A DNA stretch of 64,000 nucleotides from positions 1 to 64,000 of IMG/VR virus record IMGVR_UViG_3300043447_000710. One strand, 5' to 3'. The notes below the pieces were generated by a model that was given only the letters and a program-made list of their open reading frames with translations, did not search any database and was not told the DNA's origin. Source of the DNA: a virus. Its lineage: Duplodnaviria > Caudoviricetes. Position numbers and translations under genes: made by a program. This document shows, in pieces, positions 1-64,000 of the stretch (position 1 is its first letter; each line of letters starts with the position of its first letter).

Positions 1-91
1 TGTAATCTTTCGGATACAATCTCTTAAACTTTTTAAGTTCTCGATCGGCCGCCTTATCCGAATCTACGAAAGGTAGCCTAAACGGACTCGA

Positions 92-313
92 TCATCTTTT
101 TACCTCGATTCTGCTTTGAAAGTAATCCACCGCCAGAGCGACTTCATGCTCGGTCTGGCAAAATCTCCAGTCCAAGCAACCAAACGTGTTAGCGTAACTA
201 TCGCCACCAACCTTCAACTTTAAATCGTTGGTAATCCCAACGAAAGCCTTAACCTTCGAGGCTAATAAACCTCTAAGATACTTCTTGTCTTCCTTGCTTA
301 ACTCTAACTTCAC
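92..313 (-). CDS. hypothetical phage protein
   Basis: 73-aa ORF, co-oriented with neighbours; no recognisable motif. Confidence 0.5.
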   Translation of the reverse strand: MKLELSKEDKKYLRGLLASKVKAFVGITNDLKLKVGGDSYANTFGCLDWRFCQTEHEVALAVDYFQSRIEVKR

Positions 314-366
314 GTTGGTTTGCTGTTTTGGTCTTTGTGAATCAGTAAATGCACCCTAATTATCCC

Positions 367-483
367 CTAGCGAAAATCGTCGTAGTAATTGTCCGACCCC
401 AAACTATCAAACGGGTGTCGAAGCACGAACCCTACTATTAGTAGGACTACTAGCAAGATTAAATCTTTAAACTTTAACTTCAA
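367..483 (-). CDS. small membrane protein (38 aa)
   Basis: TTG start next to the stop of the upstream ORF; hydrophobic LILLVVLLIVGFVL; the longer 606 start overlaps the neighbouring gene. Confidence 0.4.
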   Translation of the reverse strand: MKLKFKDLILLVVLLIVGFVLRHPFDSLGSDNYYDDFR

Positions 484-484
484 G

Positions 485-775
485 TCAACTCTCCCATTGA
501 TTCCAAACAAACATCTGCAGGCATTCTTTCGCCGCAGCCTCACCACTAACCCCGCAGCGCTCGACCAGGTAACTCCGATGGCCCGCAATCCGCGTGACCA
601 AAGCAATATCTTTCTTAGAATTCTTACTAATGAATTCTGCCAAGATCCGTTCGAACGAAGGCCTGGGATCCAAGGCCGCCTTGACTCTCGACCTTAATTG
701 AAACTCGCGAATCCTTTTCGCGACAATATCATCAACCGACGGATTAACCACCGCCCGCTTCTTAAATCCAAACAT
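485..775 (-). CDS. hypothetical protein
   Basis: start re-called at ATG 775 (MFGFKK), which has a GGAG RBS upstream. Confidence 0.55.
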   Translation of the reverse strand: MFGFKKRAVVNPSVDDIVAKRIREFQLRSRVKAALDPRPSFERILAEFISKNSKKDIALVTRIAGHRSYLVERCGVSGEAAAKECLQMFVWNQWES

Positions 776-814
776 ATTATTAACTCCAGGAAAATAAATG
801 TTAACTAGCTTAGA

Positions 815-1198
815 ATGGTAACCGTTCCTTTCCCCTCCGGCTGGCTGACAATGACAACACTCACCTTGCTCGAAGCAAAAGCTCGATTCGAACTCAAGCT
901 TTCCAGACTTAACAGCCCGCGCTATCACTATCACTCAGCGCCTCTGACCTTAATCAAAGCTCTCGGCGACGCCGCAATTTCTTATCGTGAAGCTTTCTGG
1001 AACCTTAAAGGCAAACAAATAGGATTTATTAAAACCCTTAAGTCCGCCTACGGCCGGTCTCAACTCTCTAAGGTTTACCGCGCTATCACTATCGCCAGCC
1101 GTTGGCAAACTATCGTCACCAACGGCTGGCTCGAATTGCCGCTAAGAATAGTGTTAACTAAACTCAAGCGGCACTTTGGTTCAAAGGGAATTATTTAA
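815..1198 (+). CDS. hypothetical basic protein
   Basis: 127-aa ORF filling the gap between minus-strand genes; may start at ATG 851. Confidence 0.4.
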   Translation: MVTVPFPSGWLTMTTLTLLEAKARFELKLSRLNSPRYHYHSAPLTLIKALGDAAISYREAFWNLKGKQIGFIKTLKSAYGRSQLSKVYRAITIASRWQTIVTNGWLELPLRIVLTKLKRHFGSKGII

Positions 1199-1460
1199 GC
1201 GCTTGTAACCCCTTGGCTCGACAACATAAAATACGCTGCCTACCTTGAACGGCGATTCCTGAGTAGAGTTTGCCTGGATCTATTCCCACCACAATGGGCT
1301 GAATATTCCTGGCAGAGGGTTCGGCTAATAGTTGGACGTAGTAGATCCCAGCATTCGACCATTTGCCGATGGCTTTACCACTTTCAACCCACTTTCTCGC
1401 CCGACTGGGCTTGGTAGGCATGGCTGGTGTGCCATCTGGATTTTGAACTGGTATTCGCAT
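1191..1460 (-). pseudogene. iscB: truncated IscB (RRXRR/PLMP N-terminus plus RuvC-I only)
   Basis: MRIPVQNPDGTPAMPTKPSRARKW..GKA (PLMP) and VVGIDPGKLYSGIAV (RuvC-I), then unrelated sequence and a stop; no bridge helix or HNH. Confidence 0.85.
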
Positions 1461-1680
1461 TTAGAGATAATCCAAATTATGTTTGTTTGAGTCTCTTCCC
1501 ACAACGCAATCAGCATGTCTTGGCATTACCCAACGCCTTAACCAATAAGGCTTAAAGTGAATCCGAACTAGAGAAGTATTCAGAAGTTTTAAACTGCTTG
1601 CGTCTCAATGTGGTAGTCACTACTTACGTTGCTAGAATTGGTTCTAACAAGCCCCGTCGCTTCAGCGCGGGGTTAGTGAC
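1461..1680 (-). ncRNA. IscB omegaRNA scaffold / IS200-IS605 left end
   Basis: starts GTCACTAACCCCGCGCTGAAGCGACGGGGCTTG (typical IscB element end hairpin); ~220 nt non-coding, directly upstream of the iscB ATG. Confidence 0.75.
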
Positions 1681-1721
1681 CTCTCTTTCCCTCCGCTATA
1701 TTTTTAAGTTAAATTTGACTA

Positions 1722-1760
1722 CAAGGGCGGGTTTTACAACAGTTGTAAAACCCGCCCTTG
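1722..1760. terminator. perfect 19-bp inverted repeat, probable terminator of the 1771-2466 gene
   Basis: CAAGGGCGGGTTTTACAAC-A-GTTGTAAAACCCGCCCTTG, 10 nt past the stop. Confidence 0.6.
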
Positions 1761-1770
1761 CTTTTGTAGC

Positions 1771-2466
1771 TTAGATCTCGTCGTCAGCTACTAGGCCTGC
1801 TAACGCCGCCTTATCAACAGCACCCTGCCCAACCGGATTTGCTACCGGCCGATTGCTATAGGTAGCAACCATCTTGTCGAGACTCATGATCTGCGTACCA
1901 GCAGGAACGCTCAAGCCTGAAGAGCGCGTCAGGACTTTCGCGCCTTGAAACTCTAAAGTTTCAAACTTAAGGTTAGCTTTTTCGCCAACCTTTTTAGTCA
2001 GCGAGCGCCCGACGCTCGCCGCCTTAGCTACAGTGGCCGCCGTAACCTCAGTCTCGCCCAGCCTGCCGCTGATGCTGCCAGCCTCGATAAAGATCGGCAG
2101 GGCTGTCTTCAGCGTCAAGTTCTGCTTGACCCATTCAATCACAGCTTCGACTGACTCAGGGTGGATATACCCACCTTGAATCAACAGACTCAAGTCGGTT
2201 TTGTACGAGCTGACTTCAGCCCAATCACCCTCTTCCGACCCATCGCCCAAAGGTTTCAAGCTTCCATTGTTAACAACGTAGCTTAAGCCTACTACTACAT
2301 CGACTCCCCGAGTCAATGTATTGAATTCGCAGAACCCGATTGTCGATCGGAAGTAACCTCCACGCCGCCCGTTGATAATATCATCCGCGCTTACAGTCAA
2401 AACTCCGTCGCTGATGTAACTAGAGATAACAGCGTAACGGGATTCAGACAATAAAGATAAAGACAT
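1771..2466 (-). CDS. hypothetical protein with acidic C-tail (DDEI), paralog of 9269-9955
   Basis: start re-called at ATG 2466 behind AGGAGTCAACAGA; aligns by eye to 9269-9955. Confidence 0.75.
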   Translation of the reverse strand: MSLSLLSESRYAVISSYISDGVLTVSADDIINGRRGGYFRSTIGFCEFNTLTRGVDVVVGLSYVVNNGSLKPLGDGSEEGDWAEVSSYKTDLSLLIQGGYIHPESVEAVIEWVKQNLTLKTALPIFIEAGSISGRLGETEVTAATVAKAASVGRSLTKKVGEKANLKFETLEFQGAKVLTRSSGLSVPAGTQIMSLDKMVATYSNRPVANPVGQGAVDKAALAGLVADDEI

Positions 2467-2769
2467 TCTGTTGACTCCTAAAAGGATAAATGAATAATTT
2501 GACTCGTATCGATACACCCCGACCCATCCCGGCCTCGCTTCAACCTACATCTAGCTATAGTACAAAAGACTCAGCTTATTAATGTAAGTATTACGAACCC
2601 TTACCGGCTTTGCTACTAACCGTGAGTAACTTCTAACTAGTACTAAAAACTGTTAGTAAATCGCCCACATGCTTACAGCAATGCCTCCCGGCTCAAAGTG
2701 GGTTAGAGCGTCGTAATAATACTTTGTTCTTACCTTCACTAGTAGTAATCCTAAGCTCGTCTTATAAAT

Positions 2770-2898
2770 CTAACCTATTAAGCTGCTGCTCCTTCTCGTG
2801 CAAAAGACGGAAGTTACGAGCAAAGTCAGTTCTTTTCCGTACGCAAAAGGTAGGAAGTAACTAACAACAGCTATTAAGTAGATACTAAAGACTAACAA
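2770..2898 (-). CDS. possible 42-aa hydrophobic peptide
   Basis: TTG start after AAGGGA, just downstream of repeat copy 1; MLVFSIYLIAVVSYFLPF. Confidence 0.25.
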   Translation of the reverse strand: MLVFSIYLIAVVSYFLPFAYGKELTLLVTSVFCTRRSSSLIG

Positions 2899-2912
2899 AA
2901 GATTCCCTTGCG

Positions 2913-2955
2913 GCGGTAACCTCACATAAAAAGGAAGGAGGTTTTACCTCCTTCC
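2913..2955 (-). promoter_or_regulatory. hairpin-ACCRC element, copy 1
   Basis: + strand GCGGT-AACCTCA-CAT-AAAAA-GGAAGGAGG tttta CCTCCTTCC. Confidence 0.75.
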
Positions 2956-3000
2956 GGTCTAAGACTCTATAAGATGAAGGGGCTTAAAGCCCCAGCAATC

Positions 3001-6000
3001 TTAGCCTAGAGTACAGACAAAGTTTTCAGCTTGAACGGCTTCTTCGTTGTCTAGAATGGTCTTGAACATCTGACCTGCAATAGTGTCTTGCAGTAAAGCG
3101 TCCAACAGCATGTCTACGTTAACAGCGCGAGAACGTTCTAGCTCGTCTTCAGACTCAGCCATTTTTTCTAACTCGGCGCGCAGTGACACGAACTTGGCGT
3201 GTGGTCTGAAGCCGAGAATAGCATCAGCGTCGATGAACGGTACGAACTCTTCAAGCTTAGCTTGAGAGACGTCTAATAACATCTGACAGATGCTAAAGAC
3301 AAACCGTAACTCGATCGGCAACATGTCAAAATTGCCACGAGTATCCTTAGAGTAGGCGGTACAGCAACCAGCCCAAAGGAAAGCATCGCGGAACTTTTCA
3401 AAGTCACCAGCCATAAAGCCAAGTTCGGCTAACGCAGAACGGACATCGCTGTCTGGGACGTGAGTAAATTGACGCACTTTGCCTAAGCTAGGTAAGATCG
3501 TGTCAAATTTAGTCTTCTCTTTGCCGATAGCTTTAAGGATATCTTCAGGTAGATTTACATCCAAATCAGTATCTCCCTGCAACGCCCGGTTTAAATAACC
3601 AAGCGTTACTTTAGCCATAGCACTAGAGTAGCCACCCAAAGCGATTTCATAGATCTGCAAGATTCGAGCGCAGCCTAAGCTCGCACTCTCTTCCTGTAAC
3701 ATCCAGTTAAATGCTTTAGTCCAGGCAGGAGCTTCGCCTGTCAGCTCGGTAGTAACTTCGACAACGGTAGGCATCATCTCAGCCAGCAACATAGTCAAAA
3801 TTGCAACTCGATAAGTGTAGCCAACAGTAATGGATTGAACGCTTCCAGCAGCTAATTGCATTTGGATGAGCTTGTTCAGACCCATTACGTTTTTATTCCA
3901 GTTGAAACCAGACTTAGCCTTGAACTCCTTCCAGTTTCCAATCTGGAAGTGATCGGCGACGTACTGATCTGGAGCATTACCCAACCAATACTTCCAATCA
4001 AAAACGTTTACACCAGTAACTTCGTGCAGCATTTTAGCAACGCTGTCAAAGGTGCTTACTTTCAAGTTCTTGGCGGCTACTTGTTTGCTACAGTCAGCAA
4101 TCGAAATTGCGTCTCCGTCTAAGTCGCCAAAGTTAACGTACATAGAAATAGATCCCATGTAAGCCAAACCGTAGCAGAACAAAACGCCGTACTTCTTACG
4201 ATAGTAAGAAACGTCCGCATTGGTAAGAATGCGAAGCTTGCAAACGCAGCCTGCAAACATAGGCATCCGGCGGAATACCACATGCGTGATGTGCTGTGCA
4301 GGTTTACCTACAGCCTTGCCTAATCGGCCTGCTGTCTTCTCAGTCAGCCATAACTCACCGTCTGGTACGAGAATACACGCAGCAGCTTTCATGTAGCCAG
4401 TTTTAGACCCGCGCAATAACGAACGTAAGTGATTGCGTCCGTTATAGTAAGCCCAAAGCATATTGCTAACACTACCAGCCATCCGAATCATTTGGTCTTT
4501 TAGTGGCGCCATTTGATAGAACAACACTAGTTTCAACCAAGAAGTCAGAGCCTTAACAGCAGAATCGCCTTCTACTTTAAGAGAGCCTTTGTTCCAATCG
4601 TACAGAGTTTGTAAATGGATATTCAGATAATTACCACGAGTGGGATCTGTATTACCAATAAACATCATCAGCGTCCGATGTCCAAAGACTTTAGCAAGCG
4701 TACGCAAGAACTCATCATCGCTGACTAGTTCGTCTCTTTGATGGCGCTCTAATAAAGCTTCCATTTCGGTGCCTACTAAAACTTCGATGATGGCACTTAA
4801 GTTAGTGCCGTCTACAGCCTCAGCAGGTATAGCTCCAAATTGAATGCTATCAGCGCTTAGCATCCGGCGAAGGATACCATCAAAAGCAACGTTCTTACGA
4901 ACTTGCTTCATCTGCTCCTTAGCAGGCTCTTTGTAACCTACTAAAGACCACCAAACGGTTTCAGAAGGCAACATTGAAGTGCTAGACACGGCTTCCGGAA
5001 TAGTTCCGGCTTCGACCTCTACAGGGTAGAGAAGGTCTAAACCATCTTTACTACCGTAACCATAGCTACGGGTAAGCATGTGATGCTCGCCGTCCTCAGT
5101 TTGCCAGTAGATGTACACCGTATCTTTTTCGTCGATTTCACCAACTGCATCGGTAACTGCAAAAGCTTTACCGGCCGCCCAGTGCTTATCGGTATAAGTA
5201 CCTTCCCGCTCTAAGCCGAGAACGGCGTCGATTAACTCGGTAGGTAACTTGCCGTCTTCCATCACAGACAATTCGTCAGCAGAAACAAAACGCCAAGGAG
5301 CACCTTTGAGTACTGCCGTCCGATCCTCAGCAACGTACAGACTAGCTATGGAACGGTTGCGTGTATGCGGCGCTTTAAGGCGAGGCATGTCGGCTTCAGG
5401 AGTGGCCTCCTTAAACCAAGCGTAAGTACCAAAACGGACGTCAAAGTCCTCTAGTAATTCGCGATACAAACCAGCCGCACAAGCCTCGGCATCTACGTAC
5501 AACCATTCGTCGTAAGTAGGTAGTTCGATGCCTTTGAAAGCCGCTACTTTACGGTTAGTCTTAACTAACAAGTCGCGCATCGCCGGAACGGTACTACCAT
5601 AATTAGCACACTGGTGCCCCGCAAATTTAACAGGAGCTACAAAGTTGTCTTTCGCTTTAAAGCTATCGCCAGGAACGACTTTTTCGACGTTCTTAAAGCG
5701 GCCGTTGTTTAAGTTCTCATAGTCTAAGAACTTCCACATTTTGACTGCTAAGACGTTTAGCTTCAAGACAACTTCAGAGCGCAGCTTGAGCGTATTCGTA
5801 ACTTGGCAGCGTAACACGTAGTGAACGTAGAAGCGCCGCTCGGCACCCGGATCTACCTCCTCAGTAACTTTAATACTGTCTAGGTAGTATTTTGACGAGT
5901 CGTCACCCTCGTCGATCTGCAAGGTTCCATAGCAAGTAATAGAACCAGCTTTATCAGCAGTCATTAACTTACCGAGAACGTCGCCTTGTTTAACGATAGT

Positions 6001-8868
6001 ACCGCTATCGAATTGGTAACCAATGACTTTTTCGACATCATAGTTTCTCGTTACTAGAGGTTGACACGAGTACTTTTCGTCAACTTCTACCCAGAAACTT
6101 TCAATCGAATCGTTACCTACGACTTTTGCAGCTTGAGACTTCTTGCTGTATACGGCCTTTACGGTATCGATATTCATCAGACCCATGCCAGGAGAAAGCA
6201 ATAGGTTAGGCAGTACTAACGATTTAACGTTAGTTACTTTGTTGACGTTATTAACATCAGTCCGCCAACCAGCCTCAACTTCACAATTGGTCTCTAAAGC
6301 GTGGGCATAGCCCATAACTACACGCTTGACAAACTTTTCAACCTTTGAAGAAAGCGGCGCGCGCAGTTCGACTAAAACTACGTCCCAGAACTGTTCGTTC
6401 TTAGTACCGTAAGCCTCGTGCATAAGAACGCCAGCTTGCAAGCAAGCCATAGCAACTTCCGGCAAGGTGAAGATTGCTTCGACAATAGCACGCTCGTCGT
6501 TCCGATCGAACGAACCGAACTTCTTAGCAAAGCCCGCAGATTGCCACTGGTCTGCTAGCATCATAACGACACTCTGCTTAGACCAGCTATTCACAGCTAC
6601 GATCGACTCTTCGATAAAGTCCTTAACTGCCCCGTTAGGATTGGTAACCAAACCAAAGTGACGAGCTGCTGTCTCAGTCATGGACAGCGCGTTACAAGTA
6701 TGTAAGGCACCATCTTTAGCTAACTGCTTGTAGTAAGCAGTTACGTTGTAAAACTCGCGATCTCGATGCGAACCTTGCAAGGACAACCAAGAGGTTGGGT
6801 GTTGCGCGGTACGGCGCATCAATTCGATCGGCATGGGCATGTTAACTTTGACAGCAACATACTTATTCGCTTCTAACAATGCGCGCCCGCTAGCAGCACT
6901 CATGTCACGCTCGCAGGAAACCTGCTGTACTGGCATGTTGTTGCGAACGAAACGCGAGAAGTAACCACCTTTAGCGTCGGCGAGTTTAGGATTGCTGTTA
7001 TGCTCGCGGTTTATATTGGCAAAGCCGTAAACTTCAAACGCATACCATAAAGCATCCAAGCTAGAAAGTTTAACGCAGTGTTCTACGCTCAACTTACCTT
7101 TGACGCCATCCGCACCAGCTACGAACGGGCGCATATGATACATAGCTAATGAGTCCATTGGCTGCATGTACGCTTGCGCTGGATAGTTACCAACTGGAGC
7201 AGTAACGATAAACTTGTTGCCGCCACTGACAGTTAATTCGAAACCGCGCTCGGTTTCGACAAAAACAAACGGAGCAACGCCTGGTTTGGCGTTTTTACCT
7301 AGGTAGCGTACGACTTCTTGACCTAGCAGCTCGAACGCCGCCTTAACAGAGTCATACTCCAATCCCGATAAAGGCATCAGCCAAGCTTCGTTTACAGGTA
7401 CGAAAGTACACAAAGGTTGATAACCTTTTTCTTGTAAGAAGTAGCCTAAAGCTTCGTACAGGCGCTGAGGAACGATAACGTTTCCATCCCAGTACTGTAA
7501 GCTCATTGCTTGCTTAATGAGCTTGACATACGATTTGGCTTCGTTGCGTTCTAAACCTTCAAAGCGAATCGGTTCGCCTTGGCGCGCCCGGTTCTTTTTG
7601 ACGATCGCATCCAATACTTCTTCGTACTTATAGTTAGGTACTGAGCTAGGAATGATATCCCAAACGATCGACTCCTTAGTATTTGGAGCTTTATCATGGG
7701 ACGCACGCATCCGCGTAACGATGTTCGTACCGCTACGCTGAGCCAATAAGCGCTGCAACTCGCGGCCGCCACTAATCAAAGGCACGAATGCCTCTAGTAA
7801 TATTCCTCCGTCTTTTAAGATAGCGTTTATTTGAAGTGGAACTCCGTAACCATTACCGTACGCACCACGCATGGCCATTACCATGTGGGTAATAGTTTTC
7901 ATGTAGTACTGCTTATCGCAGTAAGGTGCTAACGGACGCTCGAACGCAGTTGCAAAGTTTTTGCAACCAGCAAAGATTGCGTTACGAGCTTCTTGCTCCA
8001 AATACTCTGCTGGTGTAAGAATTGCTTGTTCCATTGTTGTTGACTCCATAGGGGTGTTGGTAGACGTCCCCGTCAATTGGGTTTTACCGGTTTGCTCAAC
8101 CGAACCTACCTCCACAGCGGGAGTAGGAAAGTTCTGACGGCTTTGAAAAGCTATCATTTGAGCCTCATATGCAGCCATGTCGTAATGCTCGTTAGCATAC
8201 ATGCGGCTTTGACGCTGCTGGATCGTCGGCAAGTAACGAGCCACAGGAGCTTTAAGGTCTGCCAACCGCCCACGCTCGACTCTGAGCTGGCGTTCGCTAA
8301 TTTTAGACTTCTCCTTATCGCTCTTAGCCTTAACTGCCTTAGGAGTTTTCGCCTTATTATCAGGAACGACTTTAACTACATTTTCAGTAGCTGCGGTAGT
8401 TTTAATGCTGCTAGGCTTAAGAAGCTTCAGAGTCTTCCGTAAATAACTAGGCCGCTCTAAAGCCTTTACTGCAATCTCCTTGACTTGAAGTTTTGGCTTG
8501 CTTACGCTAGAACGTTTACGCAATAACGGACGTTGTGCCCAATCTAAAGCGATCGGATTGTACGGTATGCGTAACGCCTGACGCTTCAGTACTTTGACTG
8601 GAGCTACTGCTGCTGCTACACGGCTGGCTTTACGCAAAGCTTTAGCAGCCCGTTTCTGACGAGCTGCTAACTTAACTTCAAAGCTTAAGCCGGCTGGCTT
8701 ACGGCTTTTTAACCGCGTAACACGGTTGATTTGCCGAGAGGCTTTTTGAATCGAGCGAATCCGCGCCGCCTTGTTAGACGCACGCTTTAGACTTACTTTG
8801 CTCGAAAGCAAAGAAAGCAAAGAAAGCAAAGAAAGCAAAGAAACAGTAAGAGAAAGGTTAGTAAACAT
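3001..8868 (-). CDS. single-chain two-barrel (double-psi beta-barrel) RNA polymerase, putative non-virion RNAP
   Basis: beta'-like VFRRMP (RRMP at 4261-4272) then NFGDLDGD (4111-4134); beta-like K-x7-K KLRSEVVLK (5761-5787); alternative internal start at 8034 with a GGAG RBS. Confidence 0.8.
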   Translation of the reverse strand: MFTNLSLTVSLLSLLSLLSLLSSKVSLKRASNKAARIRSIQKASRQINRVTRLKSRKPAGLSFEVKLAARQKRAAKALRKASRVAAAVAPVKVLKRQALRIPYNPIALDWAQRPLLRKRSSVSKPKLQVKEIAVKALERPSYLRKTLKLLKPSSIKTTAATENVVKVVPDNKAKTPKAVKAKSDKEKSKISERQLRVERGRLADLKAPVARYLPTIQQRQSRMYANEHYDMAAYEAQMIAFQSRQNFPTPAVEVGSVEQTGKTQLTGTSTNTPMESTTMEQAILTPAEYLEQEARNAIFAGCKNFATAFERPLAPYCDKQYYMKTITHMVMAMRGAYGNGYGVPLQINAILKDGGILLEAFVPLISGGRELQRLLAQRSGTNIVTRMRASHDKAPNTKESIVWDIIPSSVPNYKYEEVLDAIVKKNRARQGEPIRFEGLERNEAKSYVKLIKQAMSLQYWDGNVIVPQRLYEALGYFLQEKGYQPLCTFVPVNEAWLMPLSGLEYDSVKAAFELLGQEVVRYLGKNAKPGVAPFVFVETERGFELTVSGGNKFIVTAPVGNYPAQAYMQPMDSLAMYHMRPFVAGADGVKGKLSVEHCVKLSSLDALWYAFEVYGFANINREHNSNPKLADAKGGYFSRFVRNNMPVQQVSCERDMSAASGRALLEANKYVAVKVNMPMPIELMRRTAQHPTSWLSLQGSHRDREFYNVTAYYKQLAKDGALHTCNALSMTETAARHFGLVTNPNGAVKDFIEESIVAVNSWSKQSVVMMLADQWQSAGFAKKFGSFDRNDERAIVEAIFTLPEVAMACLQAGVLMHEAYGTKNEQFWDVVLVELRAPLSSKVEKFVKRVVMGYAHALETNCEVEAGWRTDVNNVNKVTNVKSLVLPNLLLSPGMGLMNIDTVKAVYSKKSQAAKVVGNDSIESFWVEVDEKYSCQPLVTRNYDVEKVIGYQFDSGTIVKQGDVLGKLMTADKAGSITCYGTLQIDEGDDSSKYYLDSIKVTEEVDPGAERRFYVHYVLRCQVTNTLKLRSEVVLKLNVLAVKMWKFLDYENLNNGRFKNVEKVVPGDSFKAKDNFVAPVKFAGHQCANYGSTVPAMRDLLVKTNRKVAAFKGIELPTYDEWLYVDAEACAAGLYRELLEDFDVRFGTYAWFKEATPEADMPRLKAPHTRNRSIASLYVAEDRTAVLKGAPWRFVSADELSVMEDGKLPTELIDAVLGLEREGTYTDKHWAAGKAFAVTDAVGEIDEKDTVYIYWQTEDGEHHMLTRSYGYGSKDGLDLLYPVEVEAGTIPEAVSSTSMLPSETVWWSLVGYKEPAKEQMKQVRKNVAFDGILRRMLSADSIQFGAIPAEAVDGTNLSAIIEVLVGTEMEALLERHQRDELVSDDEFLRTLAKVFGHRTLMMFIGNTDPTRGNYLNIHLQTLYDWNKGSLKVEGDSAVKALTSWLKLVLFYQMAPLKDQMIRMAGSVSNMLWAYYNGRNHLRSLLRGSKTGYMKAAACILVPDGELWLTEKTAGRLGKAVGKPAQHITHVVFRRMPMFAGCVCKLRILTNADVSYYRKKYGVLFCYGLAYMGSISMYVNFGDLDGDAISIADCSKQVAAKNLKVSTFDSVAKMLHEVTGVNVFDWKYWLGNAPDQYVADHFQIGNWKEFKAKSGFNWNKNVMGLNKLIQMQLAAGSVQSITVGYTYRVAILTMLLAEMMPTVVEVTTELTGEAPAWTKAFNWMLQEESASLGCARILQIYEIALGGYSSAMAKVTLGYLNRALQGDTDLDVNLPEDILKAIGKEKTKFDTILPSLGKVRQFTHVPDSDVRSALAELGFMAGDFEKFRDAFLWAGCCTAYSKDTRGNFDMLPIELRFVFSICQMLLDVSQAKLEEFVPFIDADAILGFRPHAKFVSLRAELEKMAESEDELERSRAVNVDMLLDALLQDTIAGQMFKTILDNEEAVQAENFVCTLG
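8804..8843. repeat. 9-bp tandem repeat (GAAAGCAAA)x4
   Basis: direct reading; encodes SLL repeats in the RNAP N-terminal extension. Confidence 0.9.
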
Positions 8869-8878
8869 TAAGATTGTT

Positions 8879-8921
8879 GCGGTAACGACATATAAAAAGG
8901 AAGGGGTCATTCGACCCCTTC
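8879..8921 (-). promoter_or_regulatory. hairpin-ACCRC element, copy 2
   Basis: GCGGT-AACGACA-TAT-AAAAAG-GAAGGGGTC attc GACCCCTTC. Confidence 0.75.
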
Positions 8922-8978
8922 TTAACTTTTACGAAGCTGCGGTGGCTAAATCAGCGTATGCCCGTACTAAAGTCAGTA

Positions 8979-9182
8979 TTAACGTAATACTGTATGTTGC
9001 ATCTTGCCAAAGCTTACAACGGCTTTAGGTCCTTGCATTTCTACAAATACATCAAACCTGAGGACATTAAACCGTTCGCCATCAAACAGTAATAACCAAT
9101 CATCGATGTCATAACCTTGTAGACGATCTTTCCAATCGTCATGGGTAAAGCCCGCGTACCAATGCTTTATATGTAATTTCAC
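8979..9182 (-). CDS. hypothetical early protein
   Basis: GTG start with AAGGAG RBS; one ORF per repeat unit. Confidence 0.65.
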   Translation of the reverse strand: MKLHIKHWYAGFTHDDWKDRLQGYDIDDWLLLFDGERFNVLRFDVFVEMQGPKAVVSFGKMQHTVLR

Positions 9183-9211
9183 GTTAACTCCTTATGTGGA
9201 TTCAAGTTGTC

Positions 9212-9254
9212 GCGGTAATCGCACATAAAAAGGAAGGAGATATAATCTCCTTCC
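9212..9254 (-). promoter_or_regulatory. hairpin-ACCRC element, copy 3
   Basis: GCGGT-AATCGCA-CAT-AAAAA-GGAAGGAGAT ata ATCTCCTTCC. Confidence 0.75.
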
Positions 9255-9268
9255 AGCTTAAGAGTTAA

Positions 9269-9955
9269 TTAGATTTCGTCATGCGCTGCCCCGTTATGAC
9301 GAACCTCAGCCACCATAAACGGACGCCGCTTATAGCCGTTACCGGAGTACATCAAAGACGTACCCGAAAGCTGGGCAAAGGCACCCTTGAATCCAGGACA
9401 ATCCAAGGCTAGACCGGCGGCCTCACCTATAGATTTGCCAGAGCGACTAGCCTGCTCTGCGTTGGATACTTTCGTATCCCAAATAAGAGCCATAAACTCT
9501 TCGCCTTTTGGGAGGCTGAGAACGAATTGCTTATCGTTCCCAGCCTCCTTTAGAACCCAAGAGCGAATTTTTTGTTCGCTCTTAGAGTCTAAATACCCTA
9601 GATCGAAGAGTTGATTTACATCAACGTAGCCAGTCGTTAAGTTCCGCCAGCGGCTTTTCTCAGCCTCGGAATATTCGCCAGCTTTAAGCTGGGTCATTTT
9701 TCCTTGTTCTGGAATGTAACCGATGCCGATTTTTACCTCGGCATATAAATCCTTACCTTCAGCTACTAACTGAGGTTTGAATAGATATAACCTGACGCAA
9801 CCACTCTGACCATCGTAAATCGCCGAACCAGGAATGCGTAAAAACGCTTTCCCAGCAAAGGCTCCGTCTTCAGGGTACGAAACCCATTCGATTAACTCGT
9901 CGGCATAGTACTTGCCGGCGATGTGTTCTTGAACCTGAGTTAAGTTGACGGACAT
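9269..9955 (-). CDS. hypothetical protein with acidic C-tail (HDEI), paralog of 1771-2466
   Basis: AAGGAG RBS; shared motifs with 1771-2466. Confidence 0.8.
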   Translation of the reverse strand: MSVNLTQVQEHIAGKYYADELIEWVSYPEDGAFAGKAFLRIPGSAIYDGQSGCVRLYLFKPQLVAEGKDLYAEVKIGIGYIPEQGKMTQLKAGEYSEAEKSRWRNLTTGYVDVNQLFDLGYLDSKSEQKIRSWVLKEAGNDKQFVLSLPKGEEFMALIWDTKVSNAEQASRSGKSIGEAAGLALDCPGFKGAFAQLSGTSLMYSGNGYKRRPFMVAEVRHNGAAHDEI

Positions 9956-10014
9956 AATTAATGACTCCTTACTTGTTTATGCGACGCTACCTAGCTAAGC
10001 TTTACAAGCTAGCT

Positions 10015-10058
10015 GCGGTAGATTCGCATAAAAAGGAAGTAGCTTTAAGCTACTTCCT
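10015..10058 (-). promoter_or_regulatory. hairpin-ACCRC element, copy 4
   Basis: GCGGT-AGATTCG-CAT-AAAAA-GGAAGTAGCTT t AAGCTACTTCC. Confidence 0.75.
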
Positions 10059-10065
10059 TAATTAG

Positions 10066-10311
10066 TTAGTCAATAGTTCGCAGAAGATGATAACCCATTT
10101 CCGCCAACCAGGCTCTAGCCAGCCTGTTTAGATCGTGTGGATGTAAGTCTTCAAGCTTTCGCTCGTACTTATACCCTTCTAGGTAAATTTGCCAATCTAC
10201 CTTTAACATTCGGCTTTCTCCTATGTACGTCCATAAGACGTACACATAGTCTATGGTGCCTTGTGGTAACCAAGGAGTGCCGCCAGCATAGTTTTCAGGC
10301 AACTTATACAT
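10066..10311 (-). CDS. hypothetical early protein
   Basis: 81-aa ORF between repeat copies 4 and 5. Confidence 0.65.
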   Translation of the reverse strand: MYKLPENYAGGTPWLPQGTIDYVYVLWTYIGESRMLKVDWQIYLEGYKYERKLEDLHPHDLNRLARAWLAEMGYHLLRTID

Positions 10312-10332
10312 AAATTTCAGCTTAGTTAAGCT

Positions 10333-10376
10333 GCGGTAAGTACATATAAAAAGGAGGGAGCAAAAGCTCCATCCTT
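10333..10376 (-). promoter_or_regulatory. hairpin-ACCRC element, copy 5
   Basis: GCGGT-AAGTACA-TAT-AAAAAGGAGGGAGC aaaa GCTCCATCCTT. Confidence 0.75.
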
Positions 10377-10382
10377 CATTAA

Positions 10383-10970
10383 TTAATCAGCCCTTATGCA
10401 ATTAACAAAGGCTCGACTTTCATCGAGCCCTTTCAGGACTGGGTAGTAATGCCACCGTTCGAATAGCTCCTCCCAGAAAGCAGCGTACACGACCAACGTC
10501 CCATAGCTGTCAAAGCCGTAGAACAGCTCGTCAAGTATGTCCTCAACAAAGACGCTATGGTGTTGTACCAGCTCGTAGATAAGCTGCTCGCGAGTAAAGG
10601 AAATAGCTTTAGCGTAATACTTACGTTTAAGCAATTTGCTTTCGTTTTCAAAGACTCCATCTTCGTGAAGATAGAAAGTCTTCGGAAACACTGGCTTTTG
10701 ATACCAGCGACCGAAGTCACTAGTATCAAAAGCCATTACCGCAAACAGCTCGGCTGGCGAGCAGTAATCATACAAGCCAAGTTTGGCTTTTAGATTAAGA
10801 CTTTTTCCTAATAACGTAGCTTCTTCTTTAGGCGAGACGCCTTCACCCCAGAAGAGATGTTCGATCTCATGCCAACTAATTGGCAGGGTGCTGGCTGAGA
10901 TACTTGCGACCTTACCATCAAGGTAAAGTGTGAAAGAATTCCAGCCGAAAAAAGTAATACTGTTAGACAT
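10383..10970 (-). CDS. hypothetical early protein
   Basis: GGAGTCAACACC-ATG leader; 195 aa. Confidence 0.75.
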   Translation of the reverse strand: MSNSITFFGWNSFTLYLDGKVASISASTLPISWHEIEHLFWGEGVSPKEEATLLGKSLNLKAKLGLYDYCSPAELFAVMAFDTSDFGRWYQKPVFPKTFYLHEDGVFENESKLLKRKYYAKAISFTREQLIYELVQHHSVFVEDILDELFYGFDSYGTLVVYAAFWEELFERWHYYPVLKGLDESRAFVNCIRAD

Positions 10971-10998
10971 GGTGTTGACTCCATATAATTTACATGAG

Positions 10999-11041
10999 GT
11001 GGTAACCTCATATAAAAAGGGAAGGAGATTATCTCCTTCCC
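10999..11041 (-). promoter_or_regulatory. hairpin-ACCRC element, copy 6
   Basis: GTGGT-AACCTCA-TAT-AAAAA-GGGAAGGAGAT t ATCTCCTTCCC. Confidence 0.75.
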
Positions 11042-11047
11042 TTCTCC

Positions 11048-11170
11048 TTATTTAGCCGAGACTTTTACAAAGCTGTAAAAGTCTCGGCATCCAACACCAA
11101 CAGCCGCTACAACTCCTGTAGCGACTAAGATTTGGATTGTGACGCACAAAAGTACAGCGAACTTATTCAT
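11048..11170 (-). CDS. small membrane peptide (40 aa), absent from the ORF track
   Basis: AAGGAG RBS; MNKFAVLLCVTIQILVATGVVAAVGVGCRDFYSFVKVSAK; fills one repeat unit exactly. Confidence 0.7.
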   Translation of the reverse strand: MNKFAVLLCVTIQILVATGVVAAVGVGCRDFYSFVKVSAK

Positions 11171-11200
11171 GAGTTTGACTCCTTTTTATGTGGATTTGAA

Positions 11201-11242
11201 GCGGTAACCGCACATAAAAAGGAAGGAGGATTTCTCCTCCCT
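11201..11242 (-). promoter_or_regulatory. hairpin-ACCRC element, copy 7
   Basis: GCGGT-AACCGCA-CAT-AAAAAGGAAGGAGGATTTCTCCTCCCT. Confidence 0.75.
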
Positions 11243-11249
11243 AACTAGG

Positions 11250-11585
11250 TTAGCTGTGTTTAGCTTTGCGCTGAGCTTTACGCTTAACGCTTATGCGTTT
11301 CTTTAGAGCCTTGCGGTCTAAAGTTATTTTCCACTCCTGACTATGCCGACGAAGACTCGCCAGCGTATCGTACTCCCACTCAGAAGCTACACGCTTCTGA
11401 CCAGTTGTGTTAGCGTCTTCTAAATGCGCTAACAAGTCTTCTTCAAGAGTACCTAAATATTCTTGAAGAAGACTAACATCCACAGCTTCTTTAGCCGCGC
11501 GATGCAACAACACTCGTCCCCAACGGAGACGATCGCTGTTATCTAATGCGAAGTTAAAGTTTTCTAGCGCTTGAGAGAAGTTCAT
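11250..11585 (-). CDS. hypothetical early protein with basic C-terminus
   Basis: GGAGTCAACACC-ATG leader; 111 aa. Confidence 0.75.
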   Translation of the reverse strand: MNFSQALENFNFALDNSDRLRWGRVLLHRAAKEAVDVSLLQEYLGTLEEDLLAHLEDANTTGQKRVASEWEYDTLASLRRHSQEWKITLDRKALKKRISVKRKAQRKAKHS

Positions 11586-11688
11586 GGTGTTGACTCCATA
11601 TAATTTACATGACTTTACAACTCAGAGTAATTCAATTGCTGGATTCTACGTCACCATAGACCTATAGCTAACTTACTTTACATGTGTT

Positions 11689-11734
11689 GCGGTAAGGACA
11701 TATAAAAAGGAGGGGGCTAAGCCCCTTCCTTTTT
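11689..11734 (-). promoter_or_regulatory. hairpin-ACCRC element, copy 8
   Basis: GCGGT-AAGGACA-TAT-AAAAAGGAGGGGGCT a AGCCCCTTCCTTTTT. Confidence 0.75.
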
Positions 11735-11738
11735 AAAG

Positions 11739-12452
11739 CTATTCTCGGAGACATTCCTCATAGAAGATGTCTGCGATCTGCTCTAATGTGAGCCGCTCTA
11801 CCGCGAACTCACGCTGAACCCAACTCCAGTAGGAGCTGAAGTTTTCGAAGTTTATAGGCTTGTATGTCGAGCAGTAAACTTCGAAAACAGCCTGAAGATC
11901 CACCTCAGGTGTTTCTTCCACTTGAGTGGAGTCATACTCCTCCAGCTCAGGGTAATAACGCTCTAGCCACTCTTTCATGGCTAGAGCGTGCCGCTGCTCT
12001 GCAGGGAACTTTTCTTGGAGCCACTCAGAGGTGGCATCCCGCGGGGAAAGCTCTTGCCCCGCGTAGCTGACGCGGAACCGTTCGCTTCCGTTTGGGTTAT
12101 AGGCCCAAACAACGTTTTCGATCGATGATCGGCGGCGCGAACCGATCCCATCGCCCTCATGGAAGCTCTCAATGCTTCCATGCTCATAACTCCATTTGAT
12201 GGAGTTGTATTTTTCGCAATCATCTGTGAGGGATTGCGGCACCGGATTAGCCTCAAGCCAAGGCTCAATAACGTCGATATTGATTACGACAAGCCAGTTG
12301 TCGTAATCAATATTTACCCCTTGATGAGGGTAAATTATAAGATCGGCGTCCCGATCAAAACAATAGATAACGGCGAATTTCTCGCCGGCATCTATTTTTA
12401 CTATCTCTCCTCCAAGGAGGTTGGCAATCTGAAGGGTAACTTTAGCAGTCAT
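11739..12452 (-). CDS. hypothetical acidic early protein
   Basis: start re-called at ATG 12452 (MTAKVT) behind GGAG. Confidence 0.75.
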   Translation of the reverse strand: MTAKVTLQIANLLGGEIVKIDAGEKFAVIYCFDRDADLIIYPHQGVNIDYDNWLVVINIDVIEPWLEANPVPQSLTDDCEKYNSIKWSYEHGSIESFHEGDGIGSRRRSSIENVVWAYNPNGSERFRVSYAGQELSPRDATSEWLQEKFPAEQRHALAMKEWLERYYPELEEYDSTQVEETPEVDLQAVFEVYCSTYKPINFENFSSYWSWVQREFAVERLTLEQIADIFYEECLRE

Positions 12453-12551
12453 GATTAACTCCATTTTTATGTTTACGTGACATCTCCACTACTTCAAGTT
12501 TGATTGCCGGTTTCCATCTAAAGATGGCCTAGCTAACTTACTTTATTAGTA

Positions 12552-12596
12552 GCGGTTAAGTCACATAAAAAGGAAGTCCGCAAGATGCGGACTTCC
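12552..12596 (-). promoter_or_regulatory. hairpin-ACCRC element, copy 9
   Basis: GCGGT-TAAGTCA-CAT-AAAAA-GGAAGTCCGCA aga TGCGGACTTCC. Confidence 0.75.
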
Positions 12597-12601
12597 AATA
12601 C

Positions 12602-12844
12602 TTAATAACGCCCTTCGTAATGGGCGTAATAACATTGAACACCTAGGTGTTCAATGGTTTTGAGCTCCCCAAGGAGCTCTGCTCTGGCTTCCCAGAGCAG
12701 GCCTAGATCTTCGGGATCTAAGCCGAGTTCCGTCTTTCGGAACTCCAGATCGAGCTGCAGCTCGATCTGCGCTACTTGCAAGCGCAGGGCTTGCGCTTGC
12801 AAGTAAATACCGTACGCCTTGCGTACGTTGTAAGTAACTTTCAT
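12602..12844 (-). CDS. hypothetical helical early protein
   Basis: AGGAGAGG RBS; 80 aa. Confidence 0.7.
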   Translation of the reverse strand: MKVTYNVRKAYGIYLQAQALRLQVAQIELQLDLEFRKTELGLDPEDLGLLWEARAELLGELKTIEHLGVQCYYAHYEGRY

Positions 12845-12943
12845 AACCTCTCCTTAGGCTATGTGTTTACAGCTTTTCCTTAACTTCAAGTTCCCTCCCC
12901 GATTCCCATACTCAGATGGTCTAGCAAAGGTACTTTATCCGTA

Positions 12944-12986
12944 GCGGTTAAGCTATATAAAAAGGAAGCCCCTTTACGGGGCTTCC
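12944..12986 (-). promoter_or_regulatory. hairpin-ACCRC element, copy 10
   Basis: GCGGT-TAAGCTA-TAT-AAAAA-GGAAGCCCC tttac GGGGCTTCC. Confidence 0.75.
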
Positions 12987-12993
12987 AAAAAAA

Positions 12994-13317
12994 TTATTTA
13001 ACAAACACCCACTTTACGGGCATTTGTAGGACCTCTGAGGAGGTCCATTTTTCCCCTTCGGCCAGGCGCCGAGGGGTTGTGACCAGGCCGGCTAAGACTT
13101 GGTCAAAACCCCAAACGGGGTTAACCATCACCCGATTAGCGGGGATGGTTACCCCACTAAGGGTGGATAAGATTTCGGCGAAGTCGGCATGGCCGACCGC
13201 CGAGGTGAACTCTTGCTCCGTTAGGAGCACTTTGACCTCTTCCGAGGTCAAAGTTTTGACCAGCACCGGGGTCTCGCCCCAGATGGTGTTTGGTAACGAG
13301 TTCATAACGTACAGCAT
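12994..13317 (-). CDS. acrIII-1: AcrIII-1 / DUF1874 (STIV B116/YddF-like) cA4 ring nuclease, anti-type III CRISPR
   Basis: LYVMNS, FTSAVGH (catalytic His), IPANR and RRLAEG motifs; 107 aa, typical size. Confidence 0.85.
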   Translation of the reverse strand: MLYVMNSLPNTIWGETPVLVKTLTSEEVKVLLTEQEFTSAVGHADFAEILSTLSGVTIPANRVMVNPVWGFDQVLAGLVTTPRRLAEGEKWTSSEVLQMPVKWVFVK

Positions 13318-13418
13318 ACTGCCCTCCTTGGGCTAAAATTTACATGACTTCTGCACTACTTCAAGTTCAATCCCCGGATCTCCTGTTCAAAGGGCCTAGC
13401 AAATCTAGTTTATCCGTA

Positions 13419-13461
13419 GCGGTTTGGTCAGATAAAAAGGAAGCCCCTTTATGGGGCTTCC
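13419..13461 (-). promoter_or_regulatory. hairpin-ACCRC element, copy 11
   Basis: GCGGT-TTGGTCA-GAT-AAAAA-GGAAGCCCC tttat GGGGCTTCC. Confidence 0.75.
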
Positions 13462-13464
13462 AAT

Positions 13465-13818
13465 TTAAAAAAACTCTACGAGTTCTTTTATTAGGTCTAG
13501 ATTACGATCTAGACCATTAAGAACTCTGAGACTTTCGTCCCAGAATTCTTTAATTGTAGGATCGGGGTTATCCCCGAGGACTGCCTCATGCACGAGGAGA
13601 ACCAAATTCTCCTCGGCTTTACTGGGCTTTAGCCCAGTGACTGCATGATTGCCTTCATGCAGTACTTCGAAGCCTTGAACTTCGACAGTCCAAGGCTTAT
13701 TTACTGAGAGGGGATCTAGTCCCCACTCGGCAACAAAAGTTTGGGCGATAACATACGCCCAGAAGGCCCGTTCCCGGAGCCAAATGGCGTATGTTATCGC
13801 CGGAATTAATTCCAGCAT
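13465..13818 (-). CDS. hypothetical early protein
   Basis: 117-aa ORF occupying one repeat unit. Confidence 0.7.
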   Translation of the reverse strand: MLELIPAITYAIWLRERAFWAYVIAQTFVAEWGLDPLSVNKPWTVEVQGFEVLHEGNHAVTGLKPSKAEENLVLLVHEAVLGDNPDPTIKEFWDESLRVLNGLDRNLDLIKELVEFF

Positions 13819-13843
13819 AATTCACCTTGCTACTTCTGCTGTA

Positions 13844-13886
13844 GCGGTAAAGTCGCTGAAAAAGGAAGGAGCCTTGGCTCCTTCCT
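13844..13886 (-). promoter_or_regulatory. hairpin-ACCRC element, copy 12
   Basis: GCGGT-AAAGTCG-CTG-AAAAA-GGAAGGAGCC tt GGCTCCTTCC. Confidence 0.75.
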
Positions 13887-13892
13887 AAAAAA

Positions 13893-14558
13893 TTATTGTT
13901 TAGAGTTCTTATAACTCAGGTAAGTGTCGATCCACTCTGGGATCATCCAGCCCAGTTGGGGGAGGTCTACGACGACGTAGCGCTCCCCATTACCACCAGA
14001 AAAGGCCTTGGTGTCGTCGCCATCGGCGACTAACCACTCCTCTCGACTCCACCGCTCGGATGGATTATCGACAAAGCGATAATCTACCCGAGCAACTGGC
14101 TCGGTAAAGAATATCGTCTCCCAGGTGCATGGGACATCTGTGTACAGATGTCCATTGCCGGCCTCAATTGAGGCCTGTAGGGGTTTTATCCCCTCGTGGA
14201 GTATTGGGATGTCTGGGGTGTGCACCGCTCGGAGTACGAACTCCGACGTGTCCTCAAAATTAAGGGAGTACGCACAGGTGTACTCCTTAGGAATCTCGAC
14301 CTCCGAAAAGGCCTTCAAGCCGTGTTTCGGCTTGGAAGTAAAGAATTCCCACACTATAGTGGGAACAGCGTAACAGTAGAAGGGAGTTAACTCCTCCCCT
14401 TTACTGTTAAAAAATATCATCTCCCGCTGAGGGCGGAATTCGCCCTCATGGAGAATCTTCATGTAATCGTCCCGGCGGACGAACAGCAGAGGGCTGCTGT
14501 TCGCTTGAGTGAGGCGCCCAAGCACGACTTGTTCGGTTCCGTTGAAATCTAAATTCAT
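13893..14558 (-). CDS. hypothetical early protein
   Basis: 221-aa ORF occupying one repeat unit. Confidence 0.75.
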   Translation of the reverse strand: MNLDFNGTEQVVLGRLTQANSSPLLFVRRDDYMKILHEGEFRPQREMIFFNSKGEELTPFYCYAVPTIVWEFFTSKPKHGLKAFSEVEIPKEYTCAYSLNFEDTSEFVLRAVHTPDIPILHEGIKPLQASIEAGNGHLYTDVPCTWETIFFTEPVARVDYRFVDNPSERWSREEWLVADGDDTKAFSGGNGERYVVVDLPQLGWMIPEWIDTYLSYKNSKQ

Positions 14559-14573
14559 ATTTCTACCTTTTTA

Positions 14574-14622
14574 GCGGTAAGGACGCTAAAAAAGGAAGAG
14601 CTAAATATAGCTCTTCCTTTTT
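14574..14622 (-). promoter_or_regulatory. hairpin-ACCRC element, copy 13
   Basis: GCGGT-AAGGACG-CTA-AAAAAGGAAGAGCTA aata TAGCTCTTCCTTTTT. Confidence 0.75.
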
Positions 14623-14624
14623 AA

Positions 14625-14726
14625 TTAAGGCTCGATACTTGATGGCCGCCAACCATCTTTAAATCGACGAACGGCATAGCCGGCAAACTGCTCGGCTATG
14701 TTTCGGCACTTTTGAAAAGGTGTCAT
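14625..14726 (-). CDS. small protein (33 aa), absent from the ORF track
   Basis: GGAGA RBS; MTPFQKCRNIAEQFAGYAVRRFKDGWRPSSIEP; fills one repeat unit. Confidence 0.6.
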   Translation of the reverse strand: MTPFQKCRNIAEQFAGYAVRRFKDGWRPSSIEP

Positions 14727-14767
14727 AAGAATCTCCAATTAATTTGTGTGTAAACAACTTACCTATA

Positions 14768-14809
14768 GCGGTTAAGTCACTAAAAAAGGAAGGGGCTAAG
14801 CCCCTTCCT
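14768..14809 (-). promoter_or_regulatory. hairpin-ACCRC element, copy 14
   Basis: GCGGT-TAAGTCA-CTA-AAAAA-GGAAGGGGCT a AGCCCCTTCC. Confidence 0.75.
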
Positions 14810-14814
14810 AAAAA

Positions 14815-15183
14815 TTAATTAAAGATAGTAACGACTATCTGGGCTTCCACCCAGATAACTTCGTCTGCTTTGGGGCTGCCCAACCCCGAAGCGTTTAACT
14901 CTTTCCCGGCGACGACGGGCGCTGAGCCCTCGTCCCAGGACAATGTTATATGTGGGGTGTTGGGGCTTGTTAAGCCCTCGGGCAATACTGCCCGGAGGCA
15001 GTCTGTTTCCTGCCCCTTAAAGTAGGGCCCCAACCCTACTTTAATAATCTCGCCCTCCTGGGCGAGCAGATCTTCAGGCAGTTCGCCAAAGGCTAGGGTT
15101 ACTCCCCAGCCTTGAGGTTTGTTATTAAACGTACCTTCTGTAGAAGGTGCCTTTAATAAAACCGCTTTGATTAAACCTTTCAT
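14815..15183 (-). CDS. 2H phosphoesterase-like protein
   Basis: start re-called at 15183 (GGAGTCAACACC-ATG); second motif PHITLS intact, first motif degenerate (WGVTLAFG). Confidence 0.55.
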   Translation of the reverse strand: MKGLIKAVLLKAPSTEGTFNNKPQGWGVTLAFGELPEDLLAQEGEIIKVGLGPYFKGQETDCLRAVLPEGLTSPNTPHITLSWDEGSAPVVAGKELNASGLGSPKADEVIWVEAQIVVTIFN

Positions 15184-15214
15184 GGTGTTGACTCCACATC
15201 TATATTTACATGAG

Positions 15215-15256
15215 GTGGTAACCTCATATAAAAAGGAAGGGGATTTCTCCCCTTCC
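15215..15256 (-). promoter_or_regulatory. hairpin-ACCRC element, copy 15
   Basis: GTGGT-AACCTCA-TAT-AAAAA-GGAAGGGGA tttc TCCCCTTCC. Confidence 0.75.
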
Positions 15257-15261
15257 AAATA

Positions 15262-15516
15262 TTATGGATACAGTAAAGACCAGCCGGTCATACCGGCTAC
15301 TGCATTATTAATGCAAGTCGTTGAGGCGACTATTTCGCCCCCATCTTCTATACAATGGGCTGAATACTCGCCCCCTTGTTTCACGAACAGAGCGTGAGAG
15401 ACCTCTCGGTCTCCTGCGCTCCACTCAGTCTTCGTTACGAAGACTGAGACGCTTTCCGCCTTTTCCTTGGTAAATTTACCTGGGAAGTTGGCAGAGAGAT
15501 ATTCGAACTTATTCAT
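15262..15516 (-). CDS. hypothetical early protein
   Basis: GGAGTCAACACC-ATG leader; 84 aa. Confidence 0.7.
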   Translation of the reverse strand: MNKFEYLSANFPGKFTKEKAESVSVFVTKTEWSAGDREVSHALFVKQGGEYSAHCIEDGGEIVASTTCINNAVAGMTGWSLLYP

Positions 15517-15544
15517 GGTGTTGACTCCAATATATTTACATGAG

Positions 15545-15591
15545 GTGGTAACCTCATATAAAAAGGAAGTAGGTATTACCTACTCCCTTTT
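15545..15591 (-). promoter_or_regulatory. hairpin-ACCRC element, copy 16
   Basis: GTGGT-AACCTCA-TAT-AAAAAGGAAGTAGGTA t TACCTACTCCCTTTT. Confidence 0.75.
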
Positions 15592-15593
15592 AT

Positions 15594-15866
15594 CTAAGCT
15601 CGTTTAACCTGTAAGTAATACTTACCCCCGAGCTCTCGCTCGGAAATAATTATTACTTCATCGATGTTCTGAAAGAACATCAGGGCGTCACGCCCAAAGT
15701 CACAGCACTCAAACAGAACTACTTCGGAGTGGAAACTCCGAACTAGTTTCAAAAATGAATCCAACTCACTGTGATCGGTATCACAGTAGTTGAACGTGTT
15801 GACAACTACGTAGTTGTCAAGCAAACTGCTTACTTTACAACCTTCTGCGTTTAAAACTACTAACAT
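15594..15866 (-). CDS. hypothetical early protein
   Basis: AAGGAG RBS; 90 aa. Confidence 0.7.
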   Translation of the reverse strand: MLVVLNAEGCKVSSLLDNYVVVNTFNYCDTDHSELDSFLKLVRSFHSEVVLFECCDFGRDALMFFQNIDEVIIISERELGGKYYLQVKRA

Positions 15867-15883
15867 ATCTAAGCTCCTTTAAA

Positions 15884-15924
15884 GCGGTAATTACGCATAA
15901 AAAGGAAGGGGGATTTCTCCCCCT
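15884..15924 (-). promoter_or_regulatory. hairpin-ACCRC element, copy 17
   Basis: GCGGT-AATTACG-CAT-AAAAAGGA-AGGGGGA tttc TCCCCCT. Confidence 0.75.
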
Positions 15925-15931
15925 AAAAAAA

Positions 15932-16210
15932 TTATTTAACTGTCATATTACAATCATTTACTTCGATCGAGTAACGATCGAAGTAACGATCGGCTTTTAA
16001 CCGATCGTTTAACTGAGTTACAAATCGGCACGCAATCTGCCGGTCTGAAGGATGCATCTCTGCATCCTTCAGACGAGCGAGCTTACCGTTAACCTTCTTC
16101 TCTAAACGCTCAGCGCTCCGCTGAGCGTCCTGCATCTCACCATAACCAAGAAGGGTTACAATGGATGTGACAACTAAAGAACTACGAACGATAACAGCGA
16201 AAACTTTCAT
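15932..16210 (-). CDS. hypothetical protein with N-terminal hydrophobic segment
   Basis: GGAG RBS; MKVFAVIVRSSLVVTSIVTLLG. Confidence 0.7.
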   Translation of the reverse strand: MKVFAVIVRSSLVVTSIVTLLGYGEMQDAQRSAERLEKKVNGKLARLKDAEMHPSDRQIACRFVTQLNDRLKADRYFDRYSIEVNDCNMTVK

Positions 16211-16238
16211 GGTAATTACTCCATATAATTTACATGAG

Positions 16239-16282
16239 GTGGTAACCTCATATAAAAAGGGAGTAGATATTATCTACTTCCT
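16239..16282 (-). promoter_or_regulatory. hairpin-ACCRC element, copy 18 (first in transcription order)
   Basis: GTGGT-AACCTCA-TAT-AAAAAGGGAGTAGATA t TATCTACTTCCT; no gene directly upstream. Confidence 0.75.
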
Positions 16283-16382
16283 AATTATTATGAGTAATCC
16301 AAAGGGGTCTAAAAACTTTTCTCGGTAGTCCTAGGTTTTTCAAATCTAAAGACCCCCTAGGATGTACTACCTAATATAAACC

Positions 16383-16546
16383 CAATTTTCAGCTGAGCTA
16401 ATTTTCTCCAGCTTTGTTTTTGTAGTACTGGCTAGTAAAACATAACCCAATTTCCAGCTAAGTTAATTTTCTCCAGCTTTGCTTTTGTATTACACACTAA
16501 ATAAAACGTTACACAATTTTCAGCTAAGTTAATTTTCTCCAGCTTC
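16383..16546. repeat. three ~65-bp-period direct repeats
   Basis: CAATTTYCAGCTRAGYTAATTTTCTCCAGCTT at 16383, 16448 and 16514. Confidence 0.85.
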
Positions 16547-16586
16547 GTTCATAAAGTAACGTTGTGCTTTTACAACTGTTGTAAGT

Positions 16587-16796
16587 CTACTGCTGCTGCT
16601 CATCTACTGTAGGTTCGTAATAATAGCCTGCTTTTAAACAAGCTTGCATAGTAGAATAACCAAAGCTACCTTTAAGAATTTTATGTTCTGGCTGTTTTAA
16701 TCTTGACTGCGTGTAAGGTACGTAACCGTTACCTTCATCTACTTCTAATAGTAAAGACCCTTTTAGATTTCGGCGCCATCGCATTTTGTTATGCAT
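16587..16796 (-). CDS. hypothetical protein
   Basis: 69-aa ORF at the end of the minus-strand late operon. Confidence 0.6.
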   Translation of the reverse strand: MHNKMRWRRNLKGSLLLEVDEGNGYVPYTQSRLKQPEHKILKGSFGYSTMQACLKAGYYYEPTVDEQQQ

Positions 16797-16804
16797 TTAG
16801 ATAC

Positions 16805-17104
16805 CTATAGATATTCTATGTTTAGGCCGATCTTCATATCGATTTCAGCTAGTAAGCTTTGTAGGATAGCTAACTGCGATCTTTGTGTTAAAGACAAGCC
16901 TTTGGTGTAAAGCTTATTAATGCTGTCTATTACTAGTTCTAATCTTTGCAGCTCGTAAAAATCTAATAATTGCCAGACGATAGTATCTGCTGTGGCGGCG
17001 CTGCAGTCGCACAGCACTTTCAGTCTTTCATGAGTAGCTTTAGTTACTCTGATTCTAGTTTCTTCTTCGTGGCCGCCGGCTCTATGCTTTAAATGTCTAG
17101 GCAT
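16805..17104 (-). CDS. ribbon-helix-helix-like DNA-binding protein
   Basis: TRIRVTKATHERLKVL..TADTIVWQLLDFYE pattern; start 17104 coupled to the upstream stop (TGATG). Confidence 0.55.
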   Translation of the reverse strand: MPRHLKHRAGGHEEETRIRVTKATHERLKVLCDCSAATADTIVWQLLDFYELQRLELVIDSINKLYTKGLSLTQRSQLAILQSLLAEIDMKIGLNIEYL

Positions 17105-17430
17105 CAAACAAATACACAATTACTACTAGAAATTATCGTGCCGCCGCTATCTGTAAGAGTTCCTAAATCTGCGGCTACCGTTCCTTCCACTAAAACATTA
17201 GATCCAGAAATTAGTACTTTACCTACCCAACTATAAAATGCGATGCCTCCCCAATACGGAAAAACTAAACCAGAGTAGAAGATCGGATCGTTGGCGCGCA
17301 CTATCGGTATTCCATCAGCAAATACAGTAAACTGAGTAGCTTGTGCTCGACCATAAGCTATACCTACACAAGGGCCGACCGGAGATCTAGTCGCCGTACA
17401 AACACTACCAGAAATTGCTACTAAACTCAT
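17104..17430 (-). CDS. PAAR-like spike tip protein
   Basis: VAISGS, VFADGIPIVRAND, VLVEGTVAADLG and IISSSNCVFV repeats; 108 aa. Confidence 0.7.
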   Translation of the reverse strand: MSLVAISGSVCTATRSPVGPCVGIAYGRAQATQFTVFADGIPIVRANDPIFYSGLVFPYWGGIAFYSWVGKVLISGSNVLVEGTVAADLGTLTDSGGTIISSSNCVFV

Positions 17431-18233
17431 AGGTCAAGTATAGCATCGAGAGAACTTAGACCTACATCTAACGAATTCTTTAAAGGATCTTCGCTTACAT
17501 TAGACATATCTCCAAGCGCTAAAATATTACGCCCGTCAATAGCCACCCTTACTAATGGAACCCTAGCCTCTAGGATGTCTTTGCATTTTAGACGGATGAG
17601 AGTTTGAAGGGTAGTTTGAGTCCGATCGTAATCTCTACAAAACGCATCATCTAGGTCGGCGACCCCATTAATCTTACGGTACGGCCGATAGTCTAAATTC
17701 GAACCCTTACCCCACAACGTTGTAAAACTACGACTACTAACATTGAGAGCTTCTCTAATTGCTATCGCTTCCGCACCTAATGCTTTTTCGCGATCGCTCG
17801 GCGCCCCACCAACGTCTAGCTGAAATCCGATACACTGCTTGCTTTTACTTTCATACCACCAATCTCCATCATCCCAAACTTGATATCTAGATTTGCCTAA
17901 GTAACCTTTACCTTCTAAGATTCCTGCAGTTATGGCTTCTGTCTCTACAGGCTTAGAATTTTGCACGTAATTAAATTCTGCTACTTCGAACTCTAATACG
18001 CATTGCAGTAATCCATCAGTTAATTTTCCTTTAAACTCGGAGTCTAGGATCTGACAATGATAAGCTTCTCTGTAATATTCTCTCTCGTTCGAATGCGCTT
18101 TCTGGTTTAAATAGATGTTCTCTAAAGATCTAAATCCGCCAAAGTAAGGTAACGAGTAAGTATCTCGATAGCTACTAAGCAAGATGTTTCGATCTTGAGA
18201 AAGTGGCGGTAGGTTAGTAAAGTTGTACGGCAT
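17427..18233 (-). CDS. hypothetical protein (possibly baseplate)
   Basis: 268 aa, translationally coupled within the structural operon. Confidence 0.6.
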   Translation of the reverse strand: MPYNFTNLPPLSQDRNILLSSYRDTYSLPYFGGFRSLENIYLNQKAHSNEREYYREAYHCQILDSEFKGKLTDGLLQCVLEFEVAEFNYVQNSKPVETEAITAGILEGKGYLGKSRYQVWDDGDWWYESKSKQCIGFQLDVGGAPSDREKALGAEAIAIREALNVSSRSFTTLWGKGSNLDYRPYRKINGVADLDDAFCRDYDRTQTTLQTLIRLKCKDILEARVPLVRVAIDGRNILALGDMSNVSEDPLKNSLDVGLSSLDAILDL

Positions 18234-20149
18234 TAAATAGAGTAGCTAGTATTACTAGGGATTAAATTTAGGTCGGCTGTCAAAACTGATGAGTTGTAGA
18301 ACAAGTAATGCCCGAATCCATTAACTACGCCTCCCCCACCCGGAGAAGTAGCAACTGCGTTTTTCCAACCCATTCGATAGTAGCGATAGTGCTTGCTGAT
18401 GTTACTAGTATCTAAGATATAAAATCTATAGCTTCCAGATGCAACCAATGGGGTTAGTAAAGAAAGATCTGTGTAATCGCCGGTAATACTAAAACCAGGA
18501 ATGACATACTCAAAAACCGACCACTTAGCTGGATTTGTTAAGTTTGCGTTTGACGGCAGCGTTAATGAGTTTGTAGCCCAAATACAGAAAGTAGCACTAT
18601 TCGCTGCGGTGTCTAGCTTGACGTTTGCTAGTAAATTCGTTGTTGGAAATGGGATCGCGACCTTCCCAATCTTAACCTTGTTTTTACCAAAGTTAACATA
18701 GAAACATTCTGGTAGGTCGATCCGCATTTGGTTTAAGACGCCGCCATTAGCTACTAGATTGTTTGAAGCGACATCTGTATTTAAGTTACCAACGCTTTTT
18801 ACAAAGACATTCTTTCTGGGTGGAAATGAATTAATGCTAGTCATCTCACCAGCTACGTTCAAACCCGTCTGCCCCCAGCCTAGAAAGTACTGATTATTGT
18901 AAGGCATTCTAGTATCTCTATTGGCGATTGCGCCCATAGTTGCCGGACCCGCACCGTGATTACCAGCCGCAGAAATAAAATATGCTAGCGCTCCTGAAAA
19001 GTTAGATCCGGTAATAGCAGGTACTAAACCGCGTCTAGCTCCTAATCTGATCCCATTAGTTAAGGTCGGCGATACGCCACCAAACGCTGAGTTAGCACCC
19101 GTACGAACAGCATTAAGCCATAAAGAGCGAGCCGTACCTTGGCTGCTGTAATAAATTAAATTGCCACTTCCAATATCTAAGGTGTTAGTACTAGTCAAAG
19201 CTTCAGCAGTATGAGGAGATCCGGCTGTTATAAATAAAACTTCAACTGCGTTAGTAGGTGTCTTTCTGACTACATAGCCCCCACTACTATTGTTTGTAGT
19301 CGTGTCTAATAATATCTCTTGAGTGCTACTTACCGCTGGAATGATATAAAGCAAAAAACTAAATTCTGACGCTGTGTTTCCAGAAGTTAGAGTAAAGTCA
19401 GCGCCGTTAGTAGTTGTATTACCTACCGTAATGTAAGAGTCTACACCATTAAACGTAGCTAACTTATTAAAGCCAAACTTAAGCGAGCTTAGAACTGGGA
19501 AGGTAATGTTGTTATAAGCTAGGTCGTGCCGGTCTGTAAAGTCGTAAGAATGGTTTGTATTTCCGACAACATAACATTTTGGTGTCAAGTCAAAAGGAGC
19601 TGCGGCGTGAAACAGGTAATACCCACTAGTCACTGCGCCGCCTGGAGTGTAACGAAGATTGTTACTACTTCTAATTAGAGATACGATATCTCCATACAAT
19701 GGGAATCCGCTGAAATTTCCGACATCATATTTAAACCCTGGTTGGGAGATATGTAAAGGCTGCCCGCCAGTACTAAACCTTACGCCAAATCTACCAGCAA
19801 CGTATGAAGTGCTTTCTCCGAGATTGTTTCGAAAGTCAAAAAACAACCATACCGGATCGCTAGGGTCTGGATTCGCACCTACTCTAACTGCGATACAAAT
19901 ACCAACGATCGTTTGAGCCCAATTAAGAGAAGACCAAGTTGCATCTTGTACGTTCCAGTAAGTAACCCCGCTACTAACCGAAGTAGTTATGGTTAATGGC
20001 AAACTAGAGTAGCCAACTGTAGTTGTCGGTAATGCTAACTGTGCTACTGATAAGGCACCTTCACTAGGAACTGCTGTAACTACATGTGCGTAAAAGTTAC
20101 TAGTAGTTAAAGGTGGAGAAAACTCGTAGGTACTAAAAACAAAAGCCAT
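18233..20149 (-). CDS. tail fibre/receptor-binding protein with LamG (ConA-like) domain
   Basis: FNGVDSYITV..FSFLLYI..LWLNAV..IRLGAR..FSGALA LamG pattern; G/N/T-rich. Confidence 0.65.
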   Translation of the reverse strand: MAFVFSTYEFSPPLTTSNFYAHVVTAVPSEGALSVAQLALPTTTVGYSSLPLTITTSVSSGVTYWNVQDATWSSLNWAQTIVGICIAVRVGANPDPSDPVWLFFDFRNNLGESTSYVAGRFGVRFSTGGQPLHISQPGFKYDVGNFSGFPLYGDIVSLIRSSNNLRYTPGGAVTSGYYLFHAAAPFDLTPKCYVVGNTNHSYDFTDRHDLAYNNITFPVLSSLKFGFNKLATFNGVDSYITVGNTTTNGADFTLTSGNTASEFSFLLYIIPAVSSTQEILLDTTTNNSSGGYVVRKTPTNAVEVLFITAGSPHTAEALTSTNTLDIGSGNLIYYSSQGTARSLWLNAVRTGANSAFGGVSPTLTNGIRLGARRGLVPAITGSNFSGALAYFISAAGNHGAGPATMGAIANRDTRMPYNNQYFLGWGQTGLNVAGEMTSINSFPPRKNVFVKSVGNLNTDVASNNLVANGGVLNQMRIDLPECFYVNFGKNKVKIGKVAIPFPTTNLLANVKLDTAANSATFCIWATNSLTLPSNANLTNPAKWSVFEYVIPGFSITGDYTDLSLLTPLVASGSYRFYILDTSNISKHYRYYRMGWKNAVATSPGGGGVVNGFGHYLFYNSSVLTADLNLIPSNTSYSI

Positions 20150-20156
20150 AGATAGA

Positions 20157-21668
20157 TTAAATTACTATATCTAGAGAATCAGTTGTTTGGAAGGCCCATA
20201 CACTTATAGCGTCTAAGCTTCCAAAGGAAAAATAAGTTGGCTCGCAAACAACTTCTATAGAAGTACTAGTTTCTGCAAAACCTGAAGGCACCATTAAGTC
20301 AAATGCTTCAACAGTTACAGCTTTTGTTTGATAGCTTAAACCAAAACTCTTTTCTAACCATAACCCTTGAGAGTCTGTCGAGCGAATCAGAATTTCATAA
20401 TCTGCTTGACTACCATTAACAAAAGAAGTCGCCGCTAGTTGTGCAGAACTTCCTCCGCTCAAACCAAAGTATGGAGCTAACCCGCCGCCAGTAATAGAAT
20501 AGGTATGAGTTTGAAAATTATCTGGATCGCTAGTAACTAGAGTACCAAAGCTGGGCTCGCTAGAAAGCAAATAGTAATTTGATAATTCTATATCAGAAGG
20601 AATCTCTGGCATCTGAACTATGTCGATTACTAACGGAGTCTCGACAAACAAACCGCCAGTAGTAGTAGCTCTAACTCGGCAACGATATTCTGTCTTGTTC
20701 TCGTAATCTGTAGTGGTGTTAATGTTTAGGTTATTGCCGGTTATAAAGAAAAAAGAATTGTCTGCGTCGCCATCACCACTAACCAAACTATAAGTCGAAG
20801 TAGTCGCAATGTCTGGATCGTTATTAGAAAGAACGGCAACTATAGTCGGATTTGGATTACCTTCTAATAACAATAACGTTGAAAATTCTTGTTGGCTTTG
20901 GTTATCTAGAAAGCTTTGGGCGAAGGAAAACTGACTTGGGGTGACGCCAGCTACTCCAGTCCATGAGATCTGACCGTTTGCATCTTGAGCGAAACCTCCA
21001 TTACTATTATTGCTGGTAACTGTATTAGTAAGCGTGTAAGTACCAGCTATAGTTGAAAACGTTGGATTCTGTCTGACTTCAATTGGGAATCCAAAGGCAA
21101 AGATTTGTGTTGGCGGTTCGTTAAGATCGTTAACCGTCAAAGTCAAACTTTTCTCAAACGTTAGGTTTTGACTGTCAGTAACTTTGACTCTGATGGAATA
21201 GGAATTTTTTACTTCATAGTTTGCACTTTCTAATAAGAGTAACGCACTGCCGCTAATAGAAAATTTCTGATTGTCAACGTCACCGACGCCAGAAGTTAAC
21301 GAATATGTAAATGTATCGCCGGAATCATTATCAGCCGCAGACAAAACTGCAACTTGAGAACCTACTGCTAAAGTCTCATCAAAACTAGTAGGAGTTGCAA
21401 TGATGTTATAGGGAGCTGAGCTAACTGGATAAACAGCTCTACTCAAGCCTAACTTATAACTATCGTCTTTATATAAAACTGCTTCGATTAGCTGAGTCCC
21501 TACGGCGAGCCCAGAAACTTCTATATCTATAAATTCTAGGGAAGCTTCGATAAATACTTTCTGTCTGGACACTAGATATGAAACAGTACCGATCCGTCCT
21601 AGAATTTCTAGGCGGACGAATGCATCTGCTAGGTCTAACTCTTGAATGCGAAATATCCTAATCTGCAT
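20157..21668 (-). CDS. cadherin-repeat virion protein
   Basis: three cadherin-like repeats (DNDSGDTFTYSL..NYEVKNSYSIRVKVTD..LTVNDLNE). Confidence 0.8.
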   Translation of the reverse strand: MQIRIFRIQELDLADAFVRLEILGRIGTVSYLVSRQKVFIEASLEFIDIEVSGLAVGTQLIEAVLYKDDSYKLGLSRAVYPVSSAPYNIIATPTSFDETLAVGSQVAVLSAADNDSGDTFTYSLTSGVGDVDNQKFSISGSALLLLESANYEVKNSYSIRVKVTDSQNLTFEKSLTLTVNDLNEPPTQIFAFGFPIEVRQNPTFSTIAGTYTLTNTVTSNNSNGGFAQDANGQISWTGVAGVTPSQFSFAQSFLDNQSQQEFSTLLLLEGNPNPTIVAVLSNNDPDIATTSTYSLVSGDGDADNSFFFITGNNLNINTTTDYENKTEYRCRVRATTTGGLFVETPLVIDIVQMPEIPSDIELSNYYLLSSEPSFGTLVTSDPDNFQTHTYSITGGGLAPYFGLSGGSSAQLAATSFVNGSQADYEILIRSTDSQGLWLEKSFGLSYQTKAVTVEAFDLMVPSGFAETSTSIEVVCEPTYFSFGSLDAISVWAFQTTDSLDIVI

Positions 21669-23174
21669 TTACACACCTAGATAAACTAACGGTAGATCTT
21701 CTACGGTCAAGATGCTAATGCCTGCTCCAGGCTGTATGTTATAACTAACGTCTGGCACTAACTCAGCGGTAAGTTGCCGCAGCGGTCTATAACTACTACT
21801 AGGTTTGGCGTAGACCGTAGCAATCGCTTCCCTACCAACGATTAAAGTTTCACCATCAAAATCGTACTCGCTTAAAGTTCCACTAGAAACTGAGAGTGCC
21901 ACTTTTGCAGAAATCGAATAGCCAGTAAATCCTGTAACTCTAGCTATAGACAGGTTTGAAATCTCTCCTTCTTTAATTGCAGTAGGCAGAAACTCTAGTT
22001 TTAGAAGTTGCGTATCGACGATCGCCACGATCGCTTCTCGTGGTGAAGCGACGTAATCTATTCTTTGTGGGATAGACGCTACTACTTTTACGTCTTCGCC
22101 CAATTGGTATTCTGTAGAGGAGGCATACGCAATCTTTTTAACCGTCTCGCCGACTCCAAATTCTACGCTGAAAGTCTCTGTGCGTTCGAATCCAGTAGCC
22201 ACAATGCTTACAAAGATTAATACTTCTCGATCTAAAGCACCAGTTCTCGTAACTGTAAAGTCAAAACTTTCGCCTGCGGCTACTTGTGCCGGTGCTGAAA
22301 TACCTACTAGAAATCTATCGCTGTTGCCGAACTCACAAAAAGCAGTCATTCTTGCAGAATCAGATTTGTTAAGTAATCGTTCCGACCTGCTTAAAGCACT
22401 ACGACTGATAAAGATTGAAGCTTCCTGTTGTACTATTCGTTGCGTGCCGCTGCCACTAGCTTCTAACAACCAAAGATTTCTAACTAATTCGGGCTTGCCC
22501 CCGACTTGATTGGACTCGTCTAAAATTACTACTGCTATCCAAACGTCGCTAATATCCGCTAATAGTTTCCCGCTGTTCTCAGCTAAAGAAAAGATTTTAG
22601 TTATAGGATCTCTATATAGATCATCTAGAGAAGGCGCCGCCCCTAACTGCCCTTCTCTTACAAGAATAAAAGCCCGCTCTCCTTTTACTAAAGTGCCGGT
22701 TCTAATTCCTAGCGTTACTGTAAATCTATGCGCTAATCTTGTTCCACTATCCGTTAATACAGTGTTAAGTACGTTCGCTCTGTCATTAGGCTGTAACTCT
22801 TTAACTATCCAAACTACTAGAGTTTGAACTTCTACGCCGACGGTAAAAGTAATATATACCCAGTCGGCGTGTGCTAAGGATTCTAGCAAAGCTAAATCCG
22901 AATTATTATCGCCAAAATATCTGTCTGTAAGCCCAGTGTATAAAAGCTGCCAGTATTTATCGGACACCGAATACTGACTTCCGCTAATATAACCAAACGT
23001 AGTTAGGTCTATACTGTCGCCACCATCAAAGTCTAGTAGATCTCCAGGAGCTCCGATCCACAAAGGACAGTTTAAAGTCGCTAAGCGTAACAAGTCTTCA
23101 GAGCTAAGATATTTACTTAGCTGCGAGTAACCACCAAAGGCCGCTCCAATTTTATCTATTTTTTCAATTAACAC
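21669..23174 (-). CDS. structural protein with Calx-beta/Ig-like C-terminal domains
   Basis: AGESFDFTVTRTG..VEFGVGETVKKI pattern. Confidence 0.55.
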   Translation of the reverse strand: MLIEKIDKIGAAFGGYSQLSKYLSSEDLLRLATLNCPLWIGAPGDLLDFDGGDSIDLTTFGYISGSQYSVSDKYWQLLYTGLTDRYFGDNNSDLALLESLAHADWVYITFTVGVEVQTLVVWIVKELQPNDRANVLNTVLTDSGTRLAHRFTVTLGIRTGTLVKGERAFILVREGQLGAAPSLDDLYRDPITKIFSLAENSGKLLADISDVWIAVVILDESNQVGGKPELVRNLWLLEASGSGTQRIVQQEASIFISRSALSRSERLLNKSDSARMTAFCEFGNSDRFLVGISAPAQVAAGESFDFTVTRTGALDREVLIFVSIVATGFERTETFSVEFGVGETVKKIAYASSTEYQLGEDVKVVASIPQRIDYVASPREAIVAIVDTQLLKLEFLPTAIKEGEISNLSIARVTGFTGYSISAKVALSVSSGTLSEYDFDGETLIVGREAIATVYAKPSSSYRPLRQLTAELVPDVSYNIQPGAGISILTVEDLPLVYLGV

Positions 23175-25237
23175 TAACCCAACCTCTCAAGCGCAGTCGC
23201 TGCTAATCCATCTACATCTCCAAAAGCAACGATCTCGTTAAGGGCTTCTGTTTTTTCAGCGGCACTCAAACTACTAGTCATTAACGAACCTACGGCGCGT
23301 CTTGTATCGCCGTCTCTAGCCAAAGCTAAAAGCTGTGTTTTAGTGTTTGCCTGCGCTAAGTAATTAGCAAACGGCGGCGAATACGTAGCTACCGTCTGCT
23401 TTAAAAAATCCGCTCCTAAGCTGGCAATTCTAGAAACTTCGTTCGAACGCGCAGGGTCAGAAGGCCGAACGTTACTGTAGTCTCTGCCAGCAATGCTAGT
23501 TACTAATGATTCAAAAACATTGCCGACCAAACTTGGGGCGCCGCCCACTTCTGTAGAATTACTAAGCGAGTTAGCACTTGCTAACTGAGATGTTGGCTGT
23601 TGGCGATCGGCAGTCGCAGCCTCTACTGGTGCTTTATCCTTAGAGTTTATAGCGAGCGGATAATCAGTGACGAACATATCTATGGCATAGTAAGCGCGGT
23701 CTACATGTACGAATTGAAATCTTACTGCTGTAATAACGCCTGTATACCTAATAAAGTCACCTAACCCCGCCCCTGTTAACTTAAAACTACTTTGATTGTT
23801 AGCTGGTTTTACTTCTAAAGTAACCACTCGTCCTGGCTGTACTAGCTCTCGATCGATGGTTTTAGCTACGTCAATCGCTCCTTCGAGGGCACTAACATTA
23901 GGGTTGTCTACTTTAAAGTTAGAACCGACTTCGTAAAATTTGGGTACGTTAGGCGTTCCTGCTCTATAAGCATAAGCGACGCTCTCATTACCAATTAACG
24001 CCCCAACTACGGTTAATTTAGTACCGCCGACGCCAATTGTCTGCACTACCGGGCCTGCCCCAGGAACTACTTGCATCTTATGTCGCATTGTAGTATGAAC
24101 CGGAATCCCAGTTTTACTTTCAGGAACGTTCCAGCCGTTAGCTCTAGACTCCCTAGCCGGCGCAAACGCAAATACAAACGACTTATAAATTTCTTCTGAA
24201 TCTTTGTAAATGATTCGATAAAAAGCAGTTTTTGGATCGTAACTGTCTGCTAACTCTAAATCTTTAGACGCATCTTCTCGTGCAGCTTCAGTTCTGAGTT
24301 TAGTTATTAGCTTATCGTTTAATGGTTTATAACCGTCAGTAAGTACGTTTATAGGCAGGTTGTATTTTAAGCCGTCGTTATCTATAGCTAAGTAGTAAGG
24401 TAAGTTATCTTCGTCTACGATAATTCCCGAAATCTTAAGCGTCTTTATAGGTTTTTTTAATTGGTCGTAGCTCTTGAGAGCATCGGTTCGATATCTCTCT
24501 AGGGTAGCTGTGTCTTTTACTAAATTTCCGCCAATCCCGACGTAAAATTTTAAGGTTGGAGTTCTTATCAACCCACCTATCTCTTCCGCGTTTTTAGGAC
24601 TTTTACCATCTTCGCCTTTGACAAACTGACCTATACCTCTTCCATATCTAGCATAAACTTCTTTAGCTTGAGTTTCTAGATCGGAACTTTTAGGTTTGGT
24701 ATTATTAGACGTTGCTGTATTATTAGTTAATGGCCTTGCCAAACTAGCGTAGAACAAAAAGTTATTTTGCCCTTCAGATATTATATAGACAACGTTGTTA
24801 GCAGTTACTGCAATATCCGTAATTAAAAATCCATTAGATTGATTAGCATCCATCTCTGCCAGCGATCTAATCGCACTATCTCTTACCTTCTCAAGAAGTT
24901 TACTATCGTCCGGTAAAGTTAGAAGCGTACTTTTAGTCGCGACGGCAACAAATTTAGGAGGTGTTGCTACACTACTACTTACACTACTAGCAACTAATAA
25001 AAGTCCGGTTCCATCAACTTGTCTTCTAAAGCCTAAATAATCACCGTAATCTTTCAAAGCTTGTTGAATCCAACCGTAGTATAAGTTTTTACTACTTTGA
25101 GTAAAACTTTGAGAACTAAAAACGTCTTTAGATTTTGCGATCTTATACTCATTGGCGTTTAAACCTTCATTAGTATTTAAAAACACATTCTCTGTATTTT
25201 TAGTAGAAGCATAAGCAACTAAAACTTCATCAGCCAT
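23174..25237 (-). CDS. tail/baseplate protein with P2 gpU-like (tube initiator) region
   Basis: HKMQVVPGAGPVVQTIGVGGTKLTVVG motif; structural operon context. Confidence 0.45.
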   Translation of the reverse strand: MADEVLVAYASTKNTENVFLNTNEGLNANEYKIAKSKDVFSSQSFTQSSKNLYYGWIQQALKDYGDYLGFRRQVDGTGLLLVASSVSSSVATPPKFVAVATKSTLLTLPDDSKLLEKVRDSAIRSLAEMDANQSNGFLITDIAVTANNVVYIISEGQNNFLFYASLARPLTNNTATSNNTKPKSSDLETQAKEVYARYGRGIGQFVKGEDGKSPKNAEEIGGLIRTPTLKFYVGIGGNLVKDTATLERYRTDALKSYDQLKKPIKTLKISGIIVDEDNLPYYLAIDNDGLKYNLPINVLTDGYKPLNDKLITKLRTEAAREDASKDLELADSYDPKTAFYRIIYKDSEEIYKSFVFAFAPARESRANGWNVPESKTGIPVHTTMRHKMQVVPGAGPVVQTIGVGGTKLTVVGALIGNESVAYAYRAGTPNVPKFYEVGSNFKVDNPNVSALEGAIDVAKTIDRELVQPGRVVTLEVKPANNQSSFKLTGAGLGDFIRYTGVITAVRFQFVHVDRAYYAIDMFVTDYPLAINSKDKAPVEAATADRQQPTSQLASANSLSNSTEVGGAPSLVGNVFESLVTSIAGRDYSNVRPSDPARSNEVSRIASLGADFLKQTVATYSPPFANYLAQANTKTQLLALARDGDTRRAVGSLMTSSLSAAEKTEALNEIVAFGDVDGLAATALERLG

Positions 25238-25802
25238 GTAATGCCAGCTCCTTAACTTCAGCTAATTTACTAGTACACCAAGCATGACGAAGCTTAACTG
25301 TCTGAGCTCCTAATAATGCATGGTGGTTGCCTTCAGTTTCTAAAGACGCCGGCCAATCTAAAGTACTTAAGCCTAATTGCTGTTCGCAGAACTGAACCGT
25401 ATCGTTGCAATACATTGGGTAACCCTTAGGTAAATCGGCCATCGTCCCAAATATCTGGCACAAACACAACCAATCATACGCCGCCCAATCAGCCCAAAAC
25501 TCTGGAGTACCGTATAAATCCGGCGAGCAAAAACTTAAGATGTCATTTTTAATCTGTCGTTTATATTTCCAGGCTAATGACAAAGATTTTTTATTTGGAG
25601 ACAGCGACCAGTCGCTTAAGTTTAGATCTTTACCAGGCAAACAAGAAAGCACGTTTTCTACTATCCACTCATTAGCTCTGCGCGGATCGAACTCTCTACT
25701 GACCGCGTAATACTCTCTGCCGTCCTCAGCCACGATTCCAATCGAGATAAGATCTAACGTCTTATGGTTCTCTATAAATTCACAATCTATAAAATAGCGC
25801 AT
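25230..25802 (-). CDS. DEDDh 3'-5' exoribonuclease, Rv2179c/DUF5051-like
   Basis: YFIDCEF, LISIGIVAEDGREYYAV, WAAYDW and HHAL motifs. Confidence 0.85.
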   Translation of the reverse strand: MRYFIDCEFIENHKTLDLISIGIVAEDGREYYAVSREFDPRRANEWIVENVLSCLPGKDLNLSDWSLSPNKKSLSLAWKYKRQIKNDILSFCSPDLYGTPEFWADWAAYDWLCLCQIFGTMADLPKGYPMYCNDTVQFCEQQLGLSTLDWPASLETEGNHHALLGAQTVKLRHAWCTSKLAEVKELALHG

Positions 25803-26302
25803 TAAAACCTCCGCACGATTCTAATAATATGAGTGGTATCTAGACTGCGCTGCACTTCTCCAAAATGTTGGATCGTGTCTACAACTCCTCCAGGTGCGCC
25901 GGCTGTAAAAGCGTTAGTTATAGAGGTAGCTTTGAGATAAACAGCGGCACTTTGATAACTATTAACACCGACTGGTAGTAAATCGTGGTTTACTGCGGCT
26001 TCTACCAAAACGCTATCTACACCAAGATCTGCCAGCAGCTCTACATCTAACGGTAAAGATCTCCAGCGCGTATCTACGTCTTCGGCGATATCACCTTGAG
26101 GATCTAAGAGAATGGGAATCATTCTCAGAACTGGTACGTAACCGATAATATCGGGTAACGCTTGCCAAAATAAATTGGGTTGGGGAGGTAAGTCTGGGAA
26201 TAACCAAGACCCGCCACCAATAGCTATTACCGGATTTAAGCTTTGACAATATGCTACTAAGCTCGCGGCAATTCCAGAAGTAGTAGTTATCGTTCTGTTC
26301 AT
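25802..26302 (-). CDS. hypothetical structural (baseplate-like) protein
   Basis: 166 aa, coupled; structural operon context. Confidence 0.5.
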   Translation of the reverse strand: MNRTITTTSGIAASLVAYCQSLNPVIAIGGGSWLFPDLPPQPNLFWQALPDIIGYVPVLRMIPILLDPQGDIAEDVDTRWRSLPLDVELLADLGVDSVLVEAAVNHDLLPVGVNSYQSAAVYLKATSITNAFTAGAPGGVVDTIQHFGEVQRSLDTTHIIRIVRRF

Positions 26303-26592
26303 TGTTTTACAAAAACTTCTGGTAAAGGTAAGGTTAAGCCTGCACAGCTGTGAGTGCTATCGCCACAAAATGTAATAGCCCCGTCTAAAATTATCGAGTG
26401 ACAAATAATAGATTTTCTTTCTGCTTGGGTGTAATCAACTCGAAAATTTACGCTTGGAGTAATAGTCGCTTTGTGTAGCAAACCGTTCCAATGCCAAGTA
26501 GCTCCATTATTACTAACGGCAGGAAATAACGTTAAGCTATGAGTTAGTTTACAACCAGGACATTTAAATTCAAGCGCTTTCAAAATCTTCAA
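26299..26592 (-). CDS. DUF6527-like small Cys/His protein
   Basis: CPGC..H, WHWNG, TPSV, CHS..DG.I.FCGDSTH..AG.T..LP. Confidence 0.7.
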   Translation of the reverse strand: MKILKALEFKCPGCKLTHSLTLFPAVSNNGATWHWNGLLHKATITPSVNFRVDYTQAERKSIICHSIILDGAITFCGDSTHSCAGLTLPLPEVFVKQ

Positions 26593-29500
26593 CCTCTACA
26601 TCTAAATCTCTAAAAGGATTAGCTTTTAGCCAGCCGCTAGCAAACTGACCGGCTAAAGTATCTTCGCCTACTTTTAAAGTCGCTGTATACTCAACTTCAG
26701 TTTCGCTATCTACAGGAAGACTAGTGCTGTTAAGAAAGTCTTCGATCGCGGCATCTGCAGTCCCGATAGCTAAGCTGGGCAACTGTCTTAGCGCTTCAAC
26801 TTGATAATCTTCCTCAGCTTCTCCTCTAGCCCCAAACCGCCGATCTGTAGTCAAAGAACTAGCAACCGTTGCTAACAAAGCAGTTCCTAACTCTGCTAAA
26901 TAAGACCTGCCGCCTGCTTTTATATCGCTGCCCGCGACTCTATGGCTGAGTCTAGAAATCGATTCAAATAGTATCTCGCTAGTTACGCCTTTAAGCGTGC
27001 CGAATACTTTACCTTCACTAGCGACAGTCTGCCGCAAACGGTCTACTTGAAACAAAGCCGCGCTACTCCAACGACGATGCTCGCCCATCTCTGCGACTTG
27101 AGCTACTGCTTGCGCCGCTCCATAAGCGTGCTCGGTAAGATTGCTGTCGGTTTGACTGCTTGTTATAAATAACGCCAAACCAGGAGCTAAGAAAGCGCTC
27201 GCCATTGAATGCCGAGCGGAAGTCTTAGCCGTCTTAGCGTCTGCGTCTAGCTTTGTATTGGCTTCTGTAATTGCCGCAGTCTTAACCTCTTGCGATCTAG
27301 CTGCTATCTTAGCTCCTTCTGCAATTAAAAATTCAGGTACGGTTCCAGCTTCTTTAGCTTTACTATAATTTTCACTAAATTCTACAGCGTCTAAACTAGG
27401 AGCTTCCTGAGCGCTCGCCGAAAACATTAAAGAGTCTTCGCTTTTTCGCATTTGGGCGACACCACCTAGAAAGTGAGAAAGTTCTTGCCAGCCACTAGTC
27501 TTACCGTCTCCTTTTGCCATAGCAATCGCAAACATCTCACTAGCTTTTGCTTTGATAGAGCTGTCAGCATCGCTAAGCATGTTATTAAAAATTCCAGCTA
27601 CTTGCTCGGCTTGTCTGTAAGCGCGCATTGTTTCGATCGGCACGCCGCCGTCGCTATCTAACACCCCTTTACCATAAGTGCTTTCAATCCTTTCTTTGAC
27701 ATCGTGCATCGCCGCAAACAACTGAGATCCAGCCTCATAGCTCATTACCGCTCGCTGGCGAGGATCTGTAATCTGATCTCTAGTAGACGAAATCAATAAG
27801 CCCTCAATAGCCAAACTAGAGCGATTGACAAAATCACGAAACTCAGTCGCCCCTTCGATCGAGTCGAATCGCAAGTGCTTGATAACCGCTGCGGTTTCGC
27901 GCATTCCTACTAAGTCTTCAGCAGTAATTCCTGTAGCTTTTAAATTGTGATAGATAAAGTTAGTTGTCGCCCGCTGCCAAAAGTTTGCTTTAATCGCGTT
28001 AAAGCTAGCTTCACTACCATCCGTGTCTAACCCTAATTGCTTGGCTGCAGCAATACGCTGTTCTGCGGTTTGAAGTAAGTCCGCACCAGTAACCGGATCG
28101 AAATACAAGCTCTCAGCGGCATTTATCGCTCTCTCGTTTAAGCCATCCCCGAGCCCGTACTCTAACCTGACATCTTGTAAAGCCTTAGCTGTAAATCCTT
28201 CGACCGAGCCGCCGCTACCATCGCTCACAAAACTAGCCTTAGCTAAGTTTCTAAAGCTTTCAAAATCAACCTCTTTAAAAGCCATCACTTCTGCAGAGCG
28301 CTGTGCCGTACTCATAGCTAATAAGTCGATGACTGAATGAGCTACAAAAGCGTCCGGCTCTAACATTGCCGCATACTTACTATCGCCAGTGCTTTTAGCC
28401 AGCATTTGCATTCGTTCGTACCGCTGTCTTAAAAATTCATAGCTGCCGTCGCCCTTACCATTCAACCCAATTAACTTCTCTGCTGCTCCAGTAGAAGTGA
28501 TACCTAGGTAGTCGTTAAGTAAAAACAAGGCTCCAAAAGCAGTAACCTTAGATCGTTGCTGTGTTGTTTCACCAGGTAAGTGAAAGATGCTCTCTCCAGC
28601 GTCTTGCCCTAAGAACTTGCGAAGAGCTGGCAATCTTTCCTCATCAGTCGTGTACTCGCTAGTAAGCAAATCATAGGCAGTCATGTCGCCATACGTTCGT
28701 TCGGTCATAATCGAGTCCAACATTCCTCGATCCAACTTCTGTTTTAAGCTGTCGCGAATAGACTGTTGAACGTTGGCTAACATTCCGGTTAGTGCTTGAG
28801 CGCGATTAAAGCTTGCCGCTCCCAACCTTTCAGGATTCGCAAAGGTTTGTACGAGTAGTTCTTTAGCTTGTCTGGCCTTATCAGCTTCGAAACTATTTTC
28901 CCAATCGCCTCCCGCCGGAAAAGCTCTTTCTAACGCAGAAGTCATAACTGATGTAAACTTGTCACCGTCAGCTTCAGCATAAGTACTTTGAACTCTGCCA
29001 TTAGTGTAGACCTCACTTAACGCTCTAGCGACAGAAGCTTTAGAACCCAGTAATGTAATAGCATTGTAAGCCTCGCCGATTAAGTTCGTACCAGCAGCCC
29101 CAATAGTCATCGATAGTGCTGTAAAAGCTTTATTGCTTAAAGCCGTACCTCCGGCATTGCTGACAAATTTAGCAATACCAGCCAACGCCCCGCTTAAAGC
29201 CGTTTCAGAATTAGTTACCATTAAGGTTTTGTCTAAAAGCTCTGTATGCGAATAGGCTAATAAGGCTTCAGTGCTAGAATTTTCTATTGTGGTACGTAAG
29301 GCAGTTCTGACCTTACCGTCGTAATTCTCAATTCCTGCTAACAGACTAGTTCTAGCAGCAGCTAAAAATTCTGGGGAGTTATCGTTTTTTAAGGCTATGG
29401 GTTTGAGCACTCCTCTGTGAAACTCAGCTACGCTTTCAATAGTTCGTAAGTTCAGATCGCCTGCATTAGTAACGCTTTTGTCTAAATCTTCTAATCCTGG

Positions 29501-32500
29501 CAACACGCCACGATGTTGCTCGATTGCGTTGTAGACTCTAGCACTACTAAAGACTCTAGCTTCTTCACTTAAAAAAGCTAGCGGGATACCTGTATAGGCA
29601 GCGACATGTCGCCGCATCCCAGCCTCAGCAGTTTTACCGATAGCTTCGGTTTGTTCTAAAAGTTCGCCGATAGCTACTTTCTTGTCTGCTAAAGCTTTAC
29701 TTGTAAGTTTATCGTAGCTATCTATTTCTGAAATTTGCGATTTTAGAAATTCAACTTCTTCCGCGCCAATAATATAGCCGTTATGTTTGTTACGTACTTC
29801 AGTGAGCTTTTCAGTAGCTAATTCGCGCTTGCCTAAACTACGCTCTTCTAACTCCGCCTGACTAATTTCTGGTAACGTTACTAGCTCTAAGCCGCCATTC
29901 GCTTTCAGAGTTTCGATTGTAGACTGGGCGTGCGCGAGTTTAAGGCTATCTAAAATAAATTCACTGGTCCTAGAATCTACTAGGTGCTGATTCTTTTCTA
30001 ATACTTTTTGCCATTCCTGAGAATCTTTAACACTCGCCGCTGCAATAAATGCAGCTTCAGCTTCTCGCAAGCGCTTACCTATAACCGAAGTCGTAAGGTG
30101 TTGCGGTTCGATCCTAGAATACTTACTAACTAACTCAGTTACAAACTCCGCTCCTACAGCATCTTGGCTGCGGTCTAGCATTCCCATTAAGGAATGTTGG
30201 AGCATACGAGCGGTCGCCGCAGTTCGATCTTTTTTTACCCGGCGCTCGAACGCATCTAGAAACTCTATAGCTTTAGCAAATGGCGAACTAGCGCGAATAG
30301 CGGCCGCAAACTGTTTGCTATTAGAAGTTCGTCTGATTAATAACTGATGAGTTTTGTTTAAATCTTCTCCGGTTAGACCCAAAAAGTAATTTAAGGAGTC
30401 TAGGGTAGACGTAGATTTAGTACGTTCGCTAATGGTTTCTATAGTTGGTGAAAAGTTAACTATAGCTGGAGACTCAGGTAGTTTGACAGCTTTATTTAAG
30501 AACTCAGGATTCTCTAAAGTGTAAATATTATGTAGTAATTTATCTGCATCTACGTATTCATTTTTCTGTAGTTTTTCTAGGCTTGAGACCAAACTCTCTT
30601 TGATAGCATTAGCTTTAGCGATTTTCGAGCGCTCGTTTTTAAATTCAATCTCAGCTAAGCGTTTAGCATACTTAGGCACAAAGTATTCTTCATACAGGCT
30701 CATTCGTTTTTGTAAGTGCTTGCGAGTTAAGTCGCGCTCTTTCTTCTGCTCTAATAAGTCTACGTAGCTATGAATCTCTTTTTCATAACGCCCGATTACT
30801 GCGTAACTATCGCCGTCAAAGTCCCCACCTTGAGAACTAAAGCGGCCGTAAATCGGAAGTAAAACAGTCGTTGCATTGCGCTTAGAGTCTAGAACTACAG
30901 CCGTGCCCATGTCTTTAGCTGCTTGATTCAACTCATTAACGGACATAACAGAATAACTTTGATCTAACTGAGAGGCAGCGCTAGGCCCCCCAGCTCTAAG
31001 TACTAGTACGGTATCCTTCCCATAATTCTTTCCTTCTAAGGCACCGAGTCTGCGTAAAGCACTTTGGGTTAAAGCTGATGTAAAGCGAGAACCTAAGGCT
31101 AGTTCGTCACCGCCAAGCAAGTAGCTAGCTACAGCAGTACTAGACACTCCACTGGTTTTAGTTTTTTCACCAAACGAACGTTGGGCTAAAGCTCCAGCTA
31201 AAGCTTCGTCTACTAGAGACCTGTTGACGATAGCTAATCTTTGAACTTCTTTAAGTGCTTCAAACTCACTACTGCTGATAGTACCGTCAGACTTCTGAAT
31301 TTTTTCTATTACTTCAAAATAATTAGGCAGAATCTCGTCCAATTCTCTGCGGTGCCGAATGATTCGAGGAACGAAGTTTTCAAACTCGGTTGGCAATTGA
31401 GTTAATATATCGTTGCCTAAATACAGTAAGCTTTGTCCTAACAGAGCCTTACCTTTAACACCTGACTCTAGAAACTTAACATGATAGTTGCCGTCGTCTA
31501 AAGCCAAAGCTTGAAGCTGTGGCATTAATATCGCTCGACTGGTGTGTAAGGTATCATAAATCCTAGCAGCCTTGTCAGCAGCAGTATTATCTCCACTAAG
31601 CCGATACCCAACTTCTGCTTTTTTGAAACTCAGAGCTTGCGCTCTTAAATTCTCAATATGCGAACTTTCGTTATAACCTAAAGCTCCCGCAATCTTACTT
31701 TCTAAAGCTATGTCTGACTCTAGCGCGTAACGGTCTAAAAGCGCAGACAAATTGCGAGCAGCTCCGCCACGCAAGCTTCCACTTTGGCTAGAGCTCAACT
31801 TTAACAAGTTTAAAGCGTGTTCGTAAACTACATCACCTTTAGAACTGACTTGATTGGCTAGATCTAAATATTGAGAGCCGGCTCTGTCTATAAACCAACC
31901 TATATGAGCGCCACCAGCATTATCAGCTATGGTAGTTGCTAAAGCTTTGACTTGTTGGTAAAACTCACTCCCAGAAGCCGCATCGAAATAACTGACTCTA
32001 GAACCTTCAAATAATACGTCGCCACTGGCTAACGGAGTCCCTGACTCACTAGTTCTAAATAGATCTTTATCTCGCAAGAACTCAAACACTTGAATGTTGG
32101 CGTTTACGTCAGCTAAAGCTTCGTGCGCCATATAAGTTCCATAGTCGCCGCTGGCTAGTAAAGCTCTAGCATTTTCATCGCCGGCTCTAGCTAAGTCTCT
32201 AAGATTTACCCGCTCGCTAGCTTTGTAGACATTTCCTAAAGAGTGTTTGGTGCTAGCAATCTCTCTCTTTAATTTAGGTCTATCTACGTCATTAACCGTA
32301 TCTATAGTTCTAAACGTACTTAAATCTAGACCTAACTTAGCAAATTCAGGAGTTAAAGTTGGAATATCAAACTCTCTAACGTTGTGACCGACTAAGGCAG
32401 CGTCTCGATAGCTACCACTCAGAAGTCTTGTAACTTCTTGTAGAGCACTATTTAAACTATCAAACTGTCCGGGCTTGTTAGCCTGCCAAGCAATTTCGGT

Positions 32501-35500
32501 ACGATTTTGTCCGTCAGAGAACACAAACGCTATTTCTGAAATCGAGTCGCTAGGATAATAACGAGGATCGCTTTTAGGAAAACGCTTGTCCATAAGTCCT
32601 GAAGTTTCGATGTCAAAGAACACGAACTTAGTGCCCAGCTCGTTCTTACGTCCAGAAAATCCAGTCGAGTCATCTAAGCGCCGCCGGTCGAAAAGCCCTG
32701 CTAAGGCTAAAGCTCGCTCGCGCAACTGCAAACTTTCGCTACCTGAATAGAAAGAAATCGTTTCTCCTAACAATTTACCAGTAGTAGCTAATCTTTCTAA
32801 AGCACTAGCGTCTCCACTAGTTACGGCGCGGGCATAAGTATCGAAGTAGTTATTCTCCCCAAAAACTCCTAGACTTGCGTGTATCTGACTGGTATCTTTT
32901 AAACCACCTATAGCCATTCGGTAGTCTGCAACGCTTTGAGACCCCGCAAAGGGTGAGATGAAATTTACACTTTCTACACCTCCTGTATTGGCAAATTTTA
33001 CTAACAATCTGTAAGCCGCAGCTACTTCAGTTAGTTCGTTAGGATCGCTAACGTAGCCTCGCATCCTATCGATTTGCTGCTTACTCAGTGCTAAGGAGTA
33101 ATGATATTCAAGATTAGCACTATCGCTAGAACCCGCAGCTTGTTGGATTTTAGAAGGAGCCACTCGAACGCCAATCTGGAAAGGAATCGAAGCTTCTGAT
33201 GCTGCATATACGTCGGCCGCTCTAGCTACTATCGCTTGATAAACATCGCCGCTACGATCTCTATCAGTCAGGTTTCCGGCGCGGTACTTTTCTTTAAGTT
33301 TATAAATCTCTGTTTCTTTTACTAACGCATTACTGCCGCTTTTACGAAATTCAGCTTTTGATTTGAATAATAAGTCCATTGCTGCTTGAGAATGTTTTTG
33401 CCCAAACAGAATCTCTTCGTTAACCAACCCAGTATTGCGATCGATTAAGTTTAGTTCTAGCTTAGAACCTAATAAAGGCGCCGTTGCAATCTGCTGTCTG
33501 CTGGAGTCTAATACCTGCAAACTAAGGCCGAACAAACTAGACACTACCGAAGCAGCGCGTACCGTAGCAGAACCCTGGTTGAAGCTCCGTACTCCTTTAA
33601 TAGTTTCTGCATCTTTACCGGCTGCTGTAAATAAGCCTACTACCTTTTCAATAAATCTGTTATCCCCGGCTTCTAACGCAAGGACTAAAGTCTCTTGTAA
33701 TTGTGCGACCGGCGCTAACGTACCTAAACTAGAGTACTTACCTGTTTTACTGTCTATTAGATTGAATAAGCCTGAGTTGTTTATAAACAGTCCGGCATTC
33801 TTTGTTAAAACGTCAGAACTGCCAATGCTGTCTTCAAACCCTGCCTTTTTAAAAGAGGTTGTTAATAACGCTTTTAGCTTTTGACTTTGAGCTTCTAATT
33901 TAAGCCGCTCTACTGGGTCTTTACTTTTAGAGCTTAAATCAGCTGTAAAGTAATTTGCAAACAACGCAGTAGCTAACTTGTCAGTACGCAATCGTTGCAC
34001 GAAGGCTTGAGCTGTGTCTGCAGTAGTCAGTACGTCTAAGCCAGACTCGTAATTAAATCCTTTAAGCGAAGCGCTAGCAGCCATCGAGTAAATCTCATTA
34101 TCGTTGGCAGTTCTAGAAGATAAGCCTAGCCCGCTAAGCGTGCGATCGTAATAGTCAAAAATACCAGACTCATCAAACCGTGCCGGACCTTTAACGTTTT
34201 CAACGCCAGGACGCACCGCCCCGTTAAACAAAATCGTATAGCTAACATGGCCTACCAACCTTCCGTCTAACTCAGTGAAATTTAATATATCGTTAGTAAC
34301 TGCGACTCCCTCCTGCACGTCTCGAAGACGTCCAGAAATCTTAATTGCCGCTCTAGCTGCTTTAGTAAAAGCTCCTTTCTCATCGGCATATGGAGCTAAA
34401 GCTACATATAGTCTGGAGCTGTCTCCGTCAAACGTTCCGTACTGAGTAAAACTACCGCCATCGTCAAAGCCGTATAGACCAGGCTGTAACGTGACTTTCA
34501 TGGCACCTTCTTGAGATAGCGAGATTCCTCGAATAAATTTAAACTTGTCCTTGACTTTTAAATTAACTGCTTTGCGTACGTCTTTGTTTTCCCATAATTG
34601 CTCTGCAGTTAAGTCAGAGTCATCTAAATAGGATTGTAATACGTTATTTCGGTACGTGTCGATCGCATTTAAAGTTTTAGCGTGTAATAATTCTTGTTCT
34701 CCATAGTAAATGAAACGTCCCGGAGCAAACGCTTTTTGTAGCAACGCCCGTTGGCGATCGCTAGCAATATTAGCTGCGTGTAATTTTCCACCAACAGCAT
34801 CATAACTACTAACACTTTCAATTTGAATTTTAGTGTACTGCTCGTAGCCGTAATAACTTTGATGTTTGGCATTAACGTGCATAAAGTCAGAGAGCTGATG
34901 CAAACCAGTACCGATCAGCACCCGTTTCAACTTGGAATTAGTAGCAAAACCTCTTAGCTCAGCTTGTGGGTTGGCATCGTTAATTCTTGCCATAGTAGTT
35001 GGGTCTTCCCCGTTAGCTACTGCAGTTTGTAAAGCCGCAAACTGCAATGGCGCTAATACCGTATCGACGTTCGCAGAAATTGCTTCTTCTCGGCGCAAGT
35101 TAAGTAATTTACCATTAACACTTTCGTAATATTTACTTAGGTCGTTTTGCTGTAAGAGATCTTTATAAAATTCAGACGAGTATTCGATTGCCGGCTTAGT
35201 TCCAGTAAGGTTCTTTAATCGCTGGGGAATTTGCTCGGCTTTACGGTAGGGAACTAGTAATATCGATTGGCTAGAAGTTTCTAAATAGAGCTTTTGCTGT
35301 AGCTCTTTTAACCAATCTTCTTTATCTTTATACCCGTCGAGCTCGGCTCCTAATTTGTCTAAGGTAGTAGTAGCTAGCTGTTTGCTGCCAGAAAACAAAG
35401 TAGCGATGTCATAAAAAGTAGTTGTTTCTGCAGCCATAGATTCTAATTGTGAGTCGTGATGGCGGCGATCGTAAATCTTTAGATTGCTAGTCTGCGCGGC

Positions 35501-37036
35501 AATCCCAGCATAAGCCACACCTATAGGCATCGAACCGCTGCCGTGTTTGTAAGTTCCTCCAAGCTGTAATAAAGAATTCGAGCCATCTGCTAAAGTTAAA
35601 GGGCTGCGATCTGGTAAATAATAAGCTCGTCTAGCTAGTTGCTGAGCGCCTGAAAAGTTAGCTTCGTGCGGCTGTAAATACGGAGACATTAATTGCTCGA
35701 TTAGATTTTTACGCCCGCCTTGAATCTGCTGTTTTAATAGCGCTTCATATCTACTTTGCAGCAGTAAGTTTCCTTGCCAACTAGAGGTAAGAATTGCTTG
35801 CTTTAAATTTGCAAAGGCGTCTACTCGCAACGAACGCCCGTTGATATCGGTAACTATTTGCGGATCTAAAAGTATCTGAGCTAGATTGCTAACTACTTTA
35901 GCGCCTACGCCCTGTCTTAAAGTATCGGTATTGCCTAACGGTCGCAGAACCTTATCGATGCCACTACTGTAAATATCTGCTAATCGAGCGGCACTTACTT
36001 GGGAATACTCTTGAGACCCAGATAAACTTAGAAATCTGGCTTTTAGCATTTCGCGAAAAGCCGTAACCTCTGCGCCCCGTTCTGCAAATGTATTGACATA
36101 GCTACTAAAAGTAGTATCAGCTCCGATTAACTTGCCTAAGAATTTGTCTATTTCTAAATATTGTTGGCTGCTACTATAGGTCTGCCGATCTTGAAGAAAC
36201 TGCCTAAATGCTAAGCTACGAGCTTGCTGTAGTAATATTGGCTGCTGCATTACGTAAGTGCGCACTATACCAACTGTAGTTTCAACCGCACTTTGCTCTG
36301 TCTTACCTAAGTAGCTAGCGCCAATATATCTATAGCTAGGTAGATCTAAAATGCCACCGCCTACAGTCGCTGCAAACTCGAATGTCTTGCTTTTACTTCT
36401 TAATAAATCTCTTTCTCCACTTTGAAGCAGTACTTCACCAGTACTTAAAATTTCGATATCTGGTACGCGCACGCTCAATCGCCCGTCCTTGGTTTGCGAG
36501 ATACTAATATCGATGTTGTAATCGTCTTTTAGCTGTCGTTGTAAAGAGTTCATCCCCTTAGCTAAAAAGGTAGGTTCTACAAAGGTACGACTGCGATCGC
36601 CAGATAATATAGTAGTTACGCTAGCCGATCGTTCGAGGTCGCCACTCATAACAAAACTAGCGTTAATAAAAATAGACTGAGGCTTGGCTAAATCCCCGGC
36701 TAAAGTTTGAGTTTGGGGTGCGCTCAAACCTATCGTCGGACTACCGTATAAGCCTTTAACATACCCGTAAGTATCGTCGCGAATAGAAGTGAGATTGAGA
36801 TTGCTGCTGGGAACTAGACTAGTTAATTTGCGCCCTAGATCCTGCTGGTCTACAAAAGGTTCGTAACTACCGTCTGTCGTATAACTTCCAGAAAGCCGGC
36901 TCTTAATAATATCGCTTAAAACGGACTCGTCGTTGACGCCTCTATAGCTGTCGTTAACACCATCGACAAACTCGCCAATCCGTAAAGACGTACGATTGAT
37001 AGATGTTGAAAATAAATCTAGGATCGGATCTGACAT
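26570..37036 (-). CDS. giant single-chain RNA polymerase with inserted DEDDh exonuclease (putative virion RNAP, possibly tape-measure fused)
   Basis: VLRAGGP..QGGDFDGD (30809-30826); beta-like RPGVENVKG (~34187-34213); FFDIETSG..GHNVREFD..HEALAD (~32100-32630); late-gene context. Confidence 0.75.
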   Translation of the reverse strand: MSDPILDLFSTSINRTSLRIGEFVDGVNDSYRGVNDESVLSDIIKSRLSGSYTTDGSYEPFVDQQDLGRKLTSLVPSSNLNLTSIRDDTYGYVKGLYGSPTIGLSAPQTQTLAGDLAKPQSIFINASFVMSGDLERSASVTTILSGDRSRTFVEPTFLAKGMNSLQRQLKDDYNIDISISQTKDGRLSVRVPDIEILSTGEVLLQSGERDLLRSKSKTFEFAATVGGGILDLPSYRYIGASYLGKTEQSAVETTVGIVRTYVMQQPILLQQARSLAFRQFLQDRQTYSSSQQYLEIDKFLGKLIGADTTFSSYVNTFAERGAEVTAFREMLKARFLSLSGSQEYSQVSAARLADIYSSGIDKVLRPLGNTDTLRQGVGAKVVSNLAQILLDPQIVTDINGRSLRVDAFANLKQAILTSSWQGNLLLQSRYEALLKQQIQGGRKNLIEQLMSPYLQPHEANFSGAQQLARRAYYLPDRSPLTLADGSNSLLQLGGTYKHGSGSMPIGVAYAGIAAQTSNLKIYDRRHHDSQLESMAAETTTFYDIATLFSGSKQLATTTLDKLGAELDGYKDKEDWLKELQQKLYLETSSQSILLVPYRKAEQIPQRLKNLTGTKPAIEYSSEFYKDLLQQNDLSKYYESVNGKLLNLRREEAISANVDTVLAPLQFAALQTAVANGEDPTTMARINDANPQAELRGFATNSKLKRVLIGTGLHQLSDFMHVNAKHQSYYGYEQYTKIQIESVSSYDAVGGKLHAANIASDRQRALLQKAFAPGRFIYYGEQELLHAKTLNAIDTYRNNVLQSYLDDSDLTAEQLWENKDVRKAVNLKVKDKFKFIRGISLSQEGAMKVTLQPGLYGFDDGGSFTQYGTFDGDSSRLYVALAPYADEKGAFTKAARAAIKISGRLRDVQEGVAVTNDILNFTELDGRLVGHVSYTILFNGAVRPGVENVKGPARFDESGIFDYYDRTLSGLGLSSRTANDNEIYSMAASASLKGFNYESGLDVLTTADTAQAFVQRLRTDKLATALFANYFTADLSSKSKDPVERLKLEAQSQKLKALLTTSFKKAGFEDSIGSSDVLTKNAGLFINNSGLFNLIDSKTGKYSSLGTLAPVAQLQETLVLALEAGDNRFIEKVVGLFTAAGKDAETIKGVRSFNQGSATVRAASVVSSLFGLSLQVLDSSRQQIATAPLLGSKLELNLIDRNTGLVNEEILFGQKHSQAAMDLLFKSKAEFRKSGSNALVKETEIYKLKEKYRAGNLTDRDRSGDVYQAIVARAADVYAASEASIPFQIGVRVAPSKIQQAAGSSDSANLEYHYSLALSKQQIDRMRGYVSDPNELTEVAAAYRLLVKFANTGGVESVNFISPFAGSQSVADYRMAIGGLKDTSQIHASLGVFGENNYFDTYARAVTSGDASALERLATTGKLLGETISFYSGSESLQLRERALALAGLFDRRRLDDSTGFSGRKNELGTKFVFFDIETSGLMDKRFPKSDPRYYPSDSISEIAFVFSDGQNRTEIAWQANKPGQFDSLNSALQEVTRLLSGSYRDAALVGHNVREFDIPTLTPEFAKLGLDLSTFRTIDTVNDVDRPKLKREIASTKHSLGNVYKASERVNLRDLARAGDENARALLASGDYGTYMAHEALADVNANIQVFEFLRDKDLFRTSESGTPLASGDVLFEGSRVSYFDAASGSEFYQQVKALATTIADNAGGAHIGWFIDRAGSQYLDLANQVSSKGDVVYEHALNLLKLSSSQSGSLRGGAARNLSALLDRYALESDIALESKIAGALGYNESSHIENLRAQALSFKKAEVGYRLSGDNTAADKAARIYDTLHTSRAILMPQLQALALDDGNYHVKFLESGVKGKALLGQSLLYLGNDILTQLPTEFENFVPRIIRHRRELDEILPNYFEVIEKIQKSDGTISSSEFEALKEVQRLAIVNRSLVDEALAGALAQRSFGEKTKTSGVSSTAVASYLLGGDELALGSRFTSALTQSALRRLGALEGKNYGKDTVLVLRAGGPSAASQLDQSYSVMSVNELNQAAKDMGTAVVLDSKRNATTVLLPIYGRFSSQGGDFDGDSYAVIGRYEKEIHSYVDLLEQKKERDLTRKHLQKRMSLYEEYFVPKYAKRLAEIEFKNERSKIAKANAIKESLVSSLEKLQKNEYVDADKLLHNIYTLENPEFLNKAVKLPESPAIVNFSPTIETISERTKSTSTLDSLNYFLGLTGEDLNKTHQLLIRRTSNSKQFAAAIRASSPFAKAIEFLDAFERRVKKDRTAATARMLQHSLMGMLDRSQDAVGAEFVTELVSKYSRIEPQHLTTSVIGKRLREAEAAFIAAASVKDSQEWQKVLEKNQHLVDSRTSEFILDSLKLAHAQSTIETLKANGGLELVTLPEISQAELEERSLGKRELATEKLTEVRNKHNGYIIGAEEVEFLKSQISEIDSYDKLTSKALADKKVAIGELLEQTEAIGKTAEAGMRRHVAAYTGIPLAFLSEEARVFSSARVYNAIEQHRGVLPGLEDLDKSVTNAGDLNLRTIESVAEFHRGVLKPIALKNDNSPEFLAAARTSLLAGIENYDGKVRTALRTTIENSSTEALLAYSHTELLDKTLMVTNSETALSGALAGIAKFVSNAGGTALSNKAFTALSMTIGAAGTNLIGEAYNAITLLGSKASVARALSEVYTNGRVQSTYAEADGDKFTSVMTSALERAFPAGGDWENSFEADKARQAKELLVQTFANPERLGAASFNRAQALTGMLANVQQSIRDSLKQKLDRGMLDSIMTERTYGDMTAYDLLTSEYTTDEERLPALRKFLGQDAGESIFHLPGETTQQRSKVTAFGALFLLNDYLGITSTGAAEKLIGLNGKGDGSYEFLRQRYERMQMLAKSTGDSKYAAMLEPDAFVAHSVIDLLAMSTAQRSAEVMAFKEVDFESFRNLAKASFVSDGSGGSVEGFTAKALQDVRLEYGLGDGLNERAINAAESLYFDPVTGADLLQTAEQRIAAAKQLGLDTDGSEASFNAIKANFWQRATTNFIYHNLKATGITAEDLVGMRETAAVIKHLRFDSIEGATEFRDFVNRSSLAIEGLLISSTRDQITDPRQRAVMSYEAGSQLFAAMHDVKERIESTYGKGVLDSDGGVPIETMRAYRQAEQVAGIFNNMLSDADSSIKAKASEMFAIAMAKGDGKTSGWQELSHFLGGVAQMRKSEDSLMFSASAQEAPSLDAVEFSENYSKAKEAGTVPEFLIAEGAKIAARSQEVKTAAITEANTKLDADAKTAKTSARHSMASAFLAPGLALFITSSQTDSNLTEHAYGAAQAVAQVAEMGEHRRWSSAALFQVDRLRQTVASEGKVFGTLKGVTSEILFESISRLSHRVAGSDIKAGGRSYLAELGTALLATVASSLTTDRRFGARGEAEEDYQVEALRQLPSLAIGTADAAIEDFLNSTSLPVDSETEVEYTATLKVGEDTLAGQFASGWLKANPFRDLDVEVEDFESA

Positions 37037-37056
37037 GATAGCAGCTATAGAAAGTC

Positions 37057-37770
37057 TTAGTTAGGAATTAAGGTAATAACGTCATCGAGAGATTTTCCTT
37101 CACTTAAAATATCGACTAGTAATTTTGCTTGTTGACATAATAAGAAGTCTTGGGCGAACCTAGAAGCGTTATTATTTCTGAAAGGTTTTATAGCGTTTTG
37201 CTTGTAATACCGATAGTCATTTAAAAGATGATCCCGGCCTAGTAATATCGGGCTGTCATTTCTAAATTTATTGGCTAGCAGCAAAGGATACCAATATTCA
37301 CTGTCGCTACAGCCAACTACTAAGATCTTCTGGCTGGTAATTTCAATCTGACACGTTTTCGTATAAGCTTTAGTACAGTAGAAATCTAGTCCTTGATAAG
37401 TCGTATATGTATATGCTATAAGCGTGTCATAGACAGGATTACCAGGATTGATAAACGTTAGCACAGGATCGATCTGCCCTAGATAACTGTTTAGTTTCGC
37501 CGGAATACCTAAGAGGCAAGCATAACCTATAGTTTTATTTTTTAAGTTTCTAGTGCGCTCGTTAACTAAAAAGTCTTTTATAAAAAGATTTTCTCTGTCT
37601 AATAGCTCTAGGTATTGATATTCTAAGGCTAACCAGCGTGACTGTAGGTGTGACGAGCTACTAGTTATTGCCGCTTTCAGCCAGTCTTTACGTCTGCTAT
37701 GATTGAGAATTCGATAGCTACAGACAGCAATTAAAGCCTTTTCAAAATGAGTTGCTTGGATCTTGGACAT
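37057..37770 (-). CDS. hypothetical protein
   Basis: ORF upstream of the giant gene; ATG 37770 preferred over TTG 37818. Confidence 0.6.
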   Translation of the reverse strand: MSKIQATHFEKALIAVCSYRILNHSRRKDWLKAAITSSSSHLQSRWLALEYQYLELLDRENLFIKDFLVNERTRNLKNKTIGYACLLGIPAKLNSYLGQIDPVLTFINPGNPVYDTLIAYTYTTYQGLDFYCTKAYTKTCQIEITSQKILVVGCSDSEYWYPLLLANKFRNDSPILLGRDHLLNDYRYYKQNAIKPFRNNNASRFAQDFLLCQQAKLLVDILSEGKSLDDVITLIPN

Positions 37771-37843
37771 ATGTTTGTGATGGCGCGTTACTAAAACTTT
37801 AGCTCTGCTAAGTTGCAAAGCGAGCAGAACTATCTATTTTTTT

Positions 37844-38650
37844 ATGCAAGACGTTTTAAAGATCGACCGGAGTATGTTAGCTACGGGTAAAACCGAAGTG
37901 GAAATCCGCGCTCCTAAATATTCAGATCTGCGTAAAGCCCGCAAACTGTTTCCTTACGACCGCCCAGACCGAGATCGACTGGGTTACATCCCAGAAGATC
38001 TGATGCTGGCTTCGCTGTTAGTAACGGTAAACGGCAAAGCAGTTGACGAAAGTACCGATCTAATAGACCGGTTGGCAGAACTCCCGTTAGCAGACAAGCA
38101 AGCTTTGTACGCTTTAGTTAACGAGACTTTCTACCTATCTAAAGAACGAGCTAATGTCGCTGCAGACAACGGCAAAGCCGCACGTTATGAAGCCTATGAG
38201 TTTCGTTCGATCCCTGCTAACGAAATGCCGAGTGGCAAAGAAGTTAAGTTTAATATGCCCAATACTGCGGCGCAAATTCAATGCGAGCAGAACTATCCAG
38301 GCTTAGATAAAAGCGGAGTAGGTCTAGAAGAGTATATGTTCGCTTACTGCTTGACAGGTAACGAAGGAGCTGATAAGTTAGCGGTTCTTGACGATTGGGA
38401 AATCGAAGACGTGCAGTATGCTGTCAATTACTATTTAGCCTGCGCTTCGATCGATGAAGATACTCGGGTCAACTTAAAAAAGACAGCCCGTACGCTAAAA
38501 CAGCAATTGCGCGCGAAGTCTATCTCCAAACCCTTACCAGTAGTTCGGGCTGTCAGTCCGAAACAACTAGAAATCCCACTGCAACAGACGACCAGAGAAG
38601 CAGAGGACGTAGCGGACTTGGAAGCTTTGCTGTCGAAGCCGAAGTCTTAG
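37844..38650 (+). CDS. tail assembly chaperone (gpG-like)
   Basis: two internal repeats (VEIRAPK..DL..LPLADKQAL / VKFNMPN..WEIEDVQY); contains the A_AAA_AAG slippery site. Confidence 0.65.
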   Translation: MQDVLKIDRSMLATGKTEVEIRAPKYSDLRKARKLFPYDRPDRDRLGYIPEDLMLASLLVTVNGKAVDESTDLIDRLAELPLADKQALYALVNETFYLSKERANVAADNGKAARYEAYEFRSIPANEMPSGKEVKFNMPNTAAQIQCEQNYPGLDKSGVGLEEYMFAYCLTGNEGADKLAVLDDWEIEDVQYAVNYYLACASIDEDTRVNLKKTARTLKQQLRAKSISKPLPVVRAVSPKQLEIPLQQTTREAEDVADLEALLSKPKS

Positions 38651-39063
38651 CTCTACTCTGGGGGCGGCTACTTTTTGATTTAGATTGGGACGTCAGAGCC
38701 GATCGTCAAGGATTCGCTAGTGATGAAGATTACTTGCAAGCAATTCTCGAACGCGATCGAATCATCGACAGCAGAAATAATGAAGTCTCTCAGGTCTACG
38801 ACCTTAAAGCCTACGTAACTGTCAATCAACTAGTCTCAATTTCTTTAGAAAGTTGGATCGGTAAAAATAGCTGGCAGCAAGCTCACGGTTACGGCGACGC
38901 GATTAAAACGGCTTTGCTGTCTGAAGTCAATGCTATCCTCGAAGCTAGAGATCGCGACCGTCGCGACCGCGAGCAAAAAGCTAAACTTGAAACTGCTAAG
39001 CTCTCTGGATCTAATGTCGAACTTCCCCACAAGCTTGGCGGCATTCAAAACTATCTAAGCTAA
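38482..39063 (+). CDS. tail assembly chaperone -1 frameshift extension (gpGT-like)
   Basis: the -1 frame is open from 38458 to 39063; A_AAA_AAG at 38476-38482; the 38734 TTG ORF is its tail. Confidence 0.6.
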   Translation, partial: DSPYAKTAIAREVYLQTLTSSSGCQSETTRNPTATDDQRSRGRSGLGSFAVEAEVLALLWGRLLFDLDWDVRADRQGFASDEDYLQAILERDRIIDSRNNEVSQVYDLKAYVTVNQLVSISLESWIGKNSWQQAHGYGDAIKTALLSEVNAILEARDRDRRDREQKAKLETAKLSGSNVELPHKLGGIQNYLS

Positions 39064-39066
39064 CAA

Positions 39067-40554
39067 ATGCTTTCTTCTTTAAACCCTAGTACTACAGTTA
39101 GAACAGACAAGAAGCGAATGCCGTACGCCCAGTTTAAGCAGTACGGCTGCAATAATCCGCAACCTCATGCAAATCGGGAAGCATTACGAGAGTATAAACG
39201 AGTTGCCGAGCGGGATCTAACGATACGAACTTGTTTTGATATTCTGCTCAAGACAATCATGGCGTCAGTAGACAGAGTAGTCCACGAAGATCCAGAAATC
39301 GCAGATCACTGTAATTATCAATTGGCTGCCTACGAAGACGAACACGGAACTAATTGGCAATCAATGCTTAGCAATCCAATCCACAGTTTGTGGGAAGGAG
39401 GCTTTAGTACTTCAGAGGTAATGTTATCTAAAGGAGACTTTAGCAGGATCTTACTTTCGGATTTAGTTACCTACGATCCTGTTAGCATCCAACTGTATCC
39501 AGACCCTCGCGGCCGGCTGATCGAATCAAAGTCTAGTTACTATAACAGTCGAATTCCGTCAGGGATTTACCAAACAATTCGTAACTACGATCCGACGATC
39601 GCAAACTTGATGGGTAGTTTGGGAAACAGTTACAGTACGTTAGGCATGATTAGGCTACCTAGAAAAAAGGTAGTTTATCTCAAGCAACACGGCCTTTACG
39701 GAAATCATTATGGCATCTCGTCTATCGCGCCCATCTACCGTTGGGTATTATTAAAAGAAGCTTTTATCGACATGATGTCGTCGGCTTTGGATCGTTATGG
39801 CAATCCGCTATTTTATATAGCCATGCCAGATTTGCCAACAGACCTAACCGAGACAGACGATGAAGGTATGGCTAGGGCGATTACTACTTTTGACACTCTC
39901 CGCTCGCAACTTCAAAATCTAGGTTCTCAAGGCAACGCTTTATTATTACCGTACGTTGATAAAGGAGTGCCGCCAAAAATAGGTCAAATCTCTCAGCCGC
40001 AAAACATAGGTTCTGTCTTTATCGATAGTATCGAATACTGCAACGCTCAAATTGCTTTAGAATTAGGAGTACCGACATTCTTTATCTTGTCTAGAAGCTC
40101 CTTAGAAACTAATAACAGAGCGATTCCAGAACACTTAATGACTAGTTTTTGGGCAAACATAGACGACTATCGATCGAAGATTGTTAATGCTATCTGTCGC
40201 CAGATCTTTGCTAAAGTCATCGATTACAACTTTGATAATCGCCCTACTGCCAAACGAGCGCCTACCTTTTCTAGAGTCTATTCAAATCGAGCTGAGGACA
40301 GAGTAGCTACGATGCAAGTAGTTCAAGGCTTGACTAAGGCCGGTGCGCTCAACCCTCAAGTTCAAACTGACTTTGACATCATGCGCCAAATGGTAGGTTT
40401 GCCTACTCGCGATATGAATGCTTCAGACCGCGATCTGTTTGAAAGACTATACGAAAGTAACGCCGGCGGCCGTCCGGTAGGCTCTACCAAACCGCAGCAA
40501 AAAGCCCGCGCTAAAACTAGCAATAAACCAACTGGTGACTTACCGATCGAATAA
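39067..40554 (+). CDS. portal protein (DUF935/Mu gp29-like)
   Basis: GNHYGISSIAPIYRWVLLK..ALDRYGNP and IEYCNAQIA..LG motifs; 495 aa. Confidence 0.8.
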   Translation: MLSSLNPSTTVRTDKKRMPYAQFKQYGCNNPQPHANREALREYKRVAERDLTIRTCFDILLKTIMASVDRVVHEDPEIADHCNYQLAAYEDEHGTNWQSMLSNPIHSLWEGGFSTSEVMLSKGDFSRILLSDLVTYDPVSIQLYPDPRGRLIESKSSYYNSRIPSGIYQTIRNYDPTIANLMGSLGNSYSTLGMIRLPRKKVVYLKQHGLYGNHYGISSIAPIYRWVLLKEAFIDMMSSALDRYGNPLFYIAMPDLPTDLTETDDEGMARAITTFDTLRSQLQNLGSQGNALLLPYVDKGVPPKIGQISQPQNIGSVFIDSIEYCNAQIALELGVPTFFILSRSSLETNNRAIPEHLMTSFWANIDDYRSKIVNAICRQIFAKVIDYNFDNRPTAKRAPTFSRVYSNRAEDRVATMQVVQGLTKAGALNPQVQTDFDIMRQMVGLPTRDMNASDRDLFERLYESNAGGRPVGSTKPQQKARAKTSNKPTGDLPIE

Positions 40555-41097
40555 AAAGTCTAGGCGCAGATCGGACTCTAAAACAGACTTCACGAATAGA
40601 AAGCAGTATTCGTTACTTGGAGTTCTAGACCAACCAGGCCGGATAAAACATTTGTCTTGTTCGCCTGGAATATCAACAATGTAACCTTCGCCTTTAACTT
40701 CTTTTAACGACCAGCCCCATCTACAGCCAAAGGCAAATACGTACTCTTCTATCAAAGCTAATTTTTGCACCCTAGTTTTTCGATCCTTTTGACAAATTAT
40801 TAAATTTAGTTCTGGAAATTTTGGGTCTAGGAATATATCAGTAATCGAGCGATATAAATCTATTTCCCACTGTAAGAACTGTAATGCTTGAGTTGAGTCT
40901 CTTATTTTAAAACGGCTATCGCGAATACAAAAAGATGCGTTCCATCGATCCACTATCGAACCATCGTCGATAGTCTTTGAAATAGCGGCAATCCCTGGCA
41001 TCCATTTACAAGTATCTAGGTCGTTAGCAGAAACGTAACAGCTTGATAGTCTACTTAAAGTTTCGTACGCACAAGCTAAATCTAAATTAAATTTCAT
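40540..41097 (-). CDS. hypothetical protein, antisense within the head operon
   Basis: 185-aa ORF exactly filling the gap. Confidence 0.55.
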   Translation of the reverse strand: MKFNLDLACAYETLSRLSSCYVSANDLDTCKWMPGIAAISKTIDDGSIVDRWNASFCIRDSRFKIRDSTQALQFLQWEIDLYRSITDIFLDPKFPELNLIICQKDRKTRVQKLALIEEYVFAFGCRWGWSLKEVKGEGYIVDIPGEQDKCFIRPGWSRTPSNEYCFLFVKSVLESDLRLDFLFDR

Positions 41098-41461
41098 GTC
41101 TAACCCTTTGCAATTATTATCTTTTCAAACTTTTAACGAATCCGGCTTTACCAATAACGTCGATCCGGAGGTAGAAGTTGCAAATCCTCCCTGGCAAAAT
41201 GTTAACGTTCCGGCAGTGAAACCGGCAGTGAAACCTACAACTAACGAGCCAGCGGCTATTGAGGTCAGCCCCGTGCAGATAAAAGCCAAGCAGCCAGAAT
41301 TAACAGATGGTAAAACTAAAGGTTTGGCTAATGCTTGTGGTAACTGCGCTTTGGCTTACAACTTTCCAAATCTAGTATGTGCTGTTACTAATGAATCTAC
41401 GCAAGTATTAAATACTTGTGACTCTTACCTAAGCCCATTAGATTTACTCAAAGCGCGTTAG
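41096..41461 (+). CDS. hypothetical protein with C-terminal 4-Cys motif
   Basis: CGNC-x10-C-x12-C. Confidence 0.55.
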   Translation: MSNPLQLLSFQTFNESGFTNNVDPEVEVANPPWQNVNVPAVKPAVKPTTNEPAAIEVSPVQIKAKQPELTDGKTKGLANACGNCALAYNFPNLVCAVTNESTQVLNTCDSYLSPLDLLKAR

Positions 41462-41526
41462 TACTACTTATCTACGATTTATCTTCAATACCAGAAATAT
41501 GCCAGCTCTGGCGTAACTACTTTTGT

Positions 41527-42741
41527 ATGCAAGAAAGCCTAGCAACTTTAGACGAACTAGATCTAGAGAGCGAAGAACCAGAAACTAAACCAATCGCGTA
41601 TGTAAAACCTCAGGCTCCTACGGCTTTAAACGTTGACTTTAGCACGTTTAAGACCAAGCAAGCTTTTGGCGCACTTTTAGTTCCTCATTTTCCTTTCGGT
41701 ACTTGGGAACATCCTTGGTACGGAGAGATGGTATTCGATGAAGCAGTAGCTAAAACAGCTATAGCCAACTTCGAACTAGGAGTCTGCGCCTACGATCCCG
41801 GTCTGTTTGTCGGCCATGTCAATATCGGCGCTAGGCCTGCAGTCGGCTTCTTAGAAAAGATGCTGATTCATGACAATTGCCTGTGGGGACTATACGCCGC
41901 TGTAGATGAAAAAACATATATGGCGGTAAAAAGGCAGCAGTATCGCTACTCCTCAATGGAGATCGATATGAACTACCACAATCCTCGAACCAGGAAAGAC
42001 TATGGACCTACGATAGTAGGCTGTGCGCTAACAAACGAACCGTTTCTTACAGAGATGCCTGACGTCAGAGCTTTTTCTCTAGGCAGAGAAGAGTCAAATC
42101 GCCGGTCTTTCTCCGTAATGTTGGGTTCAGATCTCGCAATAGAAATTCCAACTATAGAAGTACCAGAGCTACCAGAAGTTTTCTCTAAACCAATAGATAT
42201 GCCAGAAGAAAATCAAACTCCCGTAGCGGTTACGCCAGAACCGACGCCAGAACCTGTTTTAGCAACTTTACCTCAAGCTTCGTTAACTCAGTCTTTAAGC
42301 TCTACTAGTACTATTGAAGTTACTATCAAAGCTTTAGCAGCAGAACTGGCTGAAGTTAAAGCCGAGAATAAAGAGCTAAAGAATAAAATGCTCTCGATTA
42401 CGGACGAGCACGACAAGTTGGTAGAACAGCAAAAACGCGAGCGACAAGAGCGTCGCTTGTCTATTGTTTCCCAGGCCGCATTGAGCGTTGGTGCAAAGAC
42501 AGCTTTTGAGACGGCTCTTAAAGCCCCAGGTCTTGGAGAAGAAGCTGCGGACGAACTAATCGCTCAGGTTAAAGCTTTGTCTGTAGAAGAAGAGCGGACT
42601 TATCTGCAACAGCACGGCACTGAAACTCCTGCAGCAGATTCGGCTCCAGTAGCAACTAGCCCTGAGCCTACCAAGCAGTTTGCTTACGCTAAATATCTCG
42701 AACAATGTCAGGCTAAACAAGCTACTCTCTCGCGTAAATAA
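41527..42741 (+). CDS. prohead protease/scaffold (Mu gpI-like)
   Basis: GTWEHPWYG, GH, YRYSSME and GCALTNEPF motifs plus C-terminal coiled coil. Confidence 0.8.
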   Translation: MQESLATLDELDLESEEPETKPIAYVKPQAPTALNVDFSTFKTKQAFGALLVPHFPFGTWEHPWYGEMVFDEAVAKTAIANFELGVCAYDPGLFVGHVNIGARPAVGFLEKMLIHDNCLWGLYAAVDEKTYMAVKRQQYRYSSMEIDMNYHNPRTRKDYGPTIVGCALTNEPFLTEMPDVRAFSLGREESNRRSFSVMLGSDLAIEIPTIEVPELPEVFSKPIDMPEENQTPVAVTPEPTPEPVLATLPQASLTQSLSSTSTIEVTIKALAAELAEVKAENKELKNKMLSITDEHDKLVEQQKRERQERRLSIVSQAALSVGAKTAFETALKAPGLGEEAADELIAQVKALSVEEERTYLQQHGTETPAADSAPVATSPEPTKQFAYAKYLEQCQAKQATLSRK

Positions 42742-42743
42742 TC

Positions 42744-44108
42744 ATGTCACAACCGATTTTTCCTACTTACTCTCCACAAGTTACAGACTGGGTGGCTGCA
42801 GGCGACGACCTTTTAGGAGGTACCCAGCTACGAATGCTGCTGGAAGGATTCTCGCGGATCATGCCGCCCGATCTAGAAAATCTATTTCCTACTCAGTACA
42901 CTCCCAGCCGCACTGTGGCCTTCGAACAATACTTCGACAGTATTACGATGGCTCCAATCGTTGAAATGGGCAAAGAGTTTTCTCTGCAATTAGGTTCTGC
43001 TAGACGCTCTCGCAAGCGTTTTGCAAATCCGCTATTTACCCGCCAGCATATCTATATTGAAGATTCTGCGGTTAACGATTTACGGGCGCCTGGAACCTAT
43101 AACGATAGACTCGACCCTTCAGCAGTAATCGCTCAAAAGATCGAGGACGGTTACCGCTATCAGCAAGAACTAATTACCTTTTTACGTTATTCAGTTCTTC
43201 TAGGTGGTATTAACTATACCGACGCCCGTTCTAACGCTTCTATCAATGTTAGTACCGGCATTCCCCAGCACAACATGTTCTCGTATAACGGTTGGGGCGG
43301 TACTTACCCTGGCGGCGTTGCAGTTACTAACGTCGCCGCGCAAACGCCAGTACCCAATGTAGGTGATGGTAACACGTACACTGCATGGGATAACCTTACG
43401 GCTACACGAGGTCGAATGGAAGCCCTCTTGTTCACAGACCCTCAGCTAAACATTGGGGTGCCTTGGACTCAGCGCCAAGCAGACGTAGCTTCTACAGTTC
43501 GTCGTCTTAAAACATGGCTGACTGAAGTTAACAAAGTAGGTGGTTGGGAAATCTACATGGGTGGCGCTCTCTATGACGCCCTCCACTCTAACGATCTAAT
43601 TCGACGCTCTAGCGGTATGTTCTCCTTTGTAGGAAACATGGATGTCGTAGCGGGCGGTCGTAATGGGATCTATCCTATGGACGGTCCGGTGGCTCCAGCT
43701 AACGCTTACAGCTTTGAAGGCGGCGACCTGGTTGCGATCTCCGGCTGTAAAATTAATGTCGTACGCGGGCGCTACCCAAGTCCTGAAAACGGGCAACCAG
43801 AATTGTACTGGCCTCCTCACCAAATCGTAATGGTCGCACCTAAAGGTAACACTGGCGATACTATGGGCGCGACTTGGCATTGCTTGGGAGAATTGCGCGA
43901 CACCGTAGGTCCCTGGATTCGCTCTTCTGAAAATCCGCCTAGCCCTGCGCTACCTGGTACTAGCATCCAAATGGGCGACGCCTTTTTACCTGTTGCTAAG
44001 TACCCCCACTGGATCTCTATTATTAATGTCTGCGAACCTGGTTCTCTGAATACAGGTCTCTATGACGATCCGTTGTTTAGCTACGGTACTTCTTACTCTC
44101 TCTATTAA
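42744..44108 (+). CDS. major capsid protein
   Basis: follows the protease; LFP..MAPIV pattern of lambda gpE-type capsids; 454 aa. Confidence 0.8.
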   Translation: MSQPIFPTYSPQVTDWVAAGDDLLGGTQLRMLLEGFSRIMPPDLENLFPTQYTPSRTVAFEQYFDSITMAPIVEMGKEFSLQLGSARRSRKRFANPLFTRQHIYIEDSAVNDLRAPGTYNDRLDPSAVIAQKIEDGYRYQQELITFLRYSVLLGGINYTDARSNASINVSTGIPQHNMFSYNGWGGTYPGGVAVTNVAAQTPVPNVGDGNTYTAWDNLTATRGRMEALLFTDPQLNIGVPWTQRQADVASTVRRLKTWLTEVNKVGGWEIYMGGALYDALHSNDLIRRSSGMFSFVGNMDVVAGGRNGIYPMDGPVAPANAYSFEGGDLVAISGCKINVVRGRYPSPENGQPELYWPPHQIVMVAPKGNTGDTMGATWHCLGELRDTVGPWIRSSENPPSPALPGTSIQMGDAFLPVAKYPHWISIINVCEPGSLNTGLYDDPLFSYGTSYSLY

Positions 44109-44114
44109 TAAGCT

Positions 44115-44834
44115 ATGCCATCTACAGGATCTAACAAAGTAGAAGACCTCTGGAAGTCCAGAGGCACGCACCGTTTGACTCCATACGGCGGCGTGACTAA
44201 TAAAGGAGGCGTTGTAACTGCGACTGCAGCAGCGGGCGTCGTCACTCTAGCGTACACAGCAGCCGAGGTATTGTTAGATGCTCTGCCTTTTACTTTAACA
44301 GCAGGCAGTGTAGCGACTCCAGTTCTGCCAGACGGGCTTAACTCGATCGAACTTTTCGTGCGTCCGGTACGCGAAACATTAGCAGTGACTACTTTGCCCG
44401 CTACCGGAGTCGTTGGCGAAACAGTAATGTTAGTAACTCCAGCAGACCTTGACAAAAACTATCAATTCCTGCAAGGTTTGTACATCTACACGAGTACGGG
44501 TTGGCAACTTCGGGATAAAGTTGCTAAGGCAAATTTAGACCCGAATCGTCCTTACATGCCAGAAGATTCGCTAGTCAGCGCTTCCTCTGACTTTAGGCAT
44601 CTACCCTTCAACAAAATTGTTGGAGCCAGCGCGGCGGTAGGTGACGAGGCTTCGATCTTGTATCCAGCTAACGTAGGAACTCCTGTAACTATGCCTGGGA
44701 TGGGGCCGAGCTTTGCTCGCTTTGCTAGTGGATTTAAACTCGCAGAAGTTATGGTTAAGCTAACTGCCGGAGCTATCGCCAACGCAGCTACTGACGTTAA
44801 GATCGTACGTACTTCTCATGTCGATCTGTTCTAA
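44115..44834 (+). CDS. probable capsid decoration/minor head protein
   Basis: position after the MCP; A/V/T/G-rich. Confidence 0.5.
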   Translation: MPSTGSNKVEDLWKSRGTHRLTPYGGVTNKGGVVTATAAAGVVTLAYTAAEVLLDALPFTLTAGSVATPVLPDGLNSIELFVRPVRETLAVTTLPATGVVGETVMLVTPADLDKNYQFLQGLYIYTSTGWQLRDKVAKANLDPNRPYMPEDSLVSASSDFRHLPFNKIVGASAAVGDEASILYPANVGTPVTMPGMGPSFARFASGFKLAEVMVKLTAGAIANAATDVKIVRTSHVDLF

Positions 44835-44852
44835 CTTATAACGGTTGTAAAA

Positions 44853-45359
44853 ATGCACTATTTATTAGCTGTTTGCCCTGGAACTGCGGTTTACAACGGC
44901 CAGATGCGAAAAATGCGCCCTAACGATATCATTGCAGTCGCCGATGAAGCCGCTGAAGATATGTTACGGTCGCACGCATTTCTGACATTAAGTTCCAGCG
45001 ATATTCCCAAACCGCAACCAGAACCAAAGGTTCAAGCTGGGGCTAAGTTTAAAGCCGGTCCAGAGCCAATCGTTAGTAACGAAGAGCATCCTCCTTTAGA
45101 CTTACCTCCAAATGCTACTATAGCTGAAGTAATTCAGCATTTAGACTATTTAGCTTTACTAGATCCACAACCTAAAGCTAGTATCTTAGCGGTAGGTAAA
45201 GCTTATCCTAAGAACGGCTCTGTTAAAGATCGAGTCGATCGAATCTTGCAACAGGGTAAATACGAGCCTAAAGCTAAAAGTAAAGTAGACGTAAAGGTCA
45301 AGGTAGCACCAGAACAAAAACCTGAAGTAAAGCCACAACCTAAAGAACCGGAAGCATAA
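44853..45359 (+). CDS. hypothetical protein (P/K-rich)
   Basis: ORF in the head operon. Confidence 0.6.
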   Translation: MHYLLAVCPGTAVYNGQMRKMRPNDIIAVADEAAEDMLRSHAFLTLSSSDIPKPQPEPKVQAGAKFKAGPEPIVSNEEHPPLDLPPNATIAEVIQHLDYLALLDPQPKASILAVGKAYPKNGSVKDRVDRILQQGKYEPKAKSKVDVKVKVAPEQKPEVKPQPKEPEA

Positions 45360-45362
45360 ATC

Positions 45363-46919
45363 ATGGATTGGTCGCGTAGATTTGCTGTTGCAGATCCTAA
45401 CTTTGCCACCGTTCTTGCTAGTACTCTAACGCCGACCGAGCAAACTTACGCTCAGTCGGCGTTACTAGTTAGAATGGCTAAAACAATAAGACACTATTCA
45501 AAACTTTTAAACGGAGCTAAGCTAGAAGAAATCTATCATACTATCGTTAGAGATACCGATTATGAGTTGGCGTTCTTATTATTAGCTGCTAAGGACGAGA
45601 ATCGAAGCCCATTATTTTCGCCAGTTCAAGTTTCGGCAATGTTGTTTGGCGAGCCGGTACTTACTAATTATTCAGAATTTACAGATGGCTTAACGGAACT
45701 CTCTTGTAAGTTTGCCGCCTCAAAGCTAATTAATGCATTTGCCGTAGTAGAAGAGCAGGTTAAAGCAGCAGAGCTACTAAGGAAACAGGCCGACGAAACC
45801 TTAAACTTTGTAATTAAGGCTCAACAAAACGTTAGTAAATCGAGTAGTTCTAGCGGTGTAGAAGACGAGCGCATCAAACAGGCCCGTCTCTACTTTGAAG
45901 ACAAAGAGTTTGTTACCAACGCAGAACTTCAAGCAGCTTTTTTCCTACCTACTCAAACGGGCAGTAGCGGCTGGACTATAGCTGCTAGTTACCCAGCACA
46001 AACGCAAATATCTGTTAGAAGAATCGTTTTAGATCTGAGTCTGCAGATTAACAACTTTACTCTAGACCCGACTAGAGGTGCTAACGTAATTGCTGCGGTG
46101 TCCCAATCTGGGGAAGGTGGCTACCCGTATTTAGACTTTGCGCTTAGAGATTATTTGCTCGGATACAACGCGGATAGTATTGCGATTAGATTTACTAGTG
46201 GCGATAGTATCGTTCCGTTTTCTTGGGGATTAACGACCCTAGATCTGCGCCCGACTCAAGTAAATAGTTGCATTCTTTTACAGCGCTCGCCTAAAGACAG
46301 CAGGCTATCAACTACCAGTACTGGAGACAACGCCTCTAGCAGCGAAGCTAGATACGACTGTATCTACTTCCGTAATTTACAAGGAGCTGTGAGTACTACA
46401 GGAAACCTAAGCTATAGAACTAGCGTTACCAGTGATATTACTGAAACTACAATTTCCACGTCCGCTTTAATTCCTAGATATTCCCAAGAGGCTCTAGCAC
46501 TAATAGATGCTTTAAACCTTAGTAAAAAAGCTACTAACCTAGTTGGCGCGATCGTCCGCGATGACCCAGATACTATCTCTAGCGGCATGAGCGCGGTAAG
46601 GATAATACCGTGGCCGGTTACGTCTCCTATTACTTATTTAGTAATGGATATTTTAAGCGTGCCTAGCGATATTGAAATAGCTTTAGGCGACATGCGCGGT
46701 CCGCAAACTGCATTTACAAACCTGGCATTATCTCTAGTTTGTCAACCACTGTTCCAGCGATTATCTAGTACTACATCAAGTAGCAATTTTACAAATAGAG
46801 GAAGTAAAGCTGAAGTGGTTAGCATTCAACTTCAATCACAAAGAGACTTAAATTATGACCTTCACGAACGAATCTCGGCAATTACCGGATTTAACTATCG
46901 GCGTCGGCCAGACATCTAA
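45363..46919 (+). CDS. putative neck/head-tail adaptor protein
   Basis: position between capsid and sheath. Confidence 0.45.
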   Translation: MDWSRRFAVADPNFATVLASTLTPTEQTYAQSALLVRMAKTIRHYSKLLNGAKLEEIYHTIVRDTDYELAFLLLAAKDENRSPLFSPVQVSAMLFGEPVLTNYSEFTDGLTELSCKFAASKLINAFAVVEEQVKAAELLRKQADETLNFVIKAQQNVSKSSSSSGVEDERIKQARLYFEDKEFVTNAELQAAFFLPTQTGSSGWTIAASYPAQTQISVRRIVLDLSLQINNFTLDPTRGANVIAAVSQSGEGGYPYLDFALRDYLLGYNADSIAIRFTSGDSIVPFSWGLTTLDLRPTQVNSCILLQRSPKDSRLSTTSTGDNASSSEARYDCIYFRNLQGAVSTTGNLSYRTSVTSDITETTISTSALIPRYSQEALALIDALNLSKKATNLVGAIVRDDPDTISSGMSAVRIIPWPVTSPITYLVMDILSVPSDIEIALGDMRGPQTAFTNLALSLVCQPLFQRLSSTTSSSNFTNRGSKAEVVSIQLQSQRDLNYDLHERISAITGFNYRRRPDI

Positions 46920-47595
46920 AGCTCTACCTAAATTTATTCCGACCGATAGAGATCTAGTAGCGGCGGTCGCCATCGCTATCGCTACAAATCCTTTAGTAGC
47001 GGACACTGAAATCTTAAATCCATTAGATGGCAGTAGAGTAGAAATCGCTAAAGTTAAACTGTACGGCGGCAGAGAACTTACCGAACCTGGATTGGTACTA
47101 GCTATATATCCAGACACTGCGTCAGTAGGGGGTGGAGATCGCGGCTACCTTAAAGAAGAGCAGTTAGCTTTAGCTCCTGGGAACTCTAAGGAATCGGTTC
47201 CTTACTTACAGGCAAACTTAGTTGCAAAGCTAACCTATCAACTGTCTGACTTTGATTACGGATTAGAGACTAAATACGCAAGCGTAGATGGTAAGAATTA
47301 CTATTTTCAAACGGCAGACAGAATTTTAGATTTACCTCAAGGATTTAAAGGAGACTTAAAAAGTATCGAACTTGCTGTCTTGCCTGCCGAAGAAATATTA
47401 AAGGAATGGATCACTTTACTTAGATATGCAATTAGAGACATCTCGATCTTACAACCTTGGCGAGTACGCAATCCCCAAATAGTTTCTGTTTGCTATGAAA
47501 CAGCGGAACTGTTTAAAAAAGCTAATGGAGCTGACGCAGTGCTTCATAGTGCTTGGATAAAGTTTAAGTTTAGTTACACAGATATTGCCATCTAG
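46855..47595 (+). CDS. putative tail terminator/neck protein
   Basis: position immediately before the sheath. Confidence 0.45.
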   Translation: MTFTNESRQLPDLTIGVGQTSKALPKFIPTDRDLVAAVAIAIATNPLVADTEILNPLDGSRVEIAKVKLYGGRELTEPGLVLAIYPDTASVGGGDRGYLKEEQLALAPGNSKESVPYLQANLVAKLTYQLSDFDYGLETKYASVDGKNYYFQTADRILDLPQGFKGDLKSIELAVLPAEEILKEWITLLRYAIRDISILQPWRVRNPQIVSVCYETAELFKKANGADAVLHSAWIKFKFSYTDIAI

Positions 47596-47672
47596 CGCGT
47601 TATAAGCTCAGCACTCGGCTGTACTGTACAGTCAGCCAGAAGAGACTGGCGGAGTCTTTATATGCGTAGAAT

Positions 47673-50600
47673 ATGCCGTCAAACCTAAGCTATCCACACG
47701 TAGAATTTAATTCGGTTACGGTCGGTTCCGTACCGACCGTTTCTAATTGGCGCGATGCGATCGGTGTCGTCGGCCAATTCCGACGCGGACCGTCGCTTAA
47801 CACTATTACTTCAGCTAGCGAATTTAATAAGCTGTATGGGGCTGATAACAGTCCTGGTTCTAGAGCCGTACGAATGATGCTAGATTTAGGCATCAATACG
47901 CTAACTATTTCTAGAGCGGTTTCTGAAGAAACTGCAGCGAGCACTCAAATCTCCTTTTATGGACTCGGCGCTGGAATCGAAGCTAAAGTCGGATTTGAAG
48001 GAAATATCCAACAATTTCAGTCGGGGTCTCCAGTTCAGACGACTGGACTACAATTAGAAGCTAACTATATTGGCAAAGCCTTACCTAGCATTAATGCGAT
48101 CGGGAATATCGAAGTTAGCGATACTTCTAAGTTAAATCGAGATCTTAGCTTTTTAGGTCAGGCTTTACTTCAATTAGGAGTAGAAGAAAGGATTTCTAAT
48201 ACCGTAGATGTAACTACGACTTCTATTCTCGCAAGTACGCCGAGTGCTTATGCAGCTGTCGCAGCGACTACTTATGCTATTGGGGACACAGGAACGTTAG
48301 CTGCGTTAAACGCTAACTTTACACCTCAAGGCGCGGCAGTAGCTTTAGCAAACGGGAATCGCTTAGCACTTCCTGGTGGAGGTGCCATCGATATTGCCGG
48401 AGGTAACTATACAGTACTTGCAGCGGGTTCGGTAACGGTTGGAAGCTTGGCTATCAAAGCCGAACCATTAGGGCTGACTAACCTACTGGCAACGCTGGGA
48501 GTAGGTAGCAAACTTTATTACAATAATGTAGAAGTAGCAACCTTAGCTATTGCCTCAGCACCGACAAATACAGCAGTAACTGTTTATGTAATTCCCTCTG
48601 GAACTACAGCCCCTGTAGGAGCGGTACTTAAAGTACAGGCTGTTATTGGCAAAGGGCAGATCCAACTAATTCCAACTGCGAATGATGAGTATCAATTCGC
48701 GCGCATTTCTAAAAGTCTGTATCCTGCAGTCTTAGCAAATCTTAAACCTGGTAGAACTTTACAATCGGTCTCGGCCGCAGCAACGTTTCAAGCTAATAGT
48801 CTAACGATTCTTTCTCGACCTTTACCAGACCAGACTGACGGAAACTTTTATAACTTTGTTGTAAAAGGAGGAGTAACTGGAACTGCTGCTGTGTTAGCAG
48901 CCGGAATCGATATCGAGCTATATGACACACCGTTTAATGCATATACGATCGCCGTTAGTACTACTGCTAATCTAGGATTGATCGCCAACCAAAATGCAAT
49001 TCAATGGCGAAACCAACTCTATCGGGCAGACACTAACGTCTTAGTAGATAGCTATGAAATCGTACCAGAAGCTTATTCGCCAAACGCGCTGAAAGTAAAC
49101 TTTCTATTTGTCAATCCAGACCGCACTATAGTAGCTGTAGACTCTGGAATCTCGTTTGACATTCCACAGGTAGAAACTAGCGGCGTAATTGCTTTGGCTG
49201 AGGGTTCCAATTACAGATTGCCTTTGGTCAGAGCTAAGGTGGCAATCGGTGCGATGGCAACAAATACTTTGCCATTTCAAGCCGGACTTTCCGCCGCAGA
49301 TGTATTAGATAAACTACAGACAGCAGTTTTACAAGACACGATTATGAGTGCCTTGTTTGAAACTCCGGTTCTTAGCAAGACATTAGTACCCGCGACTTTA
49401 ACTCTAAACACTAAGATCAAAGGAGATCAGGCTAATAGAGTATATCTAGAACTTTCTCGCAGCACTGTTGGTGAAGACATTCCCAACGGTTTCTACGCTA
49501 ATGACTTACTTCTAAATTCGGCAACTGTTGCGATCGCTAATAACAATTGGAGCTATCCAAACGACACACCCGCAGTACATAAGCCTTTCTACTGCGAGTC
49601 CGCTAGCGCCGGATCTAAAACTGCAAGTCTCAAACTTTACTCGCAGGATAGCGATCTGTTAGTTACCATTTTTGCTCTAAGCGATGGAGCTTACGGCAAC
49701 CAAATCGAAGTCTCCGTAGCACCAGGTACTGACGGTCAATTCGTACTAAACCTTAAAGATTTAGACAGTGCTAATTATCAGGCTACGGCTACTACAGAAA
49801 CATTAAATTTATCGACACGAGACGTAGATCCTACTAATGGGTTGTTTAATGCTACTAAAAACTCATCGATGATTCGAGCTTATTACGCTCCTGTAGTAGT
49901 CAATCCAGGGCGGCAATTAACCGATCTCGAACTTTCTAAAGTGCCGTTGAGAATCGCTCCTGCCTACGGTGCTTATATTTCTTCTTTAAACTATGTAGAT
50001 ATTAACGGTAGGCCTTCGATTTACTCAGTAGCTTATCAAGGTGAGACATACCTGCAAAACATCTCGTTGTCAGGAGGTGCCGACGCTCAATTAGAAGCAG
50101 ACGCAGATCCAGCTAACGTAGGCGCTAGTGCAATGGTCAGAGCCGTACAACGTCTAGAAGAGCTTGATATTGCAGTGCTTTATCCAGCTGGAGTAACTAT
50201 CGGCGACCCGCGTTATGCTCCTGTGGTAGCAGAATGTATCGGCCAAGTCAACCGCAATGCTAAGACTAATACCAATCGACGGTTGGTACTTCAAGCTCCT
50301 CCCAACCTTAACGCAGCTCAAGCAGCTTTGTATGGCGCTCAGCTAAATAACGAAGACATTACATTAGTAGCCGGTTGGTGCGGGTACACAGGAATCTCTT
50401 CTAACAACTTGCAGCCCGCAGCCGCTCTTTATGCTGCCGGACTGGCTAAGGTAGCTCCGCCTCAATCAATGGCTTACGTCCGCAATGGTCTAACTATTTC
50501 TGGAGTAAGCTCTGTAGACACGCCTTCTACTCCTCAATATCTAGATGCCATTACTAGAGCTGGCGTCGAAGCTTTATACTTTGACGCCGCTGTAGGTCAG

Positions 50601-50960
50601 TTCCATTTCTTAAATGGCCGCAACACTTCTAGAGATCCTAACAAACGTTTAGTTTCGATTCGTCGAGTAGCTCTGCAAATGCTAGTCGATCTCTACCAAA
50701 ATCTCGTATACGTAAGATCGCAACAGAACGACGATACCGCGCGAGCTTTAGTAGCAGCGTCTTGCGACGCTTATTTAAGCAACCGCGTTAGCACTGGCTG
50801 GATTCAATCTTACAGCCCAACCATTGCGGACGCTAGTAACAACACAGCGGATACTACAGCCGCTGGTTATCTTAACGCGACTATCAGCTATACTCCGTTC
50901 TTCCCCGCTGACATCATTGTAGTTGATGTAATCCAAAATCTATCGCTACAACTTAACTAA
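47673..50960 (+). CDS. contractile tail sheath protein (large, 1,095 aa)
   Basis: YPHVEF, GVVGQFRRGP, GAYGNQIEV, LSGGAD, ISIRR and YTPFFPADII sheath motifs. Confidence 0.9.
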   Translation: MPSNLSYPHVEFNSVTVGSVPTVSNWRDAIGVVGQFRRGPSLNTITSASEFNKLYGADNSPGSRAVRMMLDLGINTLTISRAVSEETAASTQISFYGLGAGIEAKVGFEGNIQQFQSGSPVQTTGLQLEANYIGKALPSINAIGNIEVSDTSKLNRDLSFLGQALLQLGVEERISNTVDVTTTSILASTPSAYAAVAATTYAIGDTGTLAALNANFTPQGAAVALANGNRLALPGGGAIDIAGGNYTVLAAGSVTVGSLAIKAEPLGLTNLLATLGVGSKLYYNNVEVATLAIASAPTNTAVTVYVIPSGTTAPVGAVLKVQAVIGKGQIQLIPTANDEYQFARISKSLYPAVLANLKPGRTLQSVSAAATFQANSLTILSRPLPDQTDGNFYNFVVKGGVTGTAAVLAAGIDIELYDTPFNAYTIAVSTTANLGLIANQNAIQWRNQLYRADTNVLVDSYEIVPEAYSPNALKVNFLFVNPDRTIVAVDSGISFDIPQVETSGVIALAEGSNYRLPLVRAKVAIGAMATNTLPFQAGLSAADVLDKLQTAVLQDTIMSALFETPVLSKTLVPATLTLNTKIKGDQANRVYLELSRSTVGEDIPNGFYANDLLLNSATVAIANNNWSYPNDTPAVHKPFYCESASAGSKTASLKLYSQDSDLLVTIFALSDGAYGNQIEVSVAPGTDGQFVLNLKDLDSANYQATATTETLNLSTRDVDPTNGLFNATKNSSMIRAYYAPVVVNPGRQLTDLELSKVPLRIAPAYGAYISSLNYVDINGRPSIYSVAYQGETYLQNISLSGGADAQLEADADPANVGASAMVRAVQRLEELDIAVLYPAGVTIGDPRYAPVVAECIGQVNRNAKTNTNRRLVLQAPPNLNAAQAALYGAQLNNEDITLVAGWCGYTGISSNNLQPAAALYAAGLAKVAPPQSMAYVRNGLTISGVSSVDTPSTPQYLDAITRAGVEALYFDAAVGQFHFLNGRNTSRDPNKRLVSIRRVALQMLVDLYQNLVYVRSQQNDDTARALVAASCDAYLSNRVSTGWIQSYSPTIADASNNTADTTAAGYLNATISYTPFFPADIIVVDVIQNLSLQLN

Positions 50961-50975
50961 GCGAGGTAACTAAAG

Positions 50976-51710
50976 ATGCCAGTTTTTACGACTAAAAGTA
51001 CGCCGAATACCACTAACTCTGCAGGTGGTGTTAATAATGCAATTAAAGACCCGTTTCAGGGTTACGACTGCAACGTTTGGATGTTAGATGCGGCAGGCCG
51101 CTTGGTAAACAGAGGCTTTTTTACTAGCGTTCAATTTACCTTTCGTAATGCTACCGAGCCGTATATGGAAATGGGTCAGCGCGTACCTAGATATCTAGAC
51201 GGTGACTTTCAAATCGGATGGGTAGCGCAGCGGGGTATGTTAGACATGGCAACGATTCAGGAAACTTTAGGCTTTCCTGCCGTCACCCGTTCCGCTCGCG
51301 TTGGTAGAAGCCCTAGATTTACACTCGTCTTCTATATCAACGCCGCAGAGCTAGCATCTGCTGAAGATAATATTACCGCTCCTGGCGATCTTAGTAGGCT
51401 AAATAATAGTTATGGTAACGATCCTTTAGGAAGCGCAAAACGCAGTACTAAAGGTAAGATCGTTCTGTTAAACTGTAAGCTAGATACATTTGCATTAGGA
51501 GCTCAGTCTGGGCAAAAGGTTATTGCTAATCAATGGGAAGGCCTTGCTGAAGGTTATCAAGTCATTACTTCAAATGATAAGAGTGCTACTTTTACTAACG
51601 AAGAGAAGACTTTTCAGCGAACCTTTAATTCTGGTGGCGCCCTTAACGCTCAAGACAATATTGCTGGAGTAGGCAAAGATCTAAAAAGTTTTTATAACGT
51701 CACTAATTAA
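50976..51710 (+). CDS. tail tube protein
   Basis: follows the sheath; EPYMEMGQRVPRYLDG; 244 aa. Confidence 0.75.
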   Translation: MPVFTTKSTPNTTNSAGGVNNAIKDPFQGYDCNVWMLDAAGRLVNRGFFTSVQFTFRNATEPYMEMGQRVPRYLDGDFQIGWVAQRGMLDMATIQETLGFPAVTRSARVGRSPRFTLVFYINAAELASAEDNITAPGDLSRLNNSYGNDPLGSAKRSTKGKIVLLNCKLDTFALGAQSGQKVIANQWEGLAEGYQVITSNDKSATFTNEEKTFQRTFNSGGALNAQDNIAGVGKDLKSFYNVTN

Positions 51711-51717
51711 TTACCTA

Positions 51718-54700
51718 GTGTTAACCTATCAAGCGCGGCTCGGCTCGAACTGTCATCAGCGAGCTGAAGCCGCCATTCCTTTATGTGTGATTACCGGTCT
51801 CAATCACAAGGATGTGTTGTTCGCACACGTTCCAGTAGCTAGTGATTGGGTAGTTCAATCCGTGTCTTGTAGCGTTCAGCGTTTTTGGAATGCTAGTTCT
51901 GCAGTAATCAACCTTACGTGCGCTTCTACAGAGATGCGTGAATTCGCACCACCGCTGCCTAGAATAAAACTGGCTCAAGACAATATCGAACATTATCTAG
52001 GTGAAGAAGATAATGTTTGTATTTGGTTGGGTTATGTTGACAGACTTTATAGTTCGGCTAGCGCTTTGTGGGAGTTGATGGAAGGAGACAATCCTCAATT
52101 TCTAAGAGTATTTATCGGCTCGATCGACACGATCGGTTTTACTGGAACCGACGCTGGCTTTAAATATACGATTCAATGCCGAGATCGAATGAAGCATTTG
52201 ATGGATACGCAAGTATCTCTAGCTCCATTTGATATCAAAGACGACCGTACGTATTTAAATCAAGCTTTAGGCGGGCAAGCTGACGCTGTTAATCGCTCTG
52301 ACGTAATTCTTAAGATCGCTCAACTAGGAGTCGGTTATGTAGATTTAGGTAAGGATAGTAATCCTACAGATCTCAATGGCATGAAGATTTTGCCAGGAAC
52401 CGTACATGACTTGGGTAAAGTCGCCGCCGCGAGTAAGAAAGCAGAGGACACTCGTAACAAAATCGACTATCCAGCCCCAGACCTTTTCTATAACTATGGA
52501 GATAAGCCTTTAGCAGCTAGCGTTAATAATAAGGTTTTGGATTTAGACTTTAACCCTAAGTTTAATATCATGACTGGCCGGCTGCCCTTCAACACTGAAA
52601 CGGTCGCGCGGGAATTTACAATCGAACAACAAGTACCGATAGAACTAATCAAACTATTATCCAATCAGGAAAGTTACCCGACAGAAGTATTTGCTTCGGT
52701 TAGGGATGGTAATTATTACTATTGTCCTAGAGGTACTGACTTAAGCGGGCTGACAGATCCAAAGCGTTTTTACCGTACGTATTACTACCGTGGCTATCAA
52801 CCAGAAGGAGTTGGAGACTCTGCTGTTATATCTAGTCTGAGCAAAAAGTATCCAAAAATTAAAGCTTTAGAATTCGACGTTCACGATAAAGCAGCGAAAG
52901 AAACAGTTGTAGAAATAGACGCTACTTTACCTTTCAACTCAAGTATAGATGTAGCGCAGGCGTGCCATAATTGGCGGGAAGAACGCACTACTGTAGGCAT
53001 GTACACTAATTTTCTAATCGTTAATAACTCGCCTAACAACACCAAGTCTGGAAACGTAATCATGATGCACATGGTTTCTCGCCCGCCGATTCTAGCGGGG
53101 CGAGCGATAGCTGGCAGAAATTATTACATTATCGATGACAATCTAACTACTAGAACCGAGGCGATAGCGTTAGGCGCTCAACAAGCAAGGCTTCATGGCA
53201 AACAGTTAAGATCTGCCTCTATGACTTTACTGGGAGATCCGAGCTTGACACCTGGAGAGTTAATTCAAGTTGTCGGTTCGCCGATGCATTCCCATCTTGC
53301 AGATTTAGAACTACTCGTACAAGAGCGTTATGGAGCGATTGAGTATTTACAAAGGGAGAGAGAAAGTCATAGCGACATCTTGACTAAAATTAAAAACTTA
53401 GACAAGCAAGCTCCAGATACCGAAACCGCTCCCTTAGTTTCAGGTAGTAACAAACCTAACGAAGGCAAGTTCGATCTTAATGTTTCTAAGGACTTAGTTA
53501 GTCTCGGCGGTAATAACGTCGATATGAGTAAAGGCAGTACAGAAGCTTCTTTTAAAGCTGGCAGTACTGAAGACGCCGTTCGAATTCGAGAAAGTAAAGA
53601 CTTTAAAGTCAGTGGTGTTGCCAACCCCTCAGAATCTTCTCAAAGTCAGCAGAATCAGCCGCCCACGACAGCTACAAGTTTTGAAGGAAAGCCTGGGGAA
53701 TTATTATACCCGCTTCCGAAAGAATACAGAATTAGTTCTGTGGCTCAAAAGAATCGTAAAAATCCAGTAACTGGTAGAACTGCAGACCACCGAGGTACGG
53801 ATTATCAGTGCCCTACAGGAACCGGAGTTTTAGCTACAGCAGCCGGACAGGTGATTACTTCAGCATTCGTTAGCGGCTATGGCGAGTACATCAAACTCGA
53901 TCACGGCAATGGAATCACAAGCGGTTACGCTCACTTAAACTTAAGACAAGTGACTGTCGGCCAAACCGTAACCGCAGGACAACAGATCGGATTATCTGGG
54001 AACACTGGTAATTCTACCGGACCTCACTTGCACTTTGAAATCTTTGTAAATGGTAATTGGCAGCCAACGGGAACGGTAGTGCCTCCAGGCTCTAGCGTTC
54101 CACCTCAATACTCTTCAGAACTTAAAGCGGCTTTAGGTAGTATTAATAGCAACATTGCTCCATCAGAAGTTAAGGTAGAACAGCAAAAGAAACAACCTGT
54201 TGCTAGATTAGAAGATATAGATTTTGTTGATGCTGGTGGAACTCTTAGCAGTACTATTAAAGCATTAAATAATTTTAAAGCGGCTTTAAAAACACAAAAG
54301 TATAATGGCAATCAAGTCAAGATCGAATTCGACTTTCCTTATTTAAAAGAGCCACAACTTAAAGAAAAGCCTAAAGTTTTAAAGACGGGCTTGATCGTTG
54401 AAATTACTAGCAACTCTGCTACTATTGAGTGGCTGGCAAACTTAGGACTTACTACGGATCTAATCTATTTAGGCCAGTTAGACATTAAGTATCAAAGTCT
54501 TTTTGCTTATGCGGGAGATGAGTCTAGTGTAAAGACACTGATCGAACTTCTTGTTTTTGCTAAGAGTCAAGGTATAAATCTTTTAAAGGACACTTCTAAG
54601 GCTGATAATATTTATCAGAAGTTAGCTGATAATTACGACACGTCTAAACCGGCAGTGCGGACTGAAACTTCGGAAACTTCTAAAGCGCTAAAAGGTAACG

Positions 54701-54831
54701 AACAACGCAATTCACATTTCGCTCAAGAGCCTCTATCTATGTTTCGCGTTGATGGAGTGCGCCATGATTTTAATGCCGCCGGTAAGGGAGGTTATACTTG
54801 TGAAATTATTATGTTAGGAATGGTGGGCTAA
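51718..54831 (+). CDS. baseplate hub (gp27/gpD-like) with inserted M23 peptidase
   Basis: VFIGSID..IQCRD, LLGDPSLTPGELIQV and FRVDGVRHDF hub motifs; M23 HRGTD..GYG..YAHL..GNTGNSTGPHLHFEI. Confidence 0.8.
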   Translation: MLTYQARLGSNCHQRAEAAIPLCVITGLNHKDVLFAHVPVASDWVVQSVSCSVQRFWNASSAVINLTCASTEMREFAPPLPRIKLAQDNIEHYLGEEDNVCIWLGYVDRLYSSASALWELMEGDNPQFLRVFIGSIDTIGFTGTDAGFKYTIQCRDRMKHLMDTQVSLAPFDIKDDRTYLNQALGGQADAVNRSDVILKIAQLGVGYVDLGKDSNPTDLNGMKILPGTVHDLGKVAAASKKAEDTRNKIDYPAPDLFYNYGDKPLAASVNNKVLDLDFNPKFNIMTGRLPFNTETVAREFTIEQQVPIELIKLLSNQESYPTEVFASVRDGNYYYCPRGTDLSGLTDPKRFYRTYYYRGYQPEGVGDSAVISSLSKKYPKIKALEFDVHDKAAKETVVEIDATLPFNSSIDVAQACHNWREERTTVGMYTNFLIVNNSPNNTKSGNVIMMHMVSRPPILAGRAIAGRNYYIIDDNLTTRTEAIALGAQQARLHGKQLRSASMTLLGDPSLTPGELIQVVGSPMHSHLADLELLVQERYGAIEYLQRERESHSDILTKIKNLDKQAPDTETAPLVSGSNKPNEGKFDLNVSKDLVSLGGNNVDMSKGSTEASFKAGSTEDAVRIRESKDFKVSGVANPSESSQSQQNQPPTTATSFEGKPGELLYPLPKEYRISSVAQKNRKNPVTGRTADHRGTDYQCPTGTGVLATAAGQVITSAFVSGYGEYIKLDHGNGITSGYAHLNLRQVTVGQTVTAGQQIGLSGNTGNSTGPHLHFEIFVNGNWQPTGTVVPPGSSVPPQYSSELKAALGSINSNIAPSEVKVEQQKKQPVARLEDIDFVDAGGTLSSTIKALNNFKAALKTQKYNGNQVKIEFDFPYLKEPQLKEKPKVLKTGLIVEITSNSATIEWLANLGLTTDLIYLGQLDIKYQSLFAYAGDESSVKTLIELLVFAKSQGINLLKDTSKADNIYQKLADNYDTSKPAVRTETSETSKALKGNEQRNSHFAQEPLSMFRVDGVRHDFNAAGKGGYTCEIIMLGMVG

Positions 54832-57800
54832 TGTCTTTATATGATGTGAGCCGCGACTATGCTCGCCAATTTAGTTTCAATCAATTAGGCTATCCAGCCC
54901 AGCGGCAAGCGTTAGGTAACTCTCAAGCCGTAGTCACTCGATGGGTAGTACAGGCTAAAAACACGTTACTACAAAATTTACAGCAGCGTCAAATTGCCAC
55001 TAACGTTAATAGTGGTACGCGCAATTTAATTACGCCAAGTTATGGAATCGGTCCTGGACTAGGAATGGTATTTCCTAAATCCGCACCTGGAACTACCATA
55101 ACCGCACTGCCAATCGGAACCGAAGTATTTAATTTAGGAGCTAGCAATATATCGCCTACGGGTAACTCCGTTTATACCTACTCTCGAAGTCAAGCTTATT
55201 TAGGCGTATCGCTACCTTCGGGACTAACAACTAACGTCAAACATGCTGGGGGTTATAGTTATACGTCTGGAATTTCCAGTCAGGCTAGTTTCGATTGGAC
55301 TGAGTTTAGCTATCTAAATATCATTCCCGGCGCTAGTACTACAGTAGACCCCTTAACTTCTAGTAATTATCAAAGCATCCCCCATATAGCTAGTACTGTC
55401 AGTAGCACTAGTGTTTATAGCACGGCTCAATTAGATAGTGTTTCTTCTCAACTAATATCTTTAGCAAAGATAGCTACTAACAACAAAGCGTATTTAAAAG
55501 CGCAAGAAGTAGTAGTAGGTGCTATCGATCCTGTGGATAAACGCGAAGCAGAAGCAGCAATTATAGGTACTGAAGAAGAAGTCCGCGCGCGATCGAAACA
55601 ATTTAAGCTAGAAGCTCTGCGCTCCTTAGCAGACTTAGCTAGTTTAGCTTTGGCTTCTGAAGTTGGAGCCAGTGCGGCATATCCAGCTCTATACGCACTT
55701 GCTAATAGTGCGTGGTTAGACAAAACTAACGTAGAAATTTTTAAGCAGATTGCAGCTATAGAAGCAAATCCAACTTTTAAGCAAATAGCTGGGCTTGTAA
55801 GTACGGTTAATAAATATCTGCCTCAAGCTCAGAGTATTTACAACTTTCTGTTTCCGTCGTCAGGACCAAAACTAGTAACGCAAGGAGCTAGTATAGACTT
55901 AGGCACGTTAACTATCAAGCCTAACTACCAGCCTCAGCTAGATAGAATTAACAACTTTTTACCCGTAGCGCATAGACTAACTTTAAACGCCGAACAAACC
56001 GAATTAAAGTTAGGTGCTTTTGTGTGTGCGCTTGGTTCTATATTCCCCTTCGACCTCAAGTTTAGAAATTATATAGACGCAACTAATAAGTACTTACCAT
56101 CCGACTTTAAGTTTAAGTACGGGATAGAAGATCGCATTATATTAGTAACTCCAGGCATAGTGATTTCTCAAGCTCAAGGTTTATTAATTGCAGATAAAGC
56201 CTTAGAAGTTGGCAAATTACTAACTGCGAATCTTAAGTGTGGTAATTACGCAGAGCCAGAAATTGTTGTTGCTGCAAGTAACTTTACCAGTAGCTCTAAT
56301 ACAACGGTTGTAAAAGACTCGGTAAGAATATTACGAACTACATTGTTATCTACATTAGGCGGTACGTTTGATTGGGACGCTTCACCGCCTAAACCAAACG
56401 TTAGAGGAATCGCAAACCTAGCAGAGAAGTTTCTCAATACAGCGCTGCCAGATAATCTACCAATTAAGCTAGGTACTGACAGCAATGGTTTGAGTTCGAT
56501 TGGATTGGGTTTACTCCAGGCGCGTAGGACTAGTGCGACAACTTGGGAATTTTCTTTACCTACAGTTAACGACCTTAATTCTGGAATCGAAGTAATTGCT
56601 TCTTTGAGCCCGACTCCGCCGGATCTAACTTTTATCCGCGAGTCGTTAGGCCAATTAACTAGTTTTTATCAAGAGCATCGAAAAGAGTTTATTAATTTCT
56701 TTGGCGGCCAAGATGTTGTTGGTAATTTACTAAGGTTACCTAAAAGTAAGATTAAGCTAGATTTAAGTACTGGAATCAGACTCGAAGGTAAGTTTGGAAA
56801 ACCTGAAGAAGACTTTGCAGATCTAGGAGATATTGCAACTACTACGATATCTGGAGGGTATCTAGATGCTCAAGCTGTTGCTAATTTTACCCAACGCCCG
56901 ACCTTTGCCGGCAGTTTGTTACCACTATTAAGTTGGTTAGACTCTGCTTTAGAACGCAATGCTAGTAATGGGAGTTTAGGCCGCTCCGACGCCGGACTAT
57001 CTTTAGTTACTGGAAAGATAGTTACTAATAACGGTACCAACTATTCTTTATTAGCATCTCTATGTCTGGACGTTGGAACTTTAATCCCAACTGGGGAATT
57101 AGACCCGCTTGGCGACACAGACAGTACTGGGAGTACAGGACTGGACAATGTAGTCGATAACCCAGCCGAGCCGTTGGCTGCAGAACCTACAGGTACTTTA
57201 GACCCACAATCGACTAGAGACTTATTAGAAGCACAATTAATTCAGCTAGGTTTGGCAGAAAGAGCTGAGAATTTAATCGACTCTTTAGACACTTTCTTGT
57301 ATCCGCCTGTATTTGAATTTGACGATGATGACAACGTAGTAGAGGTAGTAGACGATCGAGATAGAAGCGAGCGCGAACTAGACCCGATTGCTATCGATCT
57401 TACGCCGAGCTTCGGTGATTTTTTAAATGTTGTCGAAGCCTTAAGCGATTTACCGGCTCAGCAATTACTAGGAGGGTTGACTGTCAGCGGCGGGCTAGAA
57501 ACTGCTACAGCTCCAGTAGCCAGAGCTACTGCTATTAGATATAGAGAGCGTCTAGATTGTCAAAGCCTTACTTATTATCAATCGGCATTGCAGACAACGG
57601 CTACTACAGAAGACTTTCCAACTTACGCAACTAGTTACGGAATTCAAGCTAGACCTTTTCAAGAGTACGTTGATAACCCAATTGCTGTAGTAGATTTACT
57701 AGATAACGTCGAACCCCGTTTAAGGCCGGCAATCGAACGATTGTTAATCGGCGACCTGGTAGGGTTCTTTCGACAAGCAATCTGGGCTAAGGCTGGAGTC

Positions 57801-57920
57801 GATATTTATTACATGCCGAGACAGTATCTAATGTTGCAAACTAACGTCAGAGGTTATTATGGTGGCGCCGTACCTAGCTCCAACCCAACTCGCGACTGGC
57901 AGGACGAACTGACATGGTAA
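54831..57920 (+). CDS. large hypothetical structural protein
   Basis: 1,029 aa, coupled, in the tail operon. Confidence 0.6.
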   Translation: MSLYDVSRDYARQFSFNQLGYPAQRQALGNSQAVVTRWVVQAKNTLLQNLQQRQIATNVNSGTRNLITPSYGIGPGLGMVFPKSAPGTTITALPIGTEVFNLGASNISPTGNSVYTYSRSQAYLGVSLPSGLTTNVKHAGGYSYTSGISSQASFDWTEFSYLNIIPGASTTVDPLTSSNYQSIPHIASTVSSTSVYSTAQLDSVSSQLISLAKIATNNKAYLKAQEVVVGAIDPVDKREAEAAIIGTEEEVRARSKQFKLEALRSLADLASLALASEVGASAAYPALYALANSAWLDKTNVEIFKQIAAIEANPTFKQIAGLVSTVNKYLPQAQSIYNFLFPSSGPKLVTQGASIDLGTLTIKPNYQPQLDRINNFLPVAHRLTLNAEQTELKLGAFVCALGSIFPFDLKFRNYIDATNKYLPSDFKFKYGIEDRIILVTPGIVISQAQGLLIADKALEVGKLLTANLKCGNYAEPEIVVAASNFTSSSNTTVVKDSVRILRTTLLSTLGGTFDWDASPPKPNVRGIANLAEKFLNTALPDNLPIKLGTDSNGLSSIGLGLLQARRTSATTWEFSLPTVNDLNSGIEVIASLSPTPPDLTFIRESLGQLTSFYQEHRKEFINFFGGQDVVGNLLRLPKSKIKLDLSTGIRLEGKFGKPEEDFADLGDIATTTISGGYLDAQAVANFTQRPTFAGSLLPLLSWLDSALERNASNGSLGRSDAGLSLVTGKIVTNNGTNYSLLASLCLDVGTLIPTGELDPLGDTDSTGSTGLDNVVDNPAEPLAAEPTGTLDPQSTRDLLEAQLIQLGLAERAENLIDSLDTFLYPPVFEFDDDDNVVEVVDDRDRSERELDPIAIDLTPSFGDFLNVVEALSDLPAQQLLGGLTVSGGLETATAPVARATAIRYRERLDCQSLTYYQSALQTTATTEDFPTYATSYGIQARPFQEYVDNPIAVVDLLDNVEPRLRPAIERLLIGDLVGFFRQAIWAKAGVDIYYMPRQYLMLQTNVRGYYGGAVPSSNPTRDWQDELTW

Positions 57921-58126
57921 ATAAGAGAAGAAATTACAACGCTCCCTTTGGTAAAAGTCCTGGTAATTATTGTTTGTTTTGCGAAGCTAAACTAAAAAGG
58001 TTTCATCCGATTTATTGCGCGGATATAATTGTAGCCAGAGATTGGGAAACGCGAAGACTAGCGGGCTTCGTGCACGAGAATTGTCAAGATTGGGATTCGA
58101 AAGGTTCTGATGAAGTACATTTATAA
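57914..58126 (+). CDS. small Cys/His protein
   Basis: CLFC..HENC; overlaps neighbours in coupled fashion. Confidence 0.5.
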   Translation: MVNKRRNYNAPFGKSPGNYCLFCEAKLKRFHPIYCADIIVARDWETRRLAGFVHENCQDWDSKGSDEVHL

Positions 58127-59195
58127 GACTCAAGAAGTAACTAGAAGCGGCTCTCTTAAATCAAACAGTAGATACGACAGCCTGGAAAAACAGCGTTACT
58201 TAGCTATAGAAGCCGCCAGAACTAATTGGGAGTATCAAACAGAGTTAAACGCGCCCACAGTAGTAGAAAATGTTAAGCAATACGGTGACTGGCTGCTGAC
58301 TCAGCTACGGCGAGAACTGATTAGATGTGTAGCTTTTAAGGAAGAGGATGGCTCACAGCTAACTTCGGCAACAATTAATTATTGGAAGATATTTCCTAAA
58401 GCTAAGTTAGTTCCCGAACCTGTAGTAAGAGTTTATTCAATCGGCGGTAAGCTTGGATCGCTAGCTGCCTATACTTGCTGCCAAGGACTTAATTGGAGTG
58501 CGAAGCCTTTAGAGTTAAGTAAGGAAATCACAGAAAGCGTATGGAAGGAATTATTAGTAAGCCCAGAACTTTCGCCAGTTTCTAAATTAAAAGCATTGTT
58601 TATAAATCTTGACTTAGATTTTGAGTACGTAAGAGCCTGCGAAAAAGCTTTGAAACTTAAGAGTCAAAGCGGCGACTTCAAACTAAGGCAACACGCTTTA
58701 GACGCCAACGCTTTTGACAGACTACCGCTAAGAATCTTGCTATCTGAAGTAAGTCTGATAGCTATTAAGTACTGGTCTGAATTTCATGTCGAAGCAAATC
58801 TCAACCCTACTGTAGCTTCTAACTACAGCCTACCTAATGCTGGTTACGGTAGACCATACCATCACTTTCAAATGTGTGTGGCTTTAGGCCAAAGCGCGGG
58901 GTTTAGCTTTTTGTTGCAGACTTTAGCGTGTGAAATGTTAGCTAAAGCTTATGAAGTAATAGCAGATCTACCAGAACTTTTAACGTTAGATGTTTTAGAA
59001 AGAGATCCTAACTTTACTCGCGTGAGAGAAGGTTTGAGTGCGAGATTAAATGCTATTGCTGAAGCTATTTCAATTCAAGGTACTTTTGGAGCGCTAACTA
59101 GTGCAGAAGCTAGAAGTCAAGAATGGGTGGCTGAAGCTAATCGCTGGGGTGGTTATAAAGATTTAGACTTTAATATCAAAGACTTACTTATCTAA
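58110..59195 (+). CDS. hypothetical protein
   Basis: 361-aa ORF. Confidence 0.65.
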   Translation: MKYIYKTQEVTRSGSLKSNSRYDSLEKQRYLAIEAARTNWEYQTELNAPTVVENVKQYGDWLLTQLRRELIRCVAFKEEDGSQLTSATINYWKIFPKAKLVPEPVVRVYSIGGKLGSLAAYTCCQGLNWSAKPLELSKEITESVWKELLVSPELSPVSKLKALFINLDLDFEYVRACEKALKLKSQSGDFKLRQHALDANAFDRLPLRILLSEVSLIAIKYWSEFHVEANLNPTVASNYSLPNAGYGRPYHHFQMCVALGQSAGFSFLLQTLACEMLAKAYEVIADLPELLTLDVLERDPNFTRVREGLSARLNAIAEAISIQGTFGALTSAEARSQEWVAEANRWGGYKDLDFNIKDLLI

Positions 59196-60163
59196 TGAGT
59201 GCTAATCCGTACGCTAGAGTTGGAGTTGTAGATCCTAATTATAGTACTACAATCCTTCCACAATTAAGAGAGTATCTAACTAAAGGAGCTCAGTTTAATG
59301 CTTATAACAGCGCCGACAGATTGAGCGGCTGGTTTATAGGTAACTTTACTAGCTCTCACGTTAGAAGTGAAGTGCCTAAGCTACGAATAAGCTTAACAGA
59401 CAAAGCTACACGGTCTGCCGTAGATAGTTACATCGACCATCTTAAGGTCGTAGGTGATGGAATCGTATCTGCTTTAGCTACATATAAAGTAGATACTAAC
59501 GGAGACAGACGAGCTGTAGCTGGGGAGATCGGCCAGTTCTGCAACTTTCTAAACGTTTTAGCCACGACGGCTTGCGTTAACTACGGCTTCGTTCACACTA
59601 GCGCTCGCTCTCACGTTTATCACTGTAGTTCGCATAATCAACAGACAGATACGTTTCAAGCCGGCAGCAAGTTCTTTTGGTTTAGAGCTGAAAAGCACTT
59701 TCAAATCCAAGCAGCCACCAGCAGTGTTTACGTAACATCTACTGCAGAAGATTTTTACAAACGTCATTTTTATAGAGCCGCAGAATATAAAGCTAACGTT
59801 AAGTCTTTTCAGCTTAACGGACTTGAATACGTATTAGATAGCGGACGGATTCACTTAGCTGGAAAGAAAATAGAATTAACTCCTACAGAAACTCTAAACG
59901 TAAATACTAAGAAGCTCGCAGTTAACTCTTCCCAAACACTTAGTATAGCTAGTAGTTCTACTATTACGATTTCTGGCTCGCAGATCTTTCTCGGTAGATT
60001 GGCGTCAGCGCCTCCTCCTCCTCCTGTTAGTGAGGTTCCTACTGGGCTAGAAGTTGTAGAAATAGAAGACTTGCCAACTTATCAACGGGGGATTACTGTA
60101 GCCAATCAAAAACTACCCGTCGTTAACTACGGCTCGCAGCAGTTTACCGTGCCGCCTATCTAA
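59195..60163 (+). CDS. putative baseplate central spike (beta-helix C-terminus)
   Basis: repeating short beta strands (LNVNTKKLAVNSSQTLSIASSSTITISGSQIFLG). Confidence 0.55.
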   Translation: MSANPYARVGVVDPNYSTTILPQLREYLTKGAQFNAYNSADRLSGWFIGNFTSSHVRSEVPKLRISLTDKATRSAVDSYIDHLKVVGDGIVSALATYKVDTNGDRRAVAGEIGQFCNFLNVLATTACVNYGFVHTSARSHVYHCSSHNQQTDTFQAGSKFFWFRAEKHFQIQAATSSVYVTSTAEDFYKRHFYRAAEYKANVKSFQLNGLEYVLDSGRIHLAGKKIELTPTETLNVNTKKLAVNSSQTLSIASSSTITISGSQIFLGRLASAPPPPPVSEVPTGLEVVEIEDLPTYQRGITVANQKLPVVNYGSQQFTVPPI

Positions 60164-60175
60164 GATTTACATTTA

Positions 60176-60289
60176 ATGCAAACAGAACATGCAATTCTAA
60201 GTGCCTTTCTAACCTTTTTAGGAATTTTAATAATTAGTGGAGTTATGTTGATTGTAGCTCTATGGTGTAATGCTGACGATCCAAAGTAA
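60176..60289 (+). CDS. small single-TM peptide (37 aa), holin-like candidate
   Basis: MQTEHAILSAFLTFLGILIISGVMLIVALWCNADDPK, near the endolysin; absent from the ORF track. Confidence 0.45.
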   Translation: MQTEHAILSAFLTFLGILIISGVMLIVALWCNADDPK

Positions 60290-60839
60290 AACACAAACGA
60301 CTGTAATTTTACTAGCGTCTTCACCTCTTAAAGCAGGGACGTTAGTAGAGTTTTTACCATCAGGAGTTCGAGCGAGTGTCGGTAGGTATCTAGGCCAGCG
60401 TACGTATGAAGTTAAAGTTGCCATTGGTAATGATGATGCAGTAAGACTTGCTGATTGGTGGCGGCTAAAACAGCCAGAAAGTTTTAAGCTAATGGCTCCG
60501 CTTCAATTCTTCGAATCAGGCAACGGCGCAACTTTAGACATAACTACTAACGTTTTACCTACAAATCATATTGCTGGAAGTTTGGGCTGGGACTTATGGT
60601 ACCGCCCCGACAACTTACATCCGTGGTTTGAAGTAGCCGCAGGTAACGATCTAGAAGTTAGAGGAAAAGCTATAGGTAAAATCGATGATGCGGCTTGGCC
60701 TGCAGGATTGTGGTTGTTTAAAGCTACAGCGTTCTATAAAACTAATCTAGTTCCTGTCAGTAACGCTCAATTTAGCTGGGAATTAAAAGAAGTTACAGAG
60801 ACAATACTTAAAACTTACGAGTTGCAACTAGGAGCGTAA
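60270..60839 (+). CDS. hypothetical protein
   Basis: 189-aa ORF. Confidence 0.6.
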   Translation: MLTIQSKTQTTVILLASSPLKAGTLVEFLPSGVRASVGRYLGQRTYEVKVAIGNDDAVRLADWWRLKQPESFKLMAPLQFFESGNGATLDITTNVLPTNHIAGSLGWDLWYRPDNLHPWFEVAAGNDLEVRGKAIGKIDDAAWPAGLWLFKATAFYKTNLVPVSNAQFSWELKEVTETILKTYELQLGA

Positions 60840-61361
60840 ATGAAATACGGAATCGATTGCGGTCATAATTGTACGCCAGTAGATACTGGCGCTGTCGCTA
60901 TTGCGGTAGAAGATAAACTTACTAAAGCTGTGGGCACGCATTTAATGGCAATGCTTGCTGCAAAGGGGCACGAAGTTGTAGACTGTACGCCTTTAAAAGC
61001 GACTAGTCTTACTGACTCTCTAAACCGCCGCGTTAGAAAAGCTAATGAAAGTGGAGTGGATCTTTACGTTTCGATCCACTTTAATGCCTATCAAGACAGT
61101 GACGAGCCAATGGGAACTGAAGTGTTTGCTTTGAGTGCTAAAGCAAAAAGTGTAGCTACTAAAGTACTTGCTGGCTTAATAAGCCTAGGTTTTAAAGACA
61201 GAGGCGTTAAGTCAGCGCCCCTGTATGTAATTAAAAACACTTACATGCCAGCAATATTAATAGAAGTCTGTTTTATAGACTCTAAGGCTGATATGGAAAT
61301 TTATCAAAAGGTCGGAGCTAAGACGATCGCAGGTAAAATCTGCGAAGGTTTAACTTGTTGA
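60840..61361 (+). CDS. N-acetylmuramoyl-L-alanine amidase (Amidase_3), endolysin
   Basis: IDCGH, E, SIHFNA, GTEV and PAILIEVCFID motifs. Confidence 0.92.
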   Translation: MKYGIDCGHNCTPVDTGAVAIAVEDKLTKAVGTHLMAMLAAKGHEVVDCTPLKATSLTDSLNRRVRKANESGVDLYVSIHFNAYQDSDEPMGTEVFALSAKAKSVATKVLAGLISLGFKDRGVKSAPLYVIKNTYMPAILIEVCFIDSKADMEIYQKVGAKTIAGKICEGLTC

Positions 61362-61476
61362 CACTCCGTTCTCCTGAATCAAAGTCCAATTCATCTGGCT
61401 CGCTATCACTTGCTTGGTTGTCTTGAGGCTCTTTAAGTCGCACGTTAATTTCCGATGAGCGATCATCGTTATACAT

Positions 61477-62933
61477 TTGACGTACTCCCCGGCATGAATG
61501 CGCGGGGATTCTCAAAGGTTGTCTTGCGGTGGGCTAAAGCCACACCTTCAGACTTTCTTCTTCCTGTCTCTAAGGCTCTTAACTAGACTGTTACCAGTCC
61601 CCGTTAGACCGCCTCCACAGGCAATTTCTTTTATGTCTACCGAGCGTCCCTCGGCTGACAATCCGCGATTGCGAATAACTTGAGCCGCTGCTACATCTCT
61701 ATGAGTTGTGTACCCACAATTTGGACAGCTATGAACTCGATTATCAAGTGTTTTCTTGCCAGTATGAGTATCGCAATTAGGGCAAACTTGAGAAGTGTAA
61801 TCTTTGTTTACCTTCTCAAAATACACGTCTTGCTTCCAACACACCCATTTAAGTATTTCCACAAATTGACCAAAGCTAGCATCCAAGGTGTGCTTGCCAA
61901 GCATTCCTTTAGCCCAAGTGCGAAAGTCGATATCTTCAACAAATACCATTCCTGCATCTTTGACTATTTCATGAGCTAGTTTAAACTGCCAATCTTTTTT
62001 AGTGTCAGCTACTCGCTGGTGGACTCTGGCTATTTTTTGATTTAATTTGTGGCGGTTGTTAGATCCTTTTTTCTTGTTCTTCAGCCGACGTTGCAGCAAT
62101 TTAAGCTTGCGATGTTCTGCTTTCAGAAACTTAGGACGTTTAACTAACTTGCCTTCAGAGGTTGCTAGAAATTGGTCTAGACCTAAATCTATGCCAACTG
62201 GAAATCCATGAGGCATCGGTTCTGGAACATTCACATCACACTCTAATGAAAATATGACAAAATATCCACTAGCCTTACGCACTATTCGAGCTTGCTTAAC
62301 CACAAACCCGTCAGGAATTTCTCTAGATTTAATGAACTCAACAACACCTAACTGGGGCAGTTTGATACTATTTCCTTGGATGCAGTTTTTCAGCATTTGG
62401 GGAAATACAAACGACCGCATTCGGTATTTATTCTTAAACCTGGGGAATCCCATTCCCTTACGCTTCATGTCTAGAAATGCTGTTTCAAGCTTTCTCAACA
62501 CCTGTTGCAGCATTTGAGCGTTAACCGTTTTAAGTTCGGGATATAACTCCTTAGCTTTGGTTAATCCCGCAGCCTGAACATAATAATTCGGGTAGGGAGC
62601 ATCCGCTGGAATGATGTACTCACTTGCAATTGAGCAAGCATTAATTGGACATTTGCGCGAGTTAATCCAGTCCTTGCGTTCTCTTAGCGCGTAATTCCAA
62701 ACTTTGCGACAAATTACCAGAGTTCTTTCAATTTCTAGAATCTGATCTTCTGTTGGCTTTAGTTTGTACTCGTAACTAAGATTTAACATGGTTCTTGGAT
62801 GTCTCTACAAATCATTATATCATTTTGTAGAGACTACGGCAACGATAAGATCCCAATGGTTGACTGGCAGGCTAAAGCCTGCGGCTAGCCTTCATCCCCG
62901 CCTTGAAAGGACGGGGTTCTCGGCATGTTTCAT
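61477..62933 (-). mobile_element. IS200/IS605-family tnpB-only (IS1341-like) element
   Basis: right end GAATCCCCGCGCATTCATGCCGGGGAGTACGTCAA (TCAA at 61477); left-end hairpin CCCCGTCCTTTCAAGGCGGGGATGAA; left boundary approximate (after CTAT); no tnpA. Confidence 0.75.
61548..62789 (-). CDS. tnpB: TnpB RNA-guided endonuclease
   Basis: N-terminal HTH YEYKLKPT, RuvC GIDLG / VEDID / RDVAAA, CPNC..CPNC zinc ribbon; full length. Confidence 0.95.
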   Translation of the reverse strand: MLNLSYEYKLKPTEDQILEIERTLVICRKVWNYALRERKDWINSRKCPINACSIASEYIIPADAPYPNYYVQAAGLTKAKELYPELKTVNAQMLQQVLRKLETAFLDMKRKGMGFPRFKNKYRMRSFVFPQMLKNCIQGNSIKLPQLGVVEFIKSREIPDGFVVKQARIVRKASGYFVIFSLECDVNVPEPMPHGFPVGIDLGLDQFLATSEGKLVKRPKFLKAEHRKLKLLQRRLKNKKKGSNNRHKLNQKIARVHQRVADTKKDWQFKLAHEIVKDAGMVFVEDIDFRTWAKGMLGKHTLDASFGQFVEILKWVCWKQDVYFEKVNKDYTSQVCPNCDTHTGKKTLDNRVHSCPNCGYTTHRDVAAAQVIRNRGLSAEGRSVDIKEIACGGGLTGTGNSLVKSLRDRKKKV

Positions 62934-62948
62934 ATAGGTAGTTGATTT

Positions 62949-62973
62949 TGGTGGAGTACAGGGGAGTCGAACC
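62949..62973 (-). other. 3' end of a tRNA/tmRNA-like sequence (T-loop plus acceptor-CCA), 5' part missing
   Basis: GGTTCGACTCCCCTGTACTCCACCA. Confidence 0.6.
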
Positions 62974-63417
62974 GCTCTGCAAAACCTATGCAAACCTAGA
63001 ATAATGACAATTGCACTATCTTAGGCTTACTGTTTACTTCCTGTTTCATCGCAGCCCTGGAATGACTTCCAAGAGGTTTGTCTGCTCCACAGGCTAACAC
63101 GGCAGAGCTTGCCGCTTCGGATCGCTCCGGTACGAAAATACTTTCAAACCAACGATCTATGTTCTTCGCCACGTTCAGATCTCTATCTTCTATATGTCCA
63201 CAATCGGGACACTCAAAGACTCGATTCTTGAGCGGCATTTTATGGCGATGACTGCCACAATTAGAGCAGATTTGGCTACTAGGGAAAAATCGATCCACCA
63301 ATATTAATTGGCTATCAAACTTCTCCACTTTGTACTCTAGCTGTCTCTTGAACTCATACATTTCGCAATCAGCAATCGCACCAGCCAGCTTATGATTCTT
63401 TAAAAATGCTTTAACTC
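62972..63417 (-). pseudogene. tnpB: C-terminal tnpB fragment with IS607-like right end
   Basis: VKAFLKNHKLAGAIADC..FKRQLEYK..FFPSSQICSNC..CPDC..DRDLN; ends GTTTGCATAGGTTTTGCAGAGCGG; N-terminus and RuvC-I/II missing. Confidence 0.8.
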
Positions 63418-63430
63418 GCTGTTCTTGCGT

Positions 63431-63859
63431 TTATCTAACGACCGCTGAAATAGCTTTAAAGTCTGAAACTTCTGCAACACAACCAGCTTTAATATCTTTT
63501 ACTTCAGGCTCTAAGCTACAGTACCCACTGACTTCCTTAGAAGAGTCTGGCTCTTTACCTTTTTCGTAAACAAAAGTTTTGTAAACAGGGTAGTAAGCGC
63601 GCCCTTTAAGTATCTCTGCTCGCCCTGTCGCGGCATAGACTAAAGCAAACTCTTCATTTTTGGCGTGAAAGAAAAAGAATATTTTTCCTTCTTTACGAAC
63701 TACAGCTAAATGACTGCAAGTAAAGTTAGTCTCTTGGATTTGAATGGCGCACTTACTACCATGTATAGTCTCGACGTTAACGTCTTGTAAATAAGTTGTA
63801 GGTAGCGCTTGAGGCACTATTAATGCTAAGGAAGTTAGGCCGGTTAAGACTAGGTTCAT
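63431..63859 (-). CDS. hypothetical exported protein
   Basis: N-terminal hydrophobic signal-like segment; 142 aa. Confidence 0.6.
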   Translation of the reverse strand: MNLVLTGLTSLALIVPQALPTTYLQDVNVETIHGSKCAIQIQETNFTCSHLAVVRKEGKIFFFFHAKNEEFALVYAATGRAEILKGRAYYPVYKTFVYEKGKEPDSSKEVSGYCSLEPEVKDIKAGCVAEVSDFKAISAVVR

Positions 63860-64000
63860 AGGATACCTATTGAAGTTGTCCTAAAGCTAATCGATAAAAT
63901 TTCTATAAGACGCGCTAGTTGCAAAACTGTTCCTGCTGGCGATTAAAGTTAAGGGAAAAGTTCGCCCCATCTATGCTTTTGTCCGCCGTGGGCGTTTATA

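Follow-up and report, generated by a model that had tools for sequence, protein, structure and literature searches.

Several polymerases provide points of comparison for the giant phage protein described here. In the Thermus phage P23-45, gp96 is a virion two-barrel RNA polymerase that occupies the N-terminal part of a tape-measure fusion (PMC10770324). [quoted passage not shown] Like QDE-1 of the RdRP family (PF05183), gp66 is a single-chain two-barrel enzyme with a DbDGD signature, and neither protein contains an exonuclease domain. In two-barrel polymerases, what the connector between the barrels builds is a clamp that closes over DNA and the RNA-DNA hybrid; it does not contribute the secondary channel (PMC10770324). 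The only two-barrel polymerase known to work with a dedicated 3'-5' exonuclease is archaeal PolD, in which the two-barrel core DP2 acts with DP1 (PMC6355029), a separate proofreading subunit (PMC6355029, PMC4996933). Ma-LMM01 gp080 (3,562 aa; YP_851094) and its homologues in MaMV and a Microcoleus phage belong to the giant family treated below; cultured members such as gp080 are annotated as hypothetical proteins, and the host polymerase has been credited with transcribing Ma-LMM01 (PMC5780444).

The window analyzed here (64,000 nucleotides, positions 1 to 64,000 of IMG/VR record IMGVR_UViG_3300043447_000710) comes from a Microcystis-phage-like myovirus and encodes the giant protein P0001, a putative tail-associated RNA polymerase (Table 1). 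The family is rare: 1.84 billion proteins include 26 representatives, almost all of them between 3,000 and 4,300 aa long, and five close full-length homologues span 3,129-3,673 aa. From the N- to the C-terminus, P0001 comprises a beta/Rpb2-like module, a helical linker (aa ~1300-1460), a DEDDh exonuclease, a helical and sheet region (aa ~1690-1955), a putative beta'-type barrel carrying RAGGP and GGDFDGD, and a long C-terminal part. In the latter, a variable helical stretch (aa ~2100-2450) precedes a conserved region. P0001 resembles gp96 as a giant tail-module protein that has a single-chain two-barrel polymerase (putative in P0001) with a DFDGD motif on its N-terminal side and a long extension towards its C-terminus. 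The two differ in the inter-barrel connector, which is short, disordered and clamp-less in gp96 but about 660 residues long in P0001, where it contains the exonuclease; they differ also in host virion, P23-45 being a siphovirus and the source of P0001 a myovirus. Membership of P0001 in the gp96 family was ruled out by hhalign, which detected no sequence similarity between A5 or A6 and gp96 residues 1-1200 (probability 0.2-0.3%); the resemblance is one of analogous architecture only. A DnaQ-type exonuclease between the barrels of a single-chain two-barrel RNA polymerase is a pairing not previously described for this polymerase class.

Table 1. Positions of the giant gene, its modules and motifs, and the adjacent chaperone-like gene within the window.
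Feature	Coordinates	Strand	Details
Giant ORF P0001	26570..37036	minus	3,488 aa; putative tail-associated single-chain two-barrel RNA polymerase
Beta/Rpb2-like module, presumed DPBB-B barrel	33140..35656	minus	aa ~461-1299; model pLDDT 68.5
Family-invariant motif K599-x-E-Q-I-x-Q-R-L-K-N-x-x-G-x-[KR]-P615	35192..35242	minus	alignment A6
'Beta-like motif' RPGVENVKGP	34184..34213	minus	aa 942-951; A6 consensus RxGxxxxKGP
DEDDh (DnaQ/RNase T-fold) 3'-5' exonuclease domain	32033..32653	minus	aa ~1462-1668; AlphaFold model pLDDT mostly 86-98
Exo I motif FVFFDIETSG	32597..32626	minus	aa 1471-1480; D1475, E1477
Exo II motif LVGHNVREFDIP	32360..32395	minus	aa 1548-1559; D1557
Exo III motif MAHEALADV	32105..32131	minus	aa 1636-1644; H1638, D1643; H-x4-D, DEDDh subtype
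Putative beta'-type barrel DPBB-A	30794..31150	minus	aa ~1963-2081; six strands in model, pLDDT 63-88
R2014-A-G-G-P2018	30983-30997	minus	inside putative DPBB-A
GGDFDGD (G2070-D2076)	30809-30829	minus	aa 2070-2076; inside putative DPBB-A
Conserved C-terminal region	26624..29671	minus	aa 2456-3471; shared with P0008 and other members
Tail-assembly-chaperone-like gene	37844..39063	plus	phrog_166 'tail protein', E 1.5e-5
-1 slippery site A_AAA_AAG	38476-38482	plus	correct phase; -1 frame open for 193 codons

The exonuclease is the best-defined part of the protein. The initial annotation had recognized the three Exo motifs and assigned them to the DnaQ/RNase T family. All three lie in a single frame of the giant minus-strand ORF, the D-E-D-H-D set is intact and in the expected order (Exo I D-x-E, Exo II D, Exo III H-x4-D), and the AlphaFold model adopts a DEDDh fold (Z 12-13.5), which confirms the assignment. 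The closest structure is the S. thermophilus DnaQ domain (8h2f; Z 13.5, 148/172 residues, rmsd 2.9), followed by TREX1 (Z 13.2), Pol III epsilon (Z 12.2-12.8) and RNase T (Z 12.5), and Foldseek gives a probability of 1.00 to solved DEDDh-family structures. The Atlas clusters matching the model are PF00929. At the sequence level, the domain matches the PHROG exonuclease families 192 (E 3.5e-11) and 403 (E 4.9e-8), and a profile of the P0001 family matches solved DEDDh chains at E 3.8e-9. Given these PHROG, profile and fold matches, the motif set is far beyond chance. The domain is nevertheless divergent, since single-sequence Pfam scores do not reach the curated thresholds (RNase_T, 15.8 bits where 24 are required; RNase_H_2, 20.9 where 22 are required). 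With the DnaQ-family DEDDh enzymes (Pol III epsilon, TREX1/Plex9.1, RNase T, Cas2-DEDDh and the S. thermophilus DnaQ domain) it shares the fold and the five catalytic residues at 17-25% identity (Z 11-13.5 over 140-166 aligned residues, with an rmsd of about 3 A), but the P0001 copy sits inside a polymerase of the unrelated, two-barrel class. The five catalytic residues are invariant in the nine exonuclease-bearing representatives, down to ~27% identity over the 1440-2120 segment.

Downstream of the exonuclease, the putative beta'-type barrel carries a conserved catalytic signature. GD[FYW]DGD is present in 31/31 members and is preceded by RxGxP, ~58 residues upstream, with R, G and P nearly invariant; the signature persists where identity within the family is as low as 16-25%. 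Structure searches used a model in which the barrel stands together with the exonuclease, and matches to the exonuclease filled the hit lists; for the barrel, Foldseek retrieved M. tuberculosis beta' (5uh5_D) at E 7e-3 and probability 0.69. For the DFDGD region, the named cluster that comes closest is PF05183 RdRP (cosine 0.78), which is also the most recurrent weak Pfam match (best E 0.058); both scores are leads only.

Upstream, the beta/Rpb2-like module was identified by structure. In a wide structure search, all alignments exceeding 200 residues were to RNA polymerase subunits (n=8, Z 5.2-6.6), and in a second search second-largest RNA polymerase subunits made up 49/50 of the best entries (Z 5.0-6.6, about 243-306 residues aligned). 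Each single Z is modest and below 8, a range that, as the tool warns, can indicate no more than a common arrangement; the case for the module rests on the exclusivity of its matches. The family-invariant motif of this module (K, Q, Q, R, K and N invariant across 25 rows of A6) recurs in P0010 and P0011, which are split and distant forms. The RPGVENVKGP motif, which lies between strands of the module in a loop modelled with low confidence, may be equivalent to the GRHGNKG loop of beta. The initial annotation had placed the exonuclease motifs between this beta-like motif (~34200) and GGDFDGD (30809), and this order is borne out within the one ORF. Its broader claim, an exonuclease embedded between the barrel halves of an RNA polymerase, also holds, with the downstream barrel remaining putative: the domain follows a module matching beta/Rpb2 subunits and precedes the invariant RxGxP...GD[FYW]DGD in a strand-rich segment. 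Inter-domain geometry, including the placement of the exonuclease relative to the active site, is uncertain (pTM 0.50).

It is quite improbable that the flanks are not those of a polymerase and that P0001 is instead a nuclease-bearing tape-measure or ejection protein, in which GD[FYW]DGD would form some other metal site. Such a protein would fit the sequence-level searches of the flanks against Pfam, PHROG and PDB, which gave no link to any characterized polymerase, with all profile matches to polymerase families below significance; it would also fit the low Z range of the beta-like module and the many weak tape-measure matches in BFVD. It would leave unexplained the near-exclusive matching of that module to second-largest subunits, the conservation of both downstream motifs in so divergent a family, and the separate pointers to RdRP and beta'. 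On the favored reading, P0001 would synthesize RNA. That it is instead a phage version of PolD, making DNA with two barrels and proofreading with its DEDDh domain, is very improbable. DNA polymerases are the enzymes typically paired with an exonuclease of the proofreading type, and PolD demonstrates that a two-barrel core can make DNA (PMC7708050), but the giant gene is located in a structural module, its exonuclease is missing from most family members, and the closest named matches point to RNA polymerases. In PolD, which makes DNA, the exonuclease DP1 is an Mre11-like phosphodiesterase and not a DEDDh enzyme.

Comparison across the family, which the initial annotation had proposed as a check, showed that homologues without the insert exist. 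The exonuclease is restricted to a clade and occurs in 9 of some 31 representatives, its insertion point between the two barrels is constant in 9/9 carriers, and the family tree fits one gain and one loss, so that the insert was probably lost in one lineage. The exonuclease is an accessory, outside the enzyme core; because relatives lack it and one lineage has probably lost it, it has no essential role in the enzyme. In distant members, an N-terminal HKD/PLD motif, a nuclease-like module, stands in place of the DEDDh domain. Ma-LMM01 gp080 is one of these: it has no DEDDh domain and an N-terminal HKD/PLD-type motif instead. Its assignment to the family comes from tblastn with the distant member P0009, not P0001, fragments of which gave no matches in the phage collection. 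It carries LGDFDGD at aa 2537, and a gp080 segment is matched by the beta-like module in BFVD (E 1.1e-6, 1,006 columns).

This distribution bears on the proposal that the exonuclease is an autonomous effector that merely travels with the ejected protein and, independently of the polymerase, acts against nucleic acids of the host or of its defences (host DNA or RNA 3' ends, oligonucleotide signals). The replacement of DEDDh by HKD/PLD points to a scaffold that is ejected and on which accessory enzymes can be exchanged, and a single gain with a probable loss agrees with this. Cargo domains, however, usually sit at a terminus and not at a fixed point between barrels, and a search for a close stand-alone relative of the domain found none. 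DEDDh enzymes are also not known to degrade cyclic signals, which counts against an effector. We regard this proposal as improbable.

The giant gene lies beside genes for the portal, the head protease, the major head protein and the sheath, and beside a frameshifting tail-assembly-chaperone-like gene, a setting reminiscent of gp96. The chaperone-like gene yields a 268-aa product and a second one of about 406 aa. Its homologues adjoin the giant gene in divergent orientation in L001, L003 and Ma-LMM01 (gp081), and Ma-LMM01 also shares synteny of the head genes with the P0001 locus; in L007 and L008, genes of 263-264 aa occupy the position of the chaperone-like gene. P0001 is probably produced together with virion and tail proteins and ejected with the DNA, and it may have a tape-measure role, to which the chaperone synteny points. 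The conserved C-terminal region, for which a Pfam search returned no match, is a candidate for holding the remaining polymerase elements together with a tape-measure-like part.

These observations suggest a model in which P0001, a single-chain two-barrel RNA polymerase analogous to gp96, would enter the cell with the phage DNA. The exonuclease, occupying the inter-barrel connector, would be active and, once the protein has been ejected, would work in cis on a 3' end that the polymerase is handling. We assign a probability of roughly 0.6 to this architecture and active, cis-acting 3'-end processing taken jointly. Within it, the exonuclease may trim or resect DNA 3' ends of the entering genome, a tentative choice that falls short of even odds. 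Such resection would make or tidy a single-stranded template, as preferred by the related QDE-1 and crAss-like polymerases. A DNA substrate is favored because the best fold and profile neighbors are DNA exonucleases (DnaQ domain, TREX1/Plex9.1, epsilon), because gp66 uses single-stranded DNA, and because the connector contributes the clamp rather than the secondary channel. The fold itself does not separate DNA from RNA preference, since RNase T and oligoribonuclease score almost equal to the DNA exonucleases.

Trimming of RNA 3' ends, by contrast, would amount to proofreading or rescue of backtracked, stalled complexes, with the exonuclease clearing misincorporated or extruded RNA 3' ends in place of Gre/TFIIS-assisted cleavage. 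DEDDh domains are the classical polymerase proofreaders, and the top fold matches include epsilon and the exonuclease domains of polymerases, while RNase T, oligoribonuclease and 3'hExo also reach Z 11-12.5. In the window, no factor of the Gre/TFIIS type was noticed, and PolD offers a two-barrel precedent for a separate proofreader. The inferred geometry argues the other way, as the insert lies in the clamp-building connector (PMC10770324), away from the secondary channel that would receive backtracked RNA. Relatives without the exonuclease function without it, and a polymerase that acts early and only briefly would not obviously need fidelity. RNA trimming thus appears rather unlikely, and DNA 3'-end trimming for template preparation seems the better-favored role; an autonomous effector or an inactive domain takes up the remainder.

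No canonical tape-measure family was found in the 152.6-kb record, including no PF10145 match, and an ORF directly after the tube gene (51718-54831) is another tape-measure candidate. P23-45 has a second, smaller polymerase, and a corresponding candidate is present here (ORF 3001-8910, with RRMP...NFGDLDGD).

The three exonuclease motifs and the GGDFDGD element quoted in the initial annotation all lie where it had placed them, inside one giant ORF (P0001; Table). As a single sequence, the exonuclease domain scores below the Pfam cut-offs (RNase_T 15.8 bits, cut-off 24; RNase_H_2 20.9, cut-off 22). It matches PHROG 192 and 403, labeled 'DNA polymerase exonuclease subunit' (E 3.5e-11 and 4.9e-8), and the family profile retrieves DEDDh chains among solved structures (Plex9.1 TREX1 homologue, DnaQ domain) at E 3.8e-9. 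Structurally, the proposed DEDDh fold is borne out by an AlphaFold model of residues 1440-2120 (37-row input alignment, mean pLDDT 83), whose exonuclease part, with pLDDT mostly 86-98, superposes on DnaQ-family structures at Z about 11-13.5: the S. thermophilus DnaQ domain (Z 13.5, 148 of 172 residues, rmsd 2.9 A), TREX1 (13.2), Exonuclease I (13.0), Pol III epsilon (12.2-12.8), RNase T (12.5) and oligoribonuclease (about 11). The Atlas clusters matched by this model likewise belong to PF00929. The catalytic set D1475, E1477, D1557, H1638 and D1643 is conserved in all nine domain-bearing representatives, across identities down to about 27% in the 1440-2120 segment, and the subtype is DEDDh because the histidine stands five residues before the last aspartate. 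Judged by sequence and model together, the domain is real and is predicted to be active.

Coordinates of the features in the window and in the encoded proteins
Feature	Window position (strand)	Residues
Giant ORF (P0001), a single ORF	26570-37036 (-)	3,488 aa
Beta-like module		~461-1299
Exonuclease domain		~1462-1668
Exo I, FVFFDIETSG		1471-1480
Exo II, LVGHNVREFDIP		1548-1559
Exo III, MAHEALADV		1636-1644
Putative beta'-type barrel		~1963-2081
GGDFDGD		2070-2076
Second large ORF	3001-8910 (-)	1,969 aa
NFGDLDGD of second large ORF	4111-4125	1596-1600
Twelve GGAAG/CTTCC hairpins	2933-15256
Thirteenth hairpin	20189
Free-standing DEDD-type gene	25230-25802 (-)	190 aa
Chaperone-like gene	37844-39063 (+)
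Slippery site A_AAA_AAG	38476-38482
ORF with M23 peptidase	51718-54831
Transposase gene	61548-62789 (-)

A search for a stand-alone close homologue of the domain found none, and the phage record itself gave no PF00929 match at E <= 0.01. A narrow exonuclease profile detected no free-standing compensating enzyme in the window or in the six-frame flanks of the exonuclease-less relatives. A free-standing gene on the strand of the giant ORF, three genes further downstream, exceeds the cut-off for PF16473 (Rv2179c-like 3'-5' exoribonuclease, E 1.1e-9) and carries the PHROG label 'Rnase H', making it a second DEDD-type exonuclease of the same gene run; no counterpart turned up at distances of up to 10 kb from the giant gene in Ma-LMM01 or in three other loci carrying relatives (L001-L003).

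Pfam, PHROG and PDB sequence searches with the regions flanking the exonuclease, as single sequences and as family profiles, matched nothing known, and hhalign of the family alignments against residues 1-1200 of gp96, the tape-measure-fused virion polymerase of Thermus phage P23-45, gave no match. The upstream flank was modeled over residues 430-1460 (pLDDT 68.5, good across residues 110-860). A wide structure search covered 48,161 representative chains, and all its alignments exceeding 200 residues were to RNA polymerase subunits, from the phiKZ and AR9 non-virion polymerases, plant Pol IV, Pol I, bacterial beta, and the ASFV and vaccinia enzymes, at Z 5.2-6.6; the Z values for this module are all modest, the search tool cautioning on values under 8. 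A second search returned second-largest polymerase subunits of bacteria, archaea, eukaryotes and phages as 49 of the 50 best entries, with about 243-306 residues aligned, mostly to the C-terminal half of Rpb2/beta. The beta-like module is read as a polymerase subunit because its matches are exclusively to polymerases, not because of single Z values.

The downstream flank contains GD[FYW]DGD in all 31 giant-family members examined, preceded by about 58 residues by a nearly invariant RxGxP element; these match known polymerase elements, NADFDGD and NRAP in beta' and the DbDGD motif in RdRPs. Six strands surround both elements in the aa 1440-2120 model. Exonuclease matches took up the lists of four structure searches with this model, Foldseek returning M. 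tuberculosis beta' at probability 0.69 in lists otherwise filled by them. Of the language-model clusters with a name, those of the RdRP family PF05183 came closest, and this family was also the weak Pfam match that recurred most often. The giant protein is probably a two-barrel polymerase (probability about 0.85-0.9). An EF-hand-type calcium loop was considered for DFDGDSY and dropped, as loop position 12 is R, not an acidic residue, and the context is a beta-strand. Several relatives carry very large insertions directly before RxGxP (alignments A3 and A5, P0001 residues ~2000 to ~2010): P0008 has about 290 aa there, P0017 about 770 aa and P0024 about 950 aa, so the region ahead of the catalytic barrel tolerates large insertions.

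The giant family is rare: 1.84 billion proteins yielded 26 representatives, almost all between 3,000 and 4,300 aa long, to which three IMG/VR loci are added. The exonuclease profile matches only nine representatives, and the equivalent gap in P0008 spans about 183 residues without DEDD motifs. In a quick maximum-likelihood search with SH-aLRT support, seven carriers form one clade and the other two, P0013 and P0014, group with four exonuclease-less members; this split requires two changes, the simplest account being a single gain and a single loss. None of 500 label shuffles was equally clustered. The insertion point is identical in all carriers: it follows the beta-like module and precedes the helical region leading into the beta'-type barrel. 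This inter-barrel connector is the clamp in other two-barrel polymerases (PMC10770324). The inter-domain geometry of the model is unreliable (pTM 0.50).

The cultured relatives are the Microcystis phages Ma-LMM01 (gp080, 3,562 aa) and MaMV, and a Microcoleus phage. Fragments of P0001 had no tblastn match in 50,697 phage records; Ma-LMM01-type phages were reached there from P0009 alone, a distant family member. Unlike the carriers, these cultured phages lack the exonuclease and instead have an HKD/PLD-type motif. An N-terminal HxK(x)4D...G(T/S)xN motif occurs in Ma-LMM01 gp080 (aa ~287) and in P0010 and P0011 (loci L002 and L003); it matches PLDc_2 at E 0.0095, and UniProt names gp080 'PLD phosphodiesterase domain-containing protein'. 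The hydrolase module therefore differs from one branch of the family to another. In L002, two separate ORFs (1,467 and 2,186 aa) make up the giant protein. These rare giant proteins are exposed as probable phage-borne RNA polymerases, gp080 included, and Ma-LMM01 is the model phage of the bloom-forming cyanobacterium Microcystis. This phage was reported to affect transcription of the host hardly at all, and its promoters were interpreted as being of the host sigma-70 type (PMC5780444), a picture that a virion-delivered polymerase, if true, would alter. Microcystis phages are absent from a survey of phage polymerases (PMC10770324).

Genomic neighborhood analysis of the 152.6-kb IMG/VR phage contig places portal, head protease, major head protein and tail sheath genes just past the giant gene. 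The chaperone-like gene adjoins the giant gene in divergent orientation and contains a slippery site in the correct phase with a -1 frame open for 193 codons, a hallmark of tail assembly chaperones. Its homologues occupy the same place in L001, L003 and Ma-LMM01, and genes of equal size stand there in two further loci (L007, L008). The chaperone-like gene lies at the head operon start, not between the tube and tape-measure genes, and its linkage to the giant gene is family-wide. The canonical tape-measure family PF10145 has no match in the record at E <= 0.01. Together with the chaperone linkage, this suggests that the giant protein is tail-internal and tape-measure-like, as is P23-45 gp96 (PMC10770324). 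Alternatively, the ORF with the M23 peptidase, which comes after the tube gene, may be the tape measure instead of the giant protein. The portal of the P0013-bearing contig (L008, 5241-6536) has a weak precomputed match to PF21919 (P23-45_portal_barrel), a faint hint of a link between these phages and the P23-45 group. The window also contains a transposase gene within the phage contig (phrog_506, E 4.8e-102).

We know of no two-barrel RNA polymerase with a dedicated exonuclease domain, and the literature searched contained no report of a DEDDh domain inside one. [quoted passage not shown] We infer that the exonuclease is active and acts in cis; if it works with the polymerase, it would represent either a novel means of preparing templates for a polymerase that is injected or a novel form of transcript proofreading. 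Processing of DNA 3' ends is tentatively favored, at somewhat less than even odds, because the nearest neighbors of the domain are DNA exonucleases and because a clamp-located domain would be closer to DNA than to the secondary channel, where backtracked RNA emerges. It is favored also because the related gp66 transcribes single-stranded, not double-stranded DNA, and QDE-1 too prefers single-stranded DNA (10.1101/2020.03.07.982082). All genes from 1 to 37 kb lie on the minus strand; were a 3'-5' exonuclease to come in from the left end, it would remove that strand and expose their template strand, a scheme geometrically consistent with gene orientation under an assumed position of the genome termini. 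RNA proofreading or arrest rescue is a rather less likely role, the clamp location pointing away from the secondary channel. Slightly more doubtful still is a two-barrel RNA synthesis coupled to a dedicated proofreader, in which the DEDDh domain would remove misincorporated or backtracked RNA 3' ends; if true, this would be the first cellular-type (two-barrel) RNA polymerase with a separate, DNA-polymerase-style proofreading domain. An autonomous effector role, with the exonuclease acting apart from the polymerase, is improbable.

The second large ORF has no match in Pfam, PHROG, PDB or, by tblastn, the 50,697-record phage collection; a weak homologue (E 3.7e-8) is encoded downstream of the giant gene in L008. 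It contains FRRMP about 45 residues before NFGDLDGD, motifs that make it a candidate for a second two-barrel polymerase of the non-virion kind, like the one in P23-45. Twelve perfect GGAAG-stem-loop-CTTCC hairpins are found in the early minus-strand region and a thirteenth lies at 20189, giving 13 matches against 0.96 expected; none of 100 shuffles reached 13. One directly follows the second large ORF's stop codon, and the hairpins are candidate terminators or promoters for phage polymerases.
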